Source: Candidatus Eiseniibacteriota bacterium (lineage in GTDB: Bacteria > Eisenbacteria > RBG-16-71-46 > CAIMUX01 > VGJL01). Taken from it: a stretch of 64,000 bases of DNA. The first letter of the stretch is position 1; every line of letters starts with the position of its first letter. The DNA lies in contig JBHGAY010000001.1 of NCBI GenBank assembly GCA_041946735.1, forward strand, positions 224,001 through 288,000. The letters run 5' to 3'. Below are positions 1 to 64,000 of this stretch, one piece after another. The position numbers and the translations under genes are program-made. The notes below the pieces were generated by a model that saw only the letters and a list, made by a program, of their open reading frames with translations, ran no database searches and had not been told where the DNA came from.

Positions 1-2
1 AG

Positions 3-1019
3 CGGATCGATCAGAGCGAGGGACGCGCCGGAGACATCCTCGCGATCGCGGGAGTCGAGGGGATCCAGATCGGCGAGACGCTCACGAGCCTCGAGACCCC
101 GCGCCCGCTCCCGCCCCTCAGCATCGACGAGCCGACGATCGGAATGATCTTCACGATCAACACCTCGCCGTTCGCCGGGCGCGAAGGGACCTACGTGACG
201 TCGCGCCATCTGCGGGAGCGGCTGCAAAAGGAGCTTCTGACGAACGTCTCCATTCGAGTCGAGGAGGCGGGCGGCCCGGAGAGCTTCCAGGTGATGGGGC
301 GAGGGGAGCTGCAGCTCGCGATCCTGATCGAGATGATGCGGCGTGAGGGATACGAGCTGGCGGTCGGGAAGCCCGAGGTGCTCACGCGGACGGCGCCGGA
401 CGGCACGCTCGAGGAGCCGCAGGAGCTGCTGGTCGTCGACGTGCCGGATGCCTTCCTCGGCGTCGTCATGGAAATCGTGGGGACCCGGAAGGCGAAGATG
501 ACGAAGATGGTCAATCATGGCTCCGGCCGCGTGCGGCTGGAGTTCCACGTCCCCTCACGTGGACTGATCGGCCTGCGCGGCACCCTCCTCACCGAGACGC
601 GCGGCACGATCATCCTCAACTCCCTCTTCCTCGGCTACGTGGAGTGGCAGGGCGAGATCCCGATGCGGGTGACCGGCTCGCTCGTCGCGGACCGAGCCGG
701 GCGCGCGACGTCCTACGCGATCTTCAATCTGCAGGAACGCGGCGAGATCTTCGTGACACCTGGGACCGACGTGTACGAAGGGATGATCGTCGGCGAGAAC
801 GCGCGGCCCCGGGACATCAACGTGAACATCGTGAAGGAGAAGAGGCTGACGAACATGCGCGCTTCGACGGCGGAGGAGGGGATCCGCCTCGTGCCTCCGC
901 GGATCCTGAACCTCGAGCAGGCGATCGAGTTCGTCAACGAGGACGAGCTGGTCGAGGTCACGCCGAAATCGATCCGCTTGCGCAAGAAAGTCCTCGCGGC
1001 GAACCAGCGCTGGGTCTGA
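3..1019 (+). CDS. typA: Translational GTPase TypA/BipA, C-terminal part (5' end lies outside the window)
   Basis: Contains [40 protein letters not shown](R)LTNMRAS and [15 protein letters not shown], all characteristic of BipA C-terminal domains. The frame is open from the window start. Confidence 0.96.
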
Positions 1020-1080
1020 CCGGCGCCGGCGCCGGCGTCGGAACACCGGCCAGGCTTTCACAGCGAGCGCCAAGCGCAGC

Positions 1081-1110
1081 GAAGCCCCGGGTGTCCACCC
1101 GGGGCTTCTT
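1081..1110. terminator. Probable intrinsic (possibly bidirectional) terminator hairpin between convergent typA and the RRM gene
   Basis: Perfect inverted repeat GAAGCCCCGGGTG-TC-CACCCGGGGCTTC followed by TT. Confidence 0.7.
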
Positions 1111-1175
1111 CATGCTGCCGTCGTTCGGGACCGATCTCGATCGAAGGATCTCGATCGTCCCGTGGATCTCGGGGG

Positions 1176-1484
1176 CTAGTAGCGCCGCCCGCCGCCGCCG
1201 CCGTACCCGCCACGACCGCCGCCACCGCCACGGTCCTCGCGAGGCCGCGCTTCGTTGACGGTGAGATCGCGTCCCTGGAAGTTCTGGCCGTTCAGCGCCT
1301 GGATCGCCCTCTGCGCCTCGTCGTTCCCAGCCATCTCGACAAATCCGAACCCCTTGCTGCGTCCCGTATCCCGATCCATGATCACCTGCGCGCTCTGAAC
1401 CGTCCCATGCTGCGAGAACAGCTCCTCGAGATCGGAATCGGTCACCCGGAAGCTCAGATTGCCGACGTACAACTTGGCACCCAT
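1176..1484 (-). CDS. RRM (RNP-1) RNA-binding protein with Gly-rich tail, 102 aa
   Basis: KLYVGNL (RNP2), [10 protein letters not shown] (RNP1), [10 protein letters not shown] and a [10 protein letters not shown] tail. GAAGGAG RBS lies 6 nt before ATG 1484. Confidence 0.95.
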
Positions 1485-2145
1485 GTGCATCTCCTTCTGA
1501 CAGAACAATGGACCCGTCACGGAATTCCTGGGTCCGCTAGGAACGGGTCCGACCATCGGACCCCGGGGAAGGGCGAGTGGGACCGAGCAGCGAGGACACT
1601 ATCACTACCACGTGGCCAAGTCTCAGCCGACAAGCCGATCAACCGGGACACTAGAGAGATCCCGGTAAGAAGTAAACACGAGAGGTCGTTTTGCGGGGCT
1701 TTCCCCGCGCCTTCCATCCGACTCTTTTCTCGGCAGGACCGGCGGCGGACTGAACCGGCGAGCTGCGGAGAAGCGGGAATCCCGTCGGCCTCGTCGGCAT
1801 CCGCGGAGGCAGACCCGGCGTCCCTCACGGGGCAGCTGCCCCGAGCCCCAGGAAGGTCGACCGCGGTAGTTGAATACCGGGCAATGGATTACGGCCGTAG
1901 GTCGGACATCCGGTCGCTCTCCTTCTTTCGGCGCGAAGCCGCGGGGCCGGGAGATCGCTCCGTCCGGCCCGCCTTCGCAGGAGTCGAGGATGGCGGGGCC
2001 GCCAAATCGGGAGGAGCCCGATGAGAGGCTCGAACCTCCTCACCGGCCTTGGAGACCGGCGGCCCCGCGCTACGTCCCGGACTGCCGGCGACCGCTCTTC
2101 TCGCCGGCGCGCCGGCAATCCGTCTTGACCATGTGACCGTCCGCG

Positions 2146-3558
2146 TCACTCGACGAGGATCACACGACGAGCTTCGGTCCTTGCCGCCGCCTCGATCCTG
2201 CAGAAGTAGGCTCCAGGCGGCAGCGGGCGCGCCACGAGTGCCTCCCAGGCGAGCTTCGTCTGCCCAGCCGGCAGGACGCCCCGCCAGGATCCGACCTGTC
2301 GTCCGGCGGGATCGACGAGCGTCAGCGTGACGCTGCCGGCCTCCGGCAGCCGCAGCATCAGGCTCGCCTGGTCGCGAACGGGATGGGGCAGAACCGTCAG
2401 GAGAGGCTGGAGTCCGTTCCACGGCTCGGGCGTCGCTGCCAGATCGAGTGTCGCCTTGACGTAGGTGACCTCGTTGGTCTGGCTGTTCCAGGCGAGCAGG
2501 TGGGCGACCGCGCCGCGAACCTCGAGGACCGGCCCCTCCCCGTCCGCCGTCGAGTCGAGCACCTCCTGAGCGACGAAGCCGCCGGCCGTCTCGACCGCGA
2601 GCATCAGCTTCCCCTGGCTCACGTCGTCATAGGCGACGACCGCGAGGCCGCCGGTCGCGATGTCGACATCCGCCTGGCCGTATCCCCAGCTGCCGGGGGG
2701 CGTGACGGCCGTCGACACCCATGTCCCGCCTGACTTCCGTGCGATCCAGATGCGGTCGCCGGTCTGGTAGCAGACGGTCGCAGCCCCGCTGGCATCGAGC
2801 GCGAGCCAGGATTCGTTGCCGATCCCGGGAGCCGAGGCGACCGGCTCCCACTGCCACGCTCCCGAAGCGTCGGTGGCGTATCGAATCTGCTGATCCTCGT
2901 AGAAGTAGTAGGCGATGTGCCCATGATCGGCCGGGTCGACGACCAGGTCGGGATACCGTCCCGCGAAGGTGCCGATCTCTCCCGAGCCGTCCACGACCAC
3001 GTGATTCCAATTCCCGCCCGGGGCCATCACGCCATAGTTCAGGCCGCTGTAGTTGTCGTAGTACGCGCAGCGCGGCAGCTCGGCAGGCGCCGGGCCGAGA
3101 TCGAGGGCGAACCAGCGCATATCCGGCCGGACCTCGGTGGCGACCCACGAGCCGCTGCGATTCGTGGCGTAGAAGAAGTCGTCGATCGCGCGGCCGCCGT
3201 CGTAGGCGACATGCCCCTTGCCGGCCGCGTCGACCGTTCCGGAGACGTTGAGCGAACCCCAGTCGCTCGTGTGATCGATCAGGATGGGCTCGCTCCAACT
3301 CCCCGACAGGTTCGTCCGGTAATAGAGGAGATCGGCGAGGGTATCGTCGAGATACGCATGTGCGAAGCCCTGCGAATCGACGCCCAGGTCGTAGTACCAG
3401 ATGAAGCCGTTGTGAATGACTTCCGTTTCCACCTGCAACGCGGCTGCGGGCGTTACGGCGGCGACAACGAGGACCGGCAACAGAAACCGTGCGATCGAAG
3501 CGAACGGCAAGCAGGCGGGCTTGCTCTTTCGAGAGATCGTGCGAGAGATCGTGCGCAT
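2146..3558 (-). CDS. Secreted beta-propeller-like repeat protein with C-terminal FlgD-Ig/T9SS-like domain
   Basis: Signal-like N-terminus; repeated 'D..G..H.AY....Y.TN.SGSW' blades; tail 'PHPVRD...DPAGRQV..W...LPPGAYFCRI'. Confidence 0.8.
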   Translation of the reverse strand: MRTISRTISRKSKPACLPFASIARFLLPVLVVAAVTPAAALQVETEVIHNGFIWYYDLGVDSQGFAHAYLDDTLADLLYYRTNLSGSWSEPILIDHTSDWGSLNVSGTVDAAGKGHVAYDGGRAIDDFFYATNRSGSWVATEVRPDMRWFALDLGPAPAELPRCAYYDNYSGLNYGVMAPGGNWNHVVVDGSGEIGTFAGRYPDLVVDPADHGHIAYYFYEDQQIRYATDASGAWQWEPVASAPGIGNESWLALDASGAATVCYQTGDRIWIARKSGGTWVSTAVTPPGSWGYGQADVDIATGGLAVVAYDDVSQGKLMLAVETAGGFVAQEVLDSTADGEGPVLEVRGAVAHLLAWNSQTNEVTYVKATLDLAATPEPWNGLQPLLTVLPHPVRDQASLMLRLPEAGSVTLTLVDPAGRQVGSWRGVLPAGQTKLAWEALVARPLPPGAYFCRIEAAARTEARRVILVE

Positions 3559-3713
3559 GCTTCACTCCCCCCTCTAGTCGAAAGGCTGCGATTGGCGGCG
3601 CTCGATCCGATCCGCTCGAAGAGGCGGCGTCCAGCTCACGGTCACGTGCGGATCTCGAGCGCGACTGAAGATACGCCGATTCTGCCGGGAATGGAAGGGC
3701 GCCTGGCGACCGC

Positions 3714-4583
3714 CTAGCGACCGTGCCCCGAGGGGTGGTGTCCGGGGGCGCAAAGGCTCTGCAGCGTTCCGAGACGCACCCGCTCCTCGGGCAGCATCTC
3801 TCCACGATCGATCTCGTTGCCGTCGGTATGGAAGGTGAAGCGCCTCCCGGCGGGGACGCGCTCGCTCGATCCGCTTCCGAGGACCGAGACCTCCACCGTC
3901 CCTTCGAGGACGCAGACGCAGGTTCCGAACGGCGGACGGATGACGGCGACGGTCGTGCCGCTGACGACGACCGCGACCTCCGGAGTCTCGACCGTGAGGC
4001 GGGCTCCGGGGAAGCGAGGCCCGGTCGTGATGCGCACCTCGCCCGTCGCGATCGATGCGTGCACGTCGCGTCCGAACCACCTGCCCGGAGCCGGCGGAAT
4101 GTCCATCTGGGTGCCGGGGAGGATCTGCAAGTAGACGTTCTCCGCGCTCGCAATCGTAACCAGAACCGAGTCGGCCAGATCGACGCGCGCCCCGCCGGTA
4201 AGGAGCTTGCCGAGCGTGGATCGGTCGGAAAGGGCCACCGTCCGGCCGTCGATCCGGATCGATCCCTCGTGCGGGCCGTCGAGCAACTGCCAGGAAGGGC
4301 CGCGGTTCGTCAGAAGGACCAAGGCCACGCTCGCCGCCAGGACGGCCGGGATCGCGATCCACCCGGGACGGAGAAGCCGGTCCAGCCACCGGCGGCGCGC
4401 GCCGGCCCCCGCAGCGGCCCGCGGAGCGAGCCGGCCGGCGACGAACTCCTGGCGCATCCGATTGCGGAATGCATCCGAGGGGCGCGGCTCCGGCAGGGCC
4501 CTGAGAAGCGAGCGCACCCGCTCCTCCTCTCCCGCCGGCGGGATCCGCCCGCCTGTCCGCTGCTCGCCTTCGTGCCCGCTCAT
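3714..4583 (-). CDS. Single-pass anti-sigma factor with FecR-like periplasmic domain
   Basis: N-terminal 'LLRALPEPRPSDAFRNRM', one TM helix, FecR-like 'VETPEVAVVVSGT...CVLEGTVEV'. ATGA overlap with the upstream sigma gene. Confidence 0.8.
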   Translation of the reverse strand: MSGHEGEQRTGGRIPPAGEEERVRSLLRALPEPRPSDAFRNRMRQEFVAGRLAPRAAAGAGARRRWLDRLLRPGWIAIPAVLAASVALVLLTNRGPSWQLLDGPHEGSIRIDGRTVALSDRSTLGKLLTGGARVDLADSVLVTIASAENVYLQILPGTQMDIPPAPGRWFGRDVHASIATGEVRITTGPRFPGARLTVETPEVAVVVSGTTVAVIRPPFGTCVCVLEGTVEVSVLGSGSSERVPAGRRFTFHTDGNEIDRGEMLPEERVRLGTLQSLCAPGHHPSGHGR

Positions 4584-5410
4584 CGGTCCATCCCCTTCAA
4601 GCTGCGCGCGAGCTCGGCGAGCGCCCGCGAGTAGCGCTTGCGCGCCGCCTCGTGCGTTACGCCGAGAGCCGCCGCGATCTCCTTGTGATCGAGCCCTTCG
4701 TAGTCATGGAGCAGGACCACCTCGCGCAGCGACGGATCGAGTTCCGAGACGGCGCGCGTCACCCTCTCGTTTCGCCGGCGCTCCGCAAGCAGGTCCTCGG
4801 GAGTCGGAGCGCGCCTGCCGTCCCACGCCTGCTCGTGCACCTCCTCGATCGGCACGCTCGCCTGATCCATGCGATACCGCGCGGATCGCCAGACCGACCG
4901 GCAGGCGTTGACCGTTGTCGCGAGCATCCACGGAACCGGATCGCGTTCCGGGTCGAGGCGTGCGGCGCCGCGCTGGATGCGATAGCACACCTCCTGCGCC
5001 ACCTCTTCTGCCGCGGGCCGTGTTCCCAGCAGGCGATGAGAGAGGGCATAGATCCGGTCGAAATAGAGATCGAAGAAGACCCCCAGAGCCTCGGGATCTC
5101 CGCGGCGCACCCCCTCGAGAGTCGTCGCGTCCACCCGAGGCCAGCGGCGCGACGCTTCGCGGTCGGGCGCGCTAGAAGAGGGAGCGGGAGAGGAGGCGGC
5201 CGCGACCCCGCCGCTCGAGTTCCCCTCGGGGACGGACTGGGGACGATCGTCGCGGCGATCTGGATCGAGCGGCTTCACGAGTCGAAGAGAACCTCCGTGC
5301 GGTACGGGACCCTCTCGGCTCTCCTCCCGCTTCCGCTCTTGCCACGACCAGCCCTCGCCCCTGCGCCGGGGCGCCTCGAACGCAATGAGGACCGTACGGA
5401 ATTCTCCCAT
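4580..5410 (-). CDS. ECF-family RNA polymerase sigma factor (start uncertain)
   Basis: Region 2 'GDPEALGVFFDLY...AEEVAQEV...W...VNACRSVWR'; region 4 'REVVLLHDYEGLDHKEIAAALG...RYSRA'. Confidence 0.92.
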   Translation of the reverse strand: MGEFRTVLIAFEAPRRRGEGWSWQERKREESREGPVPHGGSLRLVKPLDPDRRDDRPQSVPEGNSSGGVAAASSPAPSSSAPDREASRRWPRVDATTLEGVRRGDPEALGVFFDLYFDRIYALSHRLLGTRPAAEEVAQEVCYRIQRGAARLDPERDPVPWMLATTVNACRSVWRSARYRMDQASVPIEEVHEQAWDGRRAPTPEDLLAERRRNERVTRAVSELDPSLREVVLLHDYEGLDHKEIAAALGVTHEAARKRYSRALAELARSLKGMDR

Positions 5411-5558
5411 CTCTTCCCATCCCGACCGGCGTACGGTGCGCGCCCGTCCGCTCCCGCCTTGCCTCGCCCGCGCGCATGCGGCGCGATCGATCCTTCCCTG
5501 GGAGAACTACGCAAGAGGAGTCGAATCGTGACCCGCGTGCGGCGGTCGCGCGGAATCG

Positions 5559-5584
5559 TGTCACACGCGGCGAGGCTTCCCGTA
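5559..5584 (+). promoter_or_regulatory. Possible ECF-type promoter upstream of the spondin-domain gene
   Basis: TGTCACA-N15-CGTA, resembling ECF -35/-10 elements, in the divergent region next to the ECF sigma gene. Confidence 0.35.
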
Positions 5585-5723
5585 CTCCCCATGTCCGGCT
5601 GCCCGGGCGAAAGGCCATCGCCCGGCCGCGCCGGCCGGTCCCACCGACGGTGGGGCCACGGGCAAGAGACGGACGAACAGGCTGCAAGACGAACCCAAAC
5701 GATCGCAGACAAGGAGGGCAACG

Positions 5724-6439
5724 ATGAAGCATCAGAAGCATCGAACGAGGATGATCGCTCTCGCCGCGCTCTTCTCGACGACGACGCTGATCGCCGCGGC
5801 CGGGGCGATGACCTACGAGATCACCGTCGAGAACGCCGTCACGCCGGGCGGGATGGAGATGGGTCAGCCGTTCTCACGCCCGGTCGCAGTCGTCCACGGC
5901 GCCGGCTACTCGCAGTGGGCGCCGGGCGGCCAGGCCTCCCCCGGGCTCGAGCTCGTCGCGCGCGAAGGCAACCCGACCGTGCTCGCGATGGAAGCGGAGA
6001 ACAACGCCGACGTCTACGACGTCGTCGTGGGCGAAGTGGACCCTTCTTCGACTCGGTCTCCTTCTCCGTCGAGGGAGACCCTGGAGATCTGTTCTCGATC
6101 GCGTGGATGCTGGGGCGCACGAACGACCTCTTCGCCGGTCTCCACGACGTTGCCCTTCCCGCGCAGGGGGTGGACGTCCAGGACGCCGACGTCTGGGACT
6201 CGGGGACCGAGGTGAACACCGGCATGATCGAAGACCTGGGCTTCTACGGGCACCCGAACACGGGACCTGACGAGGACGCGCCGATCACGTCGATCGCGAG
6301 TTACACCGTCTACGACGACCCGACCTATGGCGAGCTGACCTGGAACTTCCCGCCGGGCGGGCGCGTCACGATCCGCTCCGTTCCACCGACTGCCACGAGC
6401 GAGACGACTTGGGGCGCGGTGAAGTCGCTCTTCCGTTGA
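5724..6439 (+). pseudogene. Secreted spondin-N-domain protein with TTWGAVKSLFR tail, split by a 1-nt frameshift near 6035-6042 (pseudogene or sequencing error)
   Basis: The frame from 5724 gives a signal peptide plus 'YEITVEN...QPFSRPVAVVH...ASPGLELVAREGN'. Another frame continues 'SIAWMLGRTNDLFAGL...VWDSGTEVN'. Both are halves of the spondin_N pattern. Confidence 0.8.
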
Positions 6440-6526
6440 TCCTTTCGCTCATCTGAATCATCAAGCAGAAGAGGGGTGGACCGGCTCGAGGACGGAACGG
6501 GCCAGGAGATCCATCCGAGCAAGAGC

Positions 6527-6562
6527 GCCGGCCGGTCCAGGAGCGACTCTGGACCGGCCGGC
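6527..6562. terminator. Strong hairpin between convergent genes (probable bidirectional terminator)
   Basis: 14-bp perfect stem GCCGGCCGGTCCAG / CTGGACCGGCCGGC with an 8-nt loop. Confidence 0.6.
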
Positions 6563-6599
6563 TTATCTGTCGCGAATCTTCGCCCAAACGTCGAAACGT

Positions 6600-7403
6600 C
6601 TAGCGGAACAGGCCCTTCACGGCGCCCCAGGTCGTCTCCTCGACCGCCACCGGTCCACCGGCGCCGACATCGTAAGACTCCCACTGAGCGGTGTTGGCAT
6701 TGTACAGATAGACGAGGCCGTCGAGGCCGACGCCGAACGAGAAGTCCGTGTTGAAGTCGCCGGGAGAACCGATCGGCACGTTGCACTGGCCGATCCGGTT
6801 GCCCGCGAGATCCCACTCGGACACGACGCCGTTGGAGCAGGTGAGGATCCTGCCGTCGGCCGTCGTTTCCATCTGGACGTTGTCCGGATAGTCCGTCTCG
6901 CCTCCGCCCATGCCGATGAGCGGCACGTTACCGATCGGCGAGCCGTTGGCGGCGTCGAAACGGTAGAGTGTCGGCGCCGCGAACACGTAGAGCTCCGTGT
7001 CGTCACCGTTGAGGCTGGCGGCGGACTGGCAGTCCGGATCGGAAATCCCGTAGAGGAGCGTGGCGACGCCGCTCTGCGAGATCGAGTAGACGTTGCCGCA
7101 GAACTCCTTGGCGTAGAGCTGCCCGCCGTTGCTGGCGTAGAGCGAACGGAAGTCGATCTGCGGGTAGTAGGTGTTCAGGAGCGTCCCGTCGACGCTGTAC
7201 TGGCTCAGCGGGCAACCGGGGTTGCCACCCGGCGCGAGCCAGACGTAGGTCCCGTCCATTTCGGCCGTCATCGTCGTCCAGCCCTGCGAGTTGTCAGGGT
7301 AGGTATAAACGAGAACGCCCGTGTCGCTCAGCGTCCCCGAAGCGAGCGCCGATCCAGTGGCGGCGAAGGCCAGGACGAAGAGAGCTACTACCAATTTCTT
7401 CAT
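6600..7403 (-). CDS. Secreted protein (propeller-like) with C-terminal VEETTWGAVKGLFR motif, 267 aa
   Basis: Classic signal peptide MKKLVVALFVLAFAATGSALA; GGAGGG RBS. Confidence 0.85.
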   Translation of the reverse strand: MKKLVVALFVLAFAATGSALASGTLSDTGVLVYTYPDNSQGWTTMTAEMDGTYVWLAPGGNPGCPLSQYSVDGTLLNTYYPQIDFRSLYASNGGQLYAKEFCGNVYSISQSGVATLLYGISDPDCQSAASLNGDDTELYVFAAPTLYRFDAANGSPIGNVPLIGMGGGETDYPDNVQMETTADGRILTCSNGVVSEWDLAGNRIGQCNVPIGSPGDFNTDFSFGVGLDGLVYLYNANTAQWESYDVGAGGPVAVEETTWGAVKGLFR

Positions 7404-7463
7404 AGAATCCACCCTCCCGTATTTGATGAGCCCGGATAGAACGGCCGCTTTACCGGCGCTTGA

Positions 7464-7492
7464 ATGTTACGCTGGGCGACAGGATCCGTCAA
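7464..7492 (-). promoter_or_regulatory. Sigma70-type promoter for the 7403 gene
   Basis: TTGACG-N17-TAACAT on the minus strand, about 60 nt upstream of the ATG. Confidence 0.55.
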
Positions 7493-7677
7493 CGAATGCG
7501 GGGCGCACGCAGTGTTCTGCGAATGGATTTCGATCCAGCAAACTCCCCGAGACCCGCCCCATCTCCGGTTTCATGGAAATCATCGCCCTTTTCGTAGGAC
7601 AGACAGGAAGGGGCACCACCGGTGGCGGTCGGCGGTCGGCGACCTGAGGCCGGCAGGCGCCGGTTGGGAATCGGCCC

Positions 7678-8244
7678 TTACGTCTCCCGGCTCCGCCGAA
7701 ACGCCCACGACAGGAGGATGGGGTCCCGAGCGGCCTCGGTGCACAGCATCTCCGGCAAGGGCCGGATTCCGATGCGTCCGAGGTCGAGACGGTCCGCGTC
7801 CCAGCAGGTCTGGATCGTCACGTCCGCTTGCAGCTGGCCGTGGCTATGGTCCCGGCAGGCGAAGAGGAGGAGGTCGAGATCCTCCTTCTCGAGCTGGAAG
7901 GCGTTGCCGGCGAGCGAGAGCGCGAAAGCCGCGGCCCGCAGGCCGTGGTCGCGGTCCTCCGTATCCGAGACCCGGCGGGCGTCGTGGATCAGCGCGAACA
8001 GCTCCACGACCGGCTGCTTCGCCCCGGTCAGCGGCGCGAGCCGGATCCCGTTCTCCAGCACCCGCTTCCAATGCGGCCTCCCGTGCACCCCTTCCAGATC
8101 GAGCAGGAACTGGCGTTCGATCGTGGAGAGAAGCAGCGGGTAGCGAATGGTCCCGGGCTGCAGACCGCTGGCCGGGGGGGGCCCGGCCGGCTCTTGACGT
8201 CCGGGCCCGTCGTGAGGCACTCCCGTTTCTCCCGTTTCTTCCAT
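7678..8244 (-). CDS. Small HD-domain phosphohydrolase, 188 aa
   Basis: HGRPHWKRV, LIHDARR, DHG and CWDADRLDLGR motifs. ATG overlaps the upstream stop (TGATG). Confidence 0.85.
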   Translation of the reverse strand: MEETGETGVPHDGPGRQEPAGPPPASGLQPGTIRYPLLLSTIERQFLLDLEGVHGRPHWKRVLENGIRLAPLTGAKQPVVELFALIHDARRVSDTEDRDHGLRAAAFALSLAGNAFQLEKEDLDLLLFACRDHSHGQLQADVTIQTCWDADRLDLGRIGIRPLPEMLCTEAARDPILLSWAFRRSRET

Positions 8245-9680
8245 CACCGGGAACGTATCAGACGGACGGTCGCTCCACCCTTCCCTTCGGTCGTCACGAG
8301 ATACACTCCGGCCGGGACTTCGCGGCCCTGCTCGTCGCGGCCATCCCAGACGACCGTTCCGTCCGGCGCTTCGAGCATCCGGACCCGCCGTCCGGACAGG
8401 TCGACGATCGCAGCCCTCCGTCCCGTCGACAGCCGGATCTCCGTGGCCCGTTGGAACGGATTCGGCACGGCGGCGATCGTAGGGACCGCTGTCGCCGTGA
8501 CGCCCGGCTCCGGGACGGCATCCGGACGGAGCCATGCGATCCGCTTCTTGTAGATCACGCCCTGGAAGCTCGGAAGGAAGCCGACGCACCAGACGTCCGC
8601 CGAGTCCGATACGAGGGGCTCCCAGTCGATCGCCGACATCTCGGCCCCCGTATCCTGATCGAGGTTCCAGCTGTTGCCGCCGTCGAGCGACTCCCAGATT
8701 CCGCCTCCGGCGTTGTTGAAGCGCGTCCCGCCGGCCGCGAAGCCGTGGAAGAGATCGAAGACCTGGACGACGCGGATCGGATAGTTCGTCTGCAGCACCC
8801 TGCCGCTCCAGGTCGCTCCGCCGTCGGAGGAGCGGTGGACCCACCCGCTGACCGGCGCGGAGATCTGTCCCCCGCCCGTCCATCCCAGAATCCCGTCGGC
8901 GAACGAAACGCCGCCGTCGAAGACGTTGTCGACCGAGTGCCGGGAAGACCAGGTAAGGCCGCCGTCGGTGGAGTTGCAGAGCTGGATCCCGGTCACCCAG
9001 GCGCGGAGGGCCGCATCGAACGTGAAGTTGCCTGCGAACCAGCCGCCCGTCGGGTCCGCCTGGATCTTCGTCCAGTCGGCCGCTGTTCGCCCTCCGTTCG
9101 TCGTGACGTAGACATATCCCTGATAGCCGTAAGCGATCCCGTGCATGGAGTCGGCGAAACGAATGTTCAAGAGCCAGTTGGCCGGGTCGAGGACGACGTC
9201 CGGCGACCAGGTCGCGCCACCGTCGTCGGTCCAGCGGAGGATTCCGGCCCCGCTCTGGTTCTGGAATCCCGCGACGACCGCCGTTTGGGCGGAGAAGGCA
9301 TGCACGCCGTACCAGTAGTACGGGAAGCCGACGTTCATCGCCGTCGTCCAGCTCGCGCCCCCGTTGGTCGTGTGGTACACCGCGCCGAGTTCGGCCGACG
9401 CGAAGCCGTTCAAGGGATCGGCAAAGGAAACTCCGGTCAAGACGTTGGAGACGGTTTGCTGCAGGACCCATCCGGTCCGGTCGCCGGTCGGAGCTTCGAC
9501 CGGCTGTTGCACGAAGTCCGGACCTCCCGAGACGGGGATCCTCTGCAGAAGAGCCTCCCCGGCACGAAGGTCGCGGCGCTCGGGGCTGATCGCATCAGCC
9601 TGCGATAGGAGCGGCGAGAGCAGGAGCGACAACAGAATAGAGGAGGAAAGAGCGAGGAGACAGAAGCGTGGAGATCGCAT
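8244..9680 (-). CDS. Secreted YCF48/BNR (Asp-box) repeat beta-propeller protein with FlgD-Ig/T9SS-like tail
   Basis: Signal peptide; repeated 'T.DGG.TW' Asp boxes; tail 'PNPFQRATEI...DLSGRRVR...WDGRDEQGREVPAGVYLV'. Confidence 0.88.
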   Translation of the reverse strand: MRSPRFCLLALSSSILLSLLLSPLLSQADAISPERRDLRAGEALLQRIPVSGGPDFVQQPVEAPTGDRTGWVLQQTVSNVLTGVSFADPLNGFASAELGAVYHTTNGGASWTTAMNVGFPYYWYGVHAFSAQTAVVAGFQNQSGAGILRWTDDGGATWSPDVVLDPANWLLNIRFADSMHGIAYGYQGYVYVTTNGGRTAADWTKIQADPTGGWFAGNFTFDAALRAWVTGIQLCNSTDGGLTWSSRHSVDNVFDGGVSFADGILGWTGGGQISAPVSGWVHRSSDGGATWSGRVLQTNYPIRVVQVFDLFHGFAAGGTRFNNAGGGIWESLDGGNSWNLDQDTGAEMSAIDWEPLVSDSADVWCVGFLPSFQGVIYKKRIAWLRPDAVPEPGVTATAVPTIAAVPNPFQRATEIRLSTGRRAAIVDLSGRRVRMLEAPDGTVVWDGRDEQGREVPAGVYLVTTEGKGGATVRLIRSR

Positions 9681-9851
9681 GCTGCACCTCCGGGATTGTC
9701 CGTATTCGGTTGCGGGGCTCGCGCTGGCGGGCCTCCTGAAGCACGCGCAGAAGGATACGGCAGCGGCATGGACCTGTCCATCCACGCTGCGGGCCGCGCT
9801 ACCGCCGGCGACGCAGGCGCGGAGAACCGGGCCAGGGTGGACCGGTCTCCG

Positions 9852-10046
9852 TCAGAAGAAAAGAGACGGCGAGCTCGGGCAGGCGCGAAGCATGAAAAGC
9901 GTTGCGGCGGCGGCCGCGCCAAGGACGAGGAGCAGCAGGCCCACGAGCGCGAACGCAGAGATCCGCGGCCGGGAGACGCGAGACAGGACGAACGGCACCC
10001 GGTCGCGAACCCCGGCCGGGGACTCGCGGCGGAGCTCAGCGCCCAT
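9852..10046 (-). CDS. Small single-pass membrane protein, 64 aa (last gene of the EPS operon)
   Basis: Hydrophobic stretch AFALVGLLLLVLGAAAAATLFML; start overlaps the stop of the upstream small ORF by 11 nt. Confidence 0.5.
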   Translation of the reverse strand: MGAELRRESPAGVRDRVPFVLSRVSRPRISAFALVGLLLLVLGAAAAATLFMLRACPSSPSLFF

Positions 10047-10269
10047 CGCGGTCTCCGGCCGGCGCTCCGTCCGTCCCGGTCGCCGCCTGCCGCCGATCCG
10101 GAACGTAACGACGGAAGAAGACGATCCCGTTCAGCTCCTGCTTCGGGAAGTTGCGGTTCGGCCGCCGGCGGTCGCGCAACTTGTACGCCGCGTACGAGCC
10201 AACGGCGAGGACGATCGAAGCGATCGTCGCAACCAGGATCGCCATCGAGAAAAAGCCCATCGCGTTCAT
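10036..10269 (-). CDS. Small single-pass membrane protein, 77 aa
   Basis: GGAGG RBS before MNAMGFFSMAILVATIASIVLAVGSYAAYKLRDRRRP; TM helix followed by a basic cytoplasmic tail. Confidence 0.7.
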   Translation of the reverse strand: MNAMGFFSMAILVATIASIVLAVGSYAAYKLRDRRRPNRNFPKQELNGIVFFRRYVPDRRQAATGTDGAPAGDRDGR

Positions 10270-10327
10270 CGTCGTCCTCCGGGGCGACGCTCCCGCGCGC
10301 CGCCGGTGCGGGTCCCCCAAGCGAGCT

Positions 10328-11635
10328 TCAGATCCGCCCCCGGCGCTCGAGCTTCCCCCATCCCATCTCGACAGAAAGGGTCTCCTCGACGAGCGCGCCG
10401 ACGCGGCACACGTCGAGGCAGAGCGTGAAGAAGAGTCGGTAGGGGATCGCGTAGGGAACGAGGCGCAGATCCTCCTCCTCGGCGACGACGCAGAAGAGGC
10501 CGGCGACGAGATCGAGGACCGTGAGCTGCAACCACCAGAGCAGCAGCAGGCCACCCGACTGGTAGGCGCTCGCCATGTAGAGCAGCCAGACCTGAGCCAT
10601 GAGGTTGACGAGAGGCCACAGGAGGCCCTCGAAGAGCAGGTGGAGAATCGAAAGCGAAAGCAGCGCGTTGTCGCATCGGATCGCGGGGCGCACCCGCTTC
10701 TTCACCGCCTGCAGCAGGCCGCGCGACCAGCGGTAGCGCTGCTGGAACAGGTCCCGCATTCCCTCCGGGGCTTCCGTGAAAGCGATCGCGTTCGGCTCGT
10801 AGCGCACCCGCCAGCCCCGCTCGAGGATCTTGAGCGTCAGGTCGGCGTCCTCCGCATACGTATCCTCGGAGTATCCGCCCGCCTCGCGCAGCACCCGCCG
10901 CCGGAACATTCCGAAAGGCCCGGGAATGATCGCCACCGAGCGGAAGAACGCTTGCGCGCGCCGCGACATGTTCAGCCCCTCGACGTACTCGAGCGCCTGC
11001 AGCCGCGTCAGGAGGTTCCGCCGGTTCGCAACCTTCACGTTTCCCGCGACGGCGCCGACCTTCGGGTCGCCGAAATGACGCACCGCGGCTCTCAGGCTTC
11101 CTGGCTCGATCCTGGAGTCCCCATCGACGCAGAGGATCAGGTCCTCGTGCGCGGCGGAGATGCCGAGATTCAATGCGCTCGCCTTCCCGCCGTTCGCTTT
11201 GTGCAGCACCCGCACGCGGGTGCCGGAATAGCGTCCCTCCATCGCGCTCGCGCGCAGGAACGTGTCGTCGGTCGAGCCGTCGTCGATCACGAGAATCTCG
11301 AAGCTCGGATAGTCCAGCTCGAGGAGCGATCGGATCGATGCCTGGATCGTCACCGACTCGTTGAATGCGGGCACGAGGATGCTCACCGGCGGCAGCGCCT
11401 GGCACTCCGGCTCCGCCCCCCCCTCGATCCCGTCGAGGTAGGCGAACCACATGAGGATGAAGTGCCGGAGGATCAACACGCAGAGGAAACCGAAGAAGAA
11501 CGCGCCCGCGCCGCGGGTCCAAGCGGGAAGCGCCGGCAGCGGCTGGCGAAAGAGGATGCCGGCCAGAGCGAAACCGAGCGCGACGAAGAAGCCGGCGAGG
11601 AGGACGAGGAGCAGGAAGTAGCGCACTCTCCTCAC
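10328..11635 (-). CDS. Processive GT2 glycosyltransferase (PgaC/IcaA-like polysaccharide synthase)
   Basis: ILVPAFNE, DDGSTD, KANGGKASALN, VDGD (DxD), AED and QQRYRW (QxxRW); 2 N-terminal and about 3 C-terminal TM helices; no PilZ domain. Confidence 0.92.
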   Translation of the reverse strand: MRRVRYFLLLVLLAGFFVALGFALAGILFRQPLPALPAWTRGAGAFFFGFLCVLILRHFILMWFAYLDGIEGGAEPECQALPPVSILVPAFNESVTIQASIRSLLELDYPSFEILVIDDGSTDDTFLRASAMEGRYSGTRVRVLHKANGGKASALNLGISAAHEDLILCVDGDSRIEPGSLRAAVRHFGDPKVGAVAGNVKVANRRNLLTRLQALEYVEGLNMSRRAQAFFRSVAIIPGPFGMFRRRVLREAGGYSEDTYAEDADLTLKILERGWRVRYEPNAIAFTEAPEGMRDLFQQRYRWSRGLLQAVKKRVRPAIRCDNALLSLSILHLLFEGLLWPLVNLMAQVWLLYMASAYQSGGLLLLWWLQLTVLDLVAGLFCVVAEEEDLRLVPYAIPYRLFFTLCLDVCRVGALVEETLSVEMGWGKLERRGRI

Positions 11636-11638
11636 CGG

Positions 11639-13042
11639 CTAATGTCTCCACTCCAGCGCGAGCCGCACGCTCCGCGATTCGTAGCGGGAGATCCGGCGGG
11701 TCGCCGAGATCTCGCCGGTCGCCACCGCGTCGAGCGAAGAGGCGATCGGAGCGCGGAAAGCGAGCTTGCCACCGCCTGCCTCGCCGGACCCCGTCCTGTT
11801 TCCGACGGCGCCGAACCATCCCGACGCGTCGAGGGAGAAGAAGGCCGGGAGCGGAGGCGAGAGATGGATCCAGGCCGCGGCGGTCCATTCGTCCCTGGGC
11901 GCGTAGTAGAGAGAGGAGCCGCGCGAGTAGCCGGTCCACTGGGCGGCGAGAGCGGCGCGCAGAGGCCCCGCAAGCTTCGCGTCGAGCGCAACGTCGCTCG
12001 AGCGGAAGGCGTTTTCGTCGTCCCAGCTTCCCGCGCGCAGGCGCATGTAGAGGCCGGCGCGGGGCGAGAAGGAGAGGTAGCCGGAGAGGCTGCCGTCGAC
12101 CCCTCGCAGGCCCGCCTCCTCCGCCGCAACGCTCTTCAGCTCGTAGCCGCGATCCGCGAAGGCGGCGGCGGCCTGGAGCGAGGCTCGCGCGAGCGGGCGA
12201 GATCGGAAGACAGCGCGAAGGCGCGGGCAGGCGCCGTCCGCCGAGCCGGCGCCCGGAATCGAGACGCCCGCCTCGAACGCGATGGAAGACCGGGGTCCTG
12301 TCGCGATCTCGGTCCCGGCCTGCAGCAACTGCCTCTCCGTCTCGCTCGCGCTCTCTCCCGCGCTCTCTCCCGGCCCAGGCGCGCCGGCTCCATCACGCGT
12401 GAGGCGTTCGCTTCCCGCCGTGATCGTCCACGCGGTGGCCGGCCCCGTGTCGAGCCGCCCGTGGATCGCGAAGGCGCGAGCGCTCACTTCTCCGGAGTCC
12501 TCGAAGAAGTCGACGCTCGCGCGCACGGCCGGATCGCATTCGCGGGCGAGCGACCGTTCGAGAGAGCGCAGATCCTCGTCCTCCGGGTCGAGGCGGCGCA
12601 GGCGACGGACCGACTCGAGCGCCTCGCCCGACCGTCCCGCCCAGCGCAACGCGTTCGTTCGCGCGCGCAGCACCGCCCGGTCCGCGGGCGACTGCCGGAG
12701 CAGATCCTCGTAGAGGGGGATCGCGGCGTCGGGATCCCCTGACCATGCGAGGGCGTTGGCGAGATCGAGGCGCGTGGCGCGGTCTTCTGGATGGCGCACG
12801 AGCCGATTGCGGAACACGGGGATCGCGATCTCCTCGTTGCCCGCCCAGTGTTCGGCGCGCGCGGCGGCCAGGAGGCTGTCCTCAGGGGAACCGACGGCGT
12901 GCGACGGCTGTGCTCCGCGCGCCGGAGAAGCAAGAAGAAGCGAGAGAGCGGCGAGCGCCGCAGCTACGGTGGCATGACGGGTGCGGCCGCGCGCCGGGCG
13001 GCCCGTGACGCGAGCCGGCCGCGCCACGGCGCCCTGCCTCAT
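11639..13042 (-). CDS. TPR-containing outer-membrane beta-barrel exporter (PgaA/BcsC-like architecture), 467 aa
   Basis: Signal peptide; TPRs ('RLDLANALAWSGDPDAAIPLYEDLL', 'ALRWAGRSGEAL'); amphipathic beta-strand C-half ending 'VRLALEWRH'. ATGA overlap with the upstream gene. Confidence 0.72.
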   Translation of the reverse strand: MRQGAVARPARVTGRPARGRTRHATVAAALAALSLLLASPARGAQPSHAVGSPEDSLLAAARAEHWAGNEEIAIPVFRNRLVRHPEDRATRLDLANALAWSGDPDAAIPLYEDLLRQSPADRAVLRARTNALRWAGRSGEALESVRRLRRLDPEDEDLRSLERSLARECDPAVRASVDFFEDSGEVSARAFAIHGRLDTGPATAWTITAGSERLTRDGAGAPGPGESAGESASETERQLLQAGTEIATGPRSSIAFEAGVSIPGAGSADGACPRLRAVFRSRPLARASLQAAAAFADRGYELKSVAAEEAGLRGVDGSLSGYLSFSPRAGLYMRLRAGSWDDENAFRSSDVALDAKLAGPLRAALAAQWTGYSRGSSLYYAPRDEWTAAAWIHLSPPLPAFFSLDASGWFGAVGNRTGSGEAGGGKLAFRAPIASSLDAVATGEISATRRISRYESRSVRLALEWRH

Positions 13043-14703
13043 GGCGCGACCGCCAGGCGGCGTGTCCCATACGCGGCGAAGCCCGGATACCGGAAGAGGT
13101 CGAATTCCGGCTCCCGGGCGCGCCGCATCACCTCGTCGGGATCGGCGAACGGCACCCCATCGATCGGCTCGACGACGTCGTAGGAGCAGCGGATGTGCGG
13201 CGGCTCCCCGTCCTGCGGCCGCGGCCATTCACGACGCAGCCGGGCGATGAAGCCGAGCGTCCCCTCGATGGTCTCCGCATGCAGCACGACGAGCGCCTCG
13301 CCTGGACAAGGGAAGGTCAGCAGGTCGTCCGGGCGGCTCAAGCACTCGAGATCCGCCGGGATCGAGGCTGGCGTGTCGGACGACGGATCCCACAGGAGCC
13401 GGACCACGCCGAGGCTCCGGGCGAAGGCCCGGGCGTCTTCGCACGCGCTCTGCAAGTGCGTGCGGAACTCTTCCGGCGGCAGCGCTCGGACGCGGGCGAG
13501 CGACAGGAGATCTTCGACGTCGGCCGCCGGCGGAGCGGCCGGCGCGACGAAGAGGCGGCTTGCGTTGCGCACCTTCTCGATCACTTCGCGCAGCTCGAAG
13601 GGCTTCGAGATGAAGTCGTTGCCCCCGAGTGACAGTCCTCGGACGCGTTCGTTGCGATCCTGAATCCCGGAGACGAAGAGGATCGGCTGGTGGAAGCCCG
13701 AGCCGCGGAGGGCGCGGCAGACGTCGAAGCCGCTGAGCTTCGGAAGCTGGACGTCCAGCAGGATCACGTCCGGGGCTTCGCGGACCGTGCGGGTCAGCGC
13801 CTCCACTCCGTCCTCGGCCATCAGCAGGTCGAACTCGCTGCGCAACGCCTTGCGCAGGAGCGAGCGGATGAAGGGGTCGTCGTCGGCGAGCAGCACGCGC
13901 TTGCGCGGGTGCGGCACGGCCGGCGGCCCGGCCGGCCCGCCGCTGGAACGCGGGGCGGAGACTTGCGACGCGCTGGCGCTCGCGCGAGATGTCGAAGCGT
14001 CCCTCTCGCCATCCGCGGTGACGCGCGTCTCGACCAGCCCGGCTCCCGGCACGATCTGGAACGGGATCTTTCGCATCCGGTCCGACGGCTGGCGGAGCTT
14101 GTGGATGAAGAGTCGCTTCGAGGACTCGAGACTCTCGACCTCGTCCTGCAGCTCGAAGATGCCCTGGCAGATGTCGGAGAAGACCCGGTACAGGGACGGA
14201 TGGCCTTGCGTCGCGCCGCGATCGTTGAGGAACAGGGGGGTCCATCCCCATTCGGCCAGCGTCTCCGTGAGATAGCGGAGGTCGTAGCGGAGCCGTCCCT
14301 CCTCGGTGCTGCCTCCGAAGAGGGGATGGATCGGATCGAAGACGATCCGGCGATACGCCGCTTCGGCGCGAAGCTCGGCGAGAGGTTCGAGGAAGCGCTT
14401 CCACCCGTAACGCATCAGCCGGCTTGTCACGTCCTGGTCGTACTCGAGCAGGCAGAGGTCGCCCCGCTCGACGGCCGGGTAGGGATCGAGCGCCAGGCTG
14501 GCTGCCTGCGCGAGGAGGTCGGCCGGGCGCTCGATCGTCATCAGGATCGCCGGCTCCTTCGAGCCTCCTCCGAGCGCGTACTGCAGGCCGAGCAAGGTCT
14601 TGCCGGTCCCCGCCTCGCCGAAGACCAGGTATGGCTTGCCCCGGAAGAACCCTCCGATGTGATCGTCCAGCAGACCGATTCCCGTGCGAAACGTCCCGTC
14701 CAT
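13039..14703 (-). CDS. KaiC/RAD55-like ATPase - receiver - degenerate GGDEF fusion, 554 aa
   Basis: TGIGLLD, GEAGTGKT (Walker A), RIVFDP and HKLR; receiver ADDD/ILLDVQLP/VSG/SKPF; C-terminal RPDD-x5-CPGEA. Confidence 0.88.
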   Translation of the reverse strand: MDGTFRTGIGLLDDHIGGFFRGKPYLVFGEAGTGKTLLGLQYALGGGSKEPAILMTIERPADLLAQAASLALDPYPAVERGDLCLLEYDQDVTSRLMRYGWKRFLEPLAELRAEAAYRRIVFDPIHPLFGGSTEEGRLRYDLRYLTETLAEWGWTPLFLNDRGATQGHPSLYRVFSDICQGIFELQDEVESLESSKRLFIHKLRQPSDRMRKIPFQIVPGAGLVETRVTADGERDASTSRASASASQVSAPRSSGGPAGPPAVPHPRKRVLLADDDPFIRSLLRKALRSEFDLLMAEDGVEALTRTVREAPDVILLDVQLPKLSGFDVCRALRGSGFHQPILFVSGIQDRNERVRGLSLGGNDFISKPFELREVIEKVRNASRLFVAPAAPPAADVEDLLSLARVRALPPEEFRTHLQSACEDARAFARSLGVVRLLWDPSSDTPASIPADLECLSRPDDLLTFPCPGEALVVLHAETIEGTLGFIARLRREWPRPQDGEPPHIRCSYDVVEPIDGVPFADPDEVMRRAREPEFDLFRYPGFAAYGTRRLAVAP

Positions 14704-14976
14704 CGCCCTGCTCAGCCTCCCTGTCGACTTGCCGTTCCACGGTCCGGAGATACACCGCGTCATCTCCCTATCGGACGACGCGGCTGTTCCCTCCAGCATT
14801 CGGCGAGTTCCTGGAAGCGCCCGATTGGCGCGGGAAAGGGTCGCTCCGGTCATTAGCCAGCGCGCCATCAGGCATCACGATTGATCGCTCGGCGCTCCTG
14901 CGGGGCCGGTGCGATGATCGTTGCTCCGGAACGACTGTGCCTGGGTCGCAACCGATTGGCCGCATCGAGGTGAACC

Positions 14977-17679
14977 ATGACTCGCTGGATGCCTGCCGCC
15001 GGCCGCGGCCGCCTGGGAGCAGTCTCGCTCGCCATCGCGGCCACCTTGGTATGTGGGATCGAGGGAGTGGTTGCGCGCGCCCCGATCCGGCAATCCTTCT
15101 TCAACGCCTATCCGTCCGCCGTCGGGAGCCGCCTCGACAACCTGCCGAGCATTCAAGGGCACTGCGGCGTCTGTCATTACCAGTTCACGGGGGCCGGCCC
15201 GCGCAATCCGTATGGACAGAGGATCGAAGGGCTGCTCGGCAGCTACCCGAACAACGACGCCGGTCGCCAGCGCCTCATGCACGACATCGAGAACGAGGAT
15301 GCCGACGCGGACGGCTACGCCCAGATCACGGAGATCACCGACCTGATCCACTACGGCAACACTCCGACGTTCCCGGGCTTGACCCCCTCGAACGTAGGCC
15401 AGGTGAGCGGCGTGAACGCACAGGACATTCTGGCCTTCCTCGTCCCGGCAGTGGGCGGAGACGTTCAGGCGCCTACCGTGAATGTGATCTCCCCCAACGG
15501 AGGAGAAAGCTGGCAGGGAGGGACGCAGCACACGATCGCGTGGACCGCCACGGACGACGTCGGAGTCATTTCGATCGACGTCTTCTATCGCGCGACCGAC
15601 GCCGAGCCGTGGACGCCGCTCGCGCTGTCGATCGCGAATGCGGGAACCCTTCCATGGTTCGTGCACAACACGCCTGGATCACGCGCGCTCGTTCTCATCA
15701 AGGCGCGCGACGCCGCCGGCAACGTTGGGCAGGACCTGAGCAACGCCTTCTTCACGATCACCCGCGAGACGGGGTCGACCGCCCCGACGACGCTGCGTGA
15801 CTTCGAGATGCCAGGGACGCACCCGCTCCAGGCCACGGGGCTGCAGGACCGCTCCGGGTGCTCAGGCTGCCACGGAGGGTATGATCCTGCCGTCGAACCG
15901 GAGTTCGTGCAGAAGGGGAGCATGATGGCGCAGGCGATGCGCGATCCGCTCTACTTCGCGACGCTGGTCGTCGCCGAGCAGGATGCGTCGTCCTCCGGCG
16001 ACCTCTGCCTACGCTGCCACACTCCGCTCGGTTGGCTGTCCGGACGAAGCAATCCCACCGACGGCAGCCAACTTACCGCGTTCGATCGCGACGGCGTGAC
16101 CTGCGACTTCTGTCACCGGGGCGTCGACCCGAGTTACGTCTCGGGGCAGTCTCCCTCGGTCGATCTGGAGATTCTCGCTGGTCTCGATGCGGTCCCACCC
16201 GGCTACTCGAACGGAATGTACGTGATCGATCCGCAAGCGCGCCGGCGCGGGCCGTTCGCGGACGTCGTCGCCCCGCATCCATTCCTCGTCTCGCCGTTCC
16301 ACGTCTCCAGCAACTTCTGCGGGACCTGCCACGACGTCTCCAATCCGGTCTTCGAGAAGGTGGCGCAGGGGGATTACGCCCCGGGGCCGCTCGACCAGCC
16401 ACCGGAGACGATCCTCTCCTCGGTGACGCTGCCGGTCGAGCGAACCTACAGCGAGTGGCTCCACAGCGAATTCCCGGGCGGCGTCTACGCTCCGGAGTTC
16501 GCGGGAAACAAGCCGGGCGGATATGTGTCGACCTGCCAGGACTGCCACATGCGCGACGTGAACGGCAAGGGGGCGAACGATCCCAACGCGCCGATCCGTC
16601 CGAACCTCCCGCTCCACGATCAGACGGGAGGCAACTCCTGGGTGCCGACGATCCTCGACGAGATCTATCCGAACGAGGTCGATCCGGCGGCGCAGGCGGC
16701 AGCTTCCGCGCGGGCCGTCTCGATGCTCCAGCTCGCTGCCCTGCTCGATCTCACCGTGACCCAGACGCAGCAAGGGCTTCAGGCCGATTGCCTCGTCACG
16801 AACCGGGCCGGCCACAAGCTGCCGACGGGATACCCCGAGGGACGCAGGATGTGGATCCAGATCCGTGCGTACGACGGGTTCGGTCAATTGGTGTACCAGT
16901 CGGGGGCCTACGATCCCGCGACCGGCGTGTTGATCCAGGACGCGGACGCCGTCGTCTACGAGGCCAAGCCGGGGCTTTCCGGATCCTGGGCAGGGGCGCT
17001 CGGGCTCCCAGCCGGACCTTCCTTCCACTTCGCGCTGAACGACTCGATCTACAAGGACAACCGGATCCCGCCGCGCGGCTTCACGAACGCAGGCTACGCG
17101 ACGTTCGGCGGCGAGCCGGTCGATCCGCACCACGAAGGGCCGGGGCCTCGCTACGCGGACGGGCAGAACTTCGACGTCGCCAGCTACCTTCTGCCCGCCT
17201 CCGCGCGCAAGATCGTCGCGACTCTCTTCTACCAGACGGCGTCGAAGGAGTACGTCGAGTTCCTGCGGGACGAGAACGTGACCGACGACAAGGGCCTGCT
17301 GATGTACAGCCTGTGGCAGAACAATGGAAGGTGCGCTCCGGTGATGATGGTCCGCGACAGCGTCCTCTACGTTCCCGGGGCGGCCGAGGACGGATCGATC
17401 GCCGGGCGGCGTCTCGAGATCGAGGCGTTCCCGAGTCCGTTTACCGACGGGCTGTCGATCCGTATGAACATTCCGCGTCCGCGCGAGCTCAAGGCGGAGA
17501 TCTTCGATCTTCAGGGGCGCCTGGTCTTCCGCCGCGCCTGGCCGCCCATCACCGGAGCGCTCTCGCTCCACTGGGACGGACGGGATGGCGCTGGACGCCC
17601 GGTCGCGCCCGGGATCTATTGGCTCCGCGTGGAATCGGGCGGGCAGGCGCAGACGAAGCGATTGGTCCGCATCTCCTGA
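14977..17679 (+). CDS. Secreted multiheme c-type cytochrome (6 CxxCH) with Ig-like domain and FlgD-Ig/T9SS-like tail
   Basis: CGVCH, CSGCH, CLRCH, CDFCH, CGTCH and CQDCH; AGHKLPTGYPEGRRMW; VISPNGGESW Ig-like domain; tail 'FDLQGRLV...WDGRDGAGRPVAPGIYW'. Confidence 0.9.
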   Translation: MTRWMPAAGRGRLGAVSLAIAATLVCGIEGVVARAPIRQSFFNAYPSAVGSRLDNLPSIQGHCGVCHYQFTGAGPRNPYGQRIEGLLGSYPNNDAGRQRLMHDIENEDADADGYAQITEITDLIHYGNTPTFPGLTPSNVGQVSGVNAQDILAFLVPAVGGDVQAPTVNVISPNGGESWQGGTQHTIAWTATDDVGVISIDVFYRATDAEPWTPLALSIANAGTLPWFVHNTPGSRALVLIKARDAAGNVGQDLSNAFFTITRETGSTAPTTLRDFEMPGTHPLQATGLQDRSGCSGCHGGYDPAVEPEFVQKGSMMAQAMRDPLYFATLVVAEQDASSSGDLCLRCHTPLGWLSGRSNPTDGSQLTAFDRDGVTCDFCHRGVDPSYVSGQSPSVDLEILAGLDAVPPGYSNGMYVIDPQARRRGPFADVVAPHPFLVSPFHVSSNFCGTCHDVSNPVFEKVAQGDYAPGPLDQPPETILSSVTLPVERTYSEWLHSEFPGGVYAPEFAGNKPGGYVSTCQDCHMRDVNGKGANDPNAPIRPNLPLHDQTGGNSWVPTILDEIYPNEVDPAAQAAASARAVSMLQLAALLDLTVTQTQQGLQADCLVTNRAGHKLPTGYPEGRRMWIQIRAYDGFGQLVYQSGAYDPATGVLIQDADAVVYEAKPGLSGSWAGALGLPAGPSFHFALNDSIYKDNRIPPRGFTNAGYATFGGEPVDPHHEGPGPRYADGQNFDVASYLLPASARKIVATLFYQTASKEYVEFLRDENVTDDKGLLMYSLWQNNGRCAPVMMVRDSVLYVPGAAEDGSIAGRRLEIEAFPSPFTDGLSIRMNIPRPRELKAEIFDLQGRLVFRRAWPPITGALSLHWDGRDGAGRPVAPGIYWLRVESGGQAQTKRLVRIS

Positions 17680-17967
17680 GCCGAGCGCGCCCGCGGCCCT
17701 CGCCGCCCGCAGGCAGCCGCCCGCCCAAGGCAGTCGCCCTCCCTGCCGCCCGCAGGCCCATCGGCCGAGCCGGGCGGCGGGGACGGACGGGCAGAACGCG
17801 AATCCGCGTTGACAACCGACAGGCGCCGGATCAGATTCTTCCTGCCGAACGTTTCTCCGTAGGGACGACGGCAGGGCGCCTTGCGCGACCGTGCTCCCCA
17901 TCTCCCTTCCGCCCCGCCGGGATCGCCCCGCGAACGCGATCGTCGTGGTCTCTCGGAGGGTGGAAAC

Positions 17968-19629
17968 ATGCGCCGCCGTTCTTTCCCGAGTTTCCCAGCC
18001 GCGCTCCGCGGTCCGTGCCACAGCGTGGCGACCCGTCGCTCCGCAGCTCCGGCGATCCTCTTCCCGCTGGCTCTCGCTCTCGCCCTTGTCACGCAGGGTT
18101 GCGTCGCGTGGCGCGCGCCAAGGAAGCCGATCGAGCAGGTGATGACCGACCGGCATCCCGAAGTGGTCCGGGTCAGCGTGCGAGAGGCGGATGGAGACGT
18201 GAGCCGCCGCCTCGTCATGACTCCGTGGATCGAATCGGACAGCCTGCTCGGCTACGAGGCCGATACCCTGGCCGCGCGATCGAATGTCTATCGGGTGATG
18301 CCTCCGAAGACTCGCGTCGCGATTCCCCTGTCGTCGATCCAGCAGACCGAGATCCGCAAGCCGGCCGTCGGCGCCGGGACGATCATCGTCGGGGCGGTCG
18401 CCGCGGCGCTTCTGGTCGCGGCGCTCACCGCCGACTTCGACACCGGTGGCGACGGTGGCACGCTGAGCGATAGCGGCAACATGGGCAGCTGCCCCGTCGT
18501 ATCGAGCTGGGATGGCTCCCGCTGGAGACTCGACTCGGCGACCTTCGGCGGGGCGATCGCAGAATGCCTCCGGCGCACCGACGTCGATCTGCTCGAGTTC
18601 GCTTCCGCCTCTCCGGACGGGCGGGTACACCTCGCGATGGAGGATCCGCTCGACGAGACGGAGCACGTCGATCGCGTCACGCTCCTCGTGGTCGAGCACG
18701 ATCGCGGCGTTTCGATCGCGCCCGACGCCGAAGGCCGGCTCTGCACGCTCGGTCCGCTCATCGCGCCGCTCTCGGCCGCCGACTTTGCGGGAAACGACGC
18801 GCTCGACCGGGTCGCGGCGCTCGACGACTGGAGCTGGGAATCGGTGCCGGCAATCCGCGACACCTCGGATGCGCAGACACTGCGGGACGGCCTCGTGCTC
18901 CGGTTCCCGTGCCCTTCGGGCGCCAGTCAGGGGAAGCTCGTCGTGGACGGGCGGAACAGCTCCTGGGCGAACTACCTGATGTACGTCTTCGTCGCGGCTC
19001 ACGGAAGCGAAACCGGAGCATGGTACGAGGCGCTCGCCGCCGATCCGGAGAGGGCGCGGCGGGCGATCCCCTTCCTCTTCCGGGATGCCTTCCTGTCGGT
19101 CGAACTCCTCACCGATCAAGGTTGGCGTCCGCAGGGAACGCTGTACGAGGCGGGCCCGGAGGTGCGCAAGCGGCAGGTATGCCGCCTCGATCTCCGTGAT
19201 GCGGCGGGCGAGGAGACGATCGAGGTGCGGGTTCGGTCCCTCCCTTCCTTCTGGGTGATCGACCGGGTGGCGATCGACACGAGTGAGGATGGAGTGATCG
19301 ACGTCCGCGAGATCGAGGCGGAGTCGGCCGCCGACCAGGACGGCAAGGACATCCGGCGATCGATCCGGCGGATCGATGCCGAGGAGTACCGGATGGAGCA
19401 GGGCGACCGCGCCGATCTCGTCTTCGATGCCGGCGGCCCGCCGGCCGAGGGGCGAGCGCGCAGCTTCGTCCTGCAGACGAGCGGGTGGTACTGGATCCAC
19501 AGCCGCGACGATGGCAAGCCGGACATCGCCATGCTCTCCCTCCTCGAGCGGGATCCGGCGGCGCTCGGGCGGCTCGCCGTGGCGCGCGCCAACCGGGCGA
19601 CCGCGCTTCTCTCGCGGGCCCGCCCGTAA
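17968..19629 (+). CDS. Hypothetical lipoprotein with internal TM and 'SCP...WDG' domain, 553 aa
   Basis: GGAGGG RBS; lipobox-like ALVTQGC; GSCPVVSSWDG resembles the SCP-x4-WDG module of ASPIC/UnbV-associated proteins. Confidence 0.75.
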   Translation: MRRRSFPSFPAALRGPCHSVATRRSAAPAILFPLALALALVTQGCVAWRAPRKPIEQVMTDRHPEVVRVSVREADGDVSRRLVMTPWIESDSLLGYEADTLAARSNVYRVMPPKTRVAIPLSSIQQTEIRKPAVGAGTIIVGAVAAALLVAALTADFDTGGDGGTLSDSGNMGSCPVVSSWDGSRWRLDSATFGGAIAECLRRTDVDLLEFASASPDGRVHLAMEDPLDETEHVDRVTLLVVEHDRGVSIAPDAEGRLCTLGPLIAPLSAADFAGNDALDRVAALDDWSWESVPAIRDTSDAQTLRDGLVLRFPCPSGASQGKLVVDGRNSSWANYLMYVFVAAHGSETGAWYEALAADPERARRAIPFLFRDAFLSVELLTDQGWRPQGTLYEAGPEVRKRQVCRLDLRDAAGEETIEVRVRSLPSFWVIDRVAIDTSEDGVIDVREIEAESAADQDGKDIRRSIRRIDAEEYRMEQGDRADLVFDAGGPPAEGRARSFVLQTSGWYWIHSRDDGKPDIAMLSLLERDPAALGRLAVARANRATALLSRARP

Positions 19630-19642
19630 GGCAGGGAGGATC

Positions 19643-22126
19643 TTGAGAACGCGCGGGAGGACGCCGCCTCGCGGGCTCTTCTACGCGATCAGCATCGTCG
19701 CGCTGGCGGTCGGCCTGTGGGGGTATCTGCGGCTGCCCGCGATCTCCCTGCCTCCGGCCAGCGTTCTTGCGGAGAAGCTCGATTCCCCGGTCCGCGTCGA
19801 GGGATGGACGGTCCGCGATCGCGCCCAGCTGCGATTCGTGACGCAGTCGATTCCGCCGGGGCGCTCCATCGTGATCGAGCCGGTCGAAGTGGCGACCGGC
19901 GGCGGGCGGCCAGGCCAGCCGGCCGCCCCGCAGACGCGGACGATCACGCTGATTCCCCAGATTCCGACCAGGCAGCGCGCGATCATCCTCGCCGTCGGGC
20001 TCGTCTTCTTCGCGGTCAACCTGCTCGTCTTCGCTCCCCGAATGCGTGACCGCTCCGTCCATGGCTTCTACGCTTCGACGCTCCTCTACGGGACGGCGAT
20101 CCTGATCAATGGCGCCTATCTCCCGACGGGCCCCCTTTGGCCGGACGTGGTCCCTGCGCTGGTCTGGCTGATCGCGCTCGCGCTCCTTCCGGTCCTCTTC
20201 CTTCACATCGCGCTTACCTTTCCCAAGCGCCACCCGCGGCTCGACCGCGTCCCCCCGCTGTTCCCCATCCTGTGGATCGGGATGGCCGGCCTGGCGATCG
20301 CGGAATGTATAGCCCTCCTGGCCTATGGAAGCGACAGGTCGATCGAGCGATGGGTCCTCTTCGCCTCGCTGCGGCACGCGGCGGAATGGCTCGTCCCGCT
20401 CCTCGTGTTCGCCGCGATCGTCCTGCTCTTCCGAGCCTCGTCGCGCCTGGACATTACGCGGCAGCGGCTTCAGGCGCGGTGGCTGCAGTGGGGATTCGCG
20501 ATCGGCGTCCTTCCCTACGTCTTCCTGCGTTCGCTGCCGCGCCTCTTCGGAATGGAGTCGCCGCTGGATCCGGAGTTCGACCGCCTCTTCGAGCTGGCCA
20601 TCCCGGCCGGCTTCACGATGGCGGTCGTGCGCCACCGGCTCTTCGACATCGATCTCGTCGTGCGCCGCAGCGTCCTTTATTCGACCCTCGCGGCGCTTCT
20701 CGCGGCGGTCTACTTCACCCTGACGCTTCTCCTCGGGCGGGTGGCCGGCATCTCCTCGCCCGGCCTCGCCGCAGCGGTGTCGGCGCTGGGAGCCGGCGCC
20801 GCCGTGGCGCTCTTCGCTCCCACGCGCCGCGCCGTCGGCCACTGGATCGACCGGACTCTGTTCAAGCTCCGCACCGATCACGCACGAGAGCTTCGGGCGT
20901 TCGAGGCGTCCCTCGAAGAGGTAGCCGGGCCTCAGGAGGTGGCGGAGAGCCTGCACCGCCTCGTACAGCGCGCGCTCGAACCCCGTCGGGCGCTGGTTCG
21001 CATGCCTGGATCCCAGGGGGAAGACGGGGCTGGCGCAGGGGACCGCGACCTCTGGCCGCCCGAGCAGGCCGAGGCGCTCACGGACGGCCTTCCGACGTGG
21101 ACGATCCGTACGATCTATGCCGCAAGCGAGAGCACCGGAACTCCCGAAGAGGAGTGCGCCGACTATCCGGGCTGGTTGCGCCGTCGTGGCGTCGTGCTCG
21201 CCGTCCCGGTCTTGATCGACTCCTCGGACCCCGGTTGGATCCTGCTTGGCGAGAAGCGGAGCGAGCGCCGCTACATCGACGAGGATCTCCGCCTGCTAAG
21301 GGACGCCGCTCGCGCGGCCGGCGGCGCAGTCGACCGGATCTTGCTGATCCAGCGGGCCGCGGCCGAGGCGGCCGCCGCTCGGCGCCTCGACGAGCTCACG
21401 CGCCTGAAGGACGATTTCCTCGGCCGCGTGGCCCACGACCTGCGAACGCCTCTCACCGCGATCGACTGGTCGCTCCGCAATCTCCAGGACGGGCTCGCCG
21501 GTCCGCTCGCTCCGCGGCAGTCCGACTATCTGCGGTCGATCCGGGCTGCAACCGATCAGCTCGGCCGGCTCGTGAGCAATCTGGTCGAGCTGACGCGCCT
21601 CGACTCCCCGGCGGTCGAGCACCTGATCGAGGCCCTCTCGCTGCGAGAGATCGTCTGCGACGCGCTCGCGATGCTCGCCCCCGTGGCGGCGGAGCGAACC
21701 GTCCGCCTCGAGCTGCGGGCCACCACGCCGCTCCCTCCAGTACGGGCCGACCGGCGCTGCCTCTCCGGCGCGGTCATGAATCTCATCGACAATGCGGTCC
21801 GCTACTCTCCGGACGGTGAGACCGTCGAGGTGTCGATCGAACGCGTGGCGGGCGGCTCCCAGACCCTTACAGTGCGGGATCACGGTCCGGGAGTCGCGCC
21901 CGAGGATCGGGAGACGATCTTCGAGCGATACGGCACCGGGAGGCGCTCCCCCTCGGATCGCCGCCGGGCCGGACTCGGGTTGGGTCTCTACGTCGCGCGA
22001 TGCGGGATCGAGGCGAGCGGAGGATCGATCGCCGTCGACGACCATCCCGAGGGAGGCGCGCGCTTCGTCTTCACCCTGCAGGATTGGAGGGAGGTCTCCG
22101 ATGGGGACGATCCTGATCGTCGATGA
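19643..22126 (+). CDS. Multi-TM sensor histidine kinase with GAF-like domain
   Basis: TTG start after GGAGG; many TM helices; VAHDLRTPL (H box), NLIDNAVRYS, DHGPGV and GLGLGL. Confidence 0.92.
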   Translation: MRTRGRTPPRGLFYAISIVALAVGLWGYLRLPAISLPPASVLAEKLDSPVRVEGWTVRDRAQLRFVTQSIPPGRSIVIEPVEVATGGGRPGQPAAPQTRTITLIPQIPTRQRAIILAVGLVFFAVNLLVFAPRMRDRSVHGFYASTLLYGTAILINGAYLPTGPLWPDVVPALVWLIALALLPVLFLHIALTFPKRHPRLDRVPPLFPILWIGMAGLAIAECIALLAYGSDRSIERWVLFASLRHAAEWLVPLLVFAAIVLLFRASSRLDITRQRLQARWLQWGFAIGVLPYVFLRSLPRLFGMESPLDPEFDRLFELAIPAGFTMAVVRHRLFDIDLVVRRSVLYSTLAALLAAVYFTLTLLLGRVAGISSPGLAAAVSALGAGAAVALFAPTRRAVGHWIDRTLFKLRTDHARELRAFEASLEEVAGPQEVAESLHRLVQRALEPRRALVRMPGSQGEDGAGAGDRDLWPPEQAEALTDGLPTWTIRTIYAASESTGTPEEECADYPGWLRRRGVVLAVPVLIDSSDPGWILLGEKRSERRYIDEDLRLLRDAARAAGGAVDRILLIQRAAAEAAAARRLDELTRLKDDFLGRVAHDLRTPLTAIDWSLRNLQDGLAGPLAPRQSDYLRSIRAATDQLGRLVSNLVELTRLDSPAVEHLIEALSLREIVCDALAMLAPVAAERTVRLELRATTPLPPVRADRRCLSGAVMNLIDNAVRYSPDGETVEVSIERVAGGSQTLTVRDHGPGVAPEDRETIFERYGTGRRSPSDRRRAGLGLGLYVARCGIEASGGSIAVDDHPEGGARFVFTLQDWREVSDGDDPDRR

Positions 22127-23474
22127 CGACGCGGCGCTCCGGCGCGCCCTCCGCGACCGGCTCGAGTTCTGGGGACACGCCCCGTTCGAGGCGAAAGACG
22201 GTGCGGCAGCGCTCGAGCAGTGCGAAAGGCGGGAGTTCGATCTCGTCCTGCTCGATCTGGCGATGCCGGGAATGGGCGGGCAGGAGGTGCTGGAGGAGCT
22301 GAAGCGGCGCGGTTCGGCCGCGGCGGTCGTCATCTTGACCGCCCACGGCACGATCGGCGCCGCGGTCCAGGCACTGAAAGCCGGGGCGGAGGACTTTCTC
22401 TTGAAGCCTGCGGACTTCGACCTGCTCCGCTCCGTCATCGATCGCGCCTTCGAGTCGCGCAACGCGCGCCGCGTGACGCACGCCCTGCGCGAGGATCGTG
22501 CGGGCGAAGCGGCCGGATTCGTCGAGGCGGCCTCCCCTACGATGCGCAAGCTTCTCGAGACGGCCTCGCGCGCCGCTCAGTCCAACGCGACGATCCTCGT
22601 CACGGGCGAGAGCGGGACCGGCAAGCAGGTTCTCTCCGAATACGTGCACCGGCAGAGCGCGCGCGCGAAGGGGCCGTTCGTCTACATCAACTGCGTCGCC
22701 CTCTCGGACGAGCTGATCGAATCCACCCTCTTCGGGCACGAGAAAGGGGCGTTCACCGGGGCCATCGCTCGCAAGGAAGGGCGCCTCGAGGCGGCGGCGG
22801 GAGGTACCGCCTTCCTCGACGAGGTCGGCGACATCAGCCCTCGTCTGCAGGCGAAGCTGCTCCACTTTCTCGAGACGAACGAGTTCGAGCGCGTCGGCGG
22901 AACCCGCACGATCCGCGTCGACTGCCGGATCATCGCAGCCACCAACCGGGATCTCGACGCCGCCGTCCGGGAGGGACGCTTCCGGCAAGACCTCTACTTC
23001 CGCCTGAACGTGATCCGGCTCGACGTGCCTCCGTTGCGCGCGCGCAAGGAAGACGTCCCGATCCTGGCCGAGGCGTTTCTCGCCCGCTTTGCCGGTGAGC
23101 TGCGGCGACCCGGTCTCGCCTTCACGCCTGCCACGATGCGCCTGCTCGCGCAGTATCCGTGGCCGGGCAACGTCCGGCAGCTCCGCAACTCGATCGAACG
23201 CATGGCCGTCCTGGCGACCGGCGCCGCTCTCGATCCCGATCTGCTGCCTCCCGAGCTGTTCACGGTGGAGATCGGAGGGATCGAGCCGAGGACCGAGGGG
23301 CGAGGCGCGCCGGCGGGCGGGGCGCTGCCCTTGCGGGAGGCCATGCAGGACTTCAAACGGGAGTACATCCGGCAGGCTCTCGCTCGCGCGGGGGGGAACC
23401 AGACCCGAGCCGCCGAGGCGCTCGGCCTGCAACGGACCTTCTTGAACCGCTTGATCCGCGAAATGGGGCTGTGA
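22101..23474 (+). CDS. NtrC-family sigma54-dependent response regulator
   Basis: Receiver ILIVDDD/LLDLAMP/LKP; GESGTGK, GHEKGAFTGA, FLDEVG and WPGNVRQL; Fis HTH GNQTRAAEALG. Confidence 0.96.
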   Translation: MGTILIVDDDAALRRALRDRLEFWGHAPFEAKDGAAALEQCERREFDLVLLDLAMPGMGGQEVLEELKRRGSAAAVVILTAHGTIGAAVQALKAGAEDFLLKPADFDLLRSVIDRAFESRNARRVTHALREDRAGEAAGFVEAASPTMRKLLETASRAAQSNATILVTGESGTGKQVLSEYVHRQSARAKGPFVYINCVALSDELIESTLFGHEKGAFTGAIARKEGRLEAAAGGTAFLDEVGDISPRLQAKLLHFLETNEFERVGGTRTIRVDCRIIAATNRDLDAAVREGRFRQDLYFRLNVIRLDVPPLRARKEDVPILAEAFLARFAGELRRPGLAFTPATMRLLAQYPWPGNVRQLRNSIERMAVLATGAALDPDLLPPELFTVEIGGIEPRTEGRGAPAGGALPLREAMQDFKREYIRQALARAGGNQTRAAEALGLQRTFLNRLIREMGL

Positions 23475-23586
23475 GCAAGACCGCCGCCGCGGCGACGCGA
23501 CGGAAGCGGCGAGGATGGCGGGCAGGTCCCAGCGCTCGGCGATGCGCTGAGACCTGACCTGCGTCGCTAGGCGCGCCTCGGGCCTT

Positions 23587-24876
23587 TCAGAGACAGCGGG
23601 TCAGAATTCGGAACTGCTTCGGTCCCCCCTCGCGCAGCTTCAGGGAGACGATGCGAAGCTCCTTCCCTTCCGATTCTTTCGCGACCTTGGAGTCGTCCCA
23701 GGTGACGTGCCACCCGCCTTCGTTCCGCAAGCCGCGATGCGACCCCTTGACCGTCGCCGGGTACGGGTCGCCCGCGGGAATGTTCTCGAAGACATCCCAC
23801 GGCGTGATGGTCAACTCACCGGAGTAGGAGGCGTCGCAGAGGTAGTTGCCGCCGGGCAGGACCTCCGCCTTCTTGTCGAAGGTGACGGGACCTTCGACGA
23901 GGACGAACTGCGAACCGTCGTTGCAGAACGGCTTCGGCACGATCTGCTGGTAGACCTCGGTGACCGTCTCGCTCCAGCTCCCAGGAAGGACCGCCGCCGC
24001 GGCCGCGAGGTACAGAATCGTCGCCTGGCCGTCCGTCGGGATGCCGACCGGCTCTGCCACCTGCTCGGGCGCGCCAGGACCGAGGATCAGAACCTGCAGG
24101 TCCCGGGGCAGGGCGTTGTAGATCTCGGCGGGGATCTCCCGGAAGGTCGGCGCGTCGTTGATCAGGCCGGACGGCATCATCGGAACGCTGGGATCGAGGA
24201 GCCCGGTCCGGACCATGTCGGCGATGACCAGTTGCTCGGCCAGCTCCCAGTGCAGCACCTGATGGTCGGCCGTCCCCGGTATGAGGATCTCGAAGTGGGC
24301 GGCAGCGACGGTCCAGGTGCCGTCCCCGAAGGGGCTGTTCGTCTCGAAGAGCCGCATATGCACCCGTGCGGGGTCGTAGTGGCCGCACTGCAGCTGCACG
24401 TAGTTGGCCGTCCAGCCCTCCGCGCCGGCCCAGCATGTCTGGACGTCGCCATTCGCCTCCGACCACGTGCCGTTGAAGGGATCGACATCGGGGAATCCGA
24501 AGGCGGTGCGATCGCCGTCGAGCGCCATCAGCGCGGCGCGGATCTGCAACGGTTCCGCCTGACCGACGAAGATCAAGTTCACCGGGTCGGATGGCTCGCC
24601 GTCGAACGAGCTGCCCGTGTAGGGCCAGAGATCGAGGGACGGATCGCCGAAGTGGACCGTGACGATGCCGGATGGAGGAGCGGCATCGCGTGTCTCGTGC
24701 TCGCTCGCCCCCGGAAGACCGGCAAGGCTGGCGTCGTCATCGTCCCCGCTCGAGAAGGTGGGTCCGGCGGGATTCCCGTCGTCGGAACACCCGGCGAGGC
24801 CGCCGAGCCCCGCGACGAGGAGCACGATAGAGAACATTCCGAACAGCGACACCAGAGGAAGATGGGAAGCGCGCAT
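23587..24876 (-). CDS. Hypothetical lipoprotein, 429 aa (DPVNLIFVG...RVHMR segment resembles LssY C-terminal domains)
   Basis: AGGAGG RBS; lipobox LAGC; coherent codon usage. Confidence 0.8.
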   Translation of the reverse strand: MRASHLPLVSLFGMFSIVLLVAGLGGLAGCSDDGNPAGPTFSSGDDDDASLAGLPGASEHETRDAAPPSGIVTVHFGDPSLDLWPYTGSSFDGEPSDPVNLIFVGQAEPLQIRAALMALDGDRTAFGFPDVDPFNGTWSEANGDVQTCWAGAEGWTANYVQLQCGHYDPARVHMRLFETNSPFGDGTWTVAAAHFEILIPGTADHQVLHWELAEQLVIADMVRTGLLDPSVPMMPSGLINDAPTFREIPAEIYNALPRDLQVLILGPGAPEQVAEPVGIPTDGQATILYLAAAAAVLPGSWSETVTEVYQQIVPKPFCNDGSQFVLVEGPVTFDKKAEVLPGGNYLCDASYSGELTITPWDVFENIPAGDPYPATVKGSHRGLRNEGGWHVTWDDSKVAKESEGKELRIVSLKLREGGPKQFRILTRCL

Positions 24877-25015
24877 CGGGTCCTCCTGAGGAAACGGAGC
24901 CCGCGTCCTCGGACTCCTCAGCCTCGGTCCACCGCTCGGCTCCTTCGCACGATGGCTCCCACGTTGCCTTTGTCGTCGCGTGGAGCCGCTCGCCGGTGAA
25001 CCTGGCGTCTCTGTC

Positions 25016-25032
25016 TGCATGCTCCGTGCCGA
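25016..25032 (-). promoter_or_regulatory. Sigma54 (-24/-12) promoter for the 24876 lipoprotein gene
   Basis: TCGGCACGGAGCATGCA = GG-N10-GC with a GGCACG core. Confidence 0.65.
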
Positions 25033-25302
25033 AGCGCGTCGGGCATGACCCGGCCGGCCCGCCCGGAGGCGCCGGAAATCCGCGACCCGTTGGCGACAAC
25101 CGTTTGCGCGATCCTGCTTGTGCCCCCGATCCGCCGCGATCCCGGGCACGCGCGGCGGGAACGGGCGGGGGCGTATGCGGCGGCAGACGGACGGGTATCT
25201 TCCGGGATGCATGGAGGCGGACGGCCGATGCCGGCGACGATCGGTCGCAATCCCGCAGCCGGCTTTCTCCGGGAGCCTTCGGCCCTCGTTTCGCCGAAAG
25301 GC

Positions 25303-28300
25303 TCAGCGACGGCTTCTCGACCGCAGTTCCGGCTTCAGGGAGGCGGCCTCGGCCGCCAGGGCTTGCATGCGAGGCGAGGGGGACAGGTCGAGATCCTGGG
25401 CCAGGCGCTCCTCGTAGCGGTGGTACGCCTCGAGCGCATCGTGCCGGTTCCCGGAACGAGCCAGCGCATGGATGAGGTGCCAGGCGATCTCTTCGCTGTA
25501 CGGATCGTGGAGCAGCCCGCGCCGGGAAAGCGGAATCACCTTCTCCCATCCCCGTCCGCCCGCGTGGATCTCGATCAGCCGCCGCAGCGCGCTCAGGTAG
25601 AGGTCCCGAGCATCCTCGCGGGCCGCCGCAAGGAACTCCTCGTACGGACTCTCCTCGAAGAGATCCCCGCGGTACAAGTCGACCGCCTCCTGAAGCGTCT
25701 TCTCGGCGCGGCGGCGGCGGCCCTGGTCGAGCCATCGCTCCCCCGTCGCGATCCTGCGCTCGAACTCCTCGAGATCCGACTCGCCTCCTTCGCCTGGGTC
25801 GAAGCGGTACGCCTCGTTACGGAAGCGCACGTACGGGGAAGCGTGCGTTCCGCCGGCGTCGCTCTCCAGAGCGCGCCGGAGGAGGTGCACGCTCTGGCGC
25901 AGGTTGTTCCGCCCCTTCTCCGGATCCGCATCCGGCCAGAGCGTCTCGAGGATCAGATCGGCCGGCACCCAGCGCCCTCTCTGAAGGAAGAGGTACTGCA
26001 GAAGGCGCGTCGCGCGCGCGGAGCGTAGGCGCTCGGGCCCGATCACCTCGCCGCTCGGCAGCAGGATGCGGAAGGGACCGAGGACCTGGAGCCGCAAGGG
26101 GACGGCAGGAGCGTTCTTCAGATCAGCCGCCGCGCTGCGGGCGGCCCACCCCGCGTCGGAGTCCTTGCGCCCCTCGCGCTCGAGGATCCGTTGCGCCCGG
26201 AAGCCGCCTATCTGGGCGAGGGTCTCGATGAAACGGCGGCGGACCGGATCTTCCACCTTCTCCATCGCTTCCTCGATGGCAGGCACCGCCCTCTCGCCGA
26301 TTGCCGCGAGCATCGCAGCCGCGAAATCGGGCTCGATCTCCTTCGCGATCGCCCTGGCGAGGACGACCACCGCCCGGTCCGGCTCGATCTCCGTGAGCAG
26401 GAACCGGTGATCGAGCCGGGCGATCCCGGCGAGGAACTCCGCCAGCGCCCTCGCTTCCCGGCGTGGCGCGACGTCTCCGGCGGCGAGGCGCAGGAGCAGC
26501 ACTTCATGGAGACCGAAGGATGACCCGATCCTCCGGTAGATCGTTTCCGCGCGCCGCCACCAGCGCCCCGCCACCGAGGCGGCAACGGGCGACGGCGGCC
26601 GCGCGCGGCCGAGCGTTACGTAGCATCGCGCCTCGACGTAGGGAGAGCGACCGCGGCGCGTGTGCGCCAGCACCTCCCGCGCCAGGATCTCCGCGGCCGG
26701 CCGGTTGCCTTCGAGCAAATGGGCAGCGGCGAGTCCGAGCTGCGGCCACGTGAGAAGCGACAGTTCCCCGAGTTGCTCGCCGAGCTGCCTCGCACGCCCG
26801 AGGTGCATCCGGGCGGCGGCCGGGTTCCGCGCAAGGAGCGCGCAGATGCCGAGCGTGTAGTGGCAGTATCCTTCCGCCATCCGGTACTCGAGGCTTTCGG
26901 CCAGGCGGAGCGCCCGCTCGGCGAGATCGCGCGCTTCGCGCGGCTCTCCCGCGGCGGCCGCATGCTGCGCGATCCCCATCATGGAATGGCAGATCCAGTG
27001 CGGATCGCCCAGTCGCTGGAAGAGGACGAGCGCCTGCCGTCCCGCCTCCTTCGCGCGCCGGTAGTCGCCACGGTAGTAGTGAACGTTCGCCGCGAGCAGG
27101 CAGAGGACTCGCCCTTCCCCGCTCGCATCGTCGATCCCTCGAAAGATCCGGATGGCTCGATCGAAATGTCTCTCCGCTTCCGCCAGCCTGCCCATCTCTC
27201 CGGCCGAGACCCCGAGAAGGCAGAGCACGCGACCTCGAAGCTGCGCGGACTTCCTGCCGGGCTGCCGGAGCGCCTCGACGCAGGCCCGCTCTCCTTCGCC
27301 GTATTCTCCGCGCCGGATGTGCGCCTGCCCGAGCAGGCTGAGCAGCTCCGCCTTCGCCAGTCCCCGCGCGACGAGAATCGCCTTCCCATACGTCCGCCGC
27401 GCCTCCTCCCACTCGCCGTGGGTTTCCTGCATGCGCCCGAGCACGGTCAGAGCCGCAGGATGCTGGGACAGCATCGAGTCCGGAATGCTCTCGAGGGCGC
27501 GGCGCAGGACTCGATAATTGCCCGCGGGCAGGAGCTTCTCCCCGAGACGCTCGATCACGGCGAGGGTGGCCCGAGGATCGCCGCCCTCCGCATACTCCAT
27601 CGCCGCCTCCGCCCAGGCTCCCGCCGCCGCCAGCTCCTCGGCGCAGCGAAGCCTTAGCCGTCGCGCCTCCTCCGGGTCGCTCTCGCGGGCGAGCCGGTCC
27701 TTCAGGAACTCGCGAAAGAGGTGGTGATAGCGATACGAAGGAGGGTCGCGGCGAATCGGGAAGGTGAAGAGGTTGCGGGAGCAGAGCGCCTCGAGCCGGG
27801 CGGCGCTGTCGTCAACGCCGAGAACGCGGTCGCACAGTCCCGGCTCCATGGAGGGCAGGACCGAGGAGCGCCGCAGAAACTCCCGCGTCGCCGGATCCAG
27901 GTCGCCCAGGACCTCTTCGGCGAAGTAGGCGAACCACCCGGCGCCCGCCTGCGTCGAGCGATCCAGCGCCTCCTCGATCGCCCACGGCGACCCGCCGGAG
28001 GCCTGGAGAAGGATTTCGATGCCGGCTGCCCATCCTTCGGTCTCCGAGAGAAGCCGGCGGACCAGCGCCGGCTGGATTCCGGCGGCCGGGAAGCGTTGCA
28101 GGAGGAACGACGAGAGCTCCTCCTCCGTGAACTGAAGATCGCGAGTGCCTATGCGGGCGACGGAACCGAGCGACTGCAGCCGCGCCGTCGCCATGGGGAC
28201 CGGTTCGCGAGACGAGAGAACCATCGAGCACGAGTCGGGGAGCGCCTGCGCCAGGCGCTCGAGGAACCGTAGGGCCTCGGCGCACTGCCCTACGTGCTGG

Positions 28301-28689
28301 ACGTCATCGAAGAGAAGGACGATTCCCGAATCGTGAGCGATCGCCGCCCGGAGAAGGCTCGCGAGGAGGGCCGAATCCGAGAGCCTCCCGGCCTTGTGGG
28401 CGAGCGCCTCCGCACGCGCCGGCGAGCGCGAGTCGAGATCCCGGAGGGTGCCCGCCAGACGCGAGGCGAACGTCGCCGGGTCGGCGTCCAGCTCCTCGAG
28501 AGAGTGCCAGATCACCGGGCGGGCGCTCTTTCGAGCCTGCTCGGCGAGGAACGAAGTCTTGCCGAAGCCCGCGCCAGCCGTAACGAGGATCAGCCGATGC
28601 GCGGCCGCCTGCTGCCAAACGGCGTCCAGGCGCGGGCGCGGCAGGTAGTGAAGAGGCAGGGGTGGCGTGTGAGGCGTCGTCACGGCCAT
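25303..28689 (-). CDS. MalT-like ATPase - TPR - SARP (wHTH + BTAD) transcriptional regulator, 1128 aa
   Basis: LPRPRL, AGAGFGKT, LLFDDVQ, TEGWAAG and YRYHHLFREFL (MalT-like); TPR array; C-terminal LQVLGPF, LWPDADPEKGRNNLRQSVHLLRRAL, LYRGDLFEE and DPYSEE (BTAD). Confidence 0.92.
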   Translation of the reverse strand: MAVTTPHTPPLPLHYLPRPRLDAVWQQAAAHRLILVTAGAGFGKTSFLAEQARKSARPVIWHSLEELDADPATFASRLAGTLRDLDSRSPARAEALAHKAGRLSDSALLASLLRAAIAHDSGIVLLFDDVQHVGQCAEALRFLERLAQALPDSCSMVLSSREPVPMATARLQSLGSVARIGTRDLQFTEEELSSFLLQRFPAAGIQPALVRRLLSETEGWAAGIEILLQASGGSPWAIEEALDRSTQAGAGWFAYFAEEVLGDLDPATREFLRRSSVLPSMEPGLCDRVLGVDDSAARLEALCSRNLFTFPIRRDPPSYRYHHLFREFLKDRLARESDPEEARRLRLRCAEELAAAGAWAEAAMEYAEGGDPRATLAVIERLGEKLLPAGNYRVLRRALESIPDSMLSQHPAALTVLGRMQETHGEWEEARRTYGKAILVARGLAKAELLSLLGQAHIRRGEYGEGERACVEALRQPGRKSAQLRGRVLCLLGVSAGEMGRLAEAERHFDRAIRIFRGIDDASGEGRVLCLLAANVHYYRGDYRRAKEAGRQALVLFQRLGDPHWICHSMMGIAQHAAAAGEPREARDLAERALRLAESLEYRMAEGYCHYTLGICALLARNPAAARMHLGRARQLGEQLGELSLLTWPQLGLAAAHLLEGNRPAAEILAREVLAHTRRGRSPYVEARCYVTLGRARPPSPVAASVAGRWWRRAETIYRRIGSSFGLHEVLLLRLAAGDVAPRREARALAEFLAGIARLDHRFLLTEIEPDRAVVVLARAIAKEIEPDFAAAMLAAIGERAVPAIEEAMEKVEDPVRRRFIETLAQIGGFRAQRILEREGRKDSDAGWAARSAAADLKNAPAVPLRLQVLGPFRILLPSGEVIGPERLRSARATRLLQYLFLQRGRWVPADLILETLWPDADPEKGRNNLRQSVHLLRRALESDAGGTHASPYVRFRNEAYRFDPGEGGESDLEEFERRIATGERWLDQGRRRRAEKTLQEAVDLYRGDLFEESPYEEFLAAAREDARDLYLSALRRLIEIHAGGRGWEKVIPLSRRGLLHDPYSEEIAWHLIHALARSGNRHDALEAYHRYEERLAQDLDLSPSPRMQALAAEAASLKPELRSRSRR

Positions 28690-29010
28690 CGACCCGGCCT
28701 CGCTTTTGCGACGGCATTCAGGCAGTGAAAGAGATCCTCCGTCGCGGTTGCCGGCCGGTTCGATCCCCACGGAACCATCGGCCGCAGGGACGGAACACTT
28801 GCGCATGCGAGGATAGCGGAGGGGGGTCGCAGCGGCAACGGCGATGCCGCTGCACGCCGGGGCCCGGCCCGCGAAGGCCCCGCGATCCCAACCGGCGGGG
28901 AGCCGGCACCGCAACCCTTCCCGGCCGCTCTTCCCCGCCCTTCTTGCGTAACTCCCGAGTAACTGGCCGCTCCTACGGTGCCGGCGTGCTCTCGTCCAGG
29001 CCGGCAATGC

Positions 29011-29060
29011 CACGAAACGGAACGAAGACAGACGAAGACAGACGAAGGCAAACGAAGGCA
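29011..29060 (+). repeat. Five 10-bp phased direct repeats (nACGAAnnnn) just upstream of the 29076 RBS
   Basis: CACGAAACGG AACGAAGACA GACGAAGACA GACGAAGGCA AACGAAGGCA. Confidence 0.85.
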
Positions 29061-29075
29061 GAGGAGAGCCGTGGA

Positions 29076-29387
29076 ATGTCGACGTTCGTCATCCGCTTCT
29101 TCCAGAGCGACGCGGAATCGTTTCGAGGCCGCGCTAGGCACGTGCGAAGCGGAGAGGAGACCTCCTTCTCCTCACGCTCGGAGTTGTGGTCGTTCCTCGA
29201 GCGGATGAACGCGAGCGGGCGGGCGGACCCCGATCGCGAGCCGACCGCCGATCGGGATCCCGGGGCAGCTCCGGCCGGTGGCTCCGGCATCGCGACCGCC
29301 GATCTCGGCGGCGCGCGATCGCCGGAGCGGACGCCCCCTCCGGAGGCCCGGCAACGAGGGAGGGGAAGAACCACGGGACATGCGTGA
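29076..29387 (+). CDS. Small hypothetical protein, 103 aa, divergent from the SARP regulator
   Basis: GAGGAG RBS; compact domain STFVIRFF...FRGRARHVRSGEETSFSSRSELWSFL followed by a low-complexity tail. Confidence 0.72.
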   Translation: MSTFVIRFFQSDAESFRGRARHVRSGEETSFSSRSELWSFLERMNASGRADPDREPTADRDPGAAPAGGSGIATADLGGARSPERTPPPEARQRGRGRTTGHA

Positions 29388-29492
29388 GCGCCGTCCGAGG
29401 GCTAGCGGCCGGTCGTGACCGTGTTCGGCGGGGAGAGCGAAAGGGACAGGCTCTTCCGTCGCAGCGAGACGGTGATGCGGCGGCCCTCGGAC

Positions 29493-29604
29493 GGCTGATT
29501 CCTGGCTGATTCCTGGCTGATTCCCGGCGGCCGGCTGCCGCCGACTCCCGGCCAAGCCGACTCCCGCCGGATCCCCGGCCCCACTCCCGGCCCCACTCCC
29601 GGCC
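29493..29604. repeat. Intergenic tandem repeats: 11-bp GGCTGATTCC(T/C) x3 and 12-bp CCGGCCCCACTC x2.5
   Basis: Read directly at 29493-29525 and about 29575-29604. Confidence 0.8.
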
Positions 29605-29641
29605 CGACACTCCGCCTTGCTGAGCGGTCCCCTGCGGGCGA

Positions 29642-31195
29642 TCAGCGCGGCAGCAGGACGACCGCCCGCGACTCCTCGATGCCGGACCCGGGCAGGAAGA
29701 GCTGCACGAAGTAGACGCCACCCGGGAGGCGAGGCGAGACGCCCTCGCCGCCGGCCTGCCAGCGGAACGTATGCGCTCCCGCCGCCAGCTCGCGATTCAC
29801 GAGTGTCGCCGCGATCTTCCCCTCCGCCGTCACGATCCGCAGCCGGACCCGCTCCGCCTCAGGCAACGCGAGCGTGAGCTGCACCTCTCCCGGGGACGGA
29901 TTCGGCCACGGCGGGGCGAGGAGCAGACGCCGTCCGCTCGCCTCCTCGGACCCATCCGGAGGGATCGCGGCGGCCGGGCAACCCGCGCCGAGAGCGCCGA
30001 CCCAGGACTGGCAGGCGCTCAGATCGGGGAAGCAGGCGGACTGCCTCGAGACGGTGTAGTCGCCGTCGAGCGTGGGAGCGTCGGTGCAGAGAGCCGGGCC
30101 GCAGAAGTGAGGATCCTCGAACCGGTTGCCTCCTTCGTCGAAGATCTCGCCTCCGCTGATCGAGACCGCCTGTGAGTCGGCGACGGAGCACGAGAGGTGG
30201 ATCGTCCCGTAGGAGGCGAGGATGGAGGGGCCGACCGCCGCGCAGTTGCCCGCCACCACGCAGCCGACGATCGTCAAGGAGCTGTTCATCGACACGATCC
30301 CGCCGCCCTGCCAGATCCAAGCGTCATTGCCTGCGATCGTCGTCCTCTCGACGAGGTTGTGGCCCCCGTAGGAGGTGATCCCCGCCCCGAGCCCCGAGAC
30401 GTTGCCGGCAACCACGCAGCCCGTGACCACCGCATCGCCCCCGAGCAACAAGCCTCCTCCCCAACCGGAGTCGTCGAGTCCATTGCGCGCGTCGTTGCCC
30501 CGGATGTCGCAGTCGACGATGCGGGGCGCTCCGGTCCCCCCGCAGTCGATCCCGCCGCCGTAGCCGCCGGAATTCTCGTAGATCCGGCAGTCCCGGATCG
30601 TCGGGCTCGACCCGAGCCGGCAGGCGATCCCGCCACCGTAGCTCGCCGTGTTTCCGCGAATCGTGCAGCCCTCGATGAGGGAGTTGGAGCTCCAGAGCAA
30701 GATGCCGCCGCCGTCCTCGCCCGTCAGGGAGACGAAGTTGTCTGCGACGACGCAGTCACGGATCGTGGGGGACGTGTAGTCGCAGAAGATGCCCGCGCCG
30801 CCGGTGCCGGGCTCGTACCCTCCGCGGATCGTCAGCCCCTCGATCACGGTCGAGGGACCTTCCCCCGCGGAGATATGGAATCCGCGATGCCCCAGTTCCG
30901 GGGTCCCCTCGACGTCGAGGATCGTCACCTCGGCCCCTTGCTCCGAACGGACGACGATCGCCTTGCCGGCAAGCGAGATGTCGCGGTTGCCGGTGCCGGT
31001 GTACGTCCCGGGAGCGATCAGGACGGTGTCGCCTTGCTGCGCGGTGGCGATCGCCTGCTGGATCGTCCCGTATTGCGATGGGACGCGAAGCGTCGAGGCG
31101 CGGGCAGTCCCGCCGGCGATGATGAGGACGGCCACTACGGCCGCAGCGAAGGGAGCAACGCCGGACCGCGCGAAACCGCAGATGCGCACGAGCAT
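29642..31195 (-). CDS. Secreted right-handed parallel beta-helix (pectin-lyase-like) protein with FlgD-Ig/T9SS-like tail
   Basis: VPSQYGTIQQAI...GDTVLIAPGTY; repeated 'N.A..GGGI.C...SPTIRDC'; tail 'PWPNPS...LPGGVYFVQL'; GGAGGAGG RBS. Confidence 0.88.
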   Translation of the reverse strand: MLVRICGFARSGVAPFAAAVVAVLIIAGGTARASTLRVPSQYGTIQQAIATAQQGDTVLIAPGTYTGTGNRDISLAGKAIVVRSEQGAEVTILDVEGTPELGHRGFHISAGEGPSTVIEGLTIRGGYEPGTGGAGIFCDYTSPTIRDCVVADNFVSLTGEDGGGILLWSSNSLIEGCTIRGNTASYGGGIACRLGSSPTIRDCRIYENSGGYGGGIDCGGTGAPRIVDCDIRGNDARNGLDDSGWGGGLLLGGDAVVTGCVVAGNVSGLGAGITSYGGHNLVERTTIAGNDAWIWQGGGIVSMNSSLTIVGCVVAGNCAAVGPSILASYGTIHLSCSVADSQAVSISGGEIFDEGGNRFEDPHFCGPALCTDAPTLDGDYTVSRQSACFPDLSACQSWVGALGAGCPAAAIPPDGSEEASGRRLLLAPPWPNPSPGEVQLTLALPEAERVRLRIVTAEGKIAATLVNRELAAGAHTFRWQAGGEGVSPRLPGGVYFVQLFLPGSGIEESRAVVLLPR

Positions 31196-31551
31196 GAACG
31201 GTCCTCCTCCATGGAAGATCGAGCCCCCCGGAGTGCTTCCGAGAATGGGAATTTCGGAGGCATGAGCCCGTCCGTCCTGCAGCATTCGCATGGCCGGGCC
31301 CCTCGTCGGCGTCGTCTGCTGGCTGCGCACGTGTGTCGATCTGCGATTGACGGAAGACAGTATATCGCAAATCCAGACGTTCGGTCGAGTTGCCGCCTCG
31401 CCGGACCGGGCCTGCCCGGCCGGACACGGCCGCCGCGCCGCTCGCCGCGCCGGCCCCTACCGCGGCATCCCTCGCGTCGCCGGCCGCTGTCCGCCGCCCG
31501 GGCGGGCTGCTAGAATCGAAAGGTGCCGCATCAACCGCGAAGGGACGGGGC

Positions 31552-32778
31552 ATGAGCGAGTCGCGCTATTACCGCAAGGGGTTCGACAACCGGGCCGAGA
31601 TCCTTCCGATGCTGGAGCAGGACTATCGGAGCGGCGTCGTCGAGTGGATGCAGACGCATGGACGCCGCCTCCGTCACGGGGAGACGACGCTCGTCCTCGC
31701 TCGGGAGTTCGGCTTCTGCTATGGGGTCGACCGCGCGATCGAGTACGCATACGAGACGCGGCGCCGCTTTCCCGAGCGCCGGATCTTCATCACCGGCGAG
31801 ATCATCCACAATCCCTGGGTCAACCGGCGCCTCCAAGAGATGGGGATCGAGCGGCTCCCGCACGGCGAGAATCAGGACGAGCGCTTTGCGGAGGTGACGG
31901 CCGACGACGTCGTCCTGATCCCCGCCTTCGGCATCGAGCGGCCCGAGCTCGACCGCCTGCGCCAGCGCGGTCCGATCCTCGTAGATACCACCTGCGGCTC
32001 CGTGCTGAACGTCTGGAAGTCGGTCGGCCGTTACGCGAGCGAGGGATACACGGCGATCATTCACGGCAAGCTCGATCACGAAGAGACGCGCGCGACCTGT
32101 TCGCAGGTCCGGGAGAAGAGCGGCTCCTTCGTCGTCGTGCGCGACCTCGAGCAGGGCAAGAGGCTCGCCAGCTTCCTCGAGGGGAAGCTGGATCGTGACG
32201 CCTTCGACCGGGAATTCGCGGGGGCCGTCTCCCCCGGCTTCGATCCCGACCGCGATCTCCGGCGTATCGGCCTCGCGAACCAGACGACGATGCTCTCCTC
32301 GGAGTCGCTCGCGATCGCCGAGTCGCTCCGCGCAAGCCTGGTCCGCCGTTACGGCGATGAGGAAGCCTCTCGCCGCTTCCTCTCCTTCGAGACGATCTGC
32401 AGCGCGACGCAGGACCGGCAGGACGCGGTCGAGGAGATGCTCGCCTCCGGCCTCGACGTGCTCGTCGTGATCGGAGGCTTCAACAGCAGCAACACGGGGC
32501 ATCTCGTCGAAATCGGAGCCGAGAAGATACCGACCTACCACGTGGAATCTGCGGACGATCTGCTGTCCCGCCGCTGGATCCGCCACAAGCCGCTCGGCGA
32601 TCCCGATCCGATCACGATCGGCGCATGGCTCCCCGACGGCCCGGCCACGATCGGGGTCACCGCCGGAGCATCGACGCCCAACAGCGAGATCGGCCGCACC
32701 ATCCTGAAGATCCTGCGGCTGCGGGGCGTTCCCGACTCGTTCCTCGCCGAGCTGGTCTCGACCGCTCCCCAGGATTGA
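31552..32778 (+). CDS. ispH: 4-hydroxy-3-methylbut-2-enyl diphosphate reductase (long type), 408 aa
   Basis: FGFCYGVDRA, EIIHNP, DTTCGSV, HEET, NQTTM, TICSATQDRQ, GGFNSSNT and VTAGASTP. Confidence 0.96.
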   Translation: MSESRYYRKGFDNRAEILPMLEQDYRSGVVEWMQTHGRRLRHGETTLVLAREFGFCYGVDRAIEYAYETRRRFPERRIFITGEIIHNPWVNRRLQEMGIERLPHGENQDERFAEVTADDVVLIPAFGIERPELDRLRQRGPILVDTTCGSVLNVWKSVGRYASEGYTAIIHGKLDHEETRATCSQVREKSGSFVVVRDLEQGKRLASFLEGKLDRDAFDREFAGAVSPGFDPDRDLRRIGLANQTTMLSSESLAIAESLRASLVRRYGDEEASRRFLSFETICSATQDRQDAVEEMLASGLDVLVVIGGFNSSNTGHLVEIGAEKIPTYHVESADDLLSRRWIRHKPLGDPDPITIGAWLPDGPATIGVTAGASTPNSEIGRTILKILRLRGVPDSFLAELVSTAPQD

Positions 32779-32794
32779 CAGGCCGGGAGGAGCC

Positions 32795-34870
32795 ATGTCG
32801 GCCTCCGGCCCGCGCATCCCGGCAGCAGCGCCCGTCCTCGCGCTCGCCGCGACTGCGATGGCCCTCGCCCTTGCGCTCGCCCCGGTGGCGATCCCCGCGC
32901 TCGCGTCGATGGCGATCGGCTCCGCCCCGGCGGCCGCGATCGCCTTGCCCCCCGGCGGCGGCCATCCCGACGATCCGGCCGCGAAGGAGGCTCTCGCCCC
33001 CCTCCCGCGCGCACGGGACCGCGTCGCGCCTCGCCGCCTCGCGCCCCGCCCCCTCGCGCGCGACGACCGAGGCTTCGATGCCCAGGATCTCCGTCTCGCC
33101 ATCGACATCGACTTCGACAGCCGGACGATCGAGGCCTCAGCCCGGCATCGCTTCCTCGCCACCGCCCCGCTCGACACCCTCGTTCTCGACCTCACCGACT
33201 CGCTCGCGGTCGACGCCGTCCTCCGATCCGACCGGCCGCTCGCCTTCTCGCACGCAGGCGGGTTGCTCTCGATTGCGCTCGCTCCTCCCCTCTCGCCCGG
33301 CGACACCGGTTCGGTCACGGTCCTCTATCACGGACGCCCTCCTCGGACCGCCCTCCTCGGCTTCGCCTTCGAGACGCGCGACGACGGGTCGCCCGGCGCG
33401 TACACCCTCAGCGAGCCGGACGGCGCTTCGAGCTGGTGGCCGTGCAAGGACGTCCCGAGCGACAAGATGACCGCGACGATCGACCTCACCGTCCCCGACA
33501 CGCTCTGGGCAGGATCCAACGGGCGGCTCGTTTCGGACGAGGTCGCAGCCGGTCGCCGCCGCCAGGTCTGGCGCGAGAGCCATCCGATCGCGCCGTATCT
33601 CGTCAGCATCGCGTGCACGAACTACGCGCGCTTCGGCGGCACCTTCGTCTCACAGGACGGGATCGAGATGCCGCTGCTCTTCCTCGCATGGCCGGAGGAC
33701 AGCGCCGACGCGGCCGCTTCCTGGGGACGAACCGCGGCAATGCTCGCCGCCTTCGAGGATCGCTTTGGCCCCTACCCGTTCCTTTCGGAGAAATACGGGA
33801 TGGCCGAGTTCTCGTGGGGCGGAGCGATGGAGCACCAGACGCTCTCCTCGATGGGGGCCTATTCCATCGACGGCACCGACGGCAACGACTGGATCGTCGC
33901 TCACGAGATGGCGCACCAGTGGTGGGGCGACGATGTCACCTGCGCGGACTTCGACCACATCTGGCTGAACGAGGGGTTCGCGCGCTACGCGGAGGCGATC
34001 TGGTTCGAGTCGCAGGGAGGCATCGAAGCCTACCGCGACTGGATGCGAAGGATGTGGCGGCCTTCCTTCCCCGGCGCGATCGTCCCGCCCGACTATCTCT
34101 TCAACTCGACCGTCTATTTGAAAGGCGCCTGGGTCCTGCACATGCTACGGGGGATCCTGGGGGACGAAGCGTTCTTCGACGTCCTCTCGCTCTATCGCAG
34201 CCGCCACTCGGGCGGCGCGGCGACGACGGAGGATCTGATCCGTGCGGCGGAGACGGTCGCCGGCCGTTCCCTCCGCTGGTTCTTCGATCCCTGGATCTAC
34301 GGCACGGGCCGGCCCGCCTACCTCACGAGCTGGACGACCGACCCCGGGCCGGAGGGGACCGCAATCGAGCTGACGATCGAACAGACCCAACCCGAGCCTC
34401 CCTTCCGGATGCCGATCGAAGTCGAGATCGAGGACGCGCTGGGAAGTTACCGGGTGCGGGTCGACGACAGCCTTCGCGTGCAGACGTTCCGGATCGCAAT
34501 CCGGATGCCGGTCGAGGGCACGCGCCTCGACCCGGACGACTGGATCCTCAAGGACGGGATCGGCGGCTCCTCCGTCGCGGATCTCGACGGACTGCCGTGG
34601 ATCCAGAACCCGATCCGGCCTCCGCGCCCCTCCCCGGGCCGCCCGCCGTTCCGGATCGAGCTGGCGCCGCCCCTGCGCGGCGCCGTTCTCGAGCTGTTCG
34701 ATCCCTCGGGAAGACGGATCGCCGTGTTGCCCGCCGCCCGCGAGGGCGTCACCGCCTGGGACGGACGCGACGCAAGCGGGCGCGAGGCGGCGGCGGGGCT
34801 CTACTTCCTCCGCTCCCGTCCCTCGCCCGAGCGGCCGGCCGCCACACGGAGCCTGATCGTCCTGCGGTGA
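32795..34870 (+). CDS. Secreted M1-family aminopeptidase with FlgD-Ig/T9SS-like tail
   Basis: GGAMEHQT, HEMAHQWWG (HExxH), WLNEGFA and YLKGAWVLHMLR; tail 'FDPSGRRI...WDGRDASGREAAAGLYF'. Confidence 0.92.
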   Translation: MSASGPRIPAAAPVLALAATAMALALALAPVAIPALASMAIGSAPAAAIALPPGGGHPDDPAAKEALAPLPRARDRVAPRRLAPRPLARDDRGFDAQDLRLAIDIDFDSRTIEASARHRFLATAPLDTLVLDLTDSLAVDAVLRSDRPLAFSHAGGLLSIALAPPLSPGDTGSVTVLYHGRPPRTALLGFAFETRDDGSPGAYTLSEPDGASSWWPCKDVPSDKMTATIDLTVPDTLWAGSNGRLVSDEVAAGRRRQVWRESHPIAPYLVSIACTNYARFGGTFVSQDGIEMPLLFLAWPEDSADAAASWGRTAAMLAAFEDRFGPYPFLSEKYGMAEFSWGGAMEHQTLSSMGAYSIDGTDGNDWIVAHEMAHQWWGDDVTCADFDHIWLNEGFARYAEAIWFESQGGIEAYRDWMRRMWRPSFPGAIVPPDYLFNSTVYLKGAWVLHMLRGILGDEAFFDVLSLYRSRHSGGAATTEDLIRAAETVAGRSLRWFFDPWIYGTGRPAYLTSWTTDPGPEGTAIELTIEQTQPEPPFRMPIEVEIEDALGSYRVRVDDSLRVQTFRIAIRMPVEGTRLDPDDWILKDGIGGSSVADLDGLPWIQNPIRPPRPSPGRPPFRIELAPPLRGAVLELFDPSGRRIAVLPAAREGVTAWDGRDASGREAAAGLYFLRSRPSPERPAATRSLIVLR

Positions 34871-35190
34871 CTGCCAGGCGATGGCGGTCTCGACCGTCCG
34901 GGCCGTGAGCGTCGCGCCCCGGCGCGGGGCCCCCGCGCGACACCTCGGCGGCCCCCTCGCGCTCGGCCGCCGGCACCGCCGGGTGAGCCGCCCGGCGATC
35001 CGCGCGAGAGATCCGTGCGAGCGATCCATATCCGTTGTGGCTGGGCTGGGCGATCCGCGATACTCTCGTTTGGCAATCCCCCACTCCTTTCGTGAGGCCG
35101 CGGGGGCGCCGGCACGGGCCGCGAGTCGCCGGCATGGGCGGGGAGGATGAGGTTCGAGGCCTCGATGCACCCATCAAGGAGTCCCTCCGG

Positions 35191-36141
35191 ATGACCGAGA
35201 ACCGATGCGCTCTCGAGGGGAAGAACTATGCGATCCGCCGGCGCCGCGTCCTGACGCCCGGCCCCGACGGGATCCTGGAGTTCGTGGTCGACGCGCCGCT
35301 CGTCGCGCGCCACGCGCAGGCAGGCCAGTTCGTGATCGTGCGGACTTCGGATCGGGCCGAGCGGATCCCGCTCACGATCGCCGCCTACGATCCGGACGCC
35401 GGAACGATCACGTTGATCTTCCAGATGGTCGGTTTCTCGACGCGGGAGATGGGAAAGCTCCAGGAAGGCGACGCGATCCTCGATCTCCTCGGCCCGCTCG
35501 GGACGCCGATCGCCGTCGCGAAACATGACCTGCCGGTGATCGTGATCGGCGGGGGCGTCGGAATCGCCCCGATCTGGCCGAAGGTCAAGGAGCTCCACGC
35601 GAGGGGCAACACGGTGATCACGATCATCGGCGCCCGCACGAAAGACCTCCTGATCCTCGAGGACGAGCTGAAGCCGATCTCGACCGAGCTGCACGTGACG
35701 ACCGACGACGGCTCCTACAGCCGCAAGGGATTCGTCACCACGGTTCTCCACGAGGTGCTCGAACGGCTCGAGGGACGCGCGGCCGAAGTGATCGCCGTCG
35801 GTCCCCTCCCGATGATGGAGGCGGTCGTGAAGGAGATGGCCGGCAAGGGATTCCGCGACTCCTACGACCCCTCGATCGACTACGACCCGCGGAGAGTCCC
35901 GCTGCTCGTCAGCCTCAATCCGATCATGGTGGACGGAACGGGAATGTGCGGCGGCTGCCGCGTCAACATCTGGGACCCGAAGAAGGGGGAATACGCGACG
36001 CGATTCTCCTGCGTGGACGGTCCCGCGTTCGACGGCTATGCGGTCGACTTCGCCGGCCTCACCCGGCGCAACCGTCAGTACGTGAAGCTCGAAAGGCTGG
36101 TGAGAGATGGATCGCGAGCAGGCGAAGAAGGACGCGCTTAG
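35191..36141 (+). CDS. nfnA: NfnA/SudB-type FAD/NAD-binding [2Fe-2S] subunit
   Basis: AGQFVI, ERIPLTI, GPLG, GGGVGIAP, TDDGS, SLNPIMVDGTGMCGGCRV and CVDGP. Confidence 0.9.
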   Translation: MTENRCALEGKNYAIRRRRVLTPGPDGILEFVVDAPLVARHAQAGQFVIVRTSDRAERIPLTIAAYDPDAGTITLIFQMVGFSTREMGKLQEGDAILDLLGPLGTPIAVAKHDLPVIVIGGGVGIAPIWPKVKELHARGNTVITIIGARTKDLLILEDELKPISTELHVTTDDGSYSRKGFVTTVLHEVLERLEGRAAEVIAVGPLPMMEAVVKEMAGKGFRDSYDPSIDYDPRRVPLLVSLNPIMVDGTGMCGGCRVNIWDPKKGEYATRFSCVDGPAFDGYAVDFAGLTRRNRQYVKLERLVRDGSRAGEEGRA

Positions 36142-37606
36142 ACAAAGGACCAAGACCCCGATGCCGATGCAGGACCCCGAGGTCCGCGTCCGCAACTTCT
36201 CGTCGGTGGAGCTTGGCTATTCCCCGGATCTCGCCTGGAACGAATCGAACCGGTGCATCCACTGCAAGGATCCCCGCTGCATTCCGTACTGCCCCGTCGA
36301 GATCGACATCCGCTCGATGATGGACGCGGTGAAGGAAGAGGACTACGCGAAGGCGTATCAGGTCATCGTGAAGTCGAATCTCTTCCCCTCGATCACCGGA
36401 CGGGTCTGCCCGCAGGAGAGCCAGTGCGAGATGGTCTGCGTCAAGGGGATCAAGGGGGAGCCGGTCGGCATCGGGTTCGTCGAGAAGTTTCTCGGCGACT
36501 GGGCGCGGGAACATGGGGTGCGTCCCGACTCGAACCTCCCGCCGTGGAACGGCAAGAGGATCGCGGTCATCGGATCGGGACCTGCCGGGCTGTCCGCCTC
36601 GGCCGACCTCGTGCGGCTCGGCTACCAGGTGGTGATGTACGAAGCGCTCCATCGCGCCGGCGGCGTTCTGCAGTACGGGATCCCGGAGTTCCGCCTCCCG
36701 AAGAAGATCGTCGACTTCGAGATCGACAACCTTCGCTCGCTCGGGGTCGAGATTCACCTGAACACTCTCGTCGGCCGGACGATCACCATGGACGAGCTGA
36801 TCGACGGCTTCGACGCCGTCTTCATCGGCACGGGCGCCGGACTTCCCTACTTCATGAACATTCCCGGCGAGCAGCTCTCCGGCGTCTACTCGGCGAACGA
36901 GTTCCTCACGCGCGCGAACCTGATGGAGGCGCGCTCCTTCCCCGAGGCTCCCACGCCGATCCACGTCGGCAAGAGGGTGGGCGTGGTCGGGGGCGGCAAC
37001 GTCGCGATGGACGCCGCGCGCGTCTCGAAGCGGCTCGGCGCGGATCGGGTCGACGTGATCTACCGGCGCACGAAGGCGGAGATGCCGGCGCGCGCGGACG
37101 AGATCCACCACGCGGAAGAGGAGGGGATCCAGTTCCTCTACCTGCACTCCCCCGTCGCGATCCTCGGCGACGACGAGGGATGGGTGAAGGAGGTCGAGAT
37201 GATCCGGATGGAGCTGGGAGAGCCCGACGAGTCGGGCCGGCGCCGTCCGGTCACCATTCCAAACTCGAACTTCCGCGTCGAGTACGACGTCCTCATCATG
37301 GCGATCGGCCAGGGTCCCAACCCGCTCCTGTCGAGCCTGACCCCGTACCTCAAGACGAACAAGTGGGGGCAGCTCGTGATCGATCCGAAGAGTCTCGCCC
37401 TCGACGGGCACGGCGCGGCCGAGAAGCTCGGGGGCGAAAGGGTGCCGGACATCCCGATCCTCTGCGCCGGCGGCGACATCATCGGATCGCAGGCCGGAGC
37501 GGGCGGGACGGTCATCGCGGCGATGGGCCACGGCAAAATCGCGGCCCGCACCATCCACGAGATGCTGGAGGGACGGCCGCCGAAGAAGCCTCTCGCCGTC
37601 TCGTAG
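36107..37606 (+). CDS. nfnB: NfnB/SudA-type (GltD-like) FAD, 2[4Fe-4S] subunit
   Basis: RCIHCKDPRCIPYCPV, GRVCPQESQCE, GSGPAGL, YGIPEFRLPK and GGGNVAMD; directly downstream of nfnA with no gltB adjacent. Confidence 0.9.
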   Translation: MDREQAKKDALRQRTKTPMPMQDPEVRVRNFSSVELGYSPDLAWNESNRCIHCKDPRCIPYCPVEIDIRSMMDAVKEEDYAKAYQVIVKSNLFPSITGRVCPQESQCEMVCVKGIKGEPVGIGFVEKFLGDWAREHGVRPDSNLPPWNGKRIAVIGSGPAGLSASADLVRLGYQVVMYEALHRAGGVLQYGIPEFRLPKKIVDFEIDNLRSLGVEIHLNTLVGRTITMDELIDGFDAVFIGTGAGLPYFMNIPGEQLSGVYSANEFLTRANLMEARSFPEAPTPIHVGKRVGVVGGGNVAMDAARVSKRLGADRVDVIYRRTKAEMPARADEIHHAEEEGIQFLYLHSPVAILGDDEGWVKEVEMIRMELGEPDESGRRRPVTIPNSNFRVEYDVLIMAIGQGPNPLLSSLTPYLKTNKWGQLVIDPKSLALDGHGAAEKLGGERVPDIPILCAGGDIIGSQAGAGGTVIAAMGHGKIAARTIHEMLEGRPPKKPLAVS

Positions 37607-37628
37607 CCCGCCCCGATACGATCCGGGG

Positions 37629-38108
37629 GTGAACCGGACCCGGATCTCCAGGCTCTTCCTCCTCGGACTCGCCGCCGTGGCGCTCGCCGCCGCGGCTTCC
37701 TGTTCGCTGGCACCTCGCCCCGCTCCCCCGATCCTCCTCGGACAGCAGTGGGAGAGCGCCCGGCCTCGCCTCGACGCTTGGCGGGCCGCCGCGACCGGAG
37801 GCGTCTCGCGCGCCTACGACGCGCAGCAGATCGCCAGCGCAGAGGTGCGCGAGTTCCCGCCGCTCGACTCCCTGCTCCTCGCCGACGTCTATCGCAGAGC
37901 CGGGGTGCGGGACAGCCGCTTCCTTCGCTTTCCGCCGGCGCCGGCGGAGCACGGCCGGCTCTGTCGCGAGAGCTACATCTTCTATCTGCGAGAGAACCGG
38001 ATCGCGGGGGTCGAGTACCGGGCGGTCGTGTCGAACGGCGCCGGCGGGTACCGCCAGGACGCCGACGCGATCGGCGACATCCCCGGAGCGATCCTCACGG
38101 GAACCTGA
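37629..38108 (+). CDS. Hypothetical lipoprotein, 159 aa
   Basis: Signal peptide with lipobox-like AAASC; fills the gap between nfnB and the TonB receptor. Confidence 0.65.
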   Translation: MNRTRISRLFLLGLAAVALAAAASCSLAPRPAPPILLGQQWESARPRLDAWRAAATGGVSRAYDAQQIASAEVREFPPLDSLLLADVYRRAGVRDSRFLRFPPAPAEHGRLCRESYIFYLRENRIAGVEYRAVVSNGAGGYRQDADAIGDIPGAILTGT

Positions 38109-38209
38109 GCGCCCGGAGACGTTCGGTGCGAACGTCAGGCGGCGATGAACCTCGATCCGGCCAAAGGCGAAGGAGGGGATCTGCTCACCCGGCGCGGTCT
38201 GGTCGGCTG

Positions 38210-40405
38210 GTGAGACGCGTCACCATTCGCTCGATCCGGCTGGCGATCTCGGCACCGCTGCTTCTGGCTTCGACTTCACTTCTCCTGGCGGGCGGGCGCG
38301 CCGAGGCCGCCGCCGGAGCGCGCGAGCTGCGCGGCCTGGTCCTCGATCACGAGACGGGAGAGCCGGTCGCGCAGGCGATCGTGCGAGCCGGGAGCTCCTC
38401 GCGCGCGGAGTCCGACTCGCTCGGCCGCTTCCGCTTCGCCAGCGTTCCCGACAGCGCCTTCGATATCGAGGTGACGCGCGTCTCCTATCTTGCGTGGAAG
38501 AAGCGCATCGGAGCGCTCGGCGAAAGGTCGAGCCATTCGCTCGAGATGACGATTCGCCTCCGGCCCGATCTCCGCACGCTCGAGATGATCGAGGTCGGCG
38601 CGCGGCGGCCCGACCCCGAGGTCCCGCAGGGGAAACGCGAGATTCCCGCCATGACGATTCGCAAGAGCGCGGGGACGGTGGCGACCGATCCGCTGCGCGC
38701 CGTGCAGGCGCTGCCGGGCGCGGCGGCGGCCGGCGACGACTTCGCCGACCGCTACGTCGTGCGCGGCGGCGATCCCGAAGAGAACCTCGTCCTCTACGAC
38801 GGCTACCCGTTGCTTCAGCCGATCCACCTCGAAGGATTCACATCGGTCGTCTACGACGATCTGATCGGCGCCGCCGACGTCTATCCCGGACCGCTGCCTC
38901 CCCGCTATGGCGACGCGCTCTCGAGCGTCACCTCGCTCTCCCCCGCGACCGTCGCGTCGAACCGGCGCGTCTTCCGCTACGACCTCGGGTCGATCGCGCT
39001 CGGCGCGCTGCACTCCACCGGGAGCGCCGACGCGATCGCCGCGGCGCGCACGAGTTTCTACAACCTGGTCGTGCGCCGTCCCCCGGGGATCGACGATCGC
39101 TCCTTCCAGGACCTGGCCGGGCGCCTGGCGATGCCGCGAGGGGACCGCGAGGCGAGCCTCACCTTCGTCGGCTCCCGCGACCGCGAGTCGGGCGACATCG
39201 ATCGCGACGCGGACGCCTGGCTCGCCGGCGTGCGCTACGCGGCGGGGAACGAACGCAAGGGATTCCGCGTCGAGGGGTATGCGACCGAGCGCGACCGGAC
39301 GACCGTCACGGAGAAGGCGAAGGCGAGGACGCGGGCAGACCTGCAGAGGATTGCGATCGCCGGCGGCGCCCGCGGCCCCCTGGGACGCTGGGTCTCGGGG
39401 AGCGCCGACCTGGAGTTCCGGTCGGATCGCTTCGAAGGGGAGCGGTTGCCCGCCCGCTCCTCGGCCGGCGGATTCGTCTCCGCCGAGGCGACGCGGACCG
39501 ATTCGAAGCTCGCGATTGCGGCAGGCGGAAGAATCGAGAAGATCCCGTTCACCGATGGAGTCTGCGCCTCTCCCTACGCGTCCCTGCGGTACCTCGGATG
39601 GGGGCGAGTCGTGCCGGGCGCCGGCGCGCGCATCGTCCGGCAGAGCCCCTTCCTTCTCACCGAGGCTCCGGAGGTCGCGGGCCTGCCGGTCGATCCCGAA
39701 GATCTGCTGGCGGCCGGAGACGGGAACGTGAAGCCGCTCGAAGCGCGGCACGCGGCCGCTTCGCTCCAGGCGGACCTCGGCGCCGGCCTCAGCGCCGGCG
39801 TGGAGGCGTACTGGAAGGAGTACCGTCATCTGCTTCAGTGGGACGGGGACGCGCAAGGAGGGATAGCGGCGGGTGTGCGCGACACCGGCACGGGGCGCGG
39901 GCGAGGCGTCGAGCTTTCGGTGCGCCGGGACGGAGAGGCGAGGCGCGTGCGCGGATGGATGACGCTGTCTCTCTCGAGCACGAAGAAGGCGGAAGGTCCG
40001 TCGGCGGAGATGCGTCCCGCCGATCAGGACAGGCCCTGGATGGTGCAGGCTGCCGTCGACCTGCCCATACGGGGCGGCACCTCCTTGAGCTTCGGATACC
40101 GCGCGGCGGCCGGGAGGCCGATCACTCCTCTCGTGCCCGGAGGAGGGGGGACGCTGATCGCCGGAGAGGTGAACAGCACGAGGCTGCCGGACTATCACCG
40201 ATTCGACGTGAAGCTGGAACACCGAATCGCGGGGAAGGGGGACGGAGGCGAGGAGGCATTCCTGTACCTCGACGTGCTGAACCTCTTCAATCAGAAGAAC
40301 GTCGTCGACGTCGTGCAGTACGTCGGAGCGGGCGGGACGCCGGCGAGGATCGAGGTGCAAGGCGTGCGCATCCTGCCGATCGCCGGGTTCGGCTTCTACT
40401 TCTAG
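38210..40405 (+). CDS. TonB-dependent receptor with N-terminal carboxypeptidase-regulatory-like domain (start uncertain)
   Basis: GLVLDHETGEPV; plug 'DPLRAVQALPG...VRGGDPEENLVLYDG'; RLPDYHRFD, DVLNLFN; C-terminal Phe. Confidence 0.9.
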   Translation: MRRVTIRSIRLAISAPLLLASTSLLLAGGRAEAAAGARELRGLVLDHETGEPVAQAIVRAGSSSRAESDSLGRFRFASVPDSAFDIEVTRVSYLAWKKRIGALGERSSHSLEMTIRLRPDLRTLEMIEVGARRPDPEVPQGKREIPAMTIRKSAGTVATDPLRAVQALPGAAAAGDDFADRYVVRGGDPEENLVLYDGYPLLQPIHLEGFTSVVYDDLIGAADVYPGPLPPRYGDALSSVTSLSPATVASNRRVFRYDLGSIALGALHSTGSADAIAAARTSFYNLVVRRPPGIDDRSFQDLAGRLAMPRGDREASLTFVGSRDRESGDIDRDADAWLAGVRYAAGNERKGFRVEGYATERDRTTVTEKAKARTRADLQRIAIAGGARGPLGRWVSGSADLEFRSDRFEGERLPARSSAGGFVSAEATRTDSKLAIAAGGRIEKIPFTDGVCASPYASLRYLGWGRVVPGAGARIVRQSPFLLTEAPEVAGLPVDPEDLLAAGDGNVKPLEARHAAASLQADLGAGLSAGVEAYWKEYRHLLQWDGDAQGGIAAGVRDTGTGRGRGVELSVRRDGEARRVRGWMTLSLSSTKKAEGPSAEMRPADQDRPWMVQAAVDLPIRGGTSLSFGYRAAAGRPITPLVPGGGGTLIAGEVNSTRLPDYHRFDVKLEHRIAGKGDGGEEAFLYLDVLNLFNQKNVVDVVQYVGAGGTPARIEVQGVRILPIAGFGFYF

Positions 40406-40414
40406 TCCGGCCGG

Positions 40415-41158
40415 TCAGGGCAGGATCTCGACGGGTGTGCCGTCGGGCAGAGCGGCGTACAGCTCGCGGATGTCGGGGTTCGTCAAGGCGACGCAGCCGA
40501 GAGTCCAGTTCTGCCCCAGATCCATCGTGGCCGGATCGACGTCGCCCGGCAGCACCCCTGCCCTTCGACCGGCGTCCGCCTGTTCCTCGCGCAGTCTCTC
40601 GGTCGTCTTCGGGTCCTGACCGTGGAGGAAGATCTCACCCCCCAGGGCGGTCCCCGCCCGCGGGCACACGCCTTGCGCCCGGTGCTTCCGCAGCTCTTCC
40701 GCTTCGTCGGAAGAGATCCACAACGAGTCGAGCCCGCGCGCGATGTCCGCCTCGTTCGGATAGTCGATCTGCAGGCTCAGGTGGTAGCGAGAGTTCGGGT
40801 TGTGGTGGCAAATGGCGTAGGAGCCTTCCGGCGTCCTGCCGTCCCCGTAGAAGCGTTTCGGGCCGATCGGCTGCCTGCCCAGCTCGATCCGGTAGGTCTT
40901 CAGCAGCCGCTCTCCGGAATACAGCTTCAGCATGTACGCGCTCTTCCAGACCTCCACTCGGGCGGCGGGGACGAACGGACCTGCGACACCCAAGCCCTGG
41001 AGGATCTCGGGAAGTGGAATCTCCGGACCGTAGAGCGCGCGGTCGTAGGGGATGCAGCAGGGGGCAGGAGCCGTTTGCTGCGCTCCGGCAGGGCCGGCAG
41101 CGATCGCCAGGACAAAGGCAAGGAGTCGCGCGCGGGAACCCATCTCGAGGAGAAGCAT
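40415..41158 (-). CDS. YkuD-fold L,D-transpeptidase family protein (YafK/DpaA-like)
   Basis: GPKRFYGDGRTPEGSY, NPNSRYHLSLQIDYPN, GGEIFLHG and WTLGCVAL. Confidence 0.9.
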   Translation of the reverse strand: MLLLEMGSRARLLAFVLAIAAGPAGAQQTAPAPCCIPYDRALYGPEIPLPEILQGLGVAGPFVPAARVEVWKSAYMLKLYSGERLLKTYRIELGRQPIGPKRFYGDGRTPEGSYAICHHNPNSRYHLSLQIDYPNEADIARGLDSLWISSDEAEELRKHRAQGVCPRAGTALGGEIFLHGQDPKTTERLREEQADAGRRAGVLPGDVDPATMDLGQNWTLGCVALTNPDIRELYAALPDGTPVEILP

Positions 41159-41245
41159 ACTCGCGCGGCCCCCTCCGGCCACCGGCATCCGCCGCGGCTG
41201 CGGGTTGCCAGCCGCGCGAGGACCATGTTAGGGTGGCCGGTCGTC

Positions 41246-41647
41246 ATGGGTTTGCATCGCCACAGGGCCTTGCGCATCGCGCTGGGCGGATTGCTCCTCC
41301 TGACCCTTCTGGGCCTGGGCGGTTTCGACGTCGTCTACTGTCACGGTTCCGACGGCCATGTCGGGGTCAAGACGAACGGCAGTTCCTGCTGCCCCTCCCC
41401 GGCCGCCTGCGGCCAGGGAGCGGAGGATGCCGCCTCGCTCCGGTCGGCTCCTCCGGACGCGCCGGGGACCTGCCAGGACACTCCGCTGCTCCAAGGAATC
41501 CAGCATGCACATGCCGCGGCCCTGACTTTCGATGCGCCGGTCGCGACGATCCTGCGGCCGCCCGCGATCGCAGCCACGGCGGCCATACCGCTCGACGCAG
41601 CCCCATCGATCCTGCTGCATCTCCGGTCCACGACCCTCCGGATCTGA
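41246..41647 (+). CDS. Small Cys/His-rich membrane-anchored protein upstream of czcCBA, 133 aa
   Basis: TM/signal segment, then YCHGSDGH..SCC...C...C.D.P, a Pro/Ala linker and C-terminal LRSTTLRI. Confidence 0.7.
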   Translation: MGLHRHRALRIALGGLLLLTLLGLGGFDVVYCHGSDGHVGVKTNGSSCCPSPAACGQGAEDAASLRSAPPDAPGTCQDTPLLQGIQHAHAAALTFDAPVATILRPPAIAATAAIPLDAAPSILLHLRSTTLRI

Positions 41648-41728
41648 TACCCCCCGGCTTCGGCGAAGGAATTGCCGTGCTGCCGCTTCCGGCGCGCGGG
41701 AGTCGCTTCACGCCTCCAGGGGGAGAAG

Positions 41729-43018
41729 ATGCTCCGTTTCCATGGTCGGACCGCCGCAGTGTGTCTCCTGGCCGGTACCGTCTGTTTCTCGCCGGCCCAT
41801 GCCGATCGCACGGACGCCGCCTCGGCTGGACGGCGGCTCACTCTCGCCGAAGCTCGCGAACGAGCGCTCGCCCATAGCCCCGATCTGCTATCGGCCAGAG
41901 CCGCCGCGGCCGCGGCTGCGGGCGCCGCCCGCCAGGCGGGCGCCTGGGCGAATCCGGAGTTCGAGATCGAGGCGGAGGAGTTCGGCGGCGATCGGCCGGG
42001 ATGGGACGAGGCGGAGCTGACGTGGAGCCTCACGCAGCGCCTCGAGCTGTTCGGCACGCGTGGCACGCGGGCGCGGGCCGCCCGGCACCTGCAAGACGCA
42101 GCGGCATCGTCGGCCGACGCGGCCCGCCTCGACCTCTTGGCGGAAGTCGACCGCCGTTTCGCCGACGCGCTGCTCGCCCGCTCTCGCGTCGAGGCTTTCG
42201 AGGAAACCGATAGCGTCGCGGCGGAGGCGGTGCGCGCCGTCACGGCCCTCGTCGAAGCCGGCGAGGAATCCCCGATCGAGATCGACAGGACCGAAGCGGA
42301 GCGGAGCCTCGCCTCGAGCCGGCTACGAACCGCCCGCTTCGAACACGCGAGCGCCCTTCGGTCCCTCGCCCGGCTTTGGGGAGCCCTCGAGCCGGACTTC
42401 GACGGCGTCGAGGGCTCGCTCGAGACGGTCGCCGGCGGCCTCGGCACCCTCGACTCGCTCGCGATGCGTGGAAACGGCCTGCCCGATCTCCGCCGCGCCG
42501 AATCCGAGGTCCGGCGCGCGGAGGCGGAGGTGCGCTTCTCGCAGCGGTCGCGGCTCCCCGATCTCGCTGTCCGGGGAGGATGGAAACAGCTCCGCGCGAA
42601 CGGCGAGCACAGCTACGTCGGCAGCCTTGCATGGACGCTGCCTCTGCTCGACCGGCGCGGCGGCGCGATCGAGGAAGCCAAGGCCCGGCTCGAGCAGGCG
42701 CGGGCCGAGCGCGAGGCGACCGAGAGCCGGATCGCGCTGGCGCGCGCGACCGCCCAGGAAGAGCTGGCGGCGGCGCAGGAAGCGTCGCGCGCTCTCCGGG
42801 AAGGGAGCCTCCGGCGCGCCGAGGCGGTCCACGCCGCAGTGCAGGAAGGCTACCAGCGCGGGAAGTTCCGGCTCCTCGACCTGATCGACGCGCGCCGCTT
42901 CCTGCTGCAAACGAGGCTCGAGTATCTCGATGCGATGCGCTCCGTCTGGGTCGCGCGCGCCGAGCTCGAGCGATGGACAGGAGAAGGAATGGCCGGAACG
43001 AGAGGAGAATCGCGATGA
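41729..43018 (+). CDS. czcC: TolC-family outer-membrane factor (CzcC-like)
   Basis: LTLAEARERALAHSPDL, QAGAWANPE, LPLLDRRGG and GYQRGKFRLLDLIDARR. Confidence 0.88.
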   Translation: MLRFHGRTAAVCLLAGTVCFSPAHADRTDAASAGRRLTLAEARERALAHSPDLLSARAAAAAAAGAARQAGAWANPEFEIEAEEFGGDRPGWDEAELTWSLTQRLELFGTRGTRARAARHLQDAAASSADAARLDLLAEVDRRFADALLARSRVEAFEETDSVAAEAVRAVTALVEAGEESPIEIDRTEAERSLASSRLRTARFEHASALRSLARLWGALEPDFDGVEGSLETVAGGLGTLDSLAMRGNGLPDLRRAESEVRRAEAEVRFSQRSRLPDLAVRGGWKQLRANGEHSYVGSLAWTLPLLDRRGGAIEEAKARLEQARAEREATESRIALARATAQEELAAAQEASRALREGSLRRAEAVHAAVQEGYQRGKFRLLDLIDARRFLLQTRLEYLDAMRSVWVARAELERWTGEGMAGTRGESR

Positions 43019-44469
43019 CGCTCCATCGATGGATCCCCACCGGGAGGATTTCGCTCCTTGCTCTCTTCGCCCTGCCCCTGAGCCTCCTGGCCTTGGGATG
43101 CGGCCGGGAAGCCGGAGACCTCGCACGGGCGGAGTCTCCTGCGGACGGGCGCGCCGTTCCCGCCGGCGAGCCAAACCCCGGACACGGCGACGGACACGGC
43201 GACGGCCACGGCGACGCGAATGGCGACGCGCATGTCCACGAGCATGGCGAGGAGGGCGAGGAGGGCGAGGCCTCCGACCTGGACCGTTCCGTCGACGAGC
43301 TGATGAGCCTCCGCTGCGAGCACGAAAGGCCCACCTACACCTGCGACGAGTGCCGGTACGAGGTCGGAATGGTCAAGGTGGCGCCCGACCTGCTCGATGA
43401 GGACGGCCCGCTGCAGACCGCACGGGCGACGCGCCGGGCGACGGAAGAGTCGATGGCGCACAACGGCGAGGTCCGTCTGAACGAGGAGCGCGCCGCGTGG
43501 CTCAGTCCCCGAGCGCCCGGGACGGTGCGTTCCATCCTCGTCGACATCGGTTCTCACGTCCGGCGCGGGCAGGTCCTCTTCACCGTCGACAGCCCGGAGT
43601 TCGGAGAGGCCCGCTCCGCGTATCGGATCGCGCGCGCTTCGCTGAAACTCGCCGAGGAGACGCTCGAGCGGGAGCGGGAGCTTTACGAAAGGAAGGTCTG
43701 CCCTCGGAAAGACCTCCTCGAGGCGGAGGCGGCGCGCGACGAGGCGGCCGCCACGGTGCAGGCGGCCGAGGAGCGGCTGCTCGCGAGCGGCCTGACCGGC
43801 GAGGAGATCGCGCGGCTCGCCGGCGGTATGTCCACTTCTTCCGCCGGTTCGTCCGCTTCCTCCGCCGCCATGCCGGTCATCGCGCCTTTCGACGGGACCG
43901 TGCTCGAGCGGAACCTCGGCATCGGCGCGCTCGTGCAGCCGGGACAGAATCTCCTCCTGCTCGCCGACACCTCGGAGATGTGGGTCTGGACCAGCCTCTA
44001 CGAGCGCGAGATCCCGGGTGTGCTCCGCGAGCAGGCTCGCGGAACGATCCAGGCGCATGTCGAGATCCCGGCGTACCCGGGGCGTGTCTTCACGGGCCGG
44101 CTGGAGCGCATGAGCGGGACCGTCGACGAGGCGACCCGGACCGCGAAGGTCCGCGTCGTCGTCGACAACCGCGAGGGCCTGCTGCGCGCCGGGATGTTCG
44201 CGCGGGTGCAGCTGGCGGGCGGCTCTTCGTCGCAGGCCCTGGCCGTCCCGGCCGACGCGGTCCTCGAGGACGAAGGGCGCGTGTTCGTGTTCGTTCCCGC
44301 CGAGCCGCCCTATTTCATCCGCCGTCCCGTTCTCGTCGGCCGCCGCTGGCACGACTGGGTCGAGGTGACGCAGGGGCTCGAGGAAAACGAGATCGTGGTC
44401 AGCCGCGGCGCGTTCGCGCTGAAGTCGGACGTCCTTCGCTCGAAGATGGGCGCCGGCTGCGCGGACTGA
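43015..44469 (+). CDS. czcB: RND membrane-fusion protein (CzcB-like) with His/Cys-rich N-terminal extension
   Basis: Lipobox LALGC; GHGD repeats; CEH..CDEC; IAPFDGTV, VDEATRTAKVR and LRAGMF. Confidence 0.9.
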   Translation: MTLHRWIPTGRISLLALFALPLSLLALGCGREAGDLARAESPADGRAVPAGEPNPGHGDGHGDGHGDANGDAHVHEHGEEGEEGEASDLDRSVDELMSLRCEHERPTYTCDECRYEVGMVKVAPDLLDEDGPLQTARATRRATEESMAHNGEVRLNEERAAWLSPRAPGTVRSILVDIGSHVRRGQVLFTVDSPEFGEARSAYRIARASLKLAEETLERERELYERKVCPRKDLLEAEAARDEAAATVQAAEERLLASGLTGEEIARLAGGMSTSSAGSSASSAAMPVIAPFDGTVLERNLGIGALVQPGQNLLLLADTSEMWVWTSLYEREIPGVLREQARGTIQAHVEIPAYPGRVFTGRLERMSGTVDEATRTAKVRVVVDNREGLLRAGMFARVQLAGGSSSQALAVPADAVLEDEGRVFVFVPAEPPYFIRRPVLVGRRWHDWVEVTQGLEENEIVVSRGAFALKSDVLRSKMGAGCAD

Positions 44470-44498
44470 GACGGAGCCGGGGCTCAGGGGGCAATCGA

Positions 44499-47400
44499 AT
44501 GACGAGCTTCTTCGTCTTTCTCCTTCGGAAGAGATGGTCGGTCCTCGGGGCCGGAGCGCTCCTCGCGATCGTGGGCGTGATCGCCTGGACGAGGCTTCCG
44601 GTCGACGCCTTCCCCGACGTGACGAACATTCAGGTGATGGTGCTGACGAAGGCGCCGGGCCTCTCGACCGAGGAGTGCGAGTCGCGCATCACCTATCCTA
44701 TCGAACAGCAGATGGGGGGACTTCCCCGCGTGCGGCTCGTCCGGTCGCTCTCGCGCGCCGGCCTCTCGCAGGTGGTGGTCGTCTTCGAGGACTCCGTCGA
44801 CCCCTACTTCGCGAGGCAGGTGGTTCTCGAGCGCCTGCAGGAGGCGAGGGACGCGCTGCCGGAGGGGCTCGAGCCCGAGCTGGCCCCTCTGAGCACCGGC
44901 CTGGGCGAGATCTTCCAGTACACGGTCGAGGGGGAGGGTCTGAGCGCGATGGAGCGCCGGACGATCCAGGACTGGCTGATCGCGCCCCAGCTGCGAACGA
45001 TCCCCGGCGTCACCGAGGTCAACAGCTTCGGAGGTCTCGCGCGGCAATACGAGGTGCGGGTCCATCCGGAGAAGCTCGTCGAGTACGGCCTTGCCCTCCG
45101 CGACGTGATCGATGCGGTCCAGGCGAACAATGCGAACGCCGGGGCCGGCTACATCCTCGCGGGATGGGAGCAGTACTACGTCGTCGGCAAGGGGAGCTTC
45201 GCTTCCATCGGGGACATCGAAGCGGTCGTGCTGAAGGCGAGCGACGGGACTCCCGTCTTCCTGCGTGACGTCGCCGACGTCGGGATCGGCGCCGTGACGC
45301 GGCAGGGAGCGGTCACGCGCGACGCCAAGGGGGAGACGGTGGCGGGGATGGCGATCATGCTCCGCGGAGAGAACTCCAAGACCGTCGTCGAGCGCGTGAA
45401 GGAGGCGGTCCGGCACATCGAGGCCGGCTTGCCGGAGGGAGCGCGGATCGACGTCTTCTACGACCGCACCGAGCTGATCGAGGCCTGTCTCGAGACGGTG
45501 ATGGACGCGCTGCTCATGGGCGCCGTCTTCGTCATCCTCGTCCTGTTCCTCTTCCTCGCCGAGCTGCGGACGGCGCTGATCGTCGTGCTGTCGCTGCCGA
45601 TCACCTTCCTCTTCACCTTCGTCCTGATGCGGCCGCTCGGCATCTCGGCCAACCTGATGAGCCTGGGCGGGCTCGCCTTCTCCGTCGGTATGGTCGTCGA
45701 CGCCTCGATCGTCATCGTCGAGAACATCCGCCGCCACCTGGCGGAGCACGGGGCGCGCGAGACCCGCCGGTCCGCCGTGCTTTCTGCCCTCTCGGAGGTC
45801 GCCCGGCCCGTCGCCTTCTCCGTGCTCATCATCGCTCTCGTCCTGGTTCCGCTCTTCACGCTGCAGGGAGTCGAGGGGAAGATGTTCCATCCTCTCGCCC
45901 TGACGTTGCTCCTCGCTCTGCTCACCTCGCTCGCCGTCGCGCTGGTTCTCGTCCCGCCGCTCTCCGAGTGGCTGCTGCGAGCGAGCGCGGAGCGGGAGTT
46001 CGGCTTCGTCCGCCGCTTTCATCACGGCTACGTCCGATTCCTCGACCGCGCGATCCACCGTCCGAAGTGGACCATCGGGATCGCGCTCGGCGTGCTTCTC
46101 GCCGCCGCCGGGTTCGTCCCCCTCCTCGGGATGGAGTTCCTTCCGACGCTCGACGAGGGGGCGATCGCGATCAACGTGGTGCGGCTGCCCAACGCCTCGC
46201 TCGATGGATCCGTCGTGATCGCTCAGGAGATGGAGAAGCGCCTGCTGCGCTTCCCCGAGGTCGCCACGGTCGTGACGAAGACCGGCCGGGCGGAGATCTC
46301 CGAGGACCCGATGGGCCCCGAGCAGAGCGACGTCTTCGTGATGCTCCGGCCGCGCGACGAGTGGCGGAGCGGCCGGAACAAGCAGGAGCTGATCGAGGCG
46401 ATGCAGCAGGATCTCTCAGCGATTCCCGGCCTGCGGCTCTCCTTCTCGCAGCCGATCGCGTTACGCGTCAACGAGCTGATCTCCGGCGTGAAGAGCGACC
46501 TGGCGGTCAAGGTGTTCGGCCCGGACCTGGATCTGCTGAAGGAGCGAGCGGACGAGATCGCGACCGTGCTGAACGGGGTGCGGGGCGCGCAGGACGTGAA
46601 GGTGGAACAGATCTCGGGAATGTCCCAGGAGATCATCGATCTGGACCGCCAGGCGATGGCGCGCTACGCGCTGAACGCCGCGGACGTGAACGAGCTGCTC
46701 GAAACCGGCGTCGCCGGCCGGGAGGTGAGCACCTTCCTCGAGGGACAGCAAAGGTTCCCGATCTCCGTCCGATTCGCGGAGGGCTCGCGCGACCGCGTCG
46801 AAGCCCTGCAGGCGCTCCTCGTGCCGGCGCCGGGCGGCGAGCGGGTTCCGCTGGGACAGATCGGCCGGATCGTCCGCACGGACGGTCCCGCGCAGGTGAG
46901 CCGCGAGAACGGGATGCGCCGCGTGGTGGTGGAAGCGAACGTGCGCGGGCGGGACCTGGGGGGATTCGTCTCGGAAGTCCAGCGGGAGCTGCGGGAAATC
47001 GAACGGTCGCTGCCCCCGGGATACTTCGTGAGCTACGGGGGGCAGTTCGAGAACCAGCAGCGCGCGATGCGGCAGCTGGCGATCGTGGTCCCGATCGTCC
47101 TGCTCCTGATCGCGGTGCTGCTCCATGCCGCGCTCGGCTCGATCCGCAACTCCGCTCTCGTGATCCTCAACTTGCCGTTCGCCCTGATCGGAGGGGTCGT
47201 GGCGGCGGTGGCGTTCCGGATGCATCTGTCCGTCTCGGCGGCCGTGGCGTTCATCGTCCTACTGGGGATCGCGGTGCAGAACGGCGTCGTCCTGCTCGCC
47301 TTCTTCCGCCAGTTGAAGGAGGCGGGGCGAAGCGCGCGCGAGACCGTTCTCGAGGGATGCCGCCTGCGTTTCAAGCCGCTCTTCATGACGGCGCTGGTCA

Positions 47401-47606
47401 GCTTCATCGGACATCTGCCGATGCTCTACGCCACCGGGTCGGGGGCCGACATCCAGAAACCGCTCGCCGTCGTCGTGATGGGCGGGCTCGTTACCTCGAC
47501 CCTGCTCACCCTGGTCGTGCTCCCGGCGGTCTACTACTGGCTGGAGACCCGGAGGCCCGCGCAAGCGGCTGTGCCGGCGGCGCGCGCGCGCGTCGCCGCC
47601 GACTAG
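44499..47606 (+). CDS. czcA: Heavy-metal efflux RND permease (CusA/CzcA family), 1035 aa
   Basis: LPVDAFPDVTNIQV, STGLGEIFQY, SANLMSLGGL, EFLPTLDEG, GGQFENQQRA and GIAVQNG. Confidence 0.95.
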   Translation: MTSFFVFLLRKRWSVLGAGALLAIVGVIAWTRLPVDAFPDVTNIQVMVLTKAPGLSTEECESRITYPIEQQMGGLPRVRLVRSLSRAGLSQVVVVFEDSVDPYFARQVVLERLQEARDALPEGLEPELAPLSTGLGEIFQYTVEGEGLSAMERRTIQDWLIAPQLRTIPGVTEVNSFGGLARQYEVRVHPEKLVEYGLALRDVIDAVQANNANAGAGYILAGWEQYYVVGKGSFASIGDIEAVVLKASDGTPVFLRDVADVGIGAVTRQGAVTRDAKGETVAGMAIMLRGENSKTVVERVKEAVRHIEAGLPEGARIDVFYDRTELIEACLETVMDALLMGAVFVILVLFLFLAELRTALIVVLSLPITFLFTFVLMRPLGISANLMSLGGLAFSVGMVVDASIVIVENIRRHLAEHGARETRRSAVLSALSEVARPVAFSVLIIALVLVPLFTLQGVEGKMFHPLALTLLLALLTSLAVALVLVPPLSEWLLRASAEREFGFVRRFHHGYVRFLDRAIHRPKWTIGIALGVLLAAAGFVPLLGMEFLPTLDEGAIAINVVRLPNASLDGSVVIAQEMEKRLLRFPEVATVVTKTGRAEISEDPMGPEQSDVFVMLRPRDEWRSGRNKQELIEAMQQDLSAIPGLRLSFSQPIALRVNELISGVKSDLAVKVFGPDLDLLKERADEIATVLNGVRGAQDVKVEQISGMSQEIIDLDRQAMARYALNAADVNELLETGVAGREVSTFLEGQQRFPISVRFAEGSRDRVEALQALLVPAPGGERVPLGQIGRIVRTDGPAQVSRENGMRRVVVEANVRGRDLGGFVSEVQRELREIERSLPPGYFVSYGGQFENQQRAMRQLAIVVPIVLLLIAVLLHAALGSIRNSALVILNLPFALIGGVVAAVAFRMHLSVSAAVAFIVLLGIAVQNGVVLLAFFRQLKEAGRSARETVLEGCRLRFKPLFMTALVSFIGHLPMLYATGSGADIQKPLAVVVMGGLVTSTLLTLVVLPAVYYWLETRRPAQAAVPAARARVAAD

Positions 47607-47645
47607 TAGGCGATAGCTCGGGGCGGCGGGCGCGGTCGCTTCCCG

Positions 47646-48029
47646 CTACGCCGCCCGCTTCGACTCGGAAATCGCGTGGTCGACGAGGACGAGCAGCGTC
47701 TTGGGATCGTAGGGCTTGGTCAGGTAGTGGCGGATCCCGCGATGGAACGCCTTCATCTGGGACTTCTCTTGCGTGTCGGCCGTCAGGAAGATCACCGGAA
47801 GGTTCGCCATCCCCTCTTCGCGGAGCGCGTCGAGGACGGCGAAGGCGTTGCCCTGGGGCATGTTGATGTCGAGGATGGCGAGGTCGGGCTTCTCCGCACG
47901 GATCGCCTCGATCGCCTCCCGTCCATCCGAAGCTTCCACGACCTCGTATCCGGCCGATTCCAAGCGGATGCGGAGGGCGAGCAGGATATCGGGATCATCA
48001 TCGGCGACGAGCACTCTCCGGCGGTTCAT
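47646..48029 (-). CDS. Single-domain response regulator, 127 aa
   Basis: VLVADDD, ILDINMP, FLTA and LTKPY; GAAGGAG RBS. Confidence 0.92.
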   Translation of the reverse strand: MNRRRVLVADDDPDILLALRIRLESAGYEVVEASDGREAIEAIRAEKPDLAILDINMPQGNAFAVLDALREEGMANLPVIFLTADTQEKSQMKAFHRGIRHYLTKPYDPKTLLVLVDHAISESKRAA

Positions 48030-49336
48030 CGTGACTCCTTCGGCTGGAACCATCTCTGGAGGATCGCCTCCGCCATCGACTCGGCCCCGCCGAAGTCGTC
48101 GGAGTGGAGGCGCCCTGCGTTCTCTTCCCAGTCGACCTGGATCCCCGACTGGAAGCACAAGCGCTCGGAGAGCGTGCGGAGGATCCCTTCGATCGAGGAC
48201 TCCAATCGCGAACGGCTCCCCGGAAGCAGGAAGCAGATCGCCGCGTCCGATCGCGAGGCGCAGCCGCCGAGCACGACGTCCTGCACCCCCATCGTGCGCG
48301 TGAGGATCTCGCGGGCGCGCGCGAGCGCCTCCTGGCGGGAGGCGCGCACCGCCCCGCGGCAGGCCCGCATCTCGGCCCGGACGAACCCGATCCCGCCGAC
48401 CCGGCCGAGCGGCGAAGCGGATCCTTCCAGGATCAAACCGGTCAGCATCCGGCGGGGATCGAAGCGCGGGAACGAGAGCACGACCTCCGTGCCCCGTCCC
48501 GGCCGCGAACGCACTCGAATCCTTCCACCATGCAGCTCGACGATCTCCTTCACGATCGACAGGCCCAGCCCGAGGCCGCTCGTGCCGCCCGCCTGATCTC
48601 CCCGGTAGAAGCGCCGGAAGAGATTCCGGCGCGTTGCGGGATCGATGCCGAGCCCGTCGTCCTTGACGCGGATCTCGACGAACGGCCCGCACGCGCGCGC
48701 CCGCACCCGGATCGAGACAGCGTTCCTCGAGTACTTGACCGCGTTGTCGACCAGGTTGCGGACCGCTTCGAGCACCCTGTCCGAATCGACGAAGACGTCC
48801 GGCAGGCCGCGCGCGACCGCCACCTCGAGCTGCACCGTCTTGCCGCGGGGCGGCGCCTTCTGCATCAGCGCGTCCGGCGAAAGGACGCCGGCGAGCGCCA
48901 CGCAGCGACGCGCGAGATGGAGGTTGCCTTCCTGCATCCGCGCGAGGACGAGGAGATGCTCGATCATCTCGGAAAGGGTGTCGGCGTTGCGCAGGGCGAT
49001 CCCGAGGTACTCCTGCTGCAACCCGCTCAGAGGCCCGGCGAGGCCGTCGAGGACGATCGAGAGGAACTCCCGGAGTCCCGTCAGGGGCGTGCGGAGGTCA
49101 TGGGAGACGCTGGCGAGGATTTCGAACGGCAGCGAGGGGAGCGCGCCGCTCGCGTCGCCGGCCGCCGGGATGTCGCCCGCCCGCGCGGCGGCTCTTCCCC
49201 GGCCTTCGGCGCCTCGGCACTTCTCTTCGCGGCCCCGCCGCTTCTCCGGCGATCCCGCCCTGCCCGCGCTTTCCTTCGTCGCGAGGAGCGCGGAGGCGAG
49301 GTCCTTTGCCTCCTGCTCCGTCCACCACGCCGTCAT
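48026..49336 (-). CDS. Cytoplasmic histidine kinase with C-terminal extra domain (start uncertain)
   Basis: VSHDLRTPL, NLVDNAVKYS, DDGLGI and GLGLGLSIV; no TM segment. Confidence 0.9.
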   Translation of the reverse strand: MTAWWTEQEAKDLASALLATKESAGRAGSPEKRRGREEKCRGAEGRGRAAARAGDIPAAGDASGALPSLPFEILASVSHDLRTPLTGLREFLSIVLDGLAGPLSGLQQEYLGIALRNADTLSEMIEHLLVLARMQEGNLHLARRCVALAGVLSPDALMQKAPPRGKTVQLEVAVARGLPDVFVDSDRVLEAVRNLVDNAVKYSRNAVSIRVRARACGPFVEIRVKDDGLGIDPATRRNLFRRFYRGDQAGGTSGLGLGLSIVKEIVELHGGRIRVRSRPGRGTEVVLSFPRFDPRRMLTGLILEGSASPLGRVGGIGFVRAEMRACRGAVRASRQEALARAREILTRTMGVQDVVLGGCASRSDAAICFLLPGSRSRLESSIEGILRTLSERLCFQSGIQVDWEENAGRLHSDDFGGAESMAEAILQRWFQPKESR

Positions 49337-49461
49337 CCTCGGCCTTCCTCGGGAGCCGGAACTTCTGCGACTCCCGATGGATCTTTCGGCCGATCGGACC
49401 GGTCTCTTGAGCATCGATCGGGTGGGATTCCCCGGAACGCGGCGAGTAGCCAGCGGCCGCG

Positions 49462-49563
49462 CCGCGCCGGCGGCCGGACCGCGCCGGCGGCCGGACCGCG
49501 CCGGCGGCCGGACCGCGCCGGCGGCCAGGCTGCTCCGGCGGCCGGACTGCTCCGGCGGCCGGG
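49462..49563. repeat. 17-bp GC-rich tandem repeat (CCGCGCCGGCGGCCGGA) x about 6
   Basis: Period 17 (A at 49478, 49495, 49512, 49546); later copies diverge. Confidence 0.85.
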
Positions 49564-49596
49564 TCGCGCGCGGCGCCGGCATGGCCGGCCATCCTT

Positions 49597-49965
49597 TCAG
49601 GCCGCGGGATTCAGAACTTGAGTGAGCAGATCTAGGAGCGCCTTGCGGCCGAACGGGAGCGTCAGCGTCGGCAGTCCTTCGGGAAACGGATTCTCCAACG
49701 GGAGCAGATGAGCGGAGACCAGCACGACCGGGATGCCGAGAGCGCGCGCTTGCCGGGCCAAGTCGGCGCCTCCCGAATCGGCGAGGTCGAAATCGAGAAT
49801 GCAGACGTCGGGATGGAGCCGCTCGATCCCGGCTCGAAGGGTGGCCACTTCCTCGTGGAGCGAGACCTTTGCCTCTTCGCGTTCGAGCCGGCGGCGGAGA
49901 GCCTCGCGGAAGCCTGGATCGTGCACGGCACCCGCCACGACCCGACCCCGAAGCCTCGAACCCAT
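49597..49965 (-). CDS. Atypical receiver-domain protein, 122 aa
   Basis: PDVCILDFDL, IPVVLVSA and LTLPF (conserved Lys replaced). Confidence 0.72.
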   Translation of the reverse strand: MGSRLRGRVVAGAVHDPGFREALRRRLEREEAKVSLHEEVATLRAGIERLHPDVCILDFDLADSGGADLARQARALGIPVVLVSAHLLPLENPFPEGLPTLTLPFGRKALLDLLTQVLNPAA

Positions 49966-49995
49966 GGGTTTTCTCTCTCCTTCCTGTGAGCCTTG

Positions 49996-50013
49996 TCGCA
50001 GGGGTCGTGCCAA
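49996..50013 (-). promoter_or_regulatory. Sigma54 (-24/-12) promoter for the receiver/kinase/receiver genes
   Basis: TTGGCACGACCCCTGCGA = GG-N10-GC, about 30 nt before ATG 49965. Confidence 0.75.
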
Positions 50014-50232
50014 CGCGGCCGGCCCGCGCGGCCGAAGCGGGACTCGCGCATTTCCAGCCGTTTCGGGGCGGGTCGAGCCCTAGGGGCCCACGAGGGAGGC
50101 GCGCAGGAGGCGAAGGCGTCCCGATCGGGGGACGATCCGAAGCGGGAGGGTCGCGCGACCGGGACGTGGAGGAGGCGGGGTGCCGGAATCGATTCGACGA
50201 ACGCGATCCGACATGGAGGGACTGCGGCGGAT

Positions 50233-50313
50233 AGCTTCGTGCGGAAAGCTCCGTGCGGAAAGCTTCGAGGCAACTTCGAGCGGGGAGCTTCAGGCGGGGA
50301 GCTTCAGGCGGAA
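50233..50313. repeat. About 14-bp imperfect tandem repeats AGCTTCnnGCGGRR x about 6
   Basis: AGCTTCGTGCGGAA, AGCTCCGTGCGGAA, ..., AGCTTCAGGCGGGG, AGCTTCAGGCGGAA. Confidence 0.75.
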
Positions 50314-50376
50314 TGCAGCGCGTTGGCGCGGAGCGGGCGCGGAGCGCCGGGGTCGACTCCTCCTCTCTCGCGCGTC

Positions 50377-51999
<1,623 letters not shown>

Positions 52000-52029
52000 C
52001 GCTCCCCGTTTCCGCTGCCGCTCCCCGCG

Positions 52030-53211
52030 TCAGGCTTCGCTCCCCGCTTCTGCGGCGGGCAGGACGATCCGCGCCTCGGCTCCGCCCTCGGGATGGTTCG
52101 CCAGCTCGATCGTCCCGCCATGGGCGAGAACGATCTCCTGCACGAGGTGCAGGCCCAGCCCCGAGCCGCGGCTCTTCGTCGTCGAGAACATCTCGAACGC
52201 CCCACCCTGCTGCAGGCTCGGCGGCAGGCCGGGGCCGTTGTCCCGCATCCGGATCTCGACCCGCCGGTCGTCGAGAAATCGCGCGCGGATCGAAAGGACC
52301 GGCTCCGTATCTTCCCCCGCCGCATCGAGCGAGTTGCCGGCGAGGTTGATGAAGACGCGGAGCATCTGCAGCGGGTCGATCTGGACGATCCGCCGCCGCT
52401 GGCTCGCTTCGCACTCGACGCGCACCTCGAACGGCGGCCGTCCCGTCATGGAAAGCAGCTCGGTCTTCACGTTCTCGAGGAACTCGCCGACCGTCATCCG
52501 CGAAGGATGCGGCCGGATCGGCCGGATCATGAGCAGATAGTCCTCGGCCAGCCCCTCGATCCTCTGGATCTCTCGCGCGAAGAGCGTCAGCGTCTCGCGC
52601 ACACGATGGACCAGGACAGGATCGGCTCGGTCCCCGGCGGAGCCGATCAGCTCGTCGATCTCCTCCGAGAGGATCTCCGAATGCAGAACGAGGACGCCGA
52701 GCGGGGTTCGCAGCTCGTGAAAGACCTTGCCGACGACGCGCGCGAGCGCGTTCAACCGTTCCGCCTGGAGGAGCTGCTCCTGCATCGAGAGCTTCTCGGT
52801 CTGGTCGAGGAGGATCGACGCATGGCCGGCGAGACGACCGGCGCGATCGCGCACCGGGGCGCGGAAGACCTCGACCGGCAGGATCCGGCCGTCCTTCGCG
52901 ATCCTCTTCGAGGAGTACGAAACGACGCGCTCCTCCTCGGCGGCGCGCCGGATCTCGCGGTCCTCCATGGCGACCATCTCTTCGGGAAAGAGCTGGCTCA
53001 AGGGACGTCCGAGGATCTCGGCGGCGGCGTAGCCGAGCAGCCGTTCCGCTCCCAAGCTGAAGACGCGGATGCGGCGGTCGAGATCGGTGACGATGAACGC
53101 GACGGGGATCTGCCGGACGACCGCCTCGTAGTAGCCCTCGAAATCCGCCGGCTCGTGCGGCCCACCGCTCTTGCTCCCCGCCTCGCCGCCGGTCCGCCCC
53201 TCCCTGTTCAT
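52030..53211 (-). CDS. PAS-domain sensor histidine kinase (NtrB-like, cytoplasmic)
   Basis: PAS 'AERLLGY...LGRPL...KDGRILPVEV'; VFHELRTPL, NLAGNSLDA, DNGPG and GSGLGL. Confidence 0.93.
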   Translation of the reverse strand: MNREGRTGGEAGSKSGGPHEPADFEGYYEAVVRQIPVAFIVTDLDRRIRVFSLGAERLLGYAAAEILGRPLSQLFPEEMVAMEDREIRRAAEEERVVSYSSKRIAKDGRILPVEVFRAPVRDRAGRLAGHASILLDQTEKLSMQEQLLQAERLNALARVVGKVFHELRTPLGVLVLHSEILSEEIDELIGSAGDRADPVLVHRVRETLTLFAREIQRIEGLAEDYLLMIRPIRPHPSRMTVGEFLENVKTELLSMTGRPPFEVRVECEASQRRRIVQIDPLQMLRVFINLAGNSLDAAGEDTEPVLSIRARFLDDRRVEIRMRDNGPGLPPSLQQGGAFEMFSTTKSRGSGLGLHLVQEIVLAHGGTIELANHPEGGAEARIVLPAAEAGSEA

Positions 53212-53336
53212 ATGCGCCGCAGTCTAGGCTCGCCCGCCCGGGACGGTCAATCGGCGCGCCAGGCCCGGCACAGAGGCGTTCGCGCGGGGGGAGGCGGACA
53301 GACGCCGGCGCTCGACGCGAGATCAGGGGCGCGAGA

Positions 53337-54134
53337 TCAGAACCGGAGGACGATCTTCGTGTCGGCCGTCAGGTTCGGCGCGAGGGTGCGCACGTATCCC
53401 GGGTCCATCTCCAGCTCGATCAGGATCGCCTCCTTGCGAAGCTGGCGGAGCTGATTCTCGATCGTCCCGCTTCGGAAGGAGCGGACGAAGGCGTCGAGAT
53501 TGCGACGCGTGCGCTTCCACCAGGAATCCGGCGGGATCCAGCCGTCGAGCACGACGACGAGGTTCCTGTCGAAGCGGAGCGTCGCGACGACCGGCACCGT
53601 CTTGACCTGGTTGATCCGGGTCCAGGTGGTATCGGCGCGGCTGGCGATCGCCGCGGAGTCCTTCACGGCGAGCAGAGGGATCTCCTCCCACCAGGTGTCG
53701 CGCTGCAGGACGAACGGCACCTCGCTGAAGGCGATTCGCGAGGTGTCGGCGATCAGCTCCTTCGACGCCCCGTTGTATTCGATCTCGCGAAACGGAACGC
53801 GCGTGAGGGGGACGCCCTGCATCTCGAGGCGAATCTCCTTCTGGGGGACGTCGAGAATCAGGTAGGGAATATCCTGCTTGCTCAGCGCAAGCCGGGCGCG
53901 GAGCACCGCGTTGGCGGTCCGCAGGCGGAAGTACTCCTCGGCGAGGTTCTCCTTCGCCTTCGCGTCCGTCGTCGCTTGCGGAGCCGGCTCGGTGGCCGGG
54001 GGCTGCTTCCCCTTCGCTCCCTTTCCCTGCGCAGCCGCCACGGCGCCCGGAGCGAAGCCGGAGATCAGAGCCAGGACAAGAATCAGGAGGATCCAGACGG
54101 TCCGGATCCGGACGCGGCCGAACGGCTTCGTCAC
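53337..54134 (-). CDS. Exported hypothetical protein, possible catalytically dead YkuD-fold protein, 265 aa
   Basis: Signal/TM, coiled coil, YLILDVPQKEIRL...; ends VRTLAPNLTADTKIVLRF; contains no Cys. Confidence 0.75.
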   Translation of the reverse strand: MTKPFGRVRIRTVWILLILVLALISGFAPGAVAAAQGKGAKGKQPPATEPAPQATTDAKAKENLAEEYFRLRTANAVLRARLALSKQDIPYLILDVPQKEIRLEMQGVPLTRVPFREIEYNGASKELIADTSRIAFSEVPFVLQRDTWWEEIPLLAVKDSAAIASRADTTWTRINQVKTVPVVATLRFDRNLVVVLDGWIPPDSWWKRTRRNLDAFVRSFRSGTIENQLRQLRKEAILIELEMDPGYVRTLAPNLTADTKIVLRF

Positions 54135-54345
54135 TCTCGGTCCCCTTCCACCCTTCCCGTTCGAGCTTGTCGAACTCTCTCTGCCTCTGCGCGGCCGATC
54201 CTTCGCGTGGGATCGCGCCGCGTCCGTGCGACATCGATCACGCGCTGCGTCCGCGGTCGTTTCGGAGCGGCCCCCAGCGCAGCCCCCCGCTCGGGCGGCA
54301 CGTCTCGCACGCTCCCTCGCCGCGACATCCTCTTCAAGATGCGGA

Positions 54346-55005
54346 TCAGAAGATGTAGATCGGCGTGCCGACCTTCGTGTTGTCCCAGATCGTCTGCAGG
54401 TCGCTTCCGCCTACGCGGATGCATCCGTGGGTGACGCTCTGGCCGATGAACCTCTCGAAGATCGTCCCGTGGATCAGGTAGCCATTGCCGAAGTACAGGC
54501 CGTAATCGCCGAGCACTCCCGGCATGAACCGCTCCGCCGCATGCGCCGCGGGAATCGGCTCGCCGGCTTCGACGAACGCCCAGTCGGGCTGCACCCAGAC
54601 CGGATCCTCCATGCGGTTGCGCACCCGGTAGACGCCGCGCGGGGTCGAGAAGAACCAGCGCCGCCTCCCGAGGGAGTCGATCAGCTCGGTGTTGCTGCCG
54701 GTGGAGCAGGGAGCGTCGAGGAGGACATCGTCGCCGCGACGCAGATAGATCCGATTGAGCGTGGTGTTGACGACGATGAAGTCGTCCTTCGGAACGAGCT
54801 TCTCGAGCCGGCTCTCGAGCTTGCCGTTCTCCTTCTTCAGCTCCGCGATCTTCTTCGAGAGCATCCCCTCGTCGAGTCCGAGCGCGCGCGCGGCCGCCTG
54901 GTCCCCGCCCTTATCCTGGCAGCCGCCCAACAGGACTGCGCCGAGCAGGACGAGACCCGCCACCCACAAGAGCTTCATTCCGTTGTTCTCGAGTTGGATT
55001 CCCAT
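54346..55005 (-). CDS. L,D-transpeptidase lipoprotein (YkuD/ErfK family)
   Basis: Lipobox LGGC; coiled coil; CSTG, TPRG, PVWVQPDW, YLIHGT and VTHGCIR. Confidence 0.93.
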   Translation of the reverse strand: MGIQLENNGMKLLWVAGLVLLGAVLLGGCQDKGGDQAAARALGLDEGMLSKKIAELKKENGKLESRLEKLVPKDDFIVVNTTLNRIYLRRGDDVLLDAPCSTGSNTELIDSLGRRRWFFSTPRGVYRVRNRMEDPVWVQPDWAFVEAGEPIPAAHAAERFMPGVLGDYGLYFGNGYLIHGTIFERFIGQSVTHGCIRVGGSDLQTIWDNTKVGTPIYIF

Positions 55006-55191
55006 GGCCCTTTGCGACAACCCAGCGCCGCCACCCTTCCCTTTCGTCAGGCGAAAGCCGCCTATCGAAAATCGCCGATCATGGAACGGGCGGGCGGCCG
55101 GCCTAGAGCCTGCTCACCCGCCCTTTCCAGATCGTACTACACGAACCTGCTTGCGCCCACCCCACGTAGTGTGCGGGGGAAACGGGACGGA

Positions 55192-55854
55192 CTACTGACC
55201 CGCGGGGGCCCTGCCCATCATCTTGTCGATCGCCCCCTGGACCTCGGTGCCCAGGCTGCGGGCCTTCTGCGTCGCCTCGCCCGCCATGCGGGCGGCTTGC
55301 TTGTACTTCTCCTGCGCCTGAGCCGCGCGGACGTTCTCGAGAGACGCCTCGGTGGCATCCAGCTCCTGGCGGATCTGCTCGATCGCCTGACGCGCCTCCT
55401 TGGCGCGGACGAGCCGCTTCCCTTCAGGACTGTCGAGTTGCGTGCGGACGTCCGCGATCGCCTGCGTCGCCTCGGCGAGGTTGCGCTCCGCCTCCTGGCG
55501 CGCCAGCTCCTTGTTCTTCACCGCAGCGTCGGCAGCAGCCGCGCCGGCCGTCTGAGCGGAGGCAGCCTTCACCTTCGCCTGCTTGTAGCTCCGGAACAGA
55601 GCGAACTTCGCATTCTGCCGATCGATCTCGCTACGAGCCGCGGCGAGGGAGTCCTCGGCGGCGCGCAGCTCTTGCGGCGCATACTCCGCCGCTTCCTTCT
55701 GCTTCGCCTGATCGATGGCGGCCTGAGCCGCGCTCATCTCTGCCTCAGGCGGCTTCGCGCAGGAGGCAAGACCGAGCACCAAGAGAACCAGCACACCCGA
55801 CCAAACCGCCAGCGTGTAACGCCGGGACGAGCTTCGCCGACTGGGACCGCTCAT
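55192..55854 (-). CDS. DUF4398-type Ala-rich helical lipoprotein
   Basis: Lipobox LASC; KPPEAEMSAAQAAI...AAEYAPQELRAAE...RSYKQAK. Confidence 0.85.
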   Translation of the reverse strand: MSGPSRRSSSRRYTLAVWSGVLVLLVLGLASCAKPPEAEMSAAQAAIDQAKQKEAAEYAPQELRAAEDSLAAARSEIDRQNAKFALFRSYKQAKVKAASAQTAGAAAADAAVKNKELARQEAERNLAEATQAIADVRTQLDSPEGKRLVRAKEARQAIEQIRQELDATEASLENVRAAQAQEKYKQAARMAGEATQKARSLGTEVQGAIDKMMGRAPAGQ

Positions 55855-55947
55855 GTTTACGGACATCTCCTTTCGTCTCCTTGCCAGCACCCCCACCACA
55901 TCCCCCGTGGATGCAGCTTCCTGCCGAGCGCAAGACGACCTAGCCTT

Positions 55948-55965
55948 TTGCATAGGCCGTGCCAG
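55948..55965 (-). promoter_or_regulatory. Sigma54 (-24/-12) promoter for the DUF4398/L,D-transpeptidase operon
   Basis: CTGGCACGGCCTATGCAA, near-consensus GG-N10-GC. Confidence 0.82.
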
Positions 55966-56099
55966 AGATTGGACCCGCTCCGGAGGGCCGTCAAGCGCGA
56001 TCTCCGGGCGGTTTCCCGACCCGGGAACGGTCTCCCCGGACCTCGCCCGGCCCGATTCGAACCCGGCCGGGTGCATGAGTGGGATCCGAACGGAACATT

Positions 56100-56119
56100 C
56101 CGTCCCACGGATGGGACGG
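56100..56119. promoter_or_regulatory. Palindromic candidate upstream activator (enhancer) site
   Basis: CCGTCCCA-CGGA-TGGGACGG about 140 bp upstream of the sigma54 promoter; related TTCCCG-ACC-CGGGAA at 56013-56027. Confidence 0.5.
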
Positions 56120-56277
56120 GTTTCGGGCTGGACGAGGGGGGCCGGGGAGGCAGACCCCGCCGCGGGCGAGAGCCGGCGCAGAGCGGCGGGAGGAGGGGGC
56201 GCGCGGGATGAGGAGACGACGGCCGGCGGCGGGAGGAAGGGGGGACGGGGAATCGTGAGGAAGTGGGGCGGGAAGTC

Positions 56278-57576
56278 GTGAGCGGGCGGATCGCGCGCGC
56301 AGCGGCGACAGGCGCGCACGAGGCGGACCGTCTTGCCGATCCCGAGGGGTTGCGGCGCGCTCTGCTGCGCTGGTACGGCGCGAATCGACGGGATCTGCCC
56401 TGGCGGCGCAGCCGCGATCCGTATCGCATCTGGGTGGCGGAGGCGATGCTCCAGCAGACGCGGATCGAGACGGTCCGTGACCGCTACGTGCGGTTTCTCG
56501 AAAGATTCCCCGACGTCGAGTCGCTCGCCCGCGCGGCCGAGCACGAGGTCGTCGCCGCCTGGTCGGGCCTTGGCTACTACCGGCGCGCCCGTAACTTGCG
56601 CGCGGCCGCGGCCCGTATCGTCGACGACCACGGCGGCGCCTTCCCCCACGATCCGGCCGCGGCCCTGGCGCTTCCCGGCGTCGGCCACTACACCGCCCAC
56701 GCGGTCCTGAGCATGGCGTTCGACCTTCCACTTGCCGCCGTCGACGGCAACGTGACGCGCGTGCTCGCGCGACTCACTGCGGCCCGCTCGATCGGCGACG
56801 CGCAGATCCGGGCGCTGGCCGCGCGCCTGCTCGATCCCCGCCATCCGGGCGAGATGAATCAGGCCTGGATGGAGCTGGGAGAGACGATCTGCGTGCCGGG
56901 CCGGGCTCCGCGATGTCCGGCCTGTCCCGTTCGGCGATGGTGCGTGGCGCACGCGAGCGAGACGGTCGATCTCCACCCGGGACGCAAGCCGCGCGCCGCC
57001 CCCATCATCGAGGAGGGTTCGCTCTGGATCGTTCGGGACTCGCGAGGCCGGATCCTGCTCGAGCGGCGCGAAGCGGCCCCGTTGCGCGGACTCTGGATGC
57101 TTCCGTGGACGAAGCGGAGCGCGGGGACGGGCGCCGGCGCGGCGGCGCCGGGCGGACGCGGTGGCCCTTCCCGTGGCGGGGAGCCGCTCGTCCGTCACGC
57201 GATCCTCGATCGCCGTCACATCTGCGCAGTCATCGACGCCGGGCGCGATCGCCAGGCAGTCCCTGGAGCGCCGGCAGGAGAGAGGCGCTGGTTCGCGCGA
57301 ACGCGAATCGCCGGGCTCCCCCACTCCTCGCTCCTCGACAAGGCGCTCAGCGCGTGGGATCTCTCCCGTCGGCGGCGAGCAGCACGTGCACGCGCCACGC
57401 CGGAGACGCCTCTGCCCCACGGGGCGGCTCCCCTTCCACAAGGGGATCGACGCCGACCCAGCCGCGCATCGCGTCGCGAAGCCGACCCGCCCCATCCGGC
57501 GAAGCCTCGGCCGCGATCCTCTCGAAGCGAGCCGCCGCCTCCTCGAACGACCCCGCGCGGACGACCGCGATCGTGA
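56278..57576 (+). CDS. mutY: A/G-specific adenine DNA glycosylase (start and 3' end uncertain)
   Basis: RDLPWR, PYRIWVAEAMLQQT, WSGLGYYRRARNL, LPGVGHYTA, VDGNVTRV and C-x7-C-x2-C-x5-C Fe-S motif. Confidence 0.93.
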   Translation: MSGRIARAAATGAHEADRLADPEGLRRALLRWYGANRRDLPWRRSRDPYRIWVAEAMLQQTRIETVRDRYVRFLERFPDVESLARAAEHEVVAAWSGLGYYRRARNLRAAAARIVDDHGGAFPHDPAAALALPGVGHYTAHAVLSMAFDLPLAAVDGNVTRVLARLTAARSIGDAQIRALAARLLDPRHPGEMNQAWMELGETICVPGRAPRCPACPVRRWCVAHASETVDLHPGRKPRAAPIIEEGSLWIVRDSRGRILLERREAAPLRGLWMLPWTKRSAGTGAGAAAPGGRGGPSRGGEPLVRHAILDRRHICAVIDAGRDRQAVPGAPAGERRWFARTRIAGLPHSSLLDKALSAWDLSRRRRAARARATPETPLPHGAAPLPQGDRRRPSRASRREADPPHPAKPRPRSSRSEPPPPRTTPRGRPRS

Positions 57577-58690
57577 GGAGGCCTGCCTCGGCCGCCTCGA
57601 GCGCGATTCGCGCGGCCGCGGGCGTTCGGGCAGGATCGACGATCAGTCTCGCCGGGGCATAGTCAAGAAGCAGCTCGAGCGGTGGCGGAGCGTCCGGATC
57701 CCCGACGTGCCGCAGGATCGCAGGCGATCGCTCCCACCAGATCCGCGGAGCCGCCTCGAGGAGGAGCGACACGTCTCCGCCGCCGGTCTCGACGAGCCAG
57801 GCGGCGAGCAGACCTCGAGCGGCCTCGAGGTCCTCCGACGACCAGAGGACGAGCCCGTCGCGGATCCCGGCGACCGGCGCCAGCTCTCCCGCGACGCCGG
57901 CATCGATCGTCCCGATTTCGCTCGGCTCTTCCAGCGCTGCGAGGTGGACCTGCAGTCCCATCGCCCCGCGGCGCGCCCGCACGTGGAACCGGCGGCCCCG
58001 TTCGTCGAAGCGGGCGAACGTCGACGCGCCGCGCGGCGGAAGCGCGATCGCGAAGCGTCGCAGCAACTCCGCCGGATCGAGCGCGCTCGCGATCGAGCGC
58101 GCCGCCGCCCCGCCCCGGCACGCGATCGCTCCTGCCGGACCGAAGGTGAGGTAGGCGGGACGAACCGGCCGCCCCGCCTCGCGGGGATCCGCCGCCAGTT
58201 CCCCCAGCAGGGACTCGACCGGATCCTCGCGGCCGTGCAGGCGCGATCCGCCGGAGACGGCCGCCTTGAACGCCTCCGCCAGCTCCCCGGCGAAGATCTG
58301 GCGCTCGCGGAAGACCGTCTCCTGTCCCGGCCCCTCTCCCTGGGTCCCCTCGCGCGCGCGCTGCTCGTCGATCGTGCGAGCCGCCTCGAGCAGGATCGCC
58401 TCGGTCGACTCCGTGATCCTCCGTTCGATCCCGGGAGGCGTCGGATCGAAGGCGAACGTCCCCCGCGTCCACTGGACGGCGGTGAGCAGAAGCTTCTCGC
58501 CGGTGCGAAGCCCCTCGTCGGCGATGTCGAGGATCGATCCTTCCTCGAAGAAGACCCGGATCGTCCGGTCGCCGTGGCGAACCGACAGCGTGCCGGTCCG
58601 CCGGTTGAGCAGAAGAAACTGGCAGACGTCGAACAGGGGGATCGCTTCGAGCTTCCCCGAGAGAGCCGCTGTCGCGCTGGTCGGATTCAC
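57347..58690 (-). CDS. DUF4388 (PatA-N-like) domain fused to degenerate PilT-like ATPase
   Basis: LSGKLEAIPLFDVCQFL...RTGTL...W..GTFAF...ILLEAARTIDE; the C-half parallels PilT without Walker A. Confidence 0.82.
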   Translation of the reverse strand: MNPTSATAALSGKLEAIPLFDVCQFLLLNRRTGTLSVRHGDRTIRVFFEEGSILDIADEGLRTGEKLLLTAVQWTRGTFAFDPTPPGIERRITESTEAILLEAARTIDEQRAREGTQGEGPGQETVFRERQIFAGELAEAFKAAVSGGSRLHGREDPVESLLGELAADPREAGRPVRPAYLTFGPAGAIACRGGAAARSIASALDPAELLRRFAIALPPRGASTFARFDERGRRFHVRARRGAMGLQVHLAALEEPSEIGTIDAGVAGELAPVAGIRDGLVLWSSEDLEAARGLLAAWLVETGGGDVSLLLEAAPRIWWERSPAILRHVGDPDAPPPLELLLDYAPARLIVDPARTPAAARIALEAAEAGLLTIAVVRAGSFEEAAARFERIAAEASPDGAGRLRDAMRGWVGVDPLVEGEPPRGAEASPAWRVHVLLAADGRDPTR

Positions 58691-58699
58691 TTTCAGGAT

Positions 58700-59776
58700 C
58701 TACGCCGCGAGGCGCGGCTTCGGTGCGAGCAGCGCCAGAAACGGCTCTTTCACTTGCGCCTGCACGACTGCGTCCTCGGCGCGCACGGTCCCGTCCTTGA
58801 CGAGCTGCATCAGGTGAGCGTCGAGAAGCTGCATCCCGTCCTTCTTCCCGGTCTGCATCAGGGTGGGAATCTGAAACGTCTTGCGCTCGCGGACCAGCGA
58901 GGAGATCGCCGTCGTCGAGATCAGGATCTCCACCGCCGCAACCCGTCCCTCGCCGTCGGCCCGACGCACGAGCCTCTGCGCGACGACGCCGCGCAGGCTC
59001 TCCGCCAGCATCACCCGGATCTGCGCCTGCTTCTCCTCGGTGAACGCGTCGATGATCCGGTCGACCGTCTGCGCGGCGCTCGCCGTGTGCAGCGTCCCGA
59101 GGACGAGCTGGCCGGTTTCGGCTGCGGTGATCGCGAGCTGCATCGTCTCGAGATCGCGCATCTCTCCCACGAGGATGATGTCCGGATCTTCGCGGAGCGC
59201 GGCGCGCAACGCCGATGCGAAGCTGACCGCCGAGACGCCGATCTCGCGATGATTGATCAGGCAGCGCGCGTTCTTGTGCACGAACTCGACCGGATCCTCG
59301 ATCGTGATGATGTGCCTCCGCTGCCGCTGATTGATGTGGTGGAGCAGCGCGGCGAGCGTGGAGGACTTCCCGCTCCCCGGCGGGCCGGTCACCACCACGA
59401 GCCCCTTGCTGAGGTCGGCGAAGCGGGCGATCTGCTCGGGCAGTCCCAGCTCCTCGAGGGAGAAGATCTGCGTCGGGAGGAGCCGGAAGGCGCCCGCGAT
59501 GCCACGGAGCTGCTCGAAGACGTTGCAGCGCACTCGCAGCTCCCCGGGCAGCTCGTAGGCGAAGTCGATGTCGCGGTCGCGCTCGAAGTGCTCGCGCTGC
59601 TCCTCGGTCATCATCTCGAGCAACAGGCGGCGGGCCTGATCTCCGGATAACTCCGGATGGGCGACCGGGAAGAGATCGCCGTGCAGGCGAAGCATCGGGA
59701 CCGAGCCGGTGGAGATGTGGAGGTCGGACGCCCCCTGCTCCTTCACCATCCGGAAGATCGCGTCGATCCGTGCCGT
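58700..59776 (-). CDS. pilT: Type IV pilus retraction ATPase PilT (start non-canonical or frameshifted)
   Basis: GASDLHI, GPPGSGKS, ITIEDPVE, ALREDPDIILVGEMRD, AAETGQLVLGTLHT and GMQLLD. Confidence 0.93.
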   Translation of the reverse strand, partial: TARIDAIFRMVKEQGASDLHISTGSVPMLRLHGDLFPVAHPELSGDQARRLLLEMMTEEQREHFERDRDIDFAYELPGELRVRCNVFEQLRGIAGAFRLLPTQIFSLEELGLPEQIARFADLSKGLVVVTGPPGSGKSSTLAALLHHINQRQRRHIITIEDPVEFVHKNARCLINHREIGVSAVSFASALRAALREDPDIILVGEMRDLETMQLAITAAETGQLVLGTLHTASAAQTVDRIIDAFTEEKQAQIRVMLAESLRGVVAQRLVRRADGEGRVAAVEILISTTAISSLVRERKTFQIPTLMQTGKKDGMQLLDAHLMQLVKDGTVRAEDAVVQAQVKEPFLALLAPKPRLAA

Positions 59777-59928
59777 CTGCCCCTCCTGGCCGCTCCGGCC
59801 GCCGGGCGGCCGGGCGCCCCATGGTTCCTCCGGAGCGCCGAAACCGCTCCTTCGTAGATCGACCCTTTCGGCCGGCGGATTGACGGATTCGAGCCTTGGG
59901 CTCCCAACGGCGGGCGGCAAGCGCGCCA

Positions 59929-59983
59929 GGGACCGCCAGGACGCCCGGGACCCCAGGACGCCCGGGACCGCCAGGACGCCCGG
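59929..59983. repeat. 17/18-bp tandem repeat GGGACC(G)CCAGGACGCCC x3 in the divergent pilT / DUF1003 region
   Basis: Read directly from the sequence. Confidence 0.78.
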
Positions 59984-60101
59984 CCCCCCAGGGCCCGTCG
60001 AGGGGCCCGGCCAGGCGGAGCCGGCGGCGGCGGAAGTTGGCGCGGGGACGCGCATCGGCGAGAATCGAAGGGATGGTGAGGGGGGCCATCCCGGAGGACC
60101 G

Positions 60102-60944
60102 ATGCGCTCTACGAAGGTTCCCAAGGCCTCGAAGGCCTCCCAGGCAGCGAAGACCCAGGTGGCCCAAACGGCCCAGGAGACCCAGAAGGCTCAGGAGGCC
60201 CAGAAGGCTCAGGAGGCTGAAAGGGCCCCAGAGGCTCCCGAAGCTCCCCCGCCTCCCGCTTCCGGCCGCCCTCGCCGCGCCGGCCACGCGGCCCCTCCTC
60301 CTCTCGAGCGCAACATCCGGATCCTCTCCGGGCTCCGGGTCCGGGCGAGCCGGAGCCGCGGCCCGCAAGACCGGATCGCCGACGCCGTCACCCGCTTCTC
60401 CGGCAGCATGGCGTTCGTCTGGATCCACGCCGCATGGTTTCTCTTCTGGATCCTCGCGAACACGGGACGATTTGGCGTCCGCCCGTTCGATCCGTTTCCC
60501 TATGGCCTGCTGACGATGATCGTCTCGCTCGAAGCGATCTTCCTCGCGACCTTCGTGCTGATCACACAGAACCGGCTCTCGGCTCAGGGCGATCAGCGCG
60601 CCGAGCTGGACCTGCAGATAGGGCTTCTGTCCGAACACGAGATCACGCGCGTGTTGCGCATGGTCGACGCGATCGGCAGGAAGCTGGGGGTCGAGGAGGT
60701 GGCGCAGGAAGACGTCGCCGATCTGGAGAAGGACATCCGGCCGGAGGATATCCTGCGGGAGATCGAGCGGATCGAGGAGCGGGTGCTCCACCTGCATCAC
60801 CCGCACGGCAAGGAGCACGGGGAGCACGGGGAACACGGGGAGCACGGAGAGCACGGGGAGCACGCTTCCCACGAGCACGCTCCGACCGTGCGGCAACCGC
60901 CCGGATCCGAGCAGGGCGAGATCGAGGAGCCGCGCGAAACGTGA
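60102..60944 (+). CDS. DUF1003 membrane protein with His-rich (EHG)n C-terminal tail
   Basis: DRIADAVTRFSGS..F, FDPFPYGLLTMIVSLEAIFLATFVLITQNR and SEHEIT; GGAGG RBS. Confidence 0.9.
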   Translation: MRSTKVPKASKASQAAKTQVAQTAQETQKAQEAQKAQEAERAPEAPEAPPPPASGRPRRAGHAAPPPLERNIRILSGLRVRASRSRGPQDRIADAVTRFSGSMAFVWIHAAWFLFWILANTGRFGVRPFDPFPYGLLTMIVSLEAIFLATFVLITQNRLSAQGDQRAELDLQIGLLSEHEITRVLRMVDAIGRKLGVEEVAQEDVADLEKDIRPEDILREIERIEERVLHLHHPHGKEHGEHGEHGEHGEHGEHASHEHAPTVRQPPGSEQGEIEEPRET

Positions 60945-60984
60945 TGCGCCGGCAACAGGCCGTCCGGAGGAGCGACCAGGAGCG

Positions 60985-61962
60985 ATGATCCAGATTCGGA
61001 AGGCCGCCATCTTCGGGGCAGGGGGAGCGACCGGCTACTGGATCGCCCGCGAGCTGCGGTCTCGGGGGATCCCGACGCGCGTCGTCGGGCGCGACCGCGA
61101 GCGGCTGCGCGCCCGCTTCGACGGCACGGGCGCCGAAATGGTCGCCGCGGATGTCGCCGATCTCGACGCCGCCCGCCACGCCGCCGCCGGCTGCTCGCTG
61201 CTCGTTCACTGCATCGGGCTTCCCTATCCGGAGTTTGCACGCCATCCGGTCCTCGCGCGAAGGACCGTCGAGGCGGCGCACTCCGCAGGCGCGCGCATCC
61301 TGCAGGTCAGCAGCTACTACTCCTACGAGCCGGTCGTTTCCAACCCGGTCACGGAGGCGCATCCGAGGAATCCCCGTTCCTGGATCGCTCGGATGCGGAA
61401 GGAGGCGGAGGACATCCTGCTCGACGCGGGCGCCGCGGTGACCCACCTTCCCGATTTCTATGGTCCTCAGGCGGATCTCTCGCTCGCGAACCCTGCGATC
61501 CGCGCCATCCTGCAAGGCAAGCGCGCGGATTGGATCGCCCCGCTCGACGTGCCGCGGCAGTTTCTCTTCGTTCCCGACGCCGCCCCGATTCTCGTCTCGC
61601 TCGCCCTGCGCGAGGAGGCGTACGGGCAACGTTGGAACGTCGCGACGACGGGGGCGATTCCCGCCCAGCAGTTCCTCGAGATCGCTGGCCGTCTCTCCGG
61701 CAAGCCGGTACGCGTCCGCGCGGCCGGACGGAACCTCCTTCGGATGGCGGGGCTCTTTCGCCCCTTCCTCCGTTTCCTCGCGCAGCTCTACCCGCTCTAC
61801 GCCCACCCGCCGATCCTCGACGCCTCGAAGATCGGGGCGCTCCTCGGTCCCTTCGAATCGACCCCATACGAAGAAGGGATCCGCCGGACCCTCGACTGGA
61901 TGACCGCGTCCTCCTCCGTTTCCGCCGCGACGGGGCCTGCCCCGCCGCCCGCCGATCGGTAG
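60985..61962 (+). CDS. NAD-dependent epimerase/dehydratase family protein
   Basis: IFGAGGATG Rossmann motif, CIGLPY, PDFYGP and TPYEEGI. Confidence 0.9.
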   Translation: MIQIRKAAIFGAGGATGYWIARELRSRGIPTRVVGRDRERLRARFDGTGAEMVAADVADLDAARHAAAGCSLLVHCIGLPYPEFARHPVLARRTVEAAHSAGARILQVSSYYSYEPVVSNPVTEAHPRNPRSWIARMRKEAEDILLDAGAAVTHLPDFYGPQADLSLANPAIRAILQGKRADWIAPLDVPRQFLFVPDAAPILVSLALREEAYGQRWNVATTGAIPAQQFLEIAGRLSGKPVRVRAAGRNLLRMAGLFRPFLRFLAQLYPLYAHPPILDASKIGALLGPFESTPYEEGIRRTLDWMTASSSVSAATGPAPPPADR

Positions 61963-61982
61963 AATCCCGTAGAATCGCGAGG

Positions 61983-62699
61983 ATGGAAGCGGCAAGAGAC
62001 AGAGACGGGGAAAGCCGGCGCGGCGCGGGAAGCTCGCTTCCGCAGGCTATTGAGTCGCTCCGCGACGCGCTCGCCGGGCCGCTCCCCGGGACCGCCTCCC
62101 ATGGCCTCGTCATGCCTCCCGGGCTGCCGCGGCGTGCGATCCCGGCCGGCGCCGAGTATCAGAAGGCCGCAGTGCTCCTCGCTCTCCATCCCGGAGGAGA
62201 CGGCGGGACGGATAGTTTTCGCTTTCCTCTCATCCGGCGCCCGGACGGGATCCTCCACCATCCCGGCCAGATCTCCCTGCCGGGCGGCCGCCTCGACGAG
62301 TGCGAGGAGCCACGGGTGTGCGCATTGCGCGAGGCGTGGGAGGAGGTCGGCATCGATCCCTCGGAGGTCGAGGTCCTCGGCCGCCTGACGCCGATCGCGA
62401 TTCCGGTGACGCTCTACGAGGTCGAGGCGTTCGTCGGCTGGATCCCTCGCCCGCCCCGCTTCCGCCTTCAGGAGGAGGAGGTGGCGGAGCTGCTCTCGGC
62501 CGACCCCGACCGGCTCGCCGTCGAAGGTCCCACCCTTTTCGTCGAGCGCGTGCGGGACGGCGGAAGCTTCCGCTTCCCCGCCTACGACGTAGCGGGCTGG
62601 AAGGTCTGGGGCGCGACCGCGCTCCTGCTGTCGGAATTCCTGGAGATCTGGAGGGCCCGAGTGCGGCGCGCGATGCCGCCCGGAGGGAGGAACGCGTGA
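61983..62699 (+). CDS. Nudix hydrolase, CoA pyrophosphatase (NudL/YeaB-like)
   Basis: AAVLL, HPGQISLPGG, ALREAWEEVG and KVWGATA. Confidence 0.9.
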   Translation: MEAARDRDGESRRGAGSSLPQAIESLRDALAGPLPGTASHGLVMPPGLPRRAIPAGAEYQKAAVLLALHPGGDGGTDSFRFPLIRRPDGILHHPGQISLPGGRLDECEEPRVCALREAWEEVGIDPSEVEVLGRLTPIAIPVTLYEVEAFVGWIPRPPRFRLQEEEVAELLSADPDRLAVEGPTLFVERVRDGGSFRFPAYDVAGWKVWGATALLLSEFLEIWRARVRRAMPPGGRNA

Positions 62700-63916
62700 C
62701 CGACCGCGAGACGAGCCGCGAGGCGACCGACGCTCCGGAAATTGCGCCGGGGCTGTTCCATCGATTCTTCGAGGACAGCACCGATGCGATCGTCGTCACC
62801 GATCGCGAAGGGAAGATCCTGACGGCGAACCCGGCATGGCTGTCCCTCTACGGCTACCGGCTGGAGGAAGTCGCGGGCCGGAGCACGTCGATCGTCAAGA
62901 GCCCGCACACCACGCCGGAGATGTACCGCTACATGTGGTCGAAGATCGGCGATCCGTCCCAGGGATTCTGGAAGGGGGAGATCGTCAACCGCAAACGCGA
63001 CGGCACCGAGGTCCCGGTACTGCTCACGATCACGCCGATCCGCGACCGGGACGGCGGGATCGCCGGCTACACCGGCATCGGGATCGACATGACGGAGCGG
63101 CGGCGGGCCGAGGAGATGCGCGAACTCTACGAGATGGTGGTGCGCCACGACCTGAAGACGCCGCTCGGGTCGATCCTCGCGCTCGCGGAGACGCTGCGCG
63201 AGGGATACGCGGGGCCTCTCGACGAGCGCCAGCGCGATCTCGTCTCGCGGATCGTCGGTTCGGCGCTGCGCATGCGGGAGATGATCGAGACCGGGTTGGA
63301 CCTGAAGCGCTTCGAGCGTGGAGTGCTGCGGCTGGATCCAGCGGACATCGATCTCCTCGACATCGTGCGCCGCAGCGCCGACGGATTGGCGCCTCTGGCG
63401 CGGGAGCGTGAGGTCGTGGTCGCCGTGATGGCGGGCGGCGGGCGGGCGGCGCGTCCGGAGGATCGGCTGCCGCTTCGCGCCGATCCCGTACACCTGCAGC
63501 GGGCGATCGACAACCTCGTGAAGAACGCGATCGAGGCGTCTCCGCGGGGGGGCGATGTCGTTGTGACGGCGGCGGAGGTGAAGAGGGCAGATGCGGGCCC
63601 GGGCACGAGCCCGGGCGCGAGCGCGGGCGCGGCCCCGGGCGCCGGCGCGGCCGCAAGCGCCGGCGCGGGCGCGCCCGAGGCGCGGAGGGTCCGCATTGCA
63701 GTCCACAACGGCGGGGCGCCGATCCCGCCGGACGTGCGCGCGACGCTCTTCCATCCGTTCAGCACGTACGGCAAGAGAGGCGGCACCGGCCTCGGGATCT
63801 ACGGCGTCCGCACGATCGTCGAAGCGATGGGCGGCACGGTCTCCTACGACAGCGGCGAGGACGGAACGACGTTCGAGATCGTCCTGCCGGCGGAGGCGGG
63901 CGGGGGCCTGGATTGA
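62696..63916 (+). CDS. PAS/PAC sensor histidine kinase (cytoplasmic)
   Basis: GTG start overlapping the upstream stop; PAS 'ANPAW..LYGY..EEV.G...WKGEIVNRKRDG'; RHDLKTPL, NLVKNAIEAS and GTGLG. Confidence 0.92.
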   Translation: MTDRETSREATDAPEIAPGLFHRFFEDSTDAIVVTDREGKILTANPAWLSLYGYRLEEVAGRSTSIVKSPHTTPEMYRYMWSKIGDPSQGFWKGEIVNRKRDGTEVPVLLTITPIRDRDGGIAGYTGIGIDMTERRRAEEMRELYEMVVRHDLKTPLGSILALAETLREGYAGPLDERQRDLVSRIVGSALRMREMIETGLDLKRFERGVLRLDPADIDLLDIVRRSADGLAPLAREREVVVAVMAGGGRAARPEDRLPLRADPVHLQRAIDNLVKNAIEASPRGGDVVVTAAEVKRADAGPGTSPGASAGAAPGAGAAASAGAGAPEARRVRIAVHNGGAPIPPDVRATLFHPFSTYGKRGGTGLGIYGVRTIVEAMGGTVSYDSGEDGTTFEIVLPAEAGGGLD

Positions 63917-64000
63917 CGCCGGAACGCCCCGCCGGCCTTGGCCCGCAGGGCGCGACGGTCCCTGCGATCCGCAGCTGACAATCGGTAGCCTGGGCAATCC

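Follow-up and report, generated by a model that had tools for sequence, protein, structure and literature searches.

A putative PNAG-type polysaccharide secretion cassette led by a three-domain signalling protein in an uncultured Eisenbacteria bacterium

Genes and products of the cassette

The window, which is the whole stretch of 64,000 nucleotides analysed here, contains five open reading frames that follow each other closely on the minus strand (Table 1). In order, the first pair overlaps by 4 nt (ATGA), the next two are separated by 3 and 58 nt, and the last pair overlaps by 11 nt, all four junctions being as described in an earlier sequence-only reading of this DNA, which had proposed five tightly packed genes.

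Table 1 Features of the cassette (positions in the window)
Feature	Position	Strand	Description	Basis
REG	13039..14703	-	554-aa regulator: KaiC-like ATPase, REC and degenerate GGDEF	PF06745, PF00072, ~18 full-length homologs, AlphaFold2, Foldseek
REG KaiC-like RecA-superfamily ATPase domain	14038..14688	-		PF06745
REG Walker A GEAGTGKT	14596-14619	-		Direct translation
REG REC domain	13567..13896	-		PF00072; translation checked
REG phospho-acceptor Asp codon (ILLDVQL)	13753-13755	-		Direct translation
REG degenerate GGDEF-fold domain	13078..13488	-		Profile vs PDB sequences, domain model, Foldseek, VIA, motif alignment
REG I-site RPDD	13324-13335	-		Direct translation
TPRBB	11639..13042	-	467-aa predicted outer-membrane exporter: signal peptide, short TPR, C-terminal beta-barrel; PgaA-like
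GT2	10328..11635	-	435-aa processive membrane glycosyltransferase, PgaC/IcaA-like, without PilZ
SM1	10036..10269	-	77-aa single-pass membrane protein with N-terminal TM helix
SM2	9852..10046	-	64-aa ORF; 5' remnant (signal-anchor region) of truncated CE4 deacetylase gene

The synthase matches Pfam GT2 families and carries the motifs VIDDGSTDD, DGDS, AEDADL and QQRYRW, while a Pfam/NCBIfam profile search gave no PilZ match, in agreement with its proposed identity as a processive GT2 enzyme (D,D,D,QxxRW) without a PilZ domain. Its best NCBIfam match is TIGR03937 (PgaC_IcaA) with 213.6 bits, which is under the equivalog cut-off of 422.3; NodC is matched with 120.3 bits, and in the PDB hyaluronan synthase and BcsA are found as well. 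Comparison with E. coli PgaC by hhalign gave a probability of 99.9% (E 4.5e-35, 32% identity over 260 columns). The orthologs in the other cassette loci are 64-69% identical.

The exporter gene product TPRBB matches TPR families of Pfam and, weakly, the PgaA family TIGR03939 (E 1.9e-06). Its C-terminal 278 residues (190-467) fall among PgaA_barrel clusters of the Atlas at 0.96, with structural TM values of 0.84-0.88 to TPR+porin and BcsC-C proteins, and thus look like barrels of the PgaA/PelB/BcsC type. With the N-terminus of E. coli PgaA the hhalign probability is 41% (E 2.8e-4). Orthologs are present in four loci. The assignment of gene 2 as a TPR plus beta-barrel protein, and that of the whole as a PgaA/PgaC-like synthase-dependent machine, are supported by these matches.

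The SM1 gene is preceded by a ribosome binding site (GGAGGA) 5 nt upstream of its start, and the protein has YKLR(D/E)RRRPNR and FFxRY motifs in its tail, with TGTDG near the C-terminus. Orthologs with 57-62% identity occupy the same position in four loci. The 113 homologs found at E<=0.001, some of them in Gemmatimonadota MAGs, are all without a name or called 'hypothetical', and hhalign comparison of SM1 with PgaD gave a probability of 0.3%.

The regulator and its degenerate GGDEF domain

Homologs of REG begin at the same Met as the start at 14703. Among the approximately 18 that are full-length, the sole organism name is Candidatus Eisenbacteria. The ATPase and receiver profiles score 104.5 bits (PF06745, cut-off 26.6) and 84 bits (PF00072), and the AlphaFold2 model (pLDDT 83.7) has KaiC structures as its top Foldseek matches. 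Residues G29, G32, G34, K35, E58-R59-P60 and D123 are invariant across the five operon-linked REG proteins, and the Walker A and B motifs of the predicted KaiC-type ATPase appear intact; REG may have ATPase activity. In the receiver domain, the acidic pocket (ADDDPF), the phospho-acceptor Asp, Ser345 and the Lys-Pro-Phe segment are all intact; the conserved columns of the family are D274-D276, D317, S345, K367, P368 and F369. The C-terminal tail of the window's REG diverges from its homologs and is without the TGTD(G) end that most of them carry.

A profile of the C-terminal domain searched against PDB sequences retrieved GGDEF domains (best 6d9m_A, E 7.7e-06), with PelD also among the matches (E 0.03), and aligned the RxxD of REG onto that of the I-site of solved cyclases. 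In the model of this domain (pLDDT 84) every top Foldseek match is a GGDEF domain, and VIA Z scores are 13.9 to 5euh_A, 13-14 to canonical cyclases, 10.2 to PelD and 8.0 to BcsE. The position of GG(D/E)EF reads CPGEA and the substrate-binding segment is missing, which makes it unlikely that REG is a cyclase. Among 44 aligned C-terminal regions, the I-site R is present in 38 and the D in 43, and GG(D/E)EF is confined to the canonical REC-GGDEF proteins that were included in the alignment. The Arg is absent in 3 of the 21 aligned REG-family members, which form the G011 clade, where the cassette is still found. The Arg of an RREW motif at the start of the next helix segment aligns with an Arg of canonical cyclases, and some distant family members show weak PelD_GGDEF matches, under the 27-bit cut-off. 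The proposal of a degenerate GGDEF domain in this regulator holds, and the apparently intact catalytic motifs that had been ascribed to it are those of the ATPase and receiver domains.

Precedents for such a protein are PelD and BcsE, which PMC8461298 and PMC7439463 describe as I-site receptors with a degenerate GGDEF domain that activate synthase-dependent exopolysaccharide (EPS) systems; for PelD, the c-di-GMP binding residues are given as R367, D370 and R402 (PMC8461298). Since the genome of the Eisenbacteria bacterium holds five canonical GGDEF matches above cut-off, c-di-GMP is probably made in the host cell, and binding of it by REG would be in line with the retained I-site. Like PelD, REG has a GGDEF fold that kept RxxD and is encoded in a synthase-dependent EPS operon in which the synthase, as in Pel, is without PilZ; PelD is, however, membrane-anchored with a GAF domain, whereas REG is soluble and has KaiC and REC domains instead. 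Response regulators of the PleD/WspR type share the order of REC and a GGDEF-fold domain with an I-site and provide the best structural matches of this part of REG, one homolog of which is labelled 'PleD family' by JGI, but REG lost the catalytic and substrate-binding segments and gained an N-terminal KaiC-like ATPase. Fusion of a single KaiC-like ATPase domain to a receiver is also known from Methanosarcinaceae, but these proteins come from archaea and lack a GGDEF-like domain, and the part of PMC5847659 that describes them mentions no link to EPS.

Conservation of the cassette and the truncated deacetylase gene

Of the 35 genomes of the order, five carry a close ortholog of GT2, and the arrangement REG-TPRBB-GT2-SM1 is kept in all four of these besides the present one (the Eisenbacteria genomes G005, G008, G019 and G011, loci L013-L016), which is far beyond what chance would give. 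SM1 was found in exactly 5 of the 206 genomes of the phylum, the same five that carry the cassette, and the strongest matches to REG (E of 1e-139 or lower) fall in cassette-bearing genomes. Since the flanking genes vary from locus to locus, the cassette itself is the conserved unit. Copies of the REG family with about 30% identity occur without EPS neighbours in 10 of 15 genomes of the sister family, and genome G004 carries a protein with only the REC and degenerate GGDEF domains, also without EPS neighbours; thus, the family is not solely an EPS regulator.

Conservation in this arrangement applies to four of the five genes; for SM2, a tblastn search of 10 loci, the four syntenic ones included, found no counterpart as a small ORF. 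At its position, L013-L016 encode a membrane-anchored protein of 630-686 aa with a CE4 deacetylase match (PF01522, E 1e-13 to 1e-16), composed of a TM anchor, an N-terminal domain of about 250 aa, the CE4 domain and a C-terminal region of about 200 aa. SM2 aligns with the first ~55 residues of these proteins at 38, 37, 25 and 22% identity (pairwise BLASTP E 5e-05, 17 of 42 residues identical). SM2 was therefore rejected as an independent conserved small protein, and of the two small membrane proteins that had been proposed SM1 is left as a conserved single-pass protein, SM2 being a deacetylase stub. A single contig, which may derive from the source sample, crosses the truncation junction, and the junction is bridged by no independent run. 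No deacetylase ortholog was found elsewhere in the 94.8%-complete genome; a weak CE4 match is present on contig C3 (E 1.2e-8). With the gene intact in four relatives and no ortholog elsewhere here, the missing deacetylase is a lineage-specific loss and not, as had been suggested, a feature of the system. The machine of this organism may either produce an unmodified polymer, or receive help from another esterase, or be impaired.

Proposed function and alternative explanations

The cassette is a biofilm-type polysaccharide secretion cluster, akin to the PNAG system and led by an unusual three-domain signalling protein; our preferred explanation, to which we give a probability of roughly 0.65, is a synthase-dependent EPS system of Pga (PNAG) type with REG as its putative switch. 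It shares with E. coli PgaABCD a PgaC-like GT2, a PgaA-like exporter with TPR and barrel, a small membrane protein gene directly after the synthase and, in the relatives, a CE4 deacetylase. It differs in that SM1 is no PgaD homolog, having one TM helix and no similarity, in the shorter exporter (467 versus 807 aa), in a deacetylase that is TM-anchored with other flanking domains and truncated in this genome, in the gene order (REG-A-C-small-B) and in the additional cytoplasmic regulator.

The features of the proteins suggest a mechanism in which the GT2 enzyme would make a polymer, possibly GlcNAc-based and PNAG-like, at the inner membrane, SM1 being a conserved inner-membrane component and TPRBB the likely outer-membrane exporter. 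For a synthase with neither PilZ nor PgaD, REG could be the post-translational switch, with the GT2/SM1 membrane complex as its presumed target. Its I-site would bind c-di-GMP as in PelD and BcsE, phosphorylation of the receiver by an unlinked kinase may add a second gate, and ATP-dependent oligomerisation of the KaiC domain might also gate its action.

Different explanations have to be considered for both the product and the state of the locus. It is rather unlikely that the polymer is some GT2 product other than PNAG, such as a beta-1,4-GlcNAc resembling chitin, a polymer similar to hyaluronan or a mixed glycan. The sub-threshold equivalog score, the matches to NodC, hyaluronan synthase and BcsA, the unusual deacetylase architecture of the relatives and an exporter of about half the length of PgaA would fit such a product, but the synthase scores much higher with PgaC_IcaA than with any other family, the nearest feature clusters of the barrel are PgaA_barrel, and a CE4 deacetylase suits an N-acetylated amino-sugar polymer. 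Truncation of the deacetylase implies that this particular copy may be decaying, and we give a similarly low chance to the cassette being a non-functional remnant here, in which the loss disabled maturation or export. This would agree with a gene reduced to 64 codons that is intact in 4 of 4 relatives and not replaced by a detected ortholog, with the non-canonical tail of REG, and with the lone REC-degenerate GGDEF gene of G004, a genome of the same family, which lies beside the same BNR-repeat neighbour and indicates deletions in the lineage; loss of pgaB in some enterobacteria is read as loss of PNAG production in PMC7112194. Against decay, REG, TPRBB, GT2 and SM1 are full-length open frames with intact conserved motifs, deacetylation in Bordetella is reported to be unneeded for outer-membrane transport (PMC5933820), and a weak CE4 homolog is present on C3.

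With respect to the regulator, it is unlikely that REG does not sense c-di-GMP and that its GGDEF-like domain is a protein-interaction or dimerisation module, control being purely by phosphorylation and ATP. The clade that lost the I-site Arg and kept the cassette speaks for this, as do the ATPase and REC motifs being the best-conserved parts of REG and the archaeal KaiC-REC fusions that signal without a c-di-GMP link as described in PMC5847659, but retention of RxxD with loss of GG(D/E)EF is the pattern of an I-site receptor, the RREW Arg is shared with canonical cyclases, and PelD appears in both profile and fold matches. Less probable still is that REG and SM1 are true homologs of BcsE and BcsF, in which case a Pga-type machine would have acquired a Bcs-type module. 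The BcsE-like domain order that had been noted (RecA-like, REC, degenerate GGDEF with RxxD) is indeed seen, REG leads its operon as described for BcsE, and both operons encode a small single-pass membrane protein (PMC7439463). However, the proposed BcsE/BcsF kinship fails on hhalign probabilities of 0.3% for the REG family with E. coli BcsE, which is no detectable homology, and 0.4% for SM1 with BcsF, and no BcsE-named family is among the Pfam/NCBIfam matches at E<=0.1. The degenerate GGDEF fold is nearer to canonical cyclases than to BcsE, Walker A and the receiver phospho-acceptor are intact in REG and degenerate in BcsE, two genes stand between REG and SM1, REG is paired with a PgaC-like synthase that has no PilZ domain, and there is no BcsRQ.

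Regulation of a PNAG-like machine by REG remains the explanation that we prefer. In it, synthase-dependent EPS secretion of an already known kind is paired with a regulator that combines KaiC, REC and degenerate GGDEF domains and carries an I-site.

Gene layout and distribution

The locus lies in a window with a G+C content of about 67%, on a contig (C1) that is part of a 4.89-Mb assembly, 94.8% complete. The sequence-only reading had described five tightly packed genes on the minus strand, and on re-examination these frames and their junctions were recovered exactly. The leader gene encodes a 554-aa protein, REG, which combines a KaiC-like ATPase with a receiver (REC) and a degenerate GGDEF domain (GGDEF*). 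It is followed by genes for an exporter with TPR repeats and a beta-barrel (TPRBB, 467 aa), a PgaC-like synthase (GT2, 435 aa) and a single-pass membrane protein (SM1, 77 aa), and by a fifth frame of 64 aa (SM2). A longer REG frame, reaching position 14868, was rejected, since the methionine at 14703 is the start in all homologs.

Features of the locus and its surroundings (window positions), with the range of identity to the four relatives that carry the cassette
Feature	Position	Strand	Description	Identity
TypA/BipA GTPase gene	3-1019	+	about 9 kb from cassette	
BNR-repeat gene	8244-9785			
Promoter match	9752-9780	-	sigma-70-like; just upstream of BNR-repeat gene	
SM2	9852-10046	-	ORF; 11-nt overlap with SM1	
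SM1	10036-10269	-	ORF; 58-nt gap after GT2; GGAGGA 5 nt before ATG	55-65%
SM1 tail	10036-10090			
GT2	10328-11635	-	ORF; 3-nt gap after TPRBB	63-69%
TPRBB	11639-13042	-	ORF; ATGA overlap with REG	33-42%
REG	13039-14703	-	ORF	48-59%
REG tail	13039-13075		AYGTRR plus seven more residues	
REG I-site	13324-13335		RPDD	
Multihaem-cytochrome-like gene	14977-17679	+	900 aa, secreted; divergent, upstream of REG	
Histidine kinase gene	19376-22126	+	HisKA, HATPase_c; 5 kb upstream of cassette	
Response regulator gene	21792-23474	+	sigma-54-dependent	

To survey conservation, 41 related genomes were searched at the protein level, and stretches taken from them were then examined by tblastn. The order REG-TPRBB-GT2-SM1 is identical in four other Eisenbacteria genomes (G005, G008, G019 and G011), and a sixth genome (G001, 75% complete) holds a REG fragment, 78% identical, at a contig end. 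Conservation in this order holds for the first four genes and fails for SM2, for which a tblastn search against the relatives' loci gave no match. Of the 35 genomes of the order, 5 have a close GT2 ortholog, and SM1 is present in the same five genomes among 206 of the phylum. REG-family matches at E<=1e-30 are more frequent (17/206), every one of them in the window's order. Since the flanking genes differ from one locus to the next while the order of the cassette stays the same, the conserved unit is, judged by gene order, the cassette itself, with a patchy distribution across three families; its genes are inherited together as one set of parts. No BcsR/Q-like genes were found within the cassette at the loci examined.

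Wider scans did not extend this distribution. A pattern scan of metagenome loci with the REG alignment, for which the search patterns were derived from the receiver domain, yielded no cassette, all 80 of the 80 loci kept being generic REC or KaiC, and a scan of a genome collection with five KaiC-domain sequences returned only the four Eisenbacteria MAGs already known.

The surroundings of the cassette in the window have features of their own. The divergent multihaem-cytochrome-like protein gives cytochrome c7/c3 and MtrC-like matches, all below cut-off, and further has an Ig-like domain and a C-terminus of the FlgD-Ig or Por-secretion-tail type; the BNR-repeat protein ends in the same kind of domain. 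The sigma-70-like promoter match is the only one within 9400-15200, and its position fits a BNR-repeat gene that is transcribed apart from the cassette.

The regulator and its likeness to BcsE

Pfam places a KaiC domain at residues ~6-222 of REG (PF06745, 104.5 bits against a cut-off of 26.6) and a receiver at ~270-379 (PF00072, 84 bits), and gives no match in the last 175 residues. Both Walker motifs expected of a KaiC/RecA-like ATPase are there: Walker A (GEAGTGKT), the glutamate of an ERP motif and the Walker B aspartate are all conserved. The same holds for the receiver, in which D274-276, D317, S345 and K367 provide the acidic pocket, the phospho-acceptor aspartate (in ILLDVQL), the Ser/Thr and the lysine of response regulators. 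Unlike the clock protein KaiC, with its tandem CI-CII double domain, REG has a single KaiC domain, after which the receiver follows.

The nature of the C-terminal domain became visible by profile and structure comparison. A profile of ten C-terminal regions, when compared with solved structures, matched GGDEF domains, with 6d9m_A as the best (E 7.7e-06), followed by GcbC (3.8e-4), WspR (4.3e-4), PelD (0.03) and PleD (0.11). Because Foldseek with the whole REG model gave KaiC structures only (top matches E 2e-17), the C-terminal domain was folded separately; the resulting model (pLDDT 84, pTM 0.77) retrieved GGDEF domains throughout, with E from 9e-06. In an exhaustive structural comparison, canonical cyclases scored highest (Z 13-13.9; best match 5euh_A, Z 13.9, rmsd 2.6 Å over 130 residues), ahead of PelD (Z 10.2) and BcsE (Z 8.0). 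Ten residues lead from the first strand of the model to the next helix, at the place where cyclases have a substrate-binding helix.

The profile alignment puts an R-P-E-D sequence of the REG family on the RxxD I-site and a non-GGDEF sequence at the GGDEF position. Among 44 aligned C-terminal regions, GG(D/E)EF occurs in the co-aligned canonical REC-GGDEF proteins and is absent from the KaiC-REC family, which reads, for example, PSGEI or CPGEA at that position. The I-site is well kept, its columns having arginine in 38/44 and aspartate in 43/44; the three family members that miss the arginine make up the clade of G011. By motif and fold, REG is a putative I-site c-di-GMP receptor of the PelD type, and its GGDEF* domain has more the look of a PleD/WspR-type domain that decayed recently. 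The most economical reading of its origin is a PleD/WspR-like REC-GGDEF protein that lost cyclase activity, kept the ability to bind the product and gained a KaiC-type ATPase.

The family of such proteins is wider than the cassette. An exhaustive profile search found dozens of clusters at 50% identity, of 500-580 aa, that match in one stretch over most of the profile. KaiC plus REC was present in 23 of 25 sampled clusters, the other two being shorter REC-only proteins; three of the sample gave weak PelD_GGDEF matches and one a weak GGDEF_2 match, and none of the clusters looked up had a specific name. In a sister family, 10 of 15 genomes carry KaiC-REC-GGDEF* paralogs of about 30% identity (loci L018-L022), which lack the acidic pocket of the receiver (e.g. 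LLACREHDF) and do not adjoin exopolysaccharide genes; a symporter-like and a sigma-factor-like gene are among their neighbours.

The sequence-only reading took REG for a regulator of the BcsE type. The accessible text of PMC7439463 describes BcsE as having, at its N-terminus, a RecA-like domain whose Walker A motif has diverged severely, a receiver that is unlikely to act in phosphotransfer, and a degenerate GGDEF domain that binds c-di-GMP through RxxD. Since REG has the same three domains in the same order, and likewise keeps an RxxD I-site in a domain without GG(D/E)EF, the architecture is shared, and the intact ATPase and receiver motifs that had been noticed are indeed present. The proteins differ in that the Walker A motif and the phospho-acceptor aspartate, missing in BcsE, are conserved in REG, and in their partners: BcsE works with BcsA (PilZ), BcsRQ and BcsF, whereas the synthase of the cassette is PgaC-like and without PilZ. 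Kinship is not supported by the profile comparisons, as 21 REG-family sequences aligned to the single E. coli BcsE sequence with an hhalign probability of 0.3%, and no BcsE-named family appeared among the Pfam and NCBIfam matches at E<=0.1. The proposed relation of the small membrane protein to BcsF found no support either (SM1 against BcsF, hhalign 0.4%).

Synthase, exporter, small membrane protein and deacetylase remnant

The view of the system as a Pga-type machine is borne out by its synthase and its exporter. GT2 has the motifs of a processive GT2 enzyme without PilZ, and belongs with the PgaC/IcaA family, although its score for the best NCBIfam family, PgaC_IcaA (213.6 bits; next NodC, 120 bits), is below the equivalog cut-off of 422.3. 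With E. coli PgaC, hhalign gave a probability of 99.9% (E 4.5e-35, 32% identity over 260 columns). TPRBB, which starts with a signal peptide and TPR repeats, is predicted to be a PgaA-type TPR protein with an outer-membrane barrel. In the ESM Atlas, PgaA_barrel clusters head the list for residues 190-467 (0.96), and by structure the neighbours are TPR-plus-porin and BcsC-C-terminal proteins (TM 0.84-0.88 over 255-263 residues), an assignment based on the Atlas's own model with a pTM of 0.64. At the N-terminus there is a weak match to the corresponding part of PgaA (probability 41%, E 2.8e-4), which takes in an LWAG motif. A word-based homolog search was dominated by generic TPR proteins: the one strong match, a partial entry (P0121), was 99% identical, and the three others were generic TPR proteins that matched weakly (E 4e-7 to 5e-6). 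Gemmatimonadota are the commonest source of the proteins that the Atlas places near TPRBB by structure.

In other parts the cassette departs from Pga. It has no PgaD co-subunit; SM1, with one TM helix, shows no likeness by hhalign to E. coli PgaD (0.3%) or to BcsF. Conservation of SM1 is high: 28 positions are invariant across the five sequences. Its single TM helix is N-terminal, and its further features are YKLR(D/E)RRRPNR, which is basic, FFxRY and, close to the end, TGTDG. A profile search found 113 homologs of 57-96 aa, none with an informative name (unnamed, 'hypothetical' or evidently automatic labels); Eisenbacteria supply the closer ones, and the core motifs recur in more distant members found in Gemmatimonadota MAGs. 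Among proteins P0314-P0393, the core SY.AYKLRERRRP ... FF.RY of this family reaches into Gemmatimonadota MAGs, which may hold a related cassette. SM1 is probably located in the membrane together with the synthase and, by analogy, could be either an anchor for REG, like BcsF, or a stabiliser of the synthase, like PgaD and IcaD. Prediction of a complex of GT2, REG(1-230) and SM1 scored 0.44, and the control in which GT2 was replaced scored 0.68; this outcome counts neither for nor against binding.

The TGTDG of SM1, found in 4/5 orthologs and placed near the end of the cytoplasmic tail, has a parallel in the regulator, of which most homologs end in (A/S/R)TGTD(G/S/A) after a variable linker; sister-family copies have RRWGT at the end, and the tail of the window's REG is divergent. 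A 1-nt frameshift behind this divergence was considered, and the DNA gives no support for a simple shift. The presence of TGTD in both tails may point to a shared docking site or modification. The motif is no C-terminal tag of the proteome at large: in the window's genome it lies within the final 25 aa in 5 frames out of 39,964 (length >=60 aa), about the chance level of roughly 7. The only other clearly coding frame with such a tail in this genome is for a stand-alone 141-aa CheY-like receiver protein ending in ATGTDC (contig C56, 106-531, minus strand).

The sequence-only reading took the fifth frame for a second small membrane protein and the operon for one without a deacetylase; the relatives put both in another light. 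In all four, the slot after SM1 holds a protein of 630-686 aa that begins with a signal anchor, contains the polysaccharide deacetylase domain of the CE4 family (PF01522, E from 8e-14 to 9e-16; in the PDB, 3rxz matches best, 1.4e-10) and is built in another architecture than PgaB (CE4 plus a C-terminal GH153 domain). Over their N-terminal ~55 residues, these enzymes align with SM2 at 38, 37, 25 and 22% identity, and the alignment keeps RPRI, the TM helix and MLR..P. Pairwise BLASTP aligns positions 16-57 with 14-55 (E 5e-05); past residue ~57 the likeness stops, and a stop codon follows. By alignment, SM2 is a gene remnant, the 64-codon stub of a CE4 deacetylase gene. No ortholog was found elsewhere in the window's genome, in which the sole match was a weak CE4 on contig C3 (E 1.2e-8). 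Since four relatives carry the enzyme and SM2 is what remains of it, its absence reflects loss in the window's lineage and not the design of the system.

One contig of a public run (X1), possibly from the source sample, spans 9300-10700 with zero differences. Two runs of other studies (X2 and X3) contain identical pieces on either side of the truncation, a further run (X7) yielded no matching piece, and no other joint turned up. None of the public runs listed for the locus is an RNA data set. The truncation thus rests on that single spanning contig and is not confirmed independently, as no run of another study bridges 9856-9867.

A genome of the same family (G004) lacks the TPRBB, GT2 and SM1 genes, so that by gene content more is lost there than in the window's genome. 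Its locus (L017, on G004:C1) encodes a 344-aa REC-GGDEF* protein without a KaiC domain, with RPED and an NGTDGP tail (7788-8822, minus strand), directly adjoining a homolog of the window's BNR-repeat gene (6236-7627, minus strand). From this arrangement it seems that the cassette was deleted step by step in this lineage. In G005, a TypA/BipA gene directly follows the deacetylase gene (L013, 9731-11575, plus strand); the different position and orientation of this gene in the window hint that the region around the truncated end has been rearranged.

Proposed mechanism and significance

Synthase-dependent exopolysaccharide systems are activated by c-di-GMP through several routes: PilZ domains in BcsA and Alg44, the PgaCD complex, and the degenerate GGDEF receptors PelD and BcsE. 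In the cassette, the PgaC-like synthase would polymerise and translocate a chain derived from UDP-GlcNAc. The anchored CE4 enzyme of the relatives would then remove part of the N-acetyl groups, and the polymer would leave through the PgaA-like barrel. Because the synthase has neither PilZ nor PgaD, we infer that cytoplasmic REG supplies the c-di-GMP input via its I-site, as PelD and BcsE do, to which it may add control by phosphorylation and by its KaiC module, which would depend on ATP and probably be oligomeric. The window's genome encodes five canonical GGDEF domains. There is no kinase gene within the cassette; a histidine kinase and, beside it, a sigma-54-dependent response regulator are encoded upstream, and nothing in evidence ties either to REG.

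At its fullest, this scheme would make REG a three-input gate of the synthase, in which a KaiC-type ATPase/autokinase with catalytic competence is joined to a receiver that can be phosphorylated and to an I-site for c-di-GMP; such a protein would be the functional counterpart, and possibly the ancestral state, of the fully degenerate BcsE; the TGTD(G) tail of REG homologs and SM1 would be a KaiC docking peptide or phospho-substrate that couples REG to the synthase complex. We regard this as improbable in its entirety, at roughly one chance in eight. What the sequence-only reading observed was largely right, and its interpretation was right in outline and wrong on the kinship with BcsE and BcsF, the second small protein and the deacetylase.

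In the accessible text of a survey of EPS operons (PMC7112194), environmental bacteria are reported to have pga-like operons without detectable pgaB and pgaD, and some pga-derived operons without pgaA and pgaD are considered possible users of a novel regulatory mechanism; that text contains no description of a REG-type regulator. Literature searches found no publication on exopolysaccharides of Eisenbacteria and no KaiC-REC-GGDEF regulator outside the BcsE literature; a paper that was retrieved deals with archaeal two-component systems. The Pga-type parts and the receptor of PelD/BcsE type are thus known elements, and what appears to be new is a three-domain form that is apparently still active, together with a family of small subunits.

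The organisms are uncultured, and we infer the functions of the cassette; since the window's genome has lost the deacetylase, the cassette of a relative is the better experimental object. The cassette would add a PNAG-type synthase under a soluble receptor in which a KaiC-type ATPase that seems active is joined to a receiver domain open to phosphorylation. SM1 defines a widespread, unnamed family of small membrane proteins in the position that PgaD, IcaD or BcsF take in other systems. As all three domains of BcsE are dead, REG, with its apparently active ATPase and phosphorylatable receiver, may provide a tractable 'live' counterpart of that architecture, which makes it of interest for research on BcsE and on c-di-GMP receptors.
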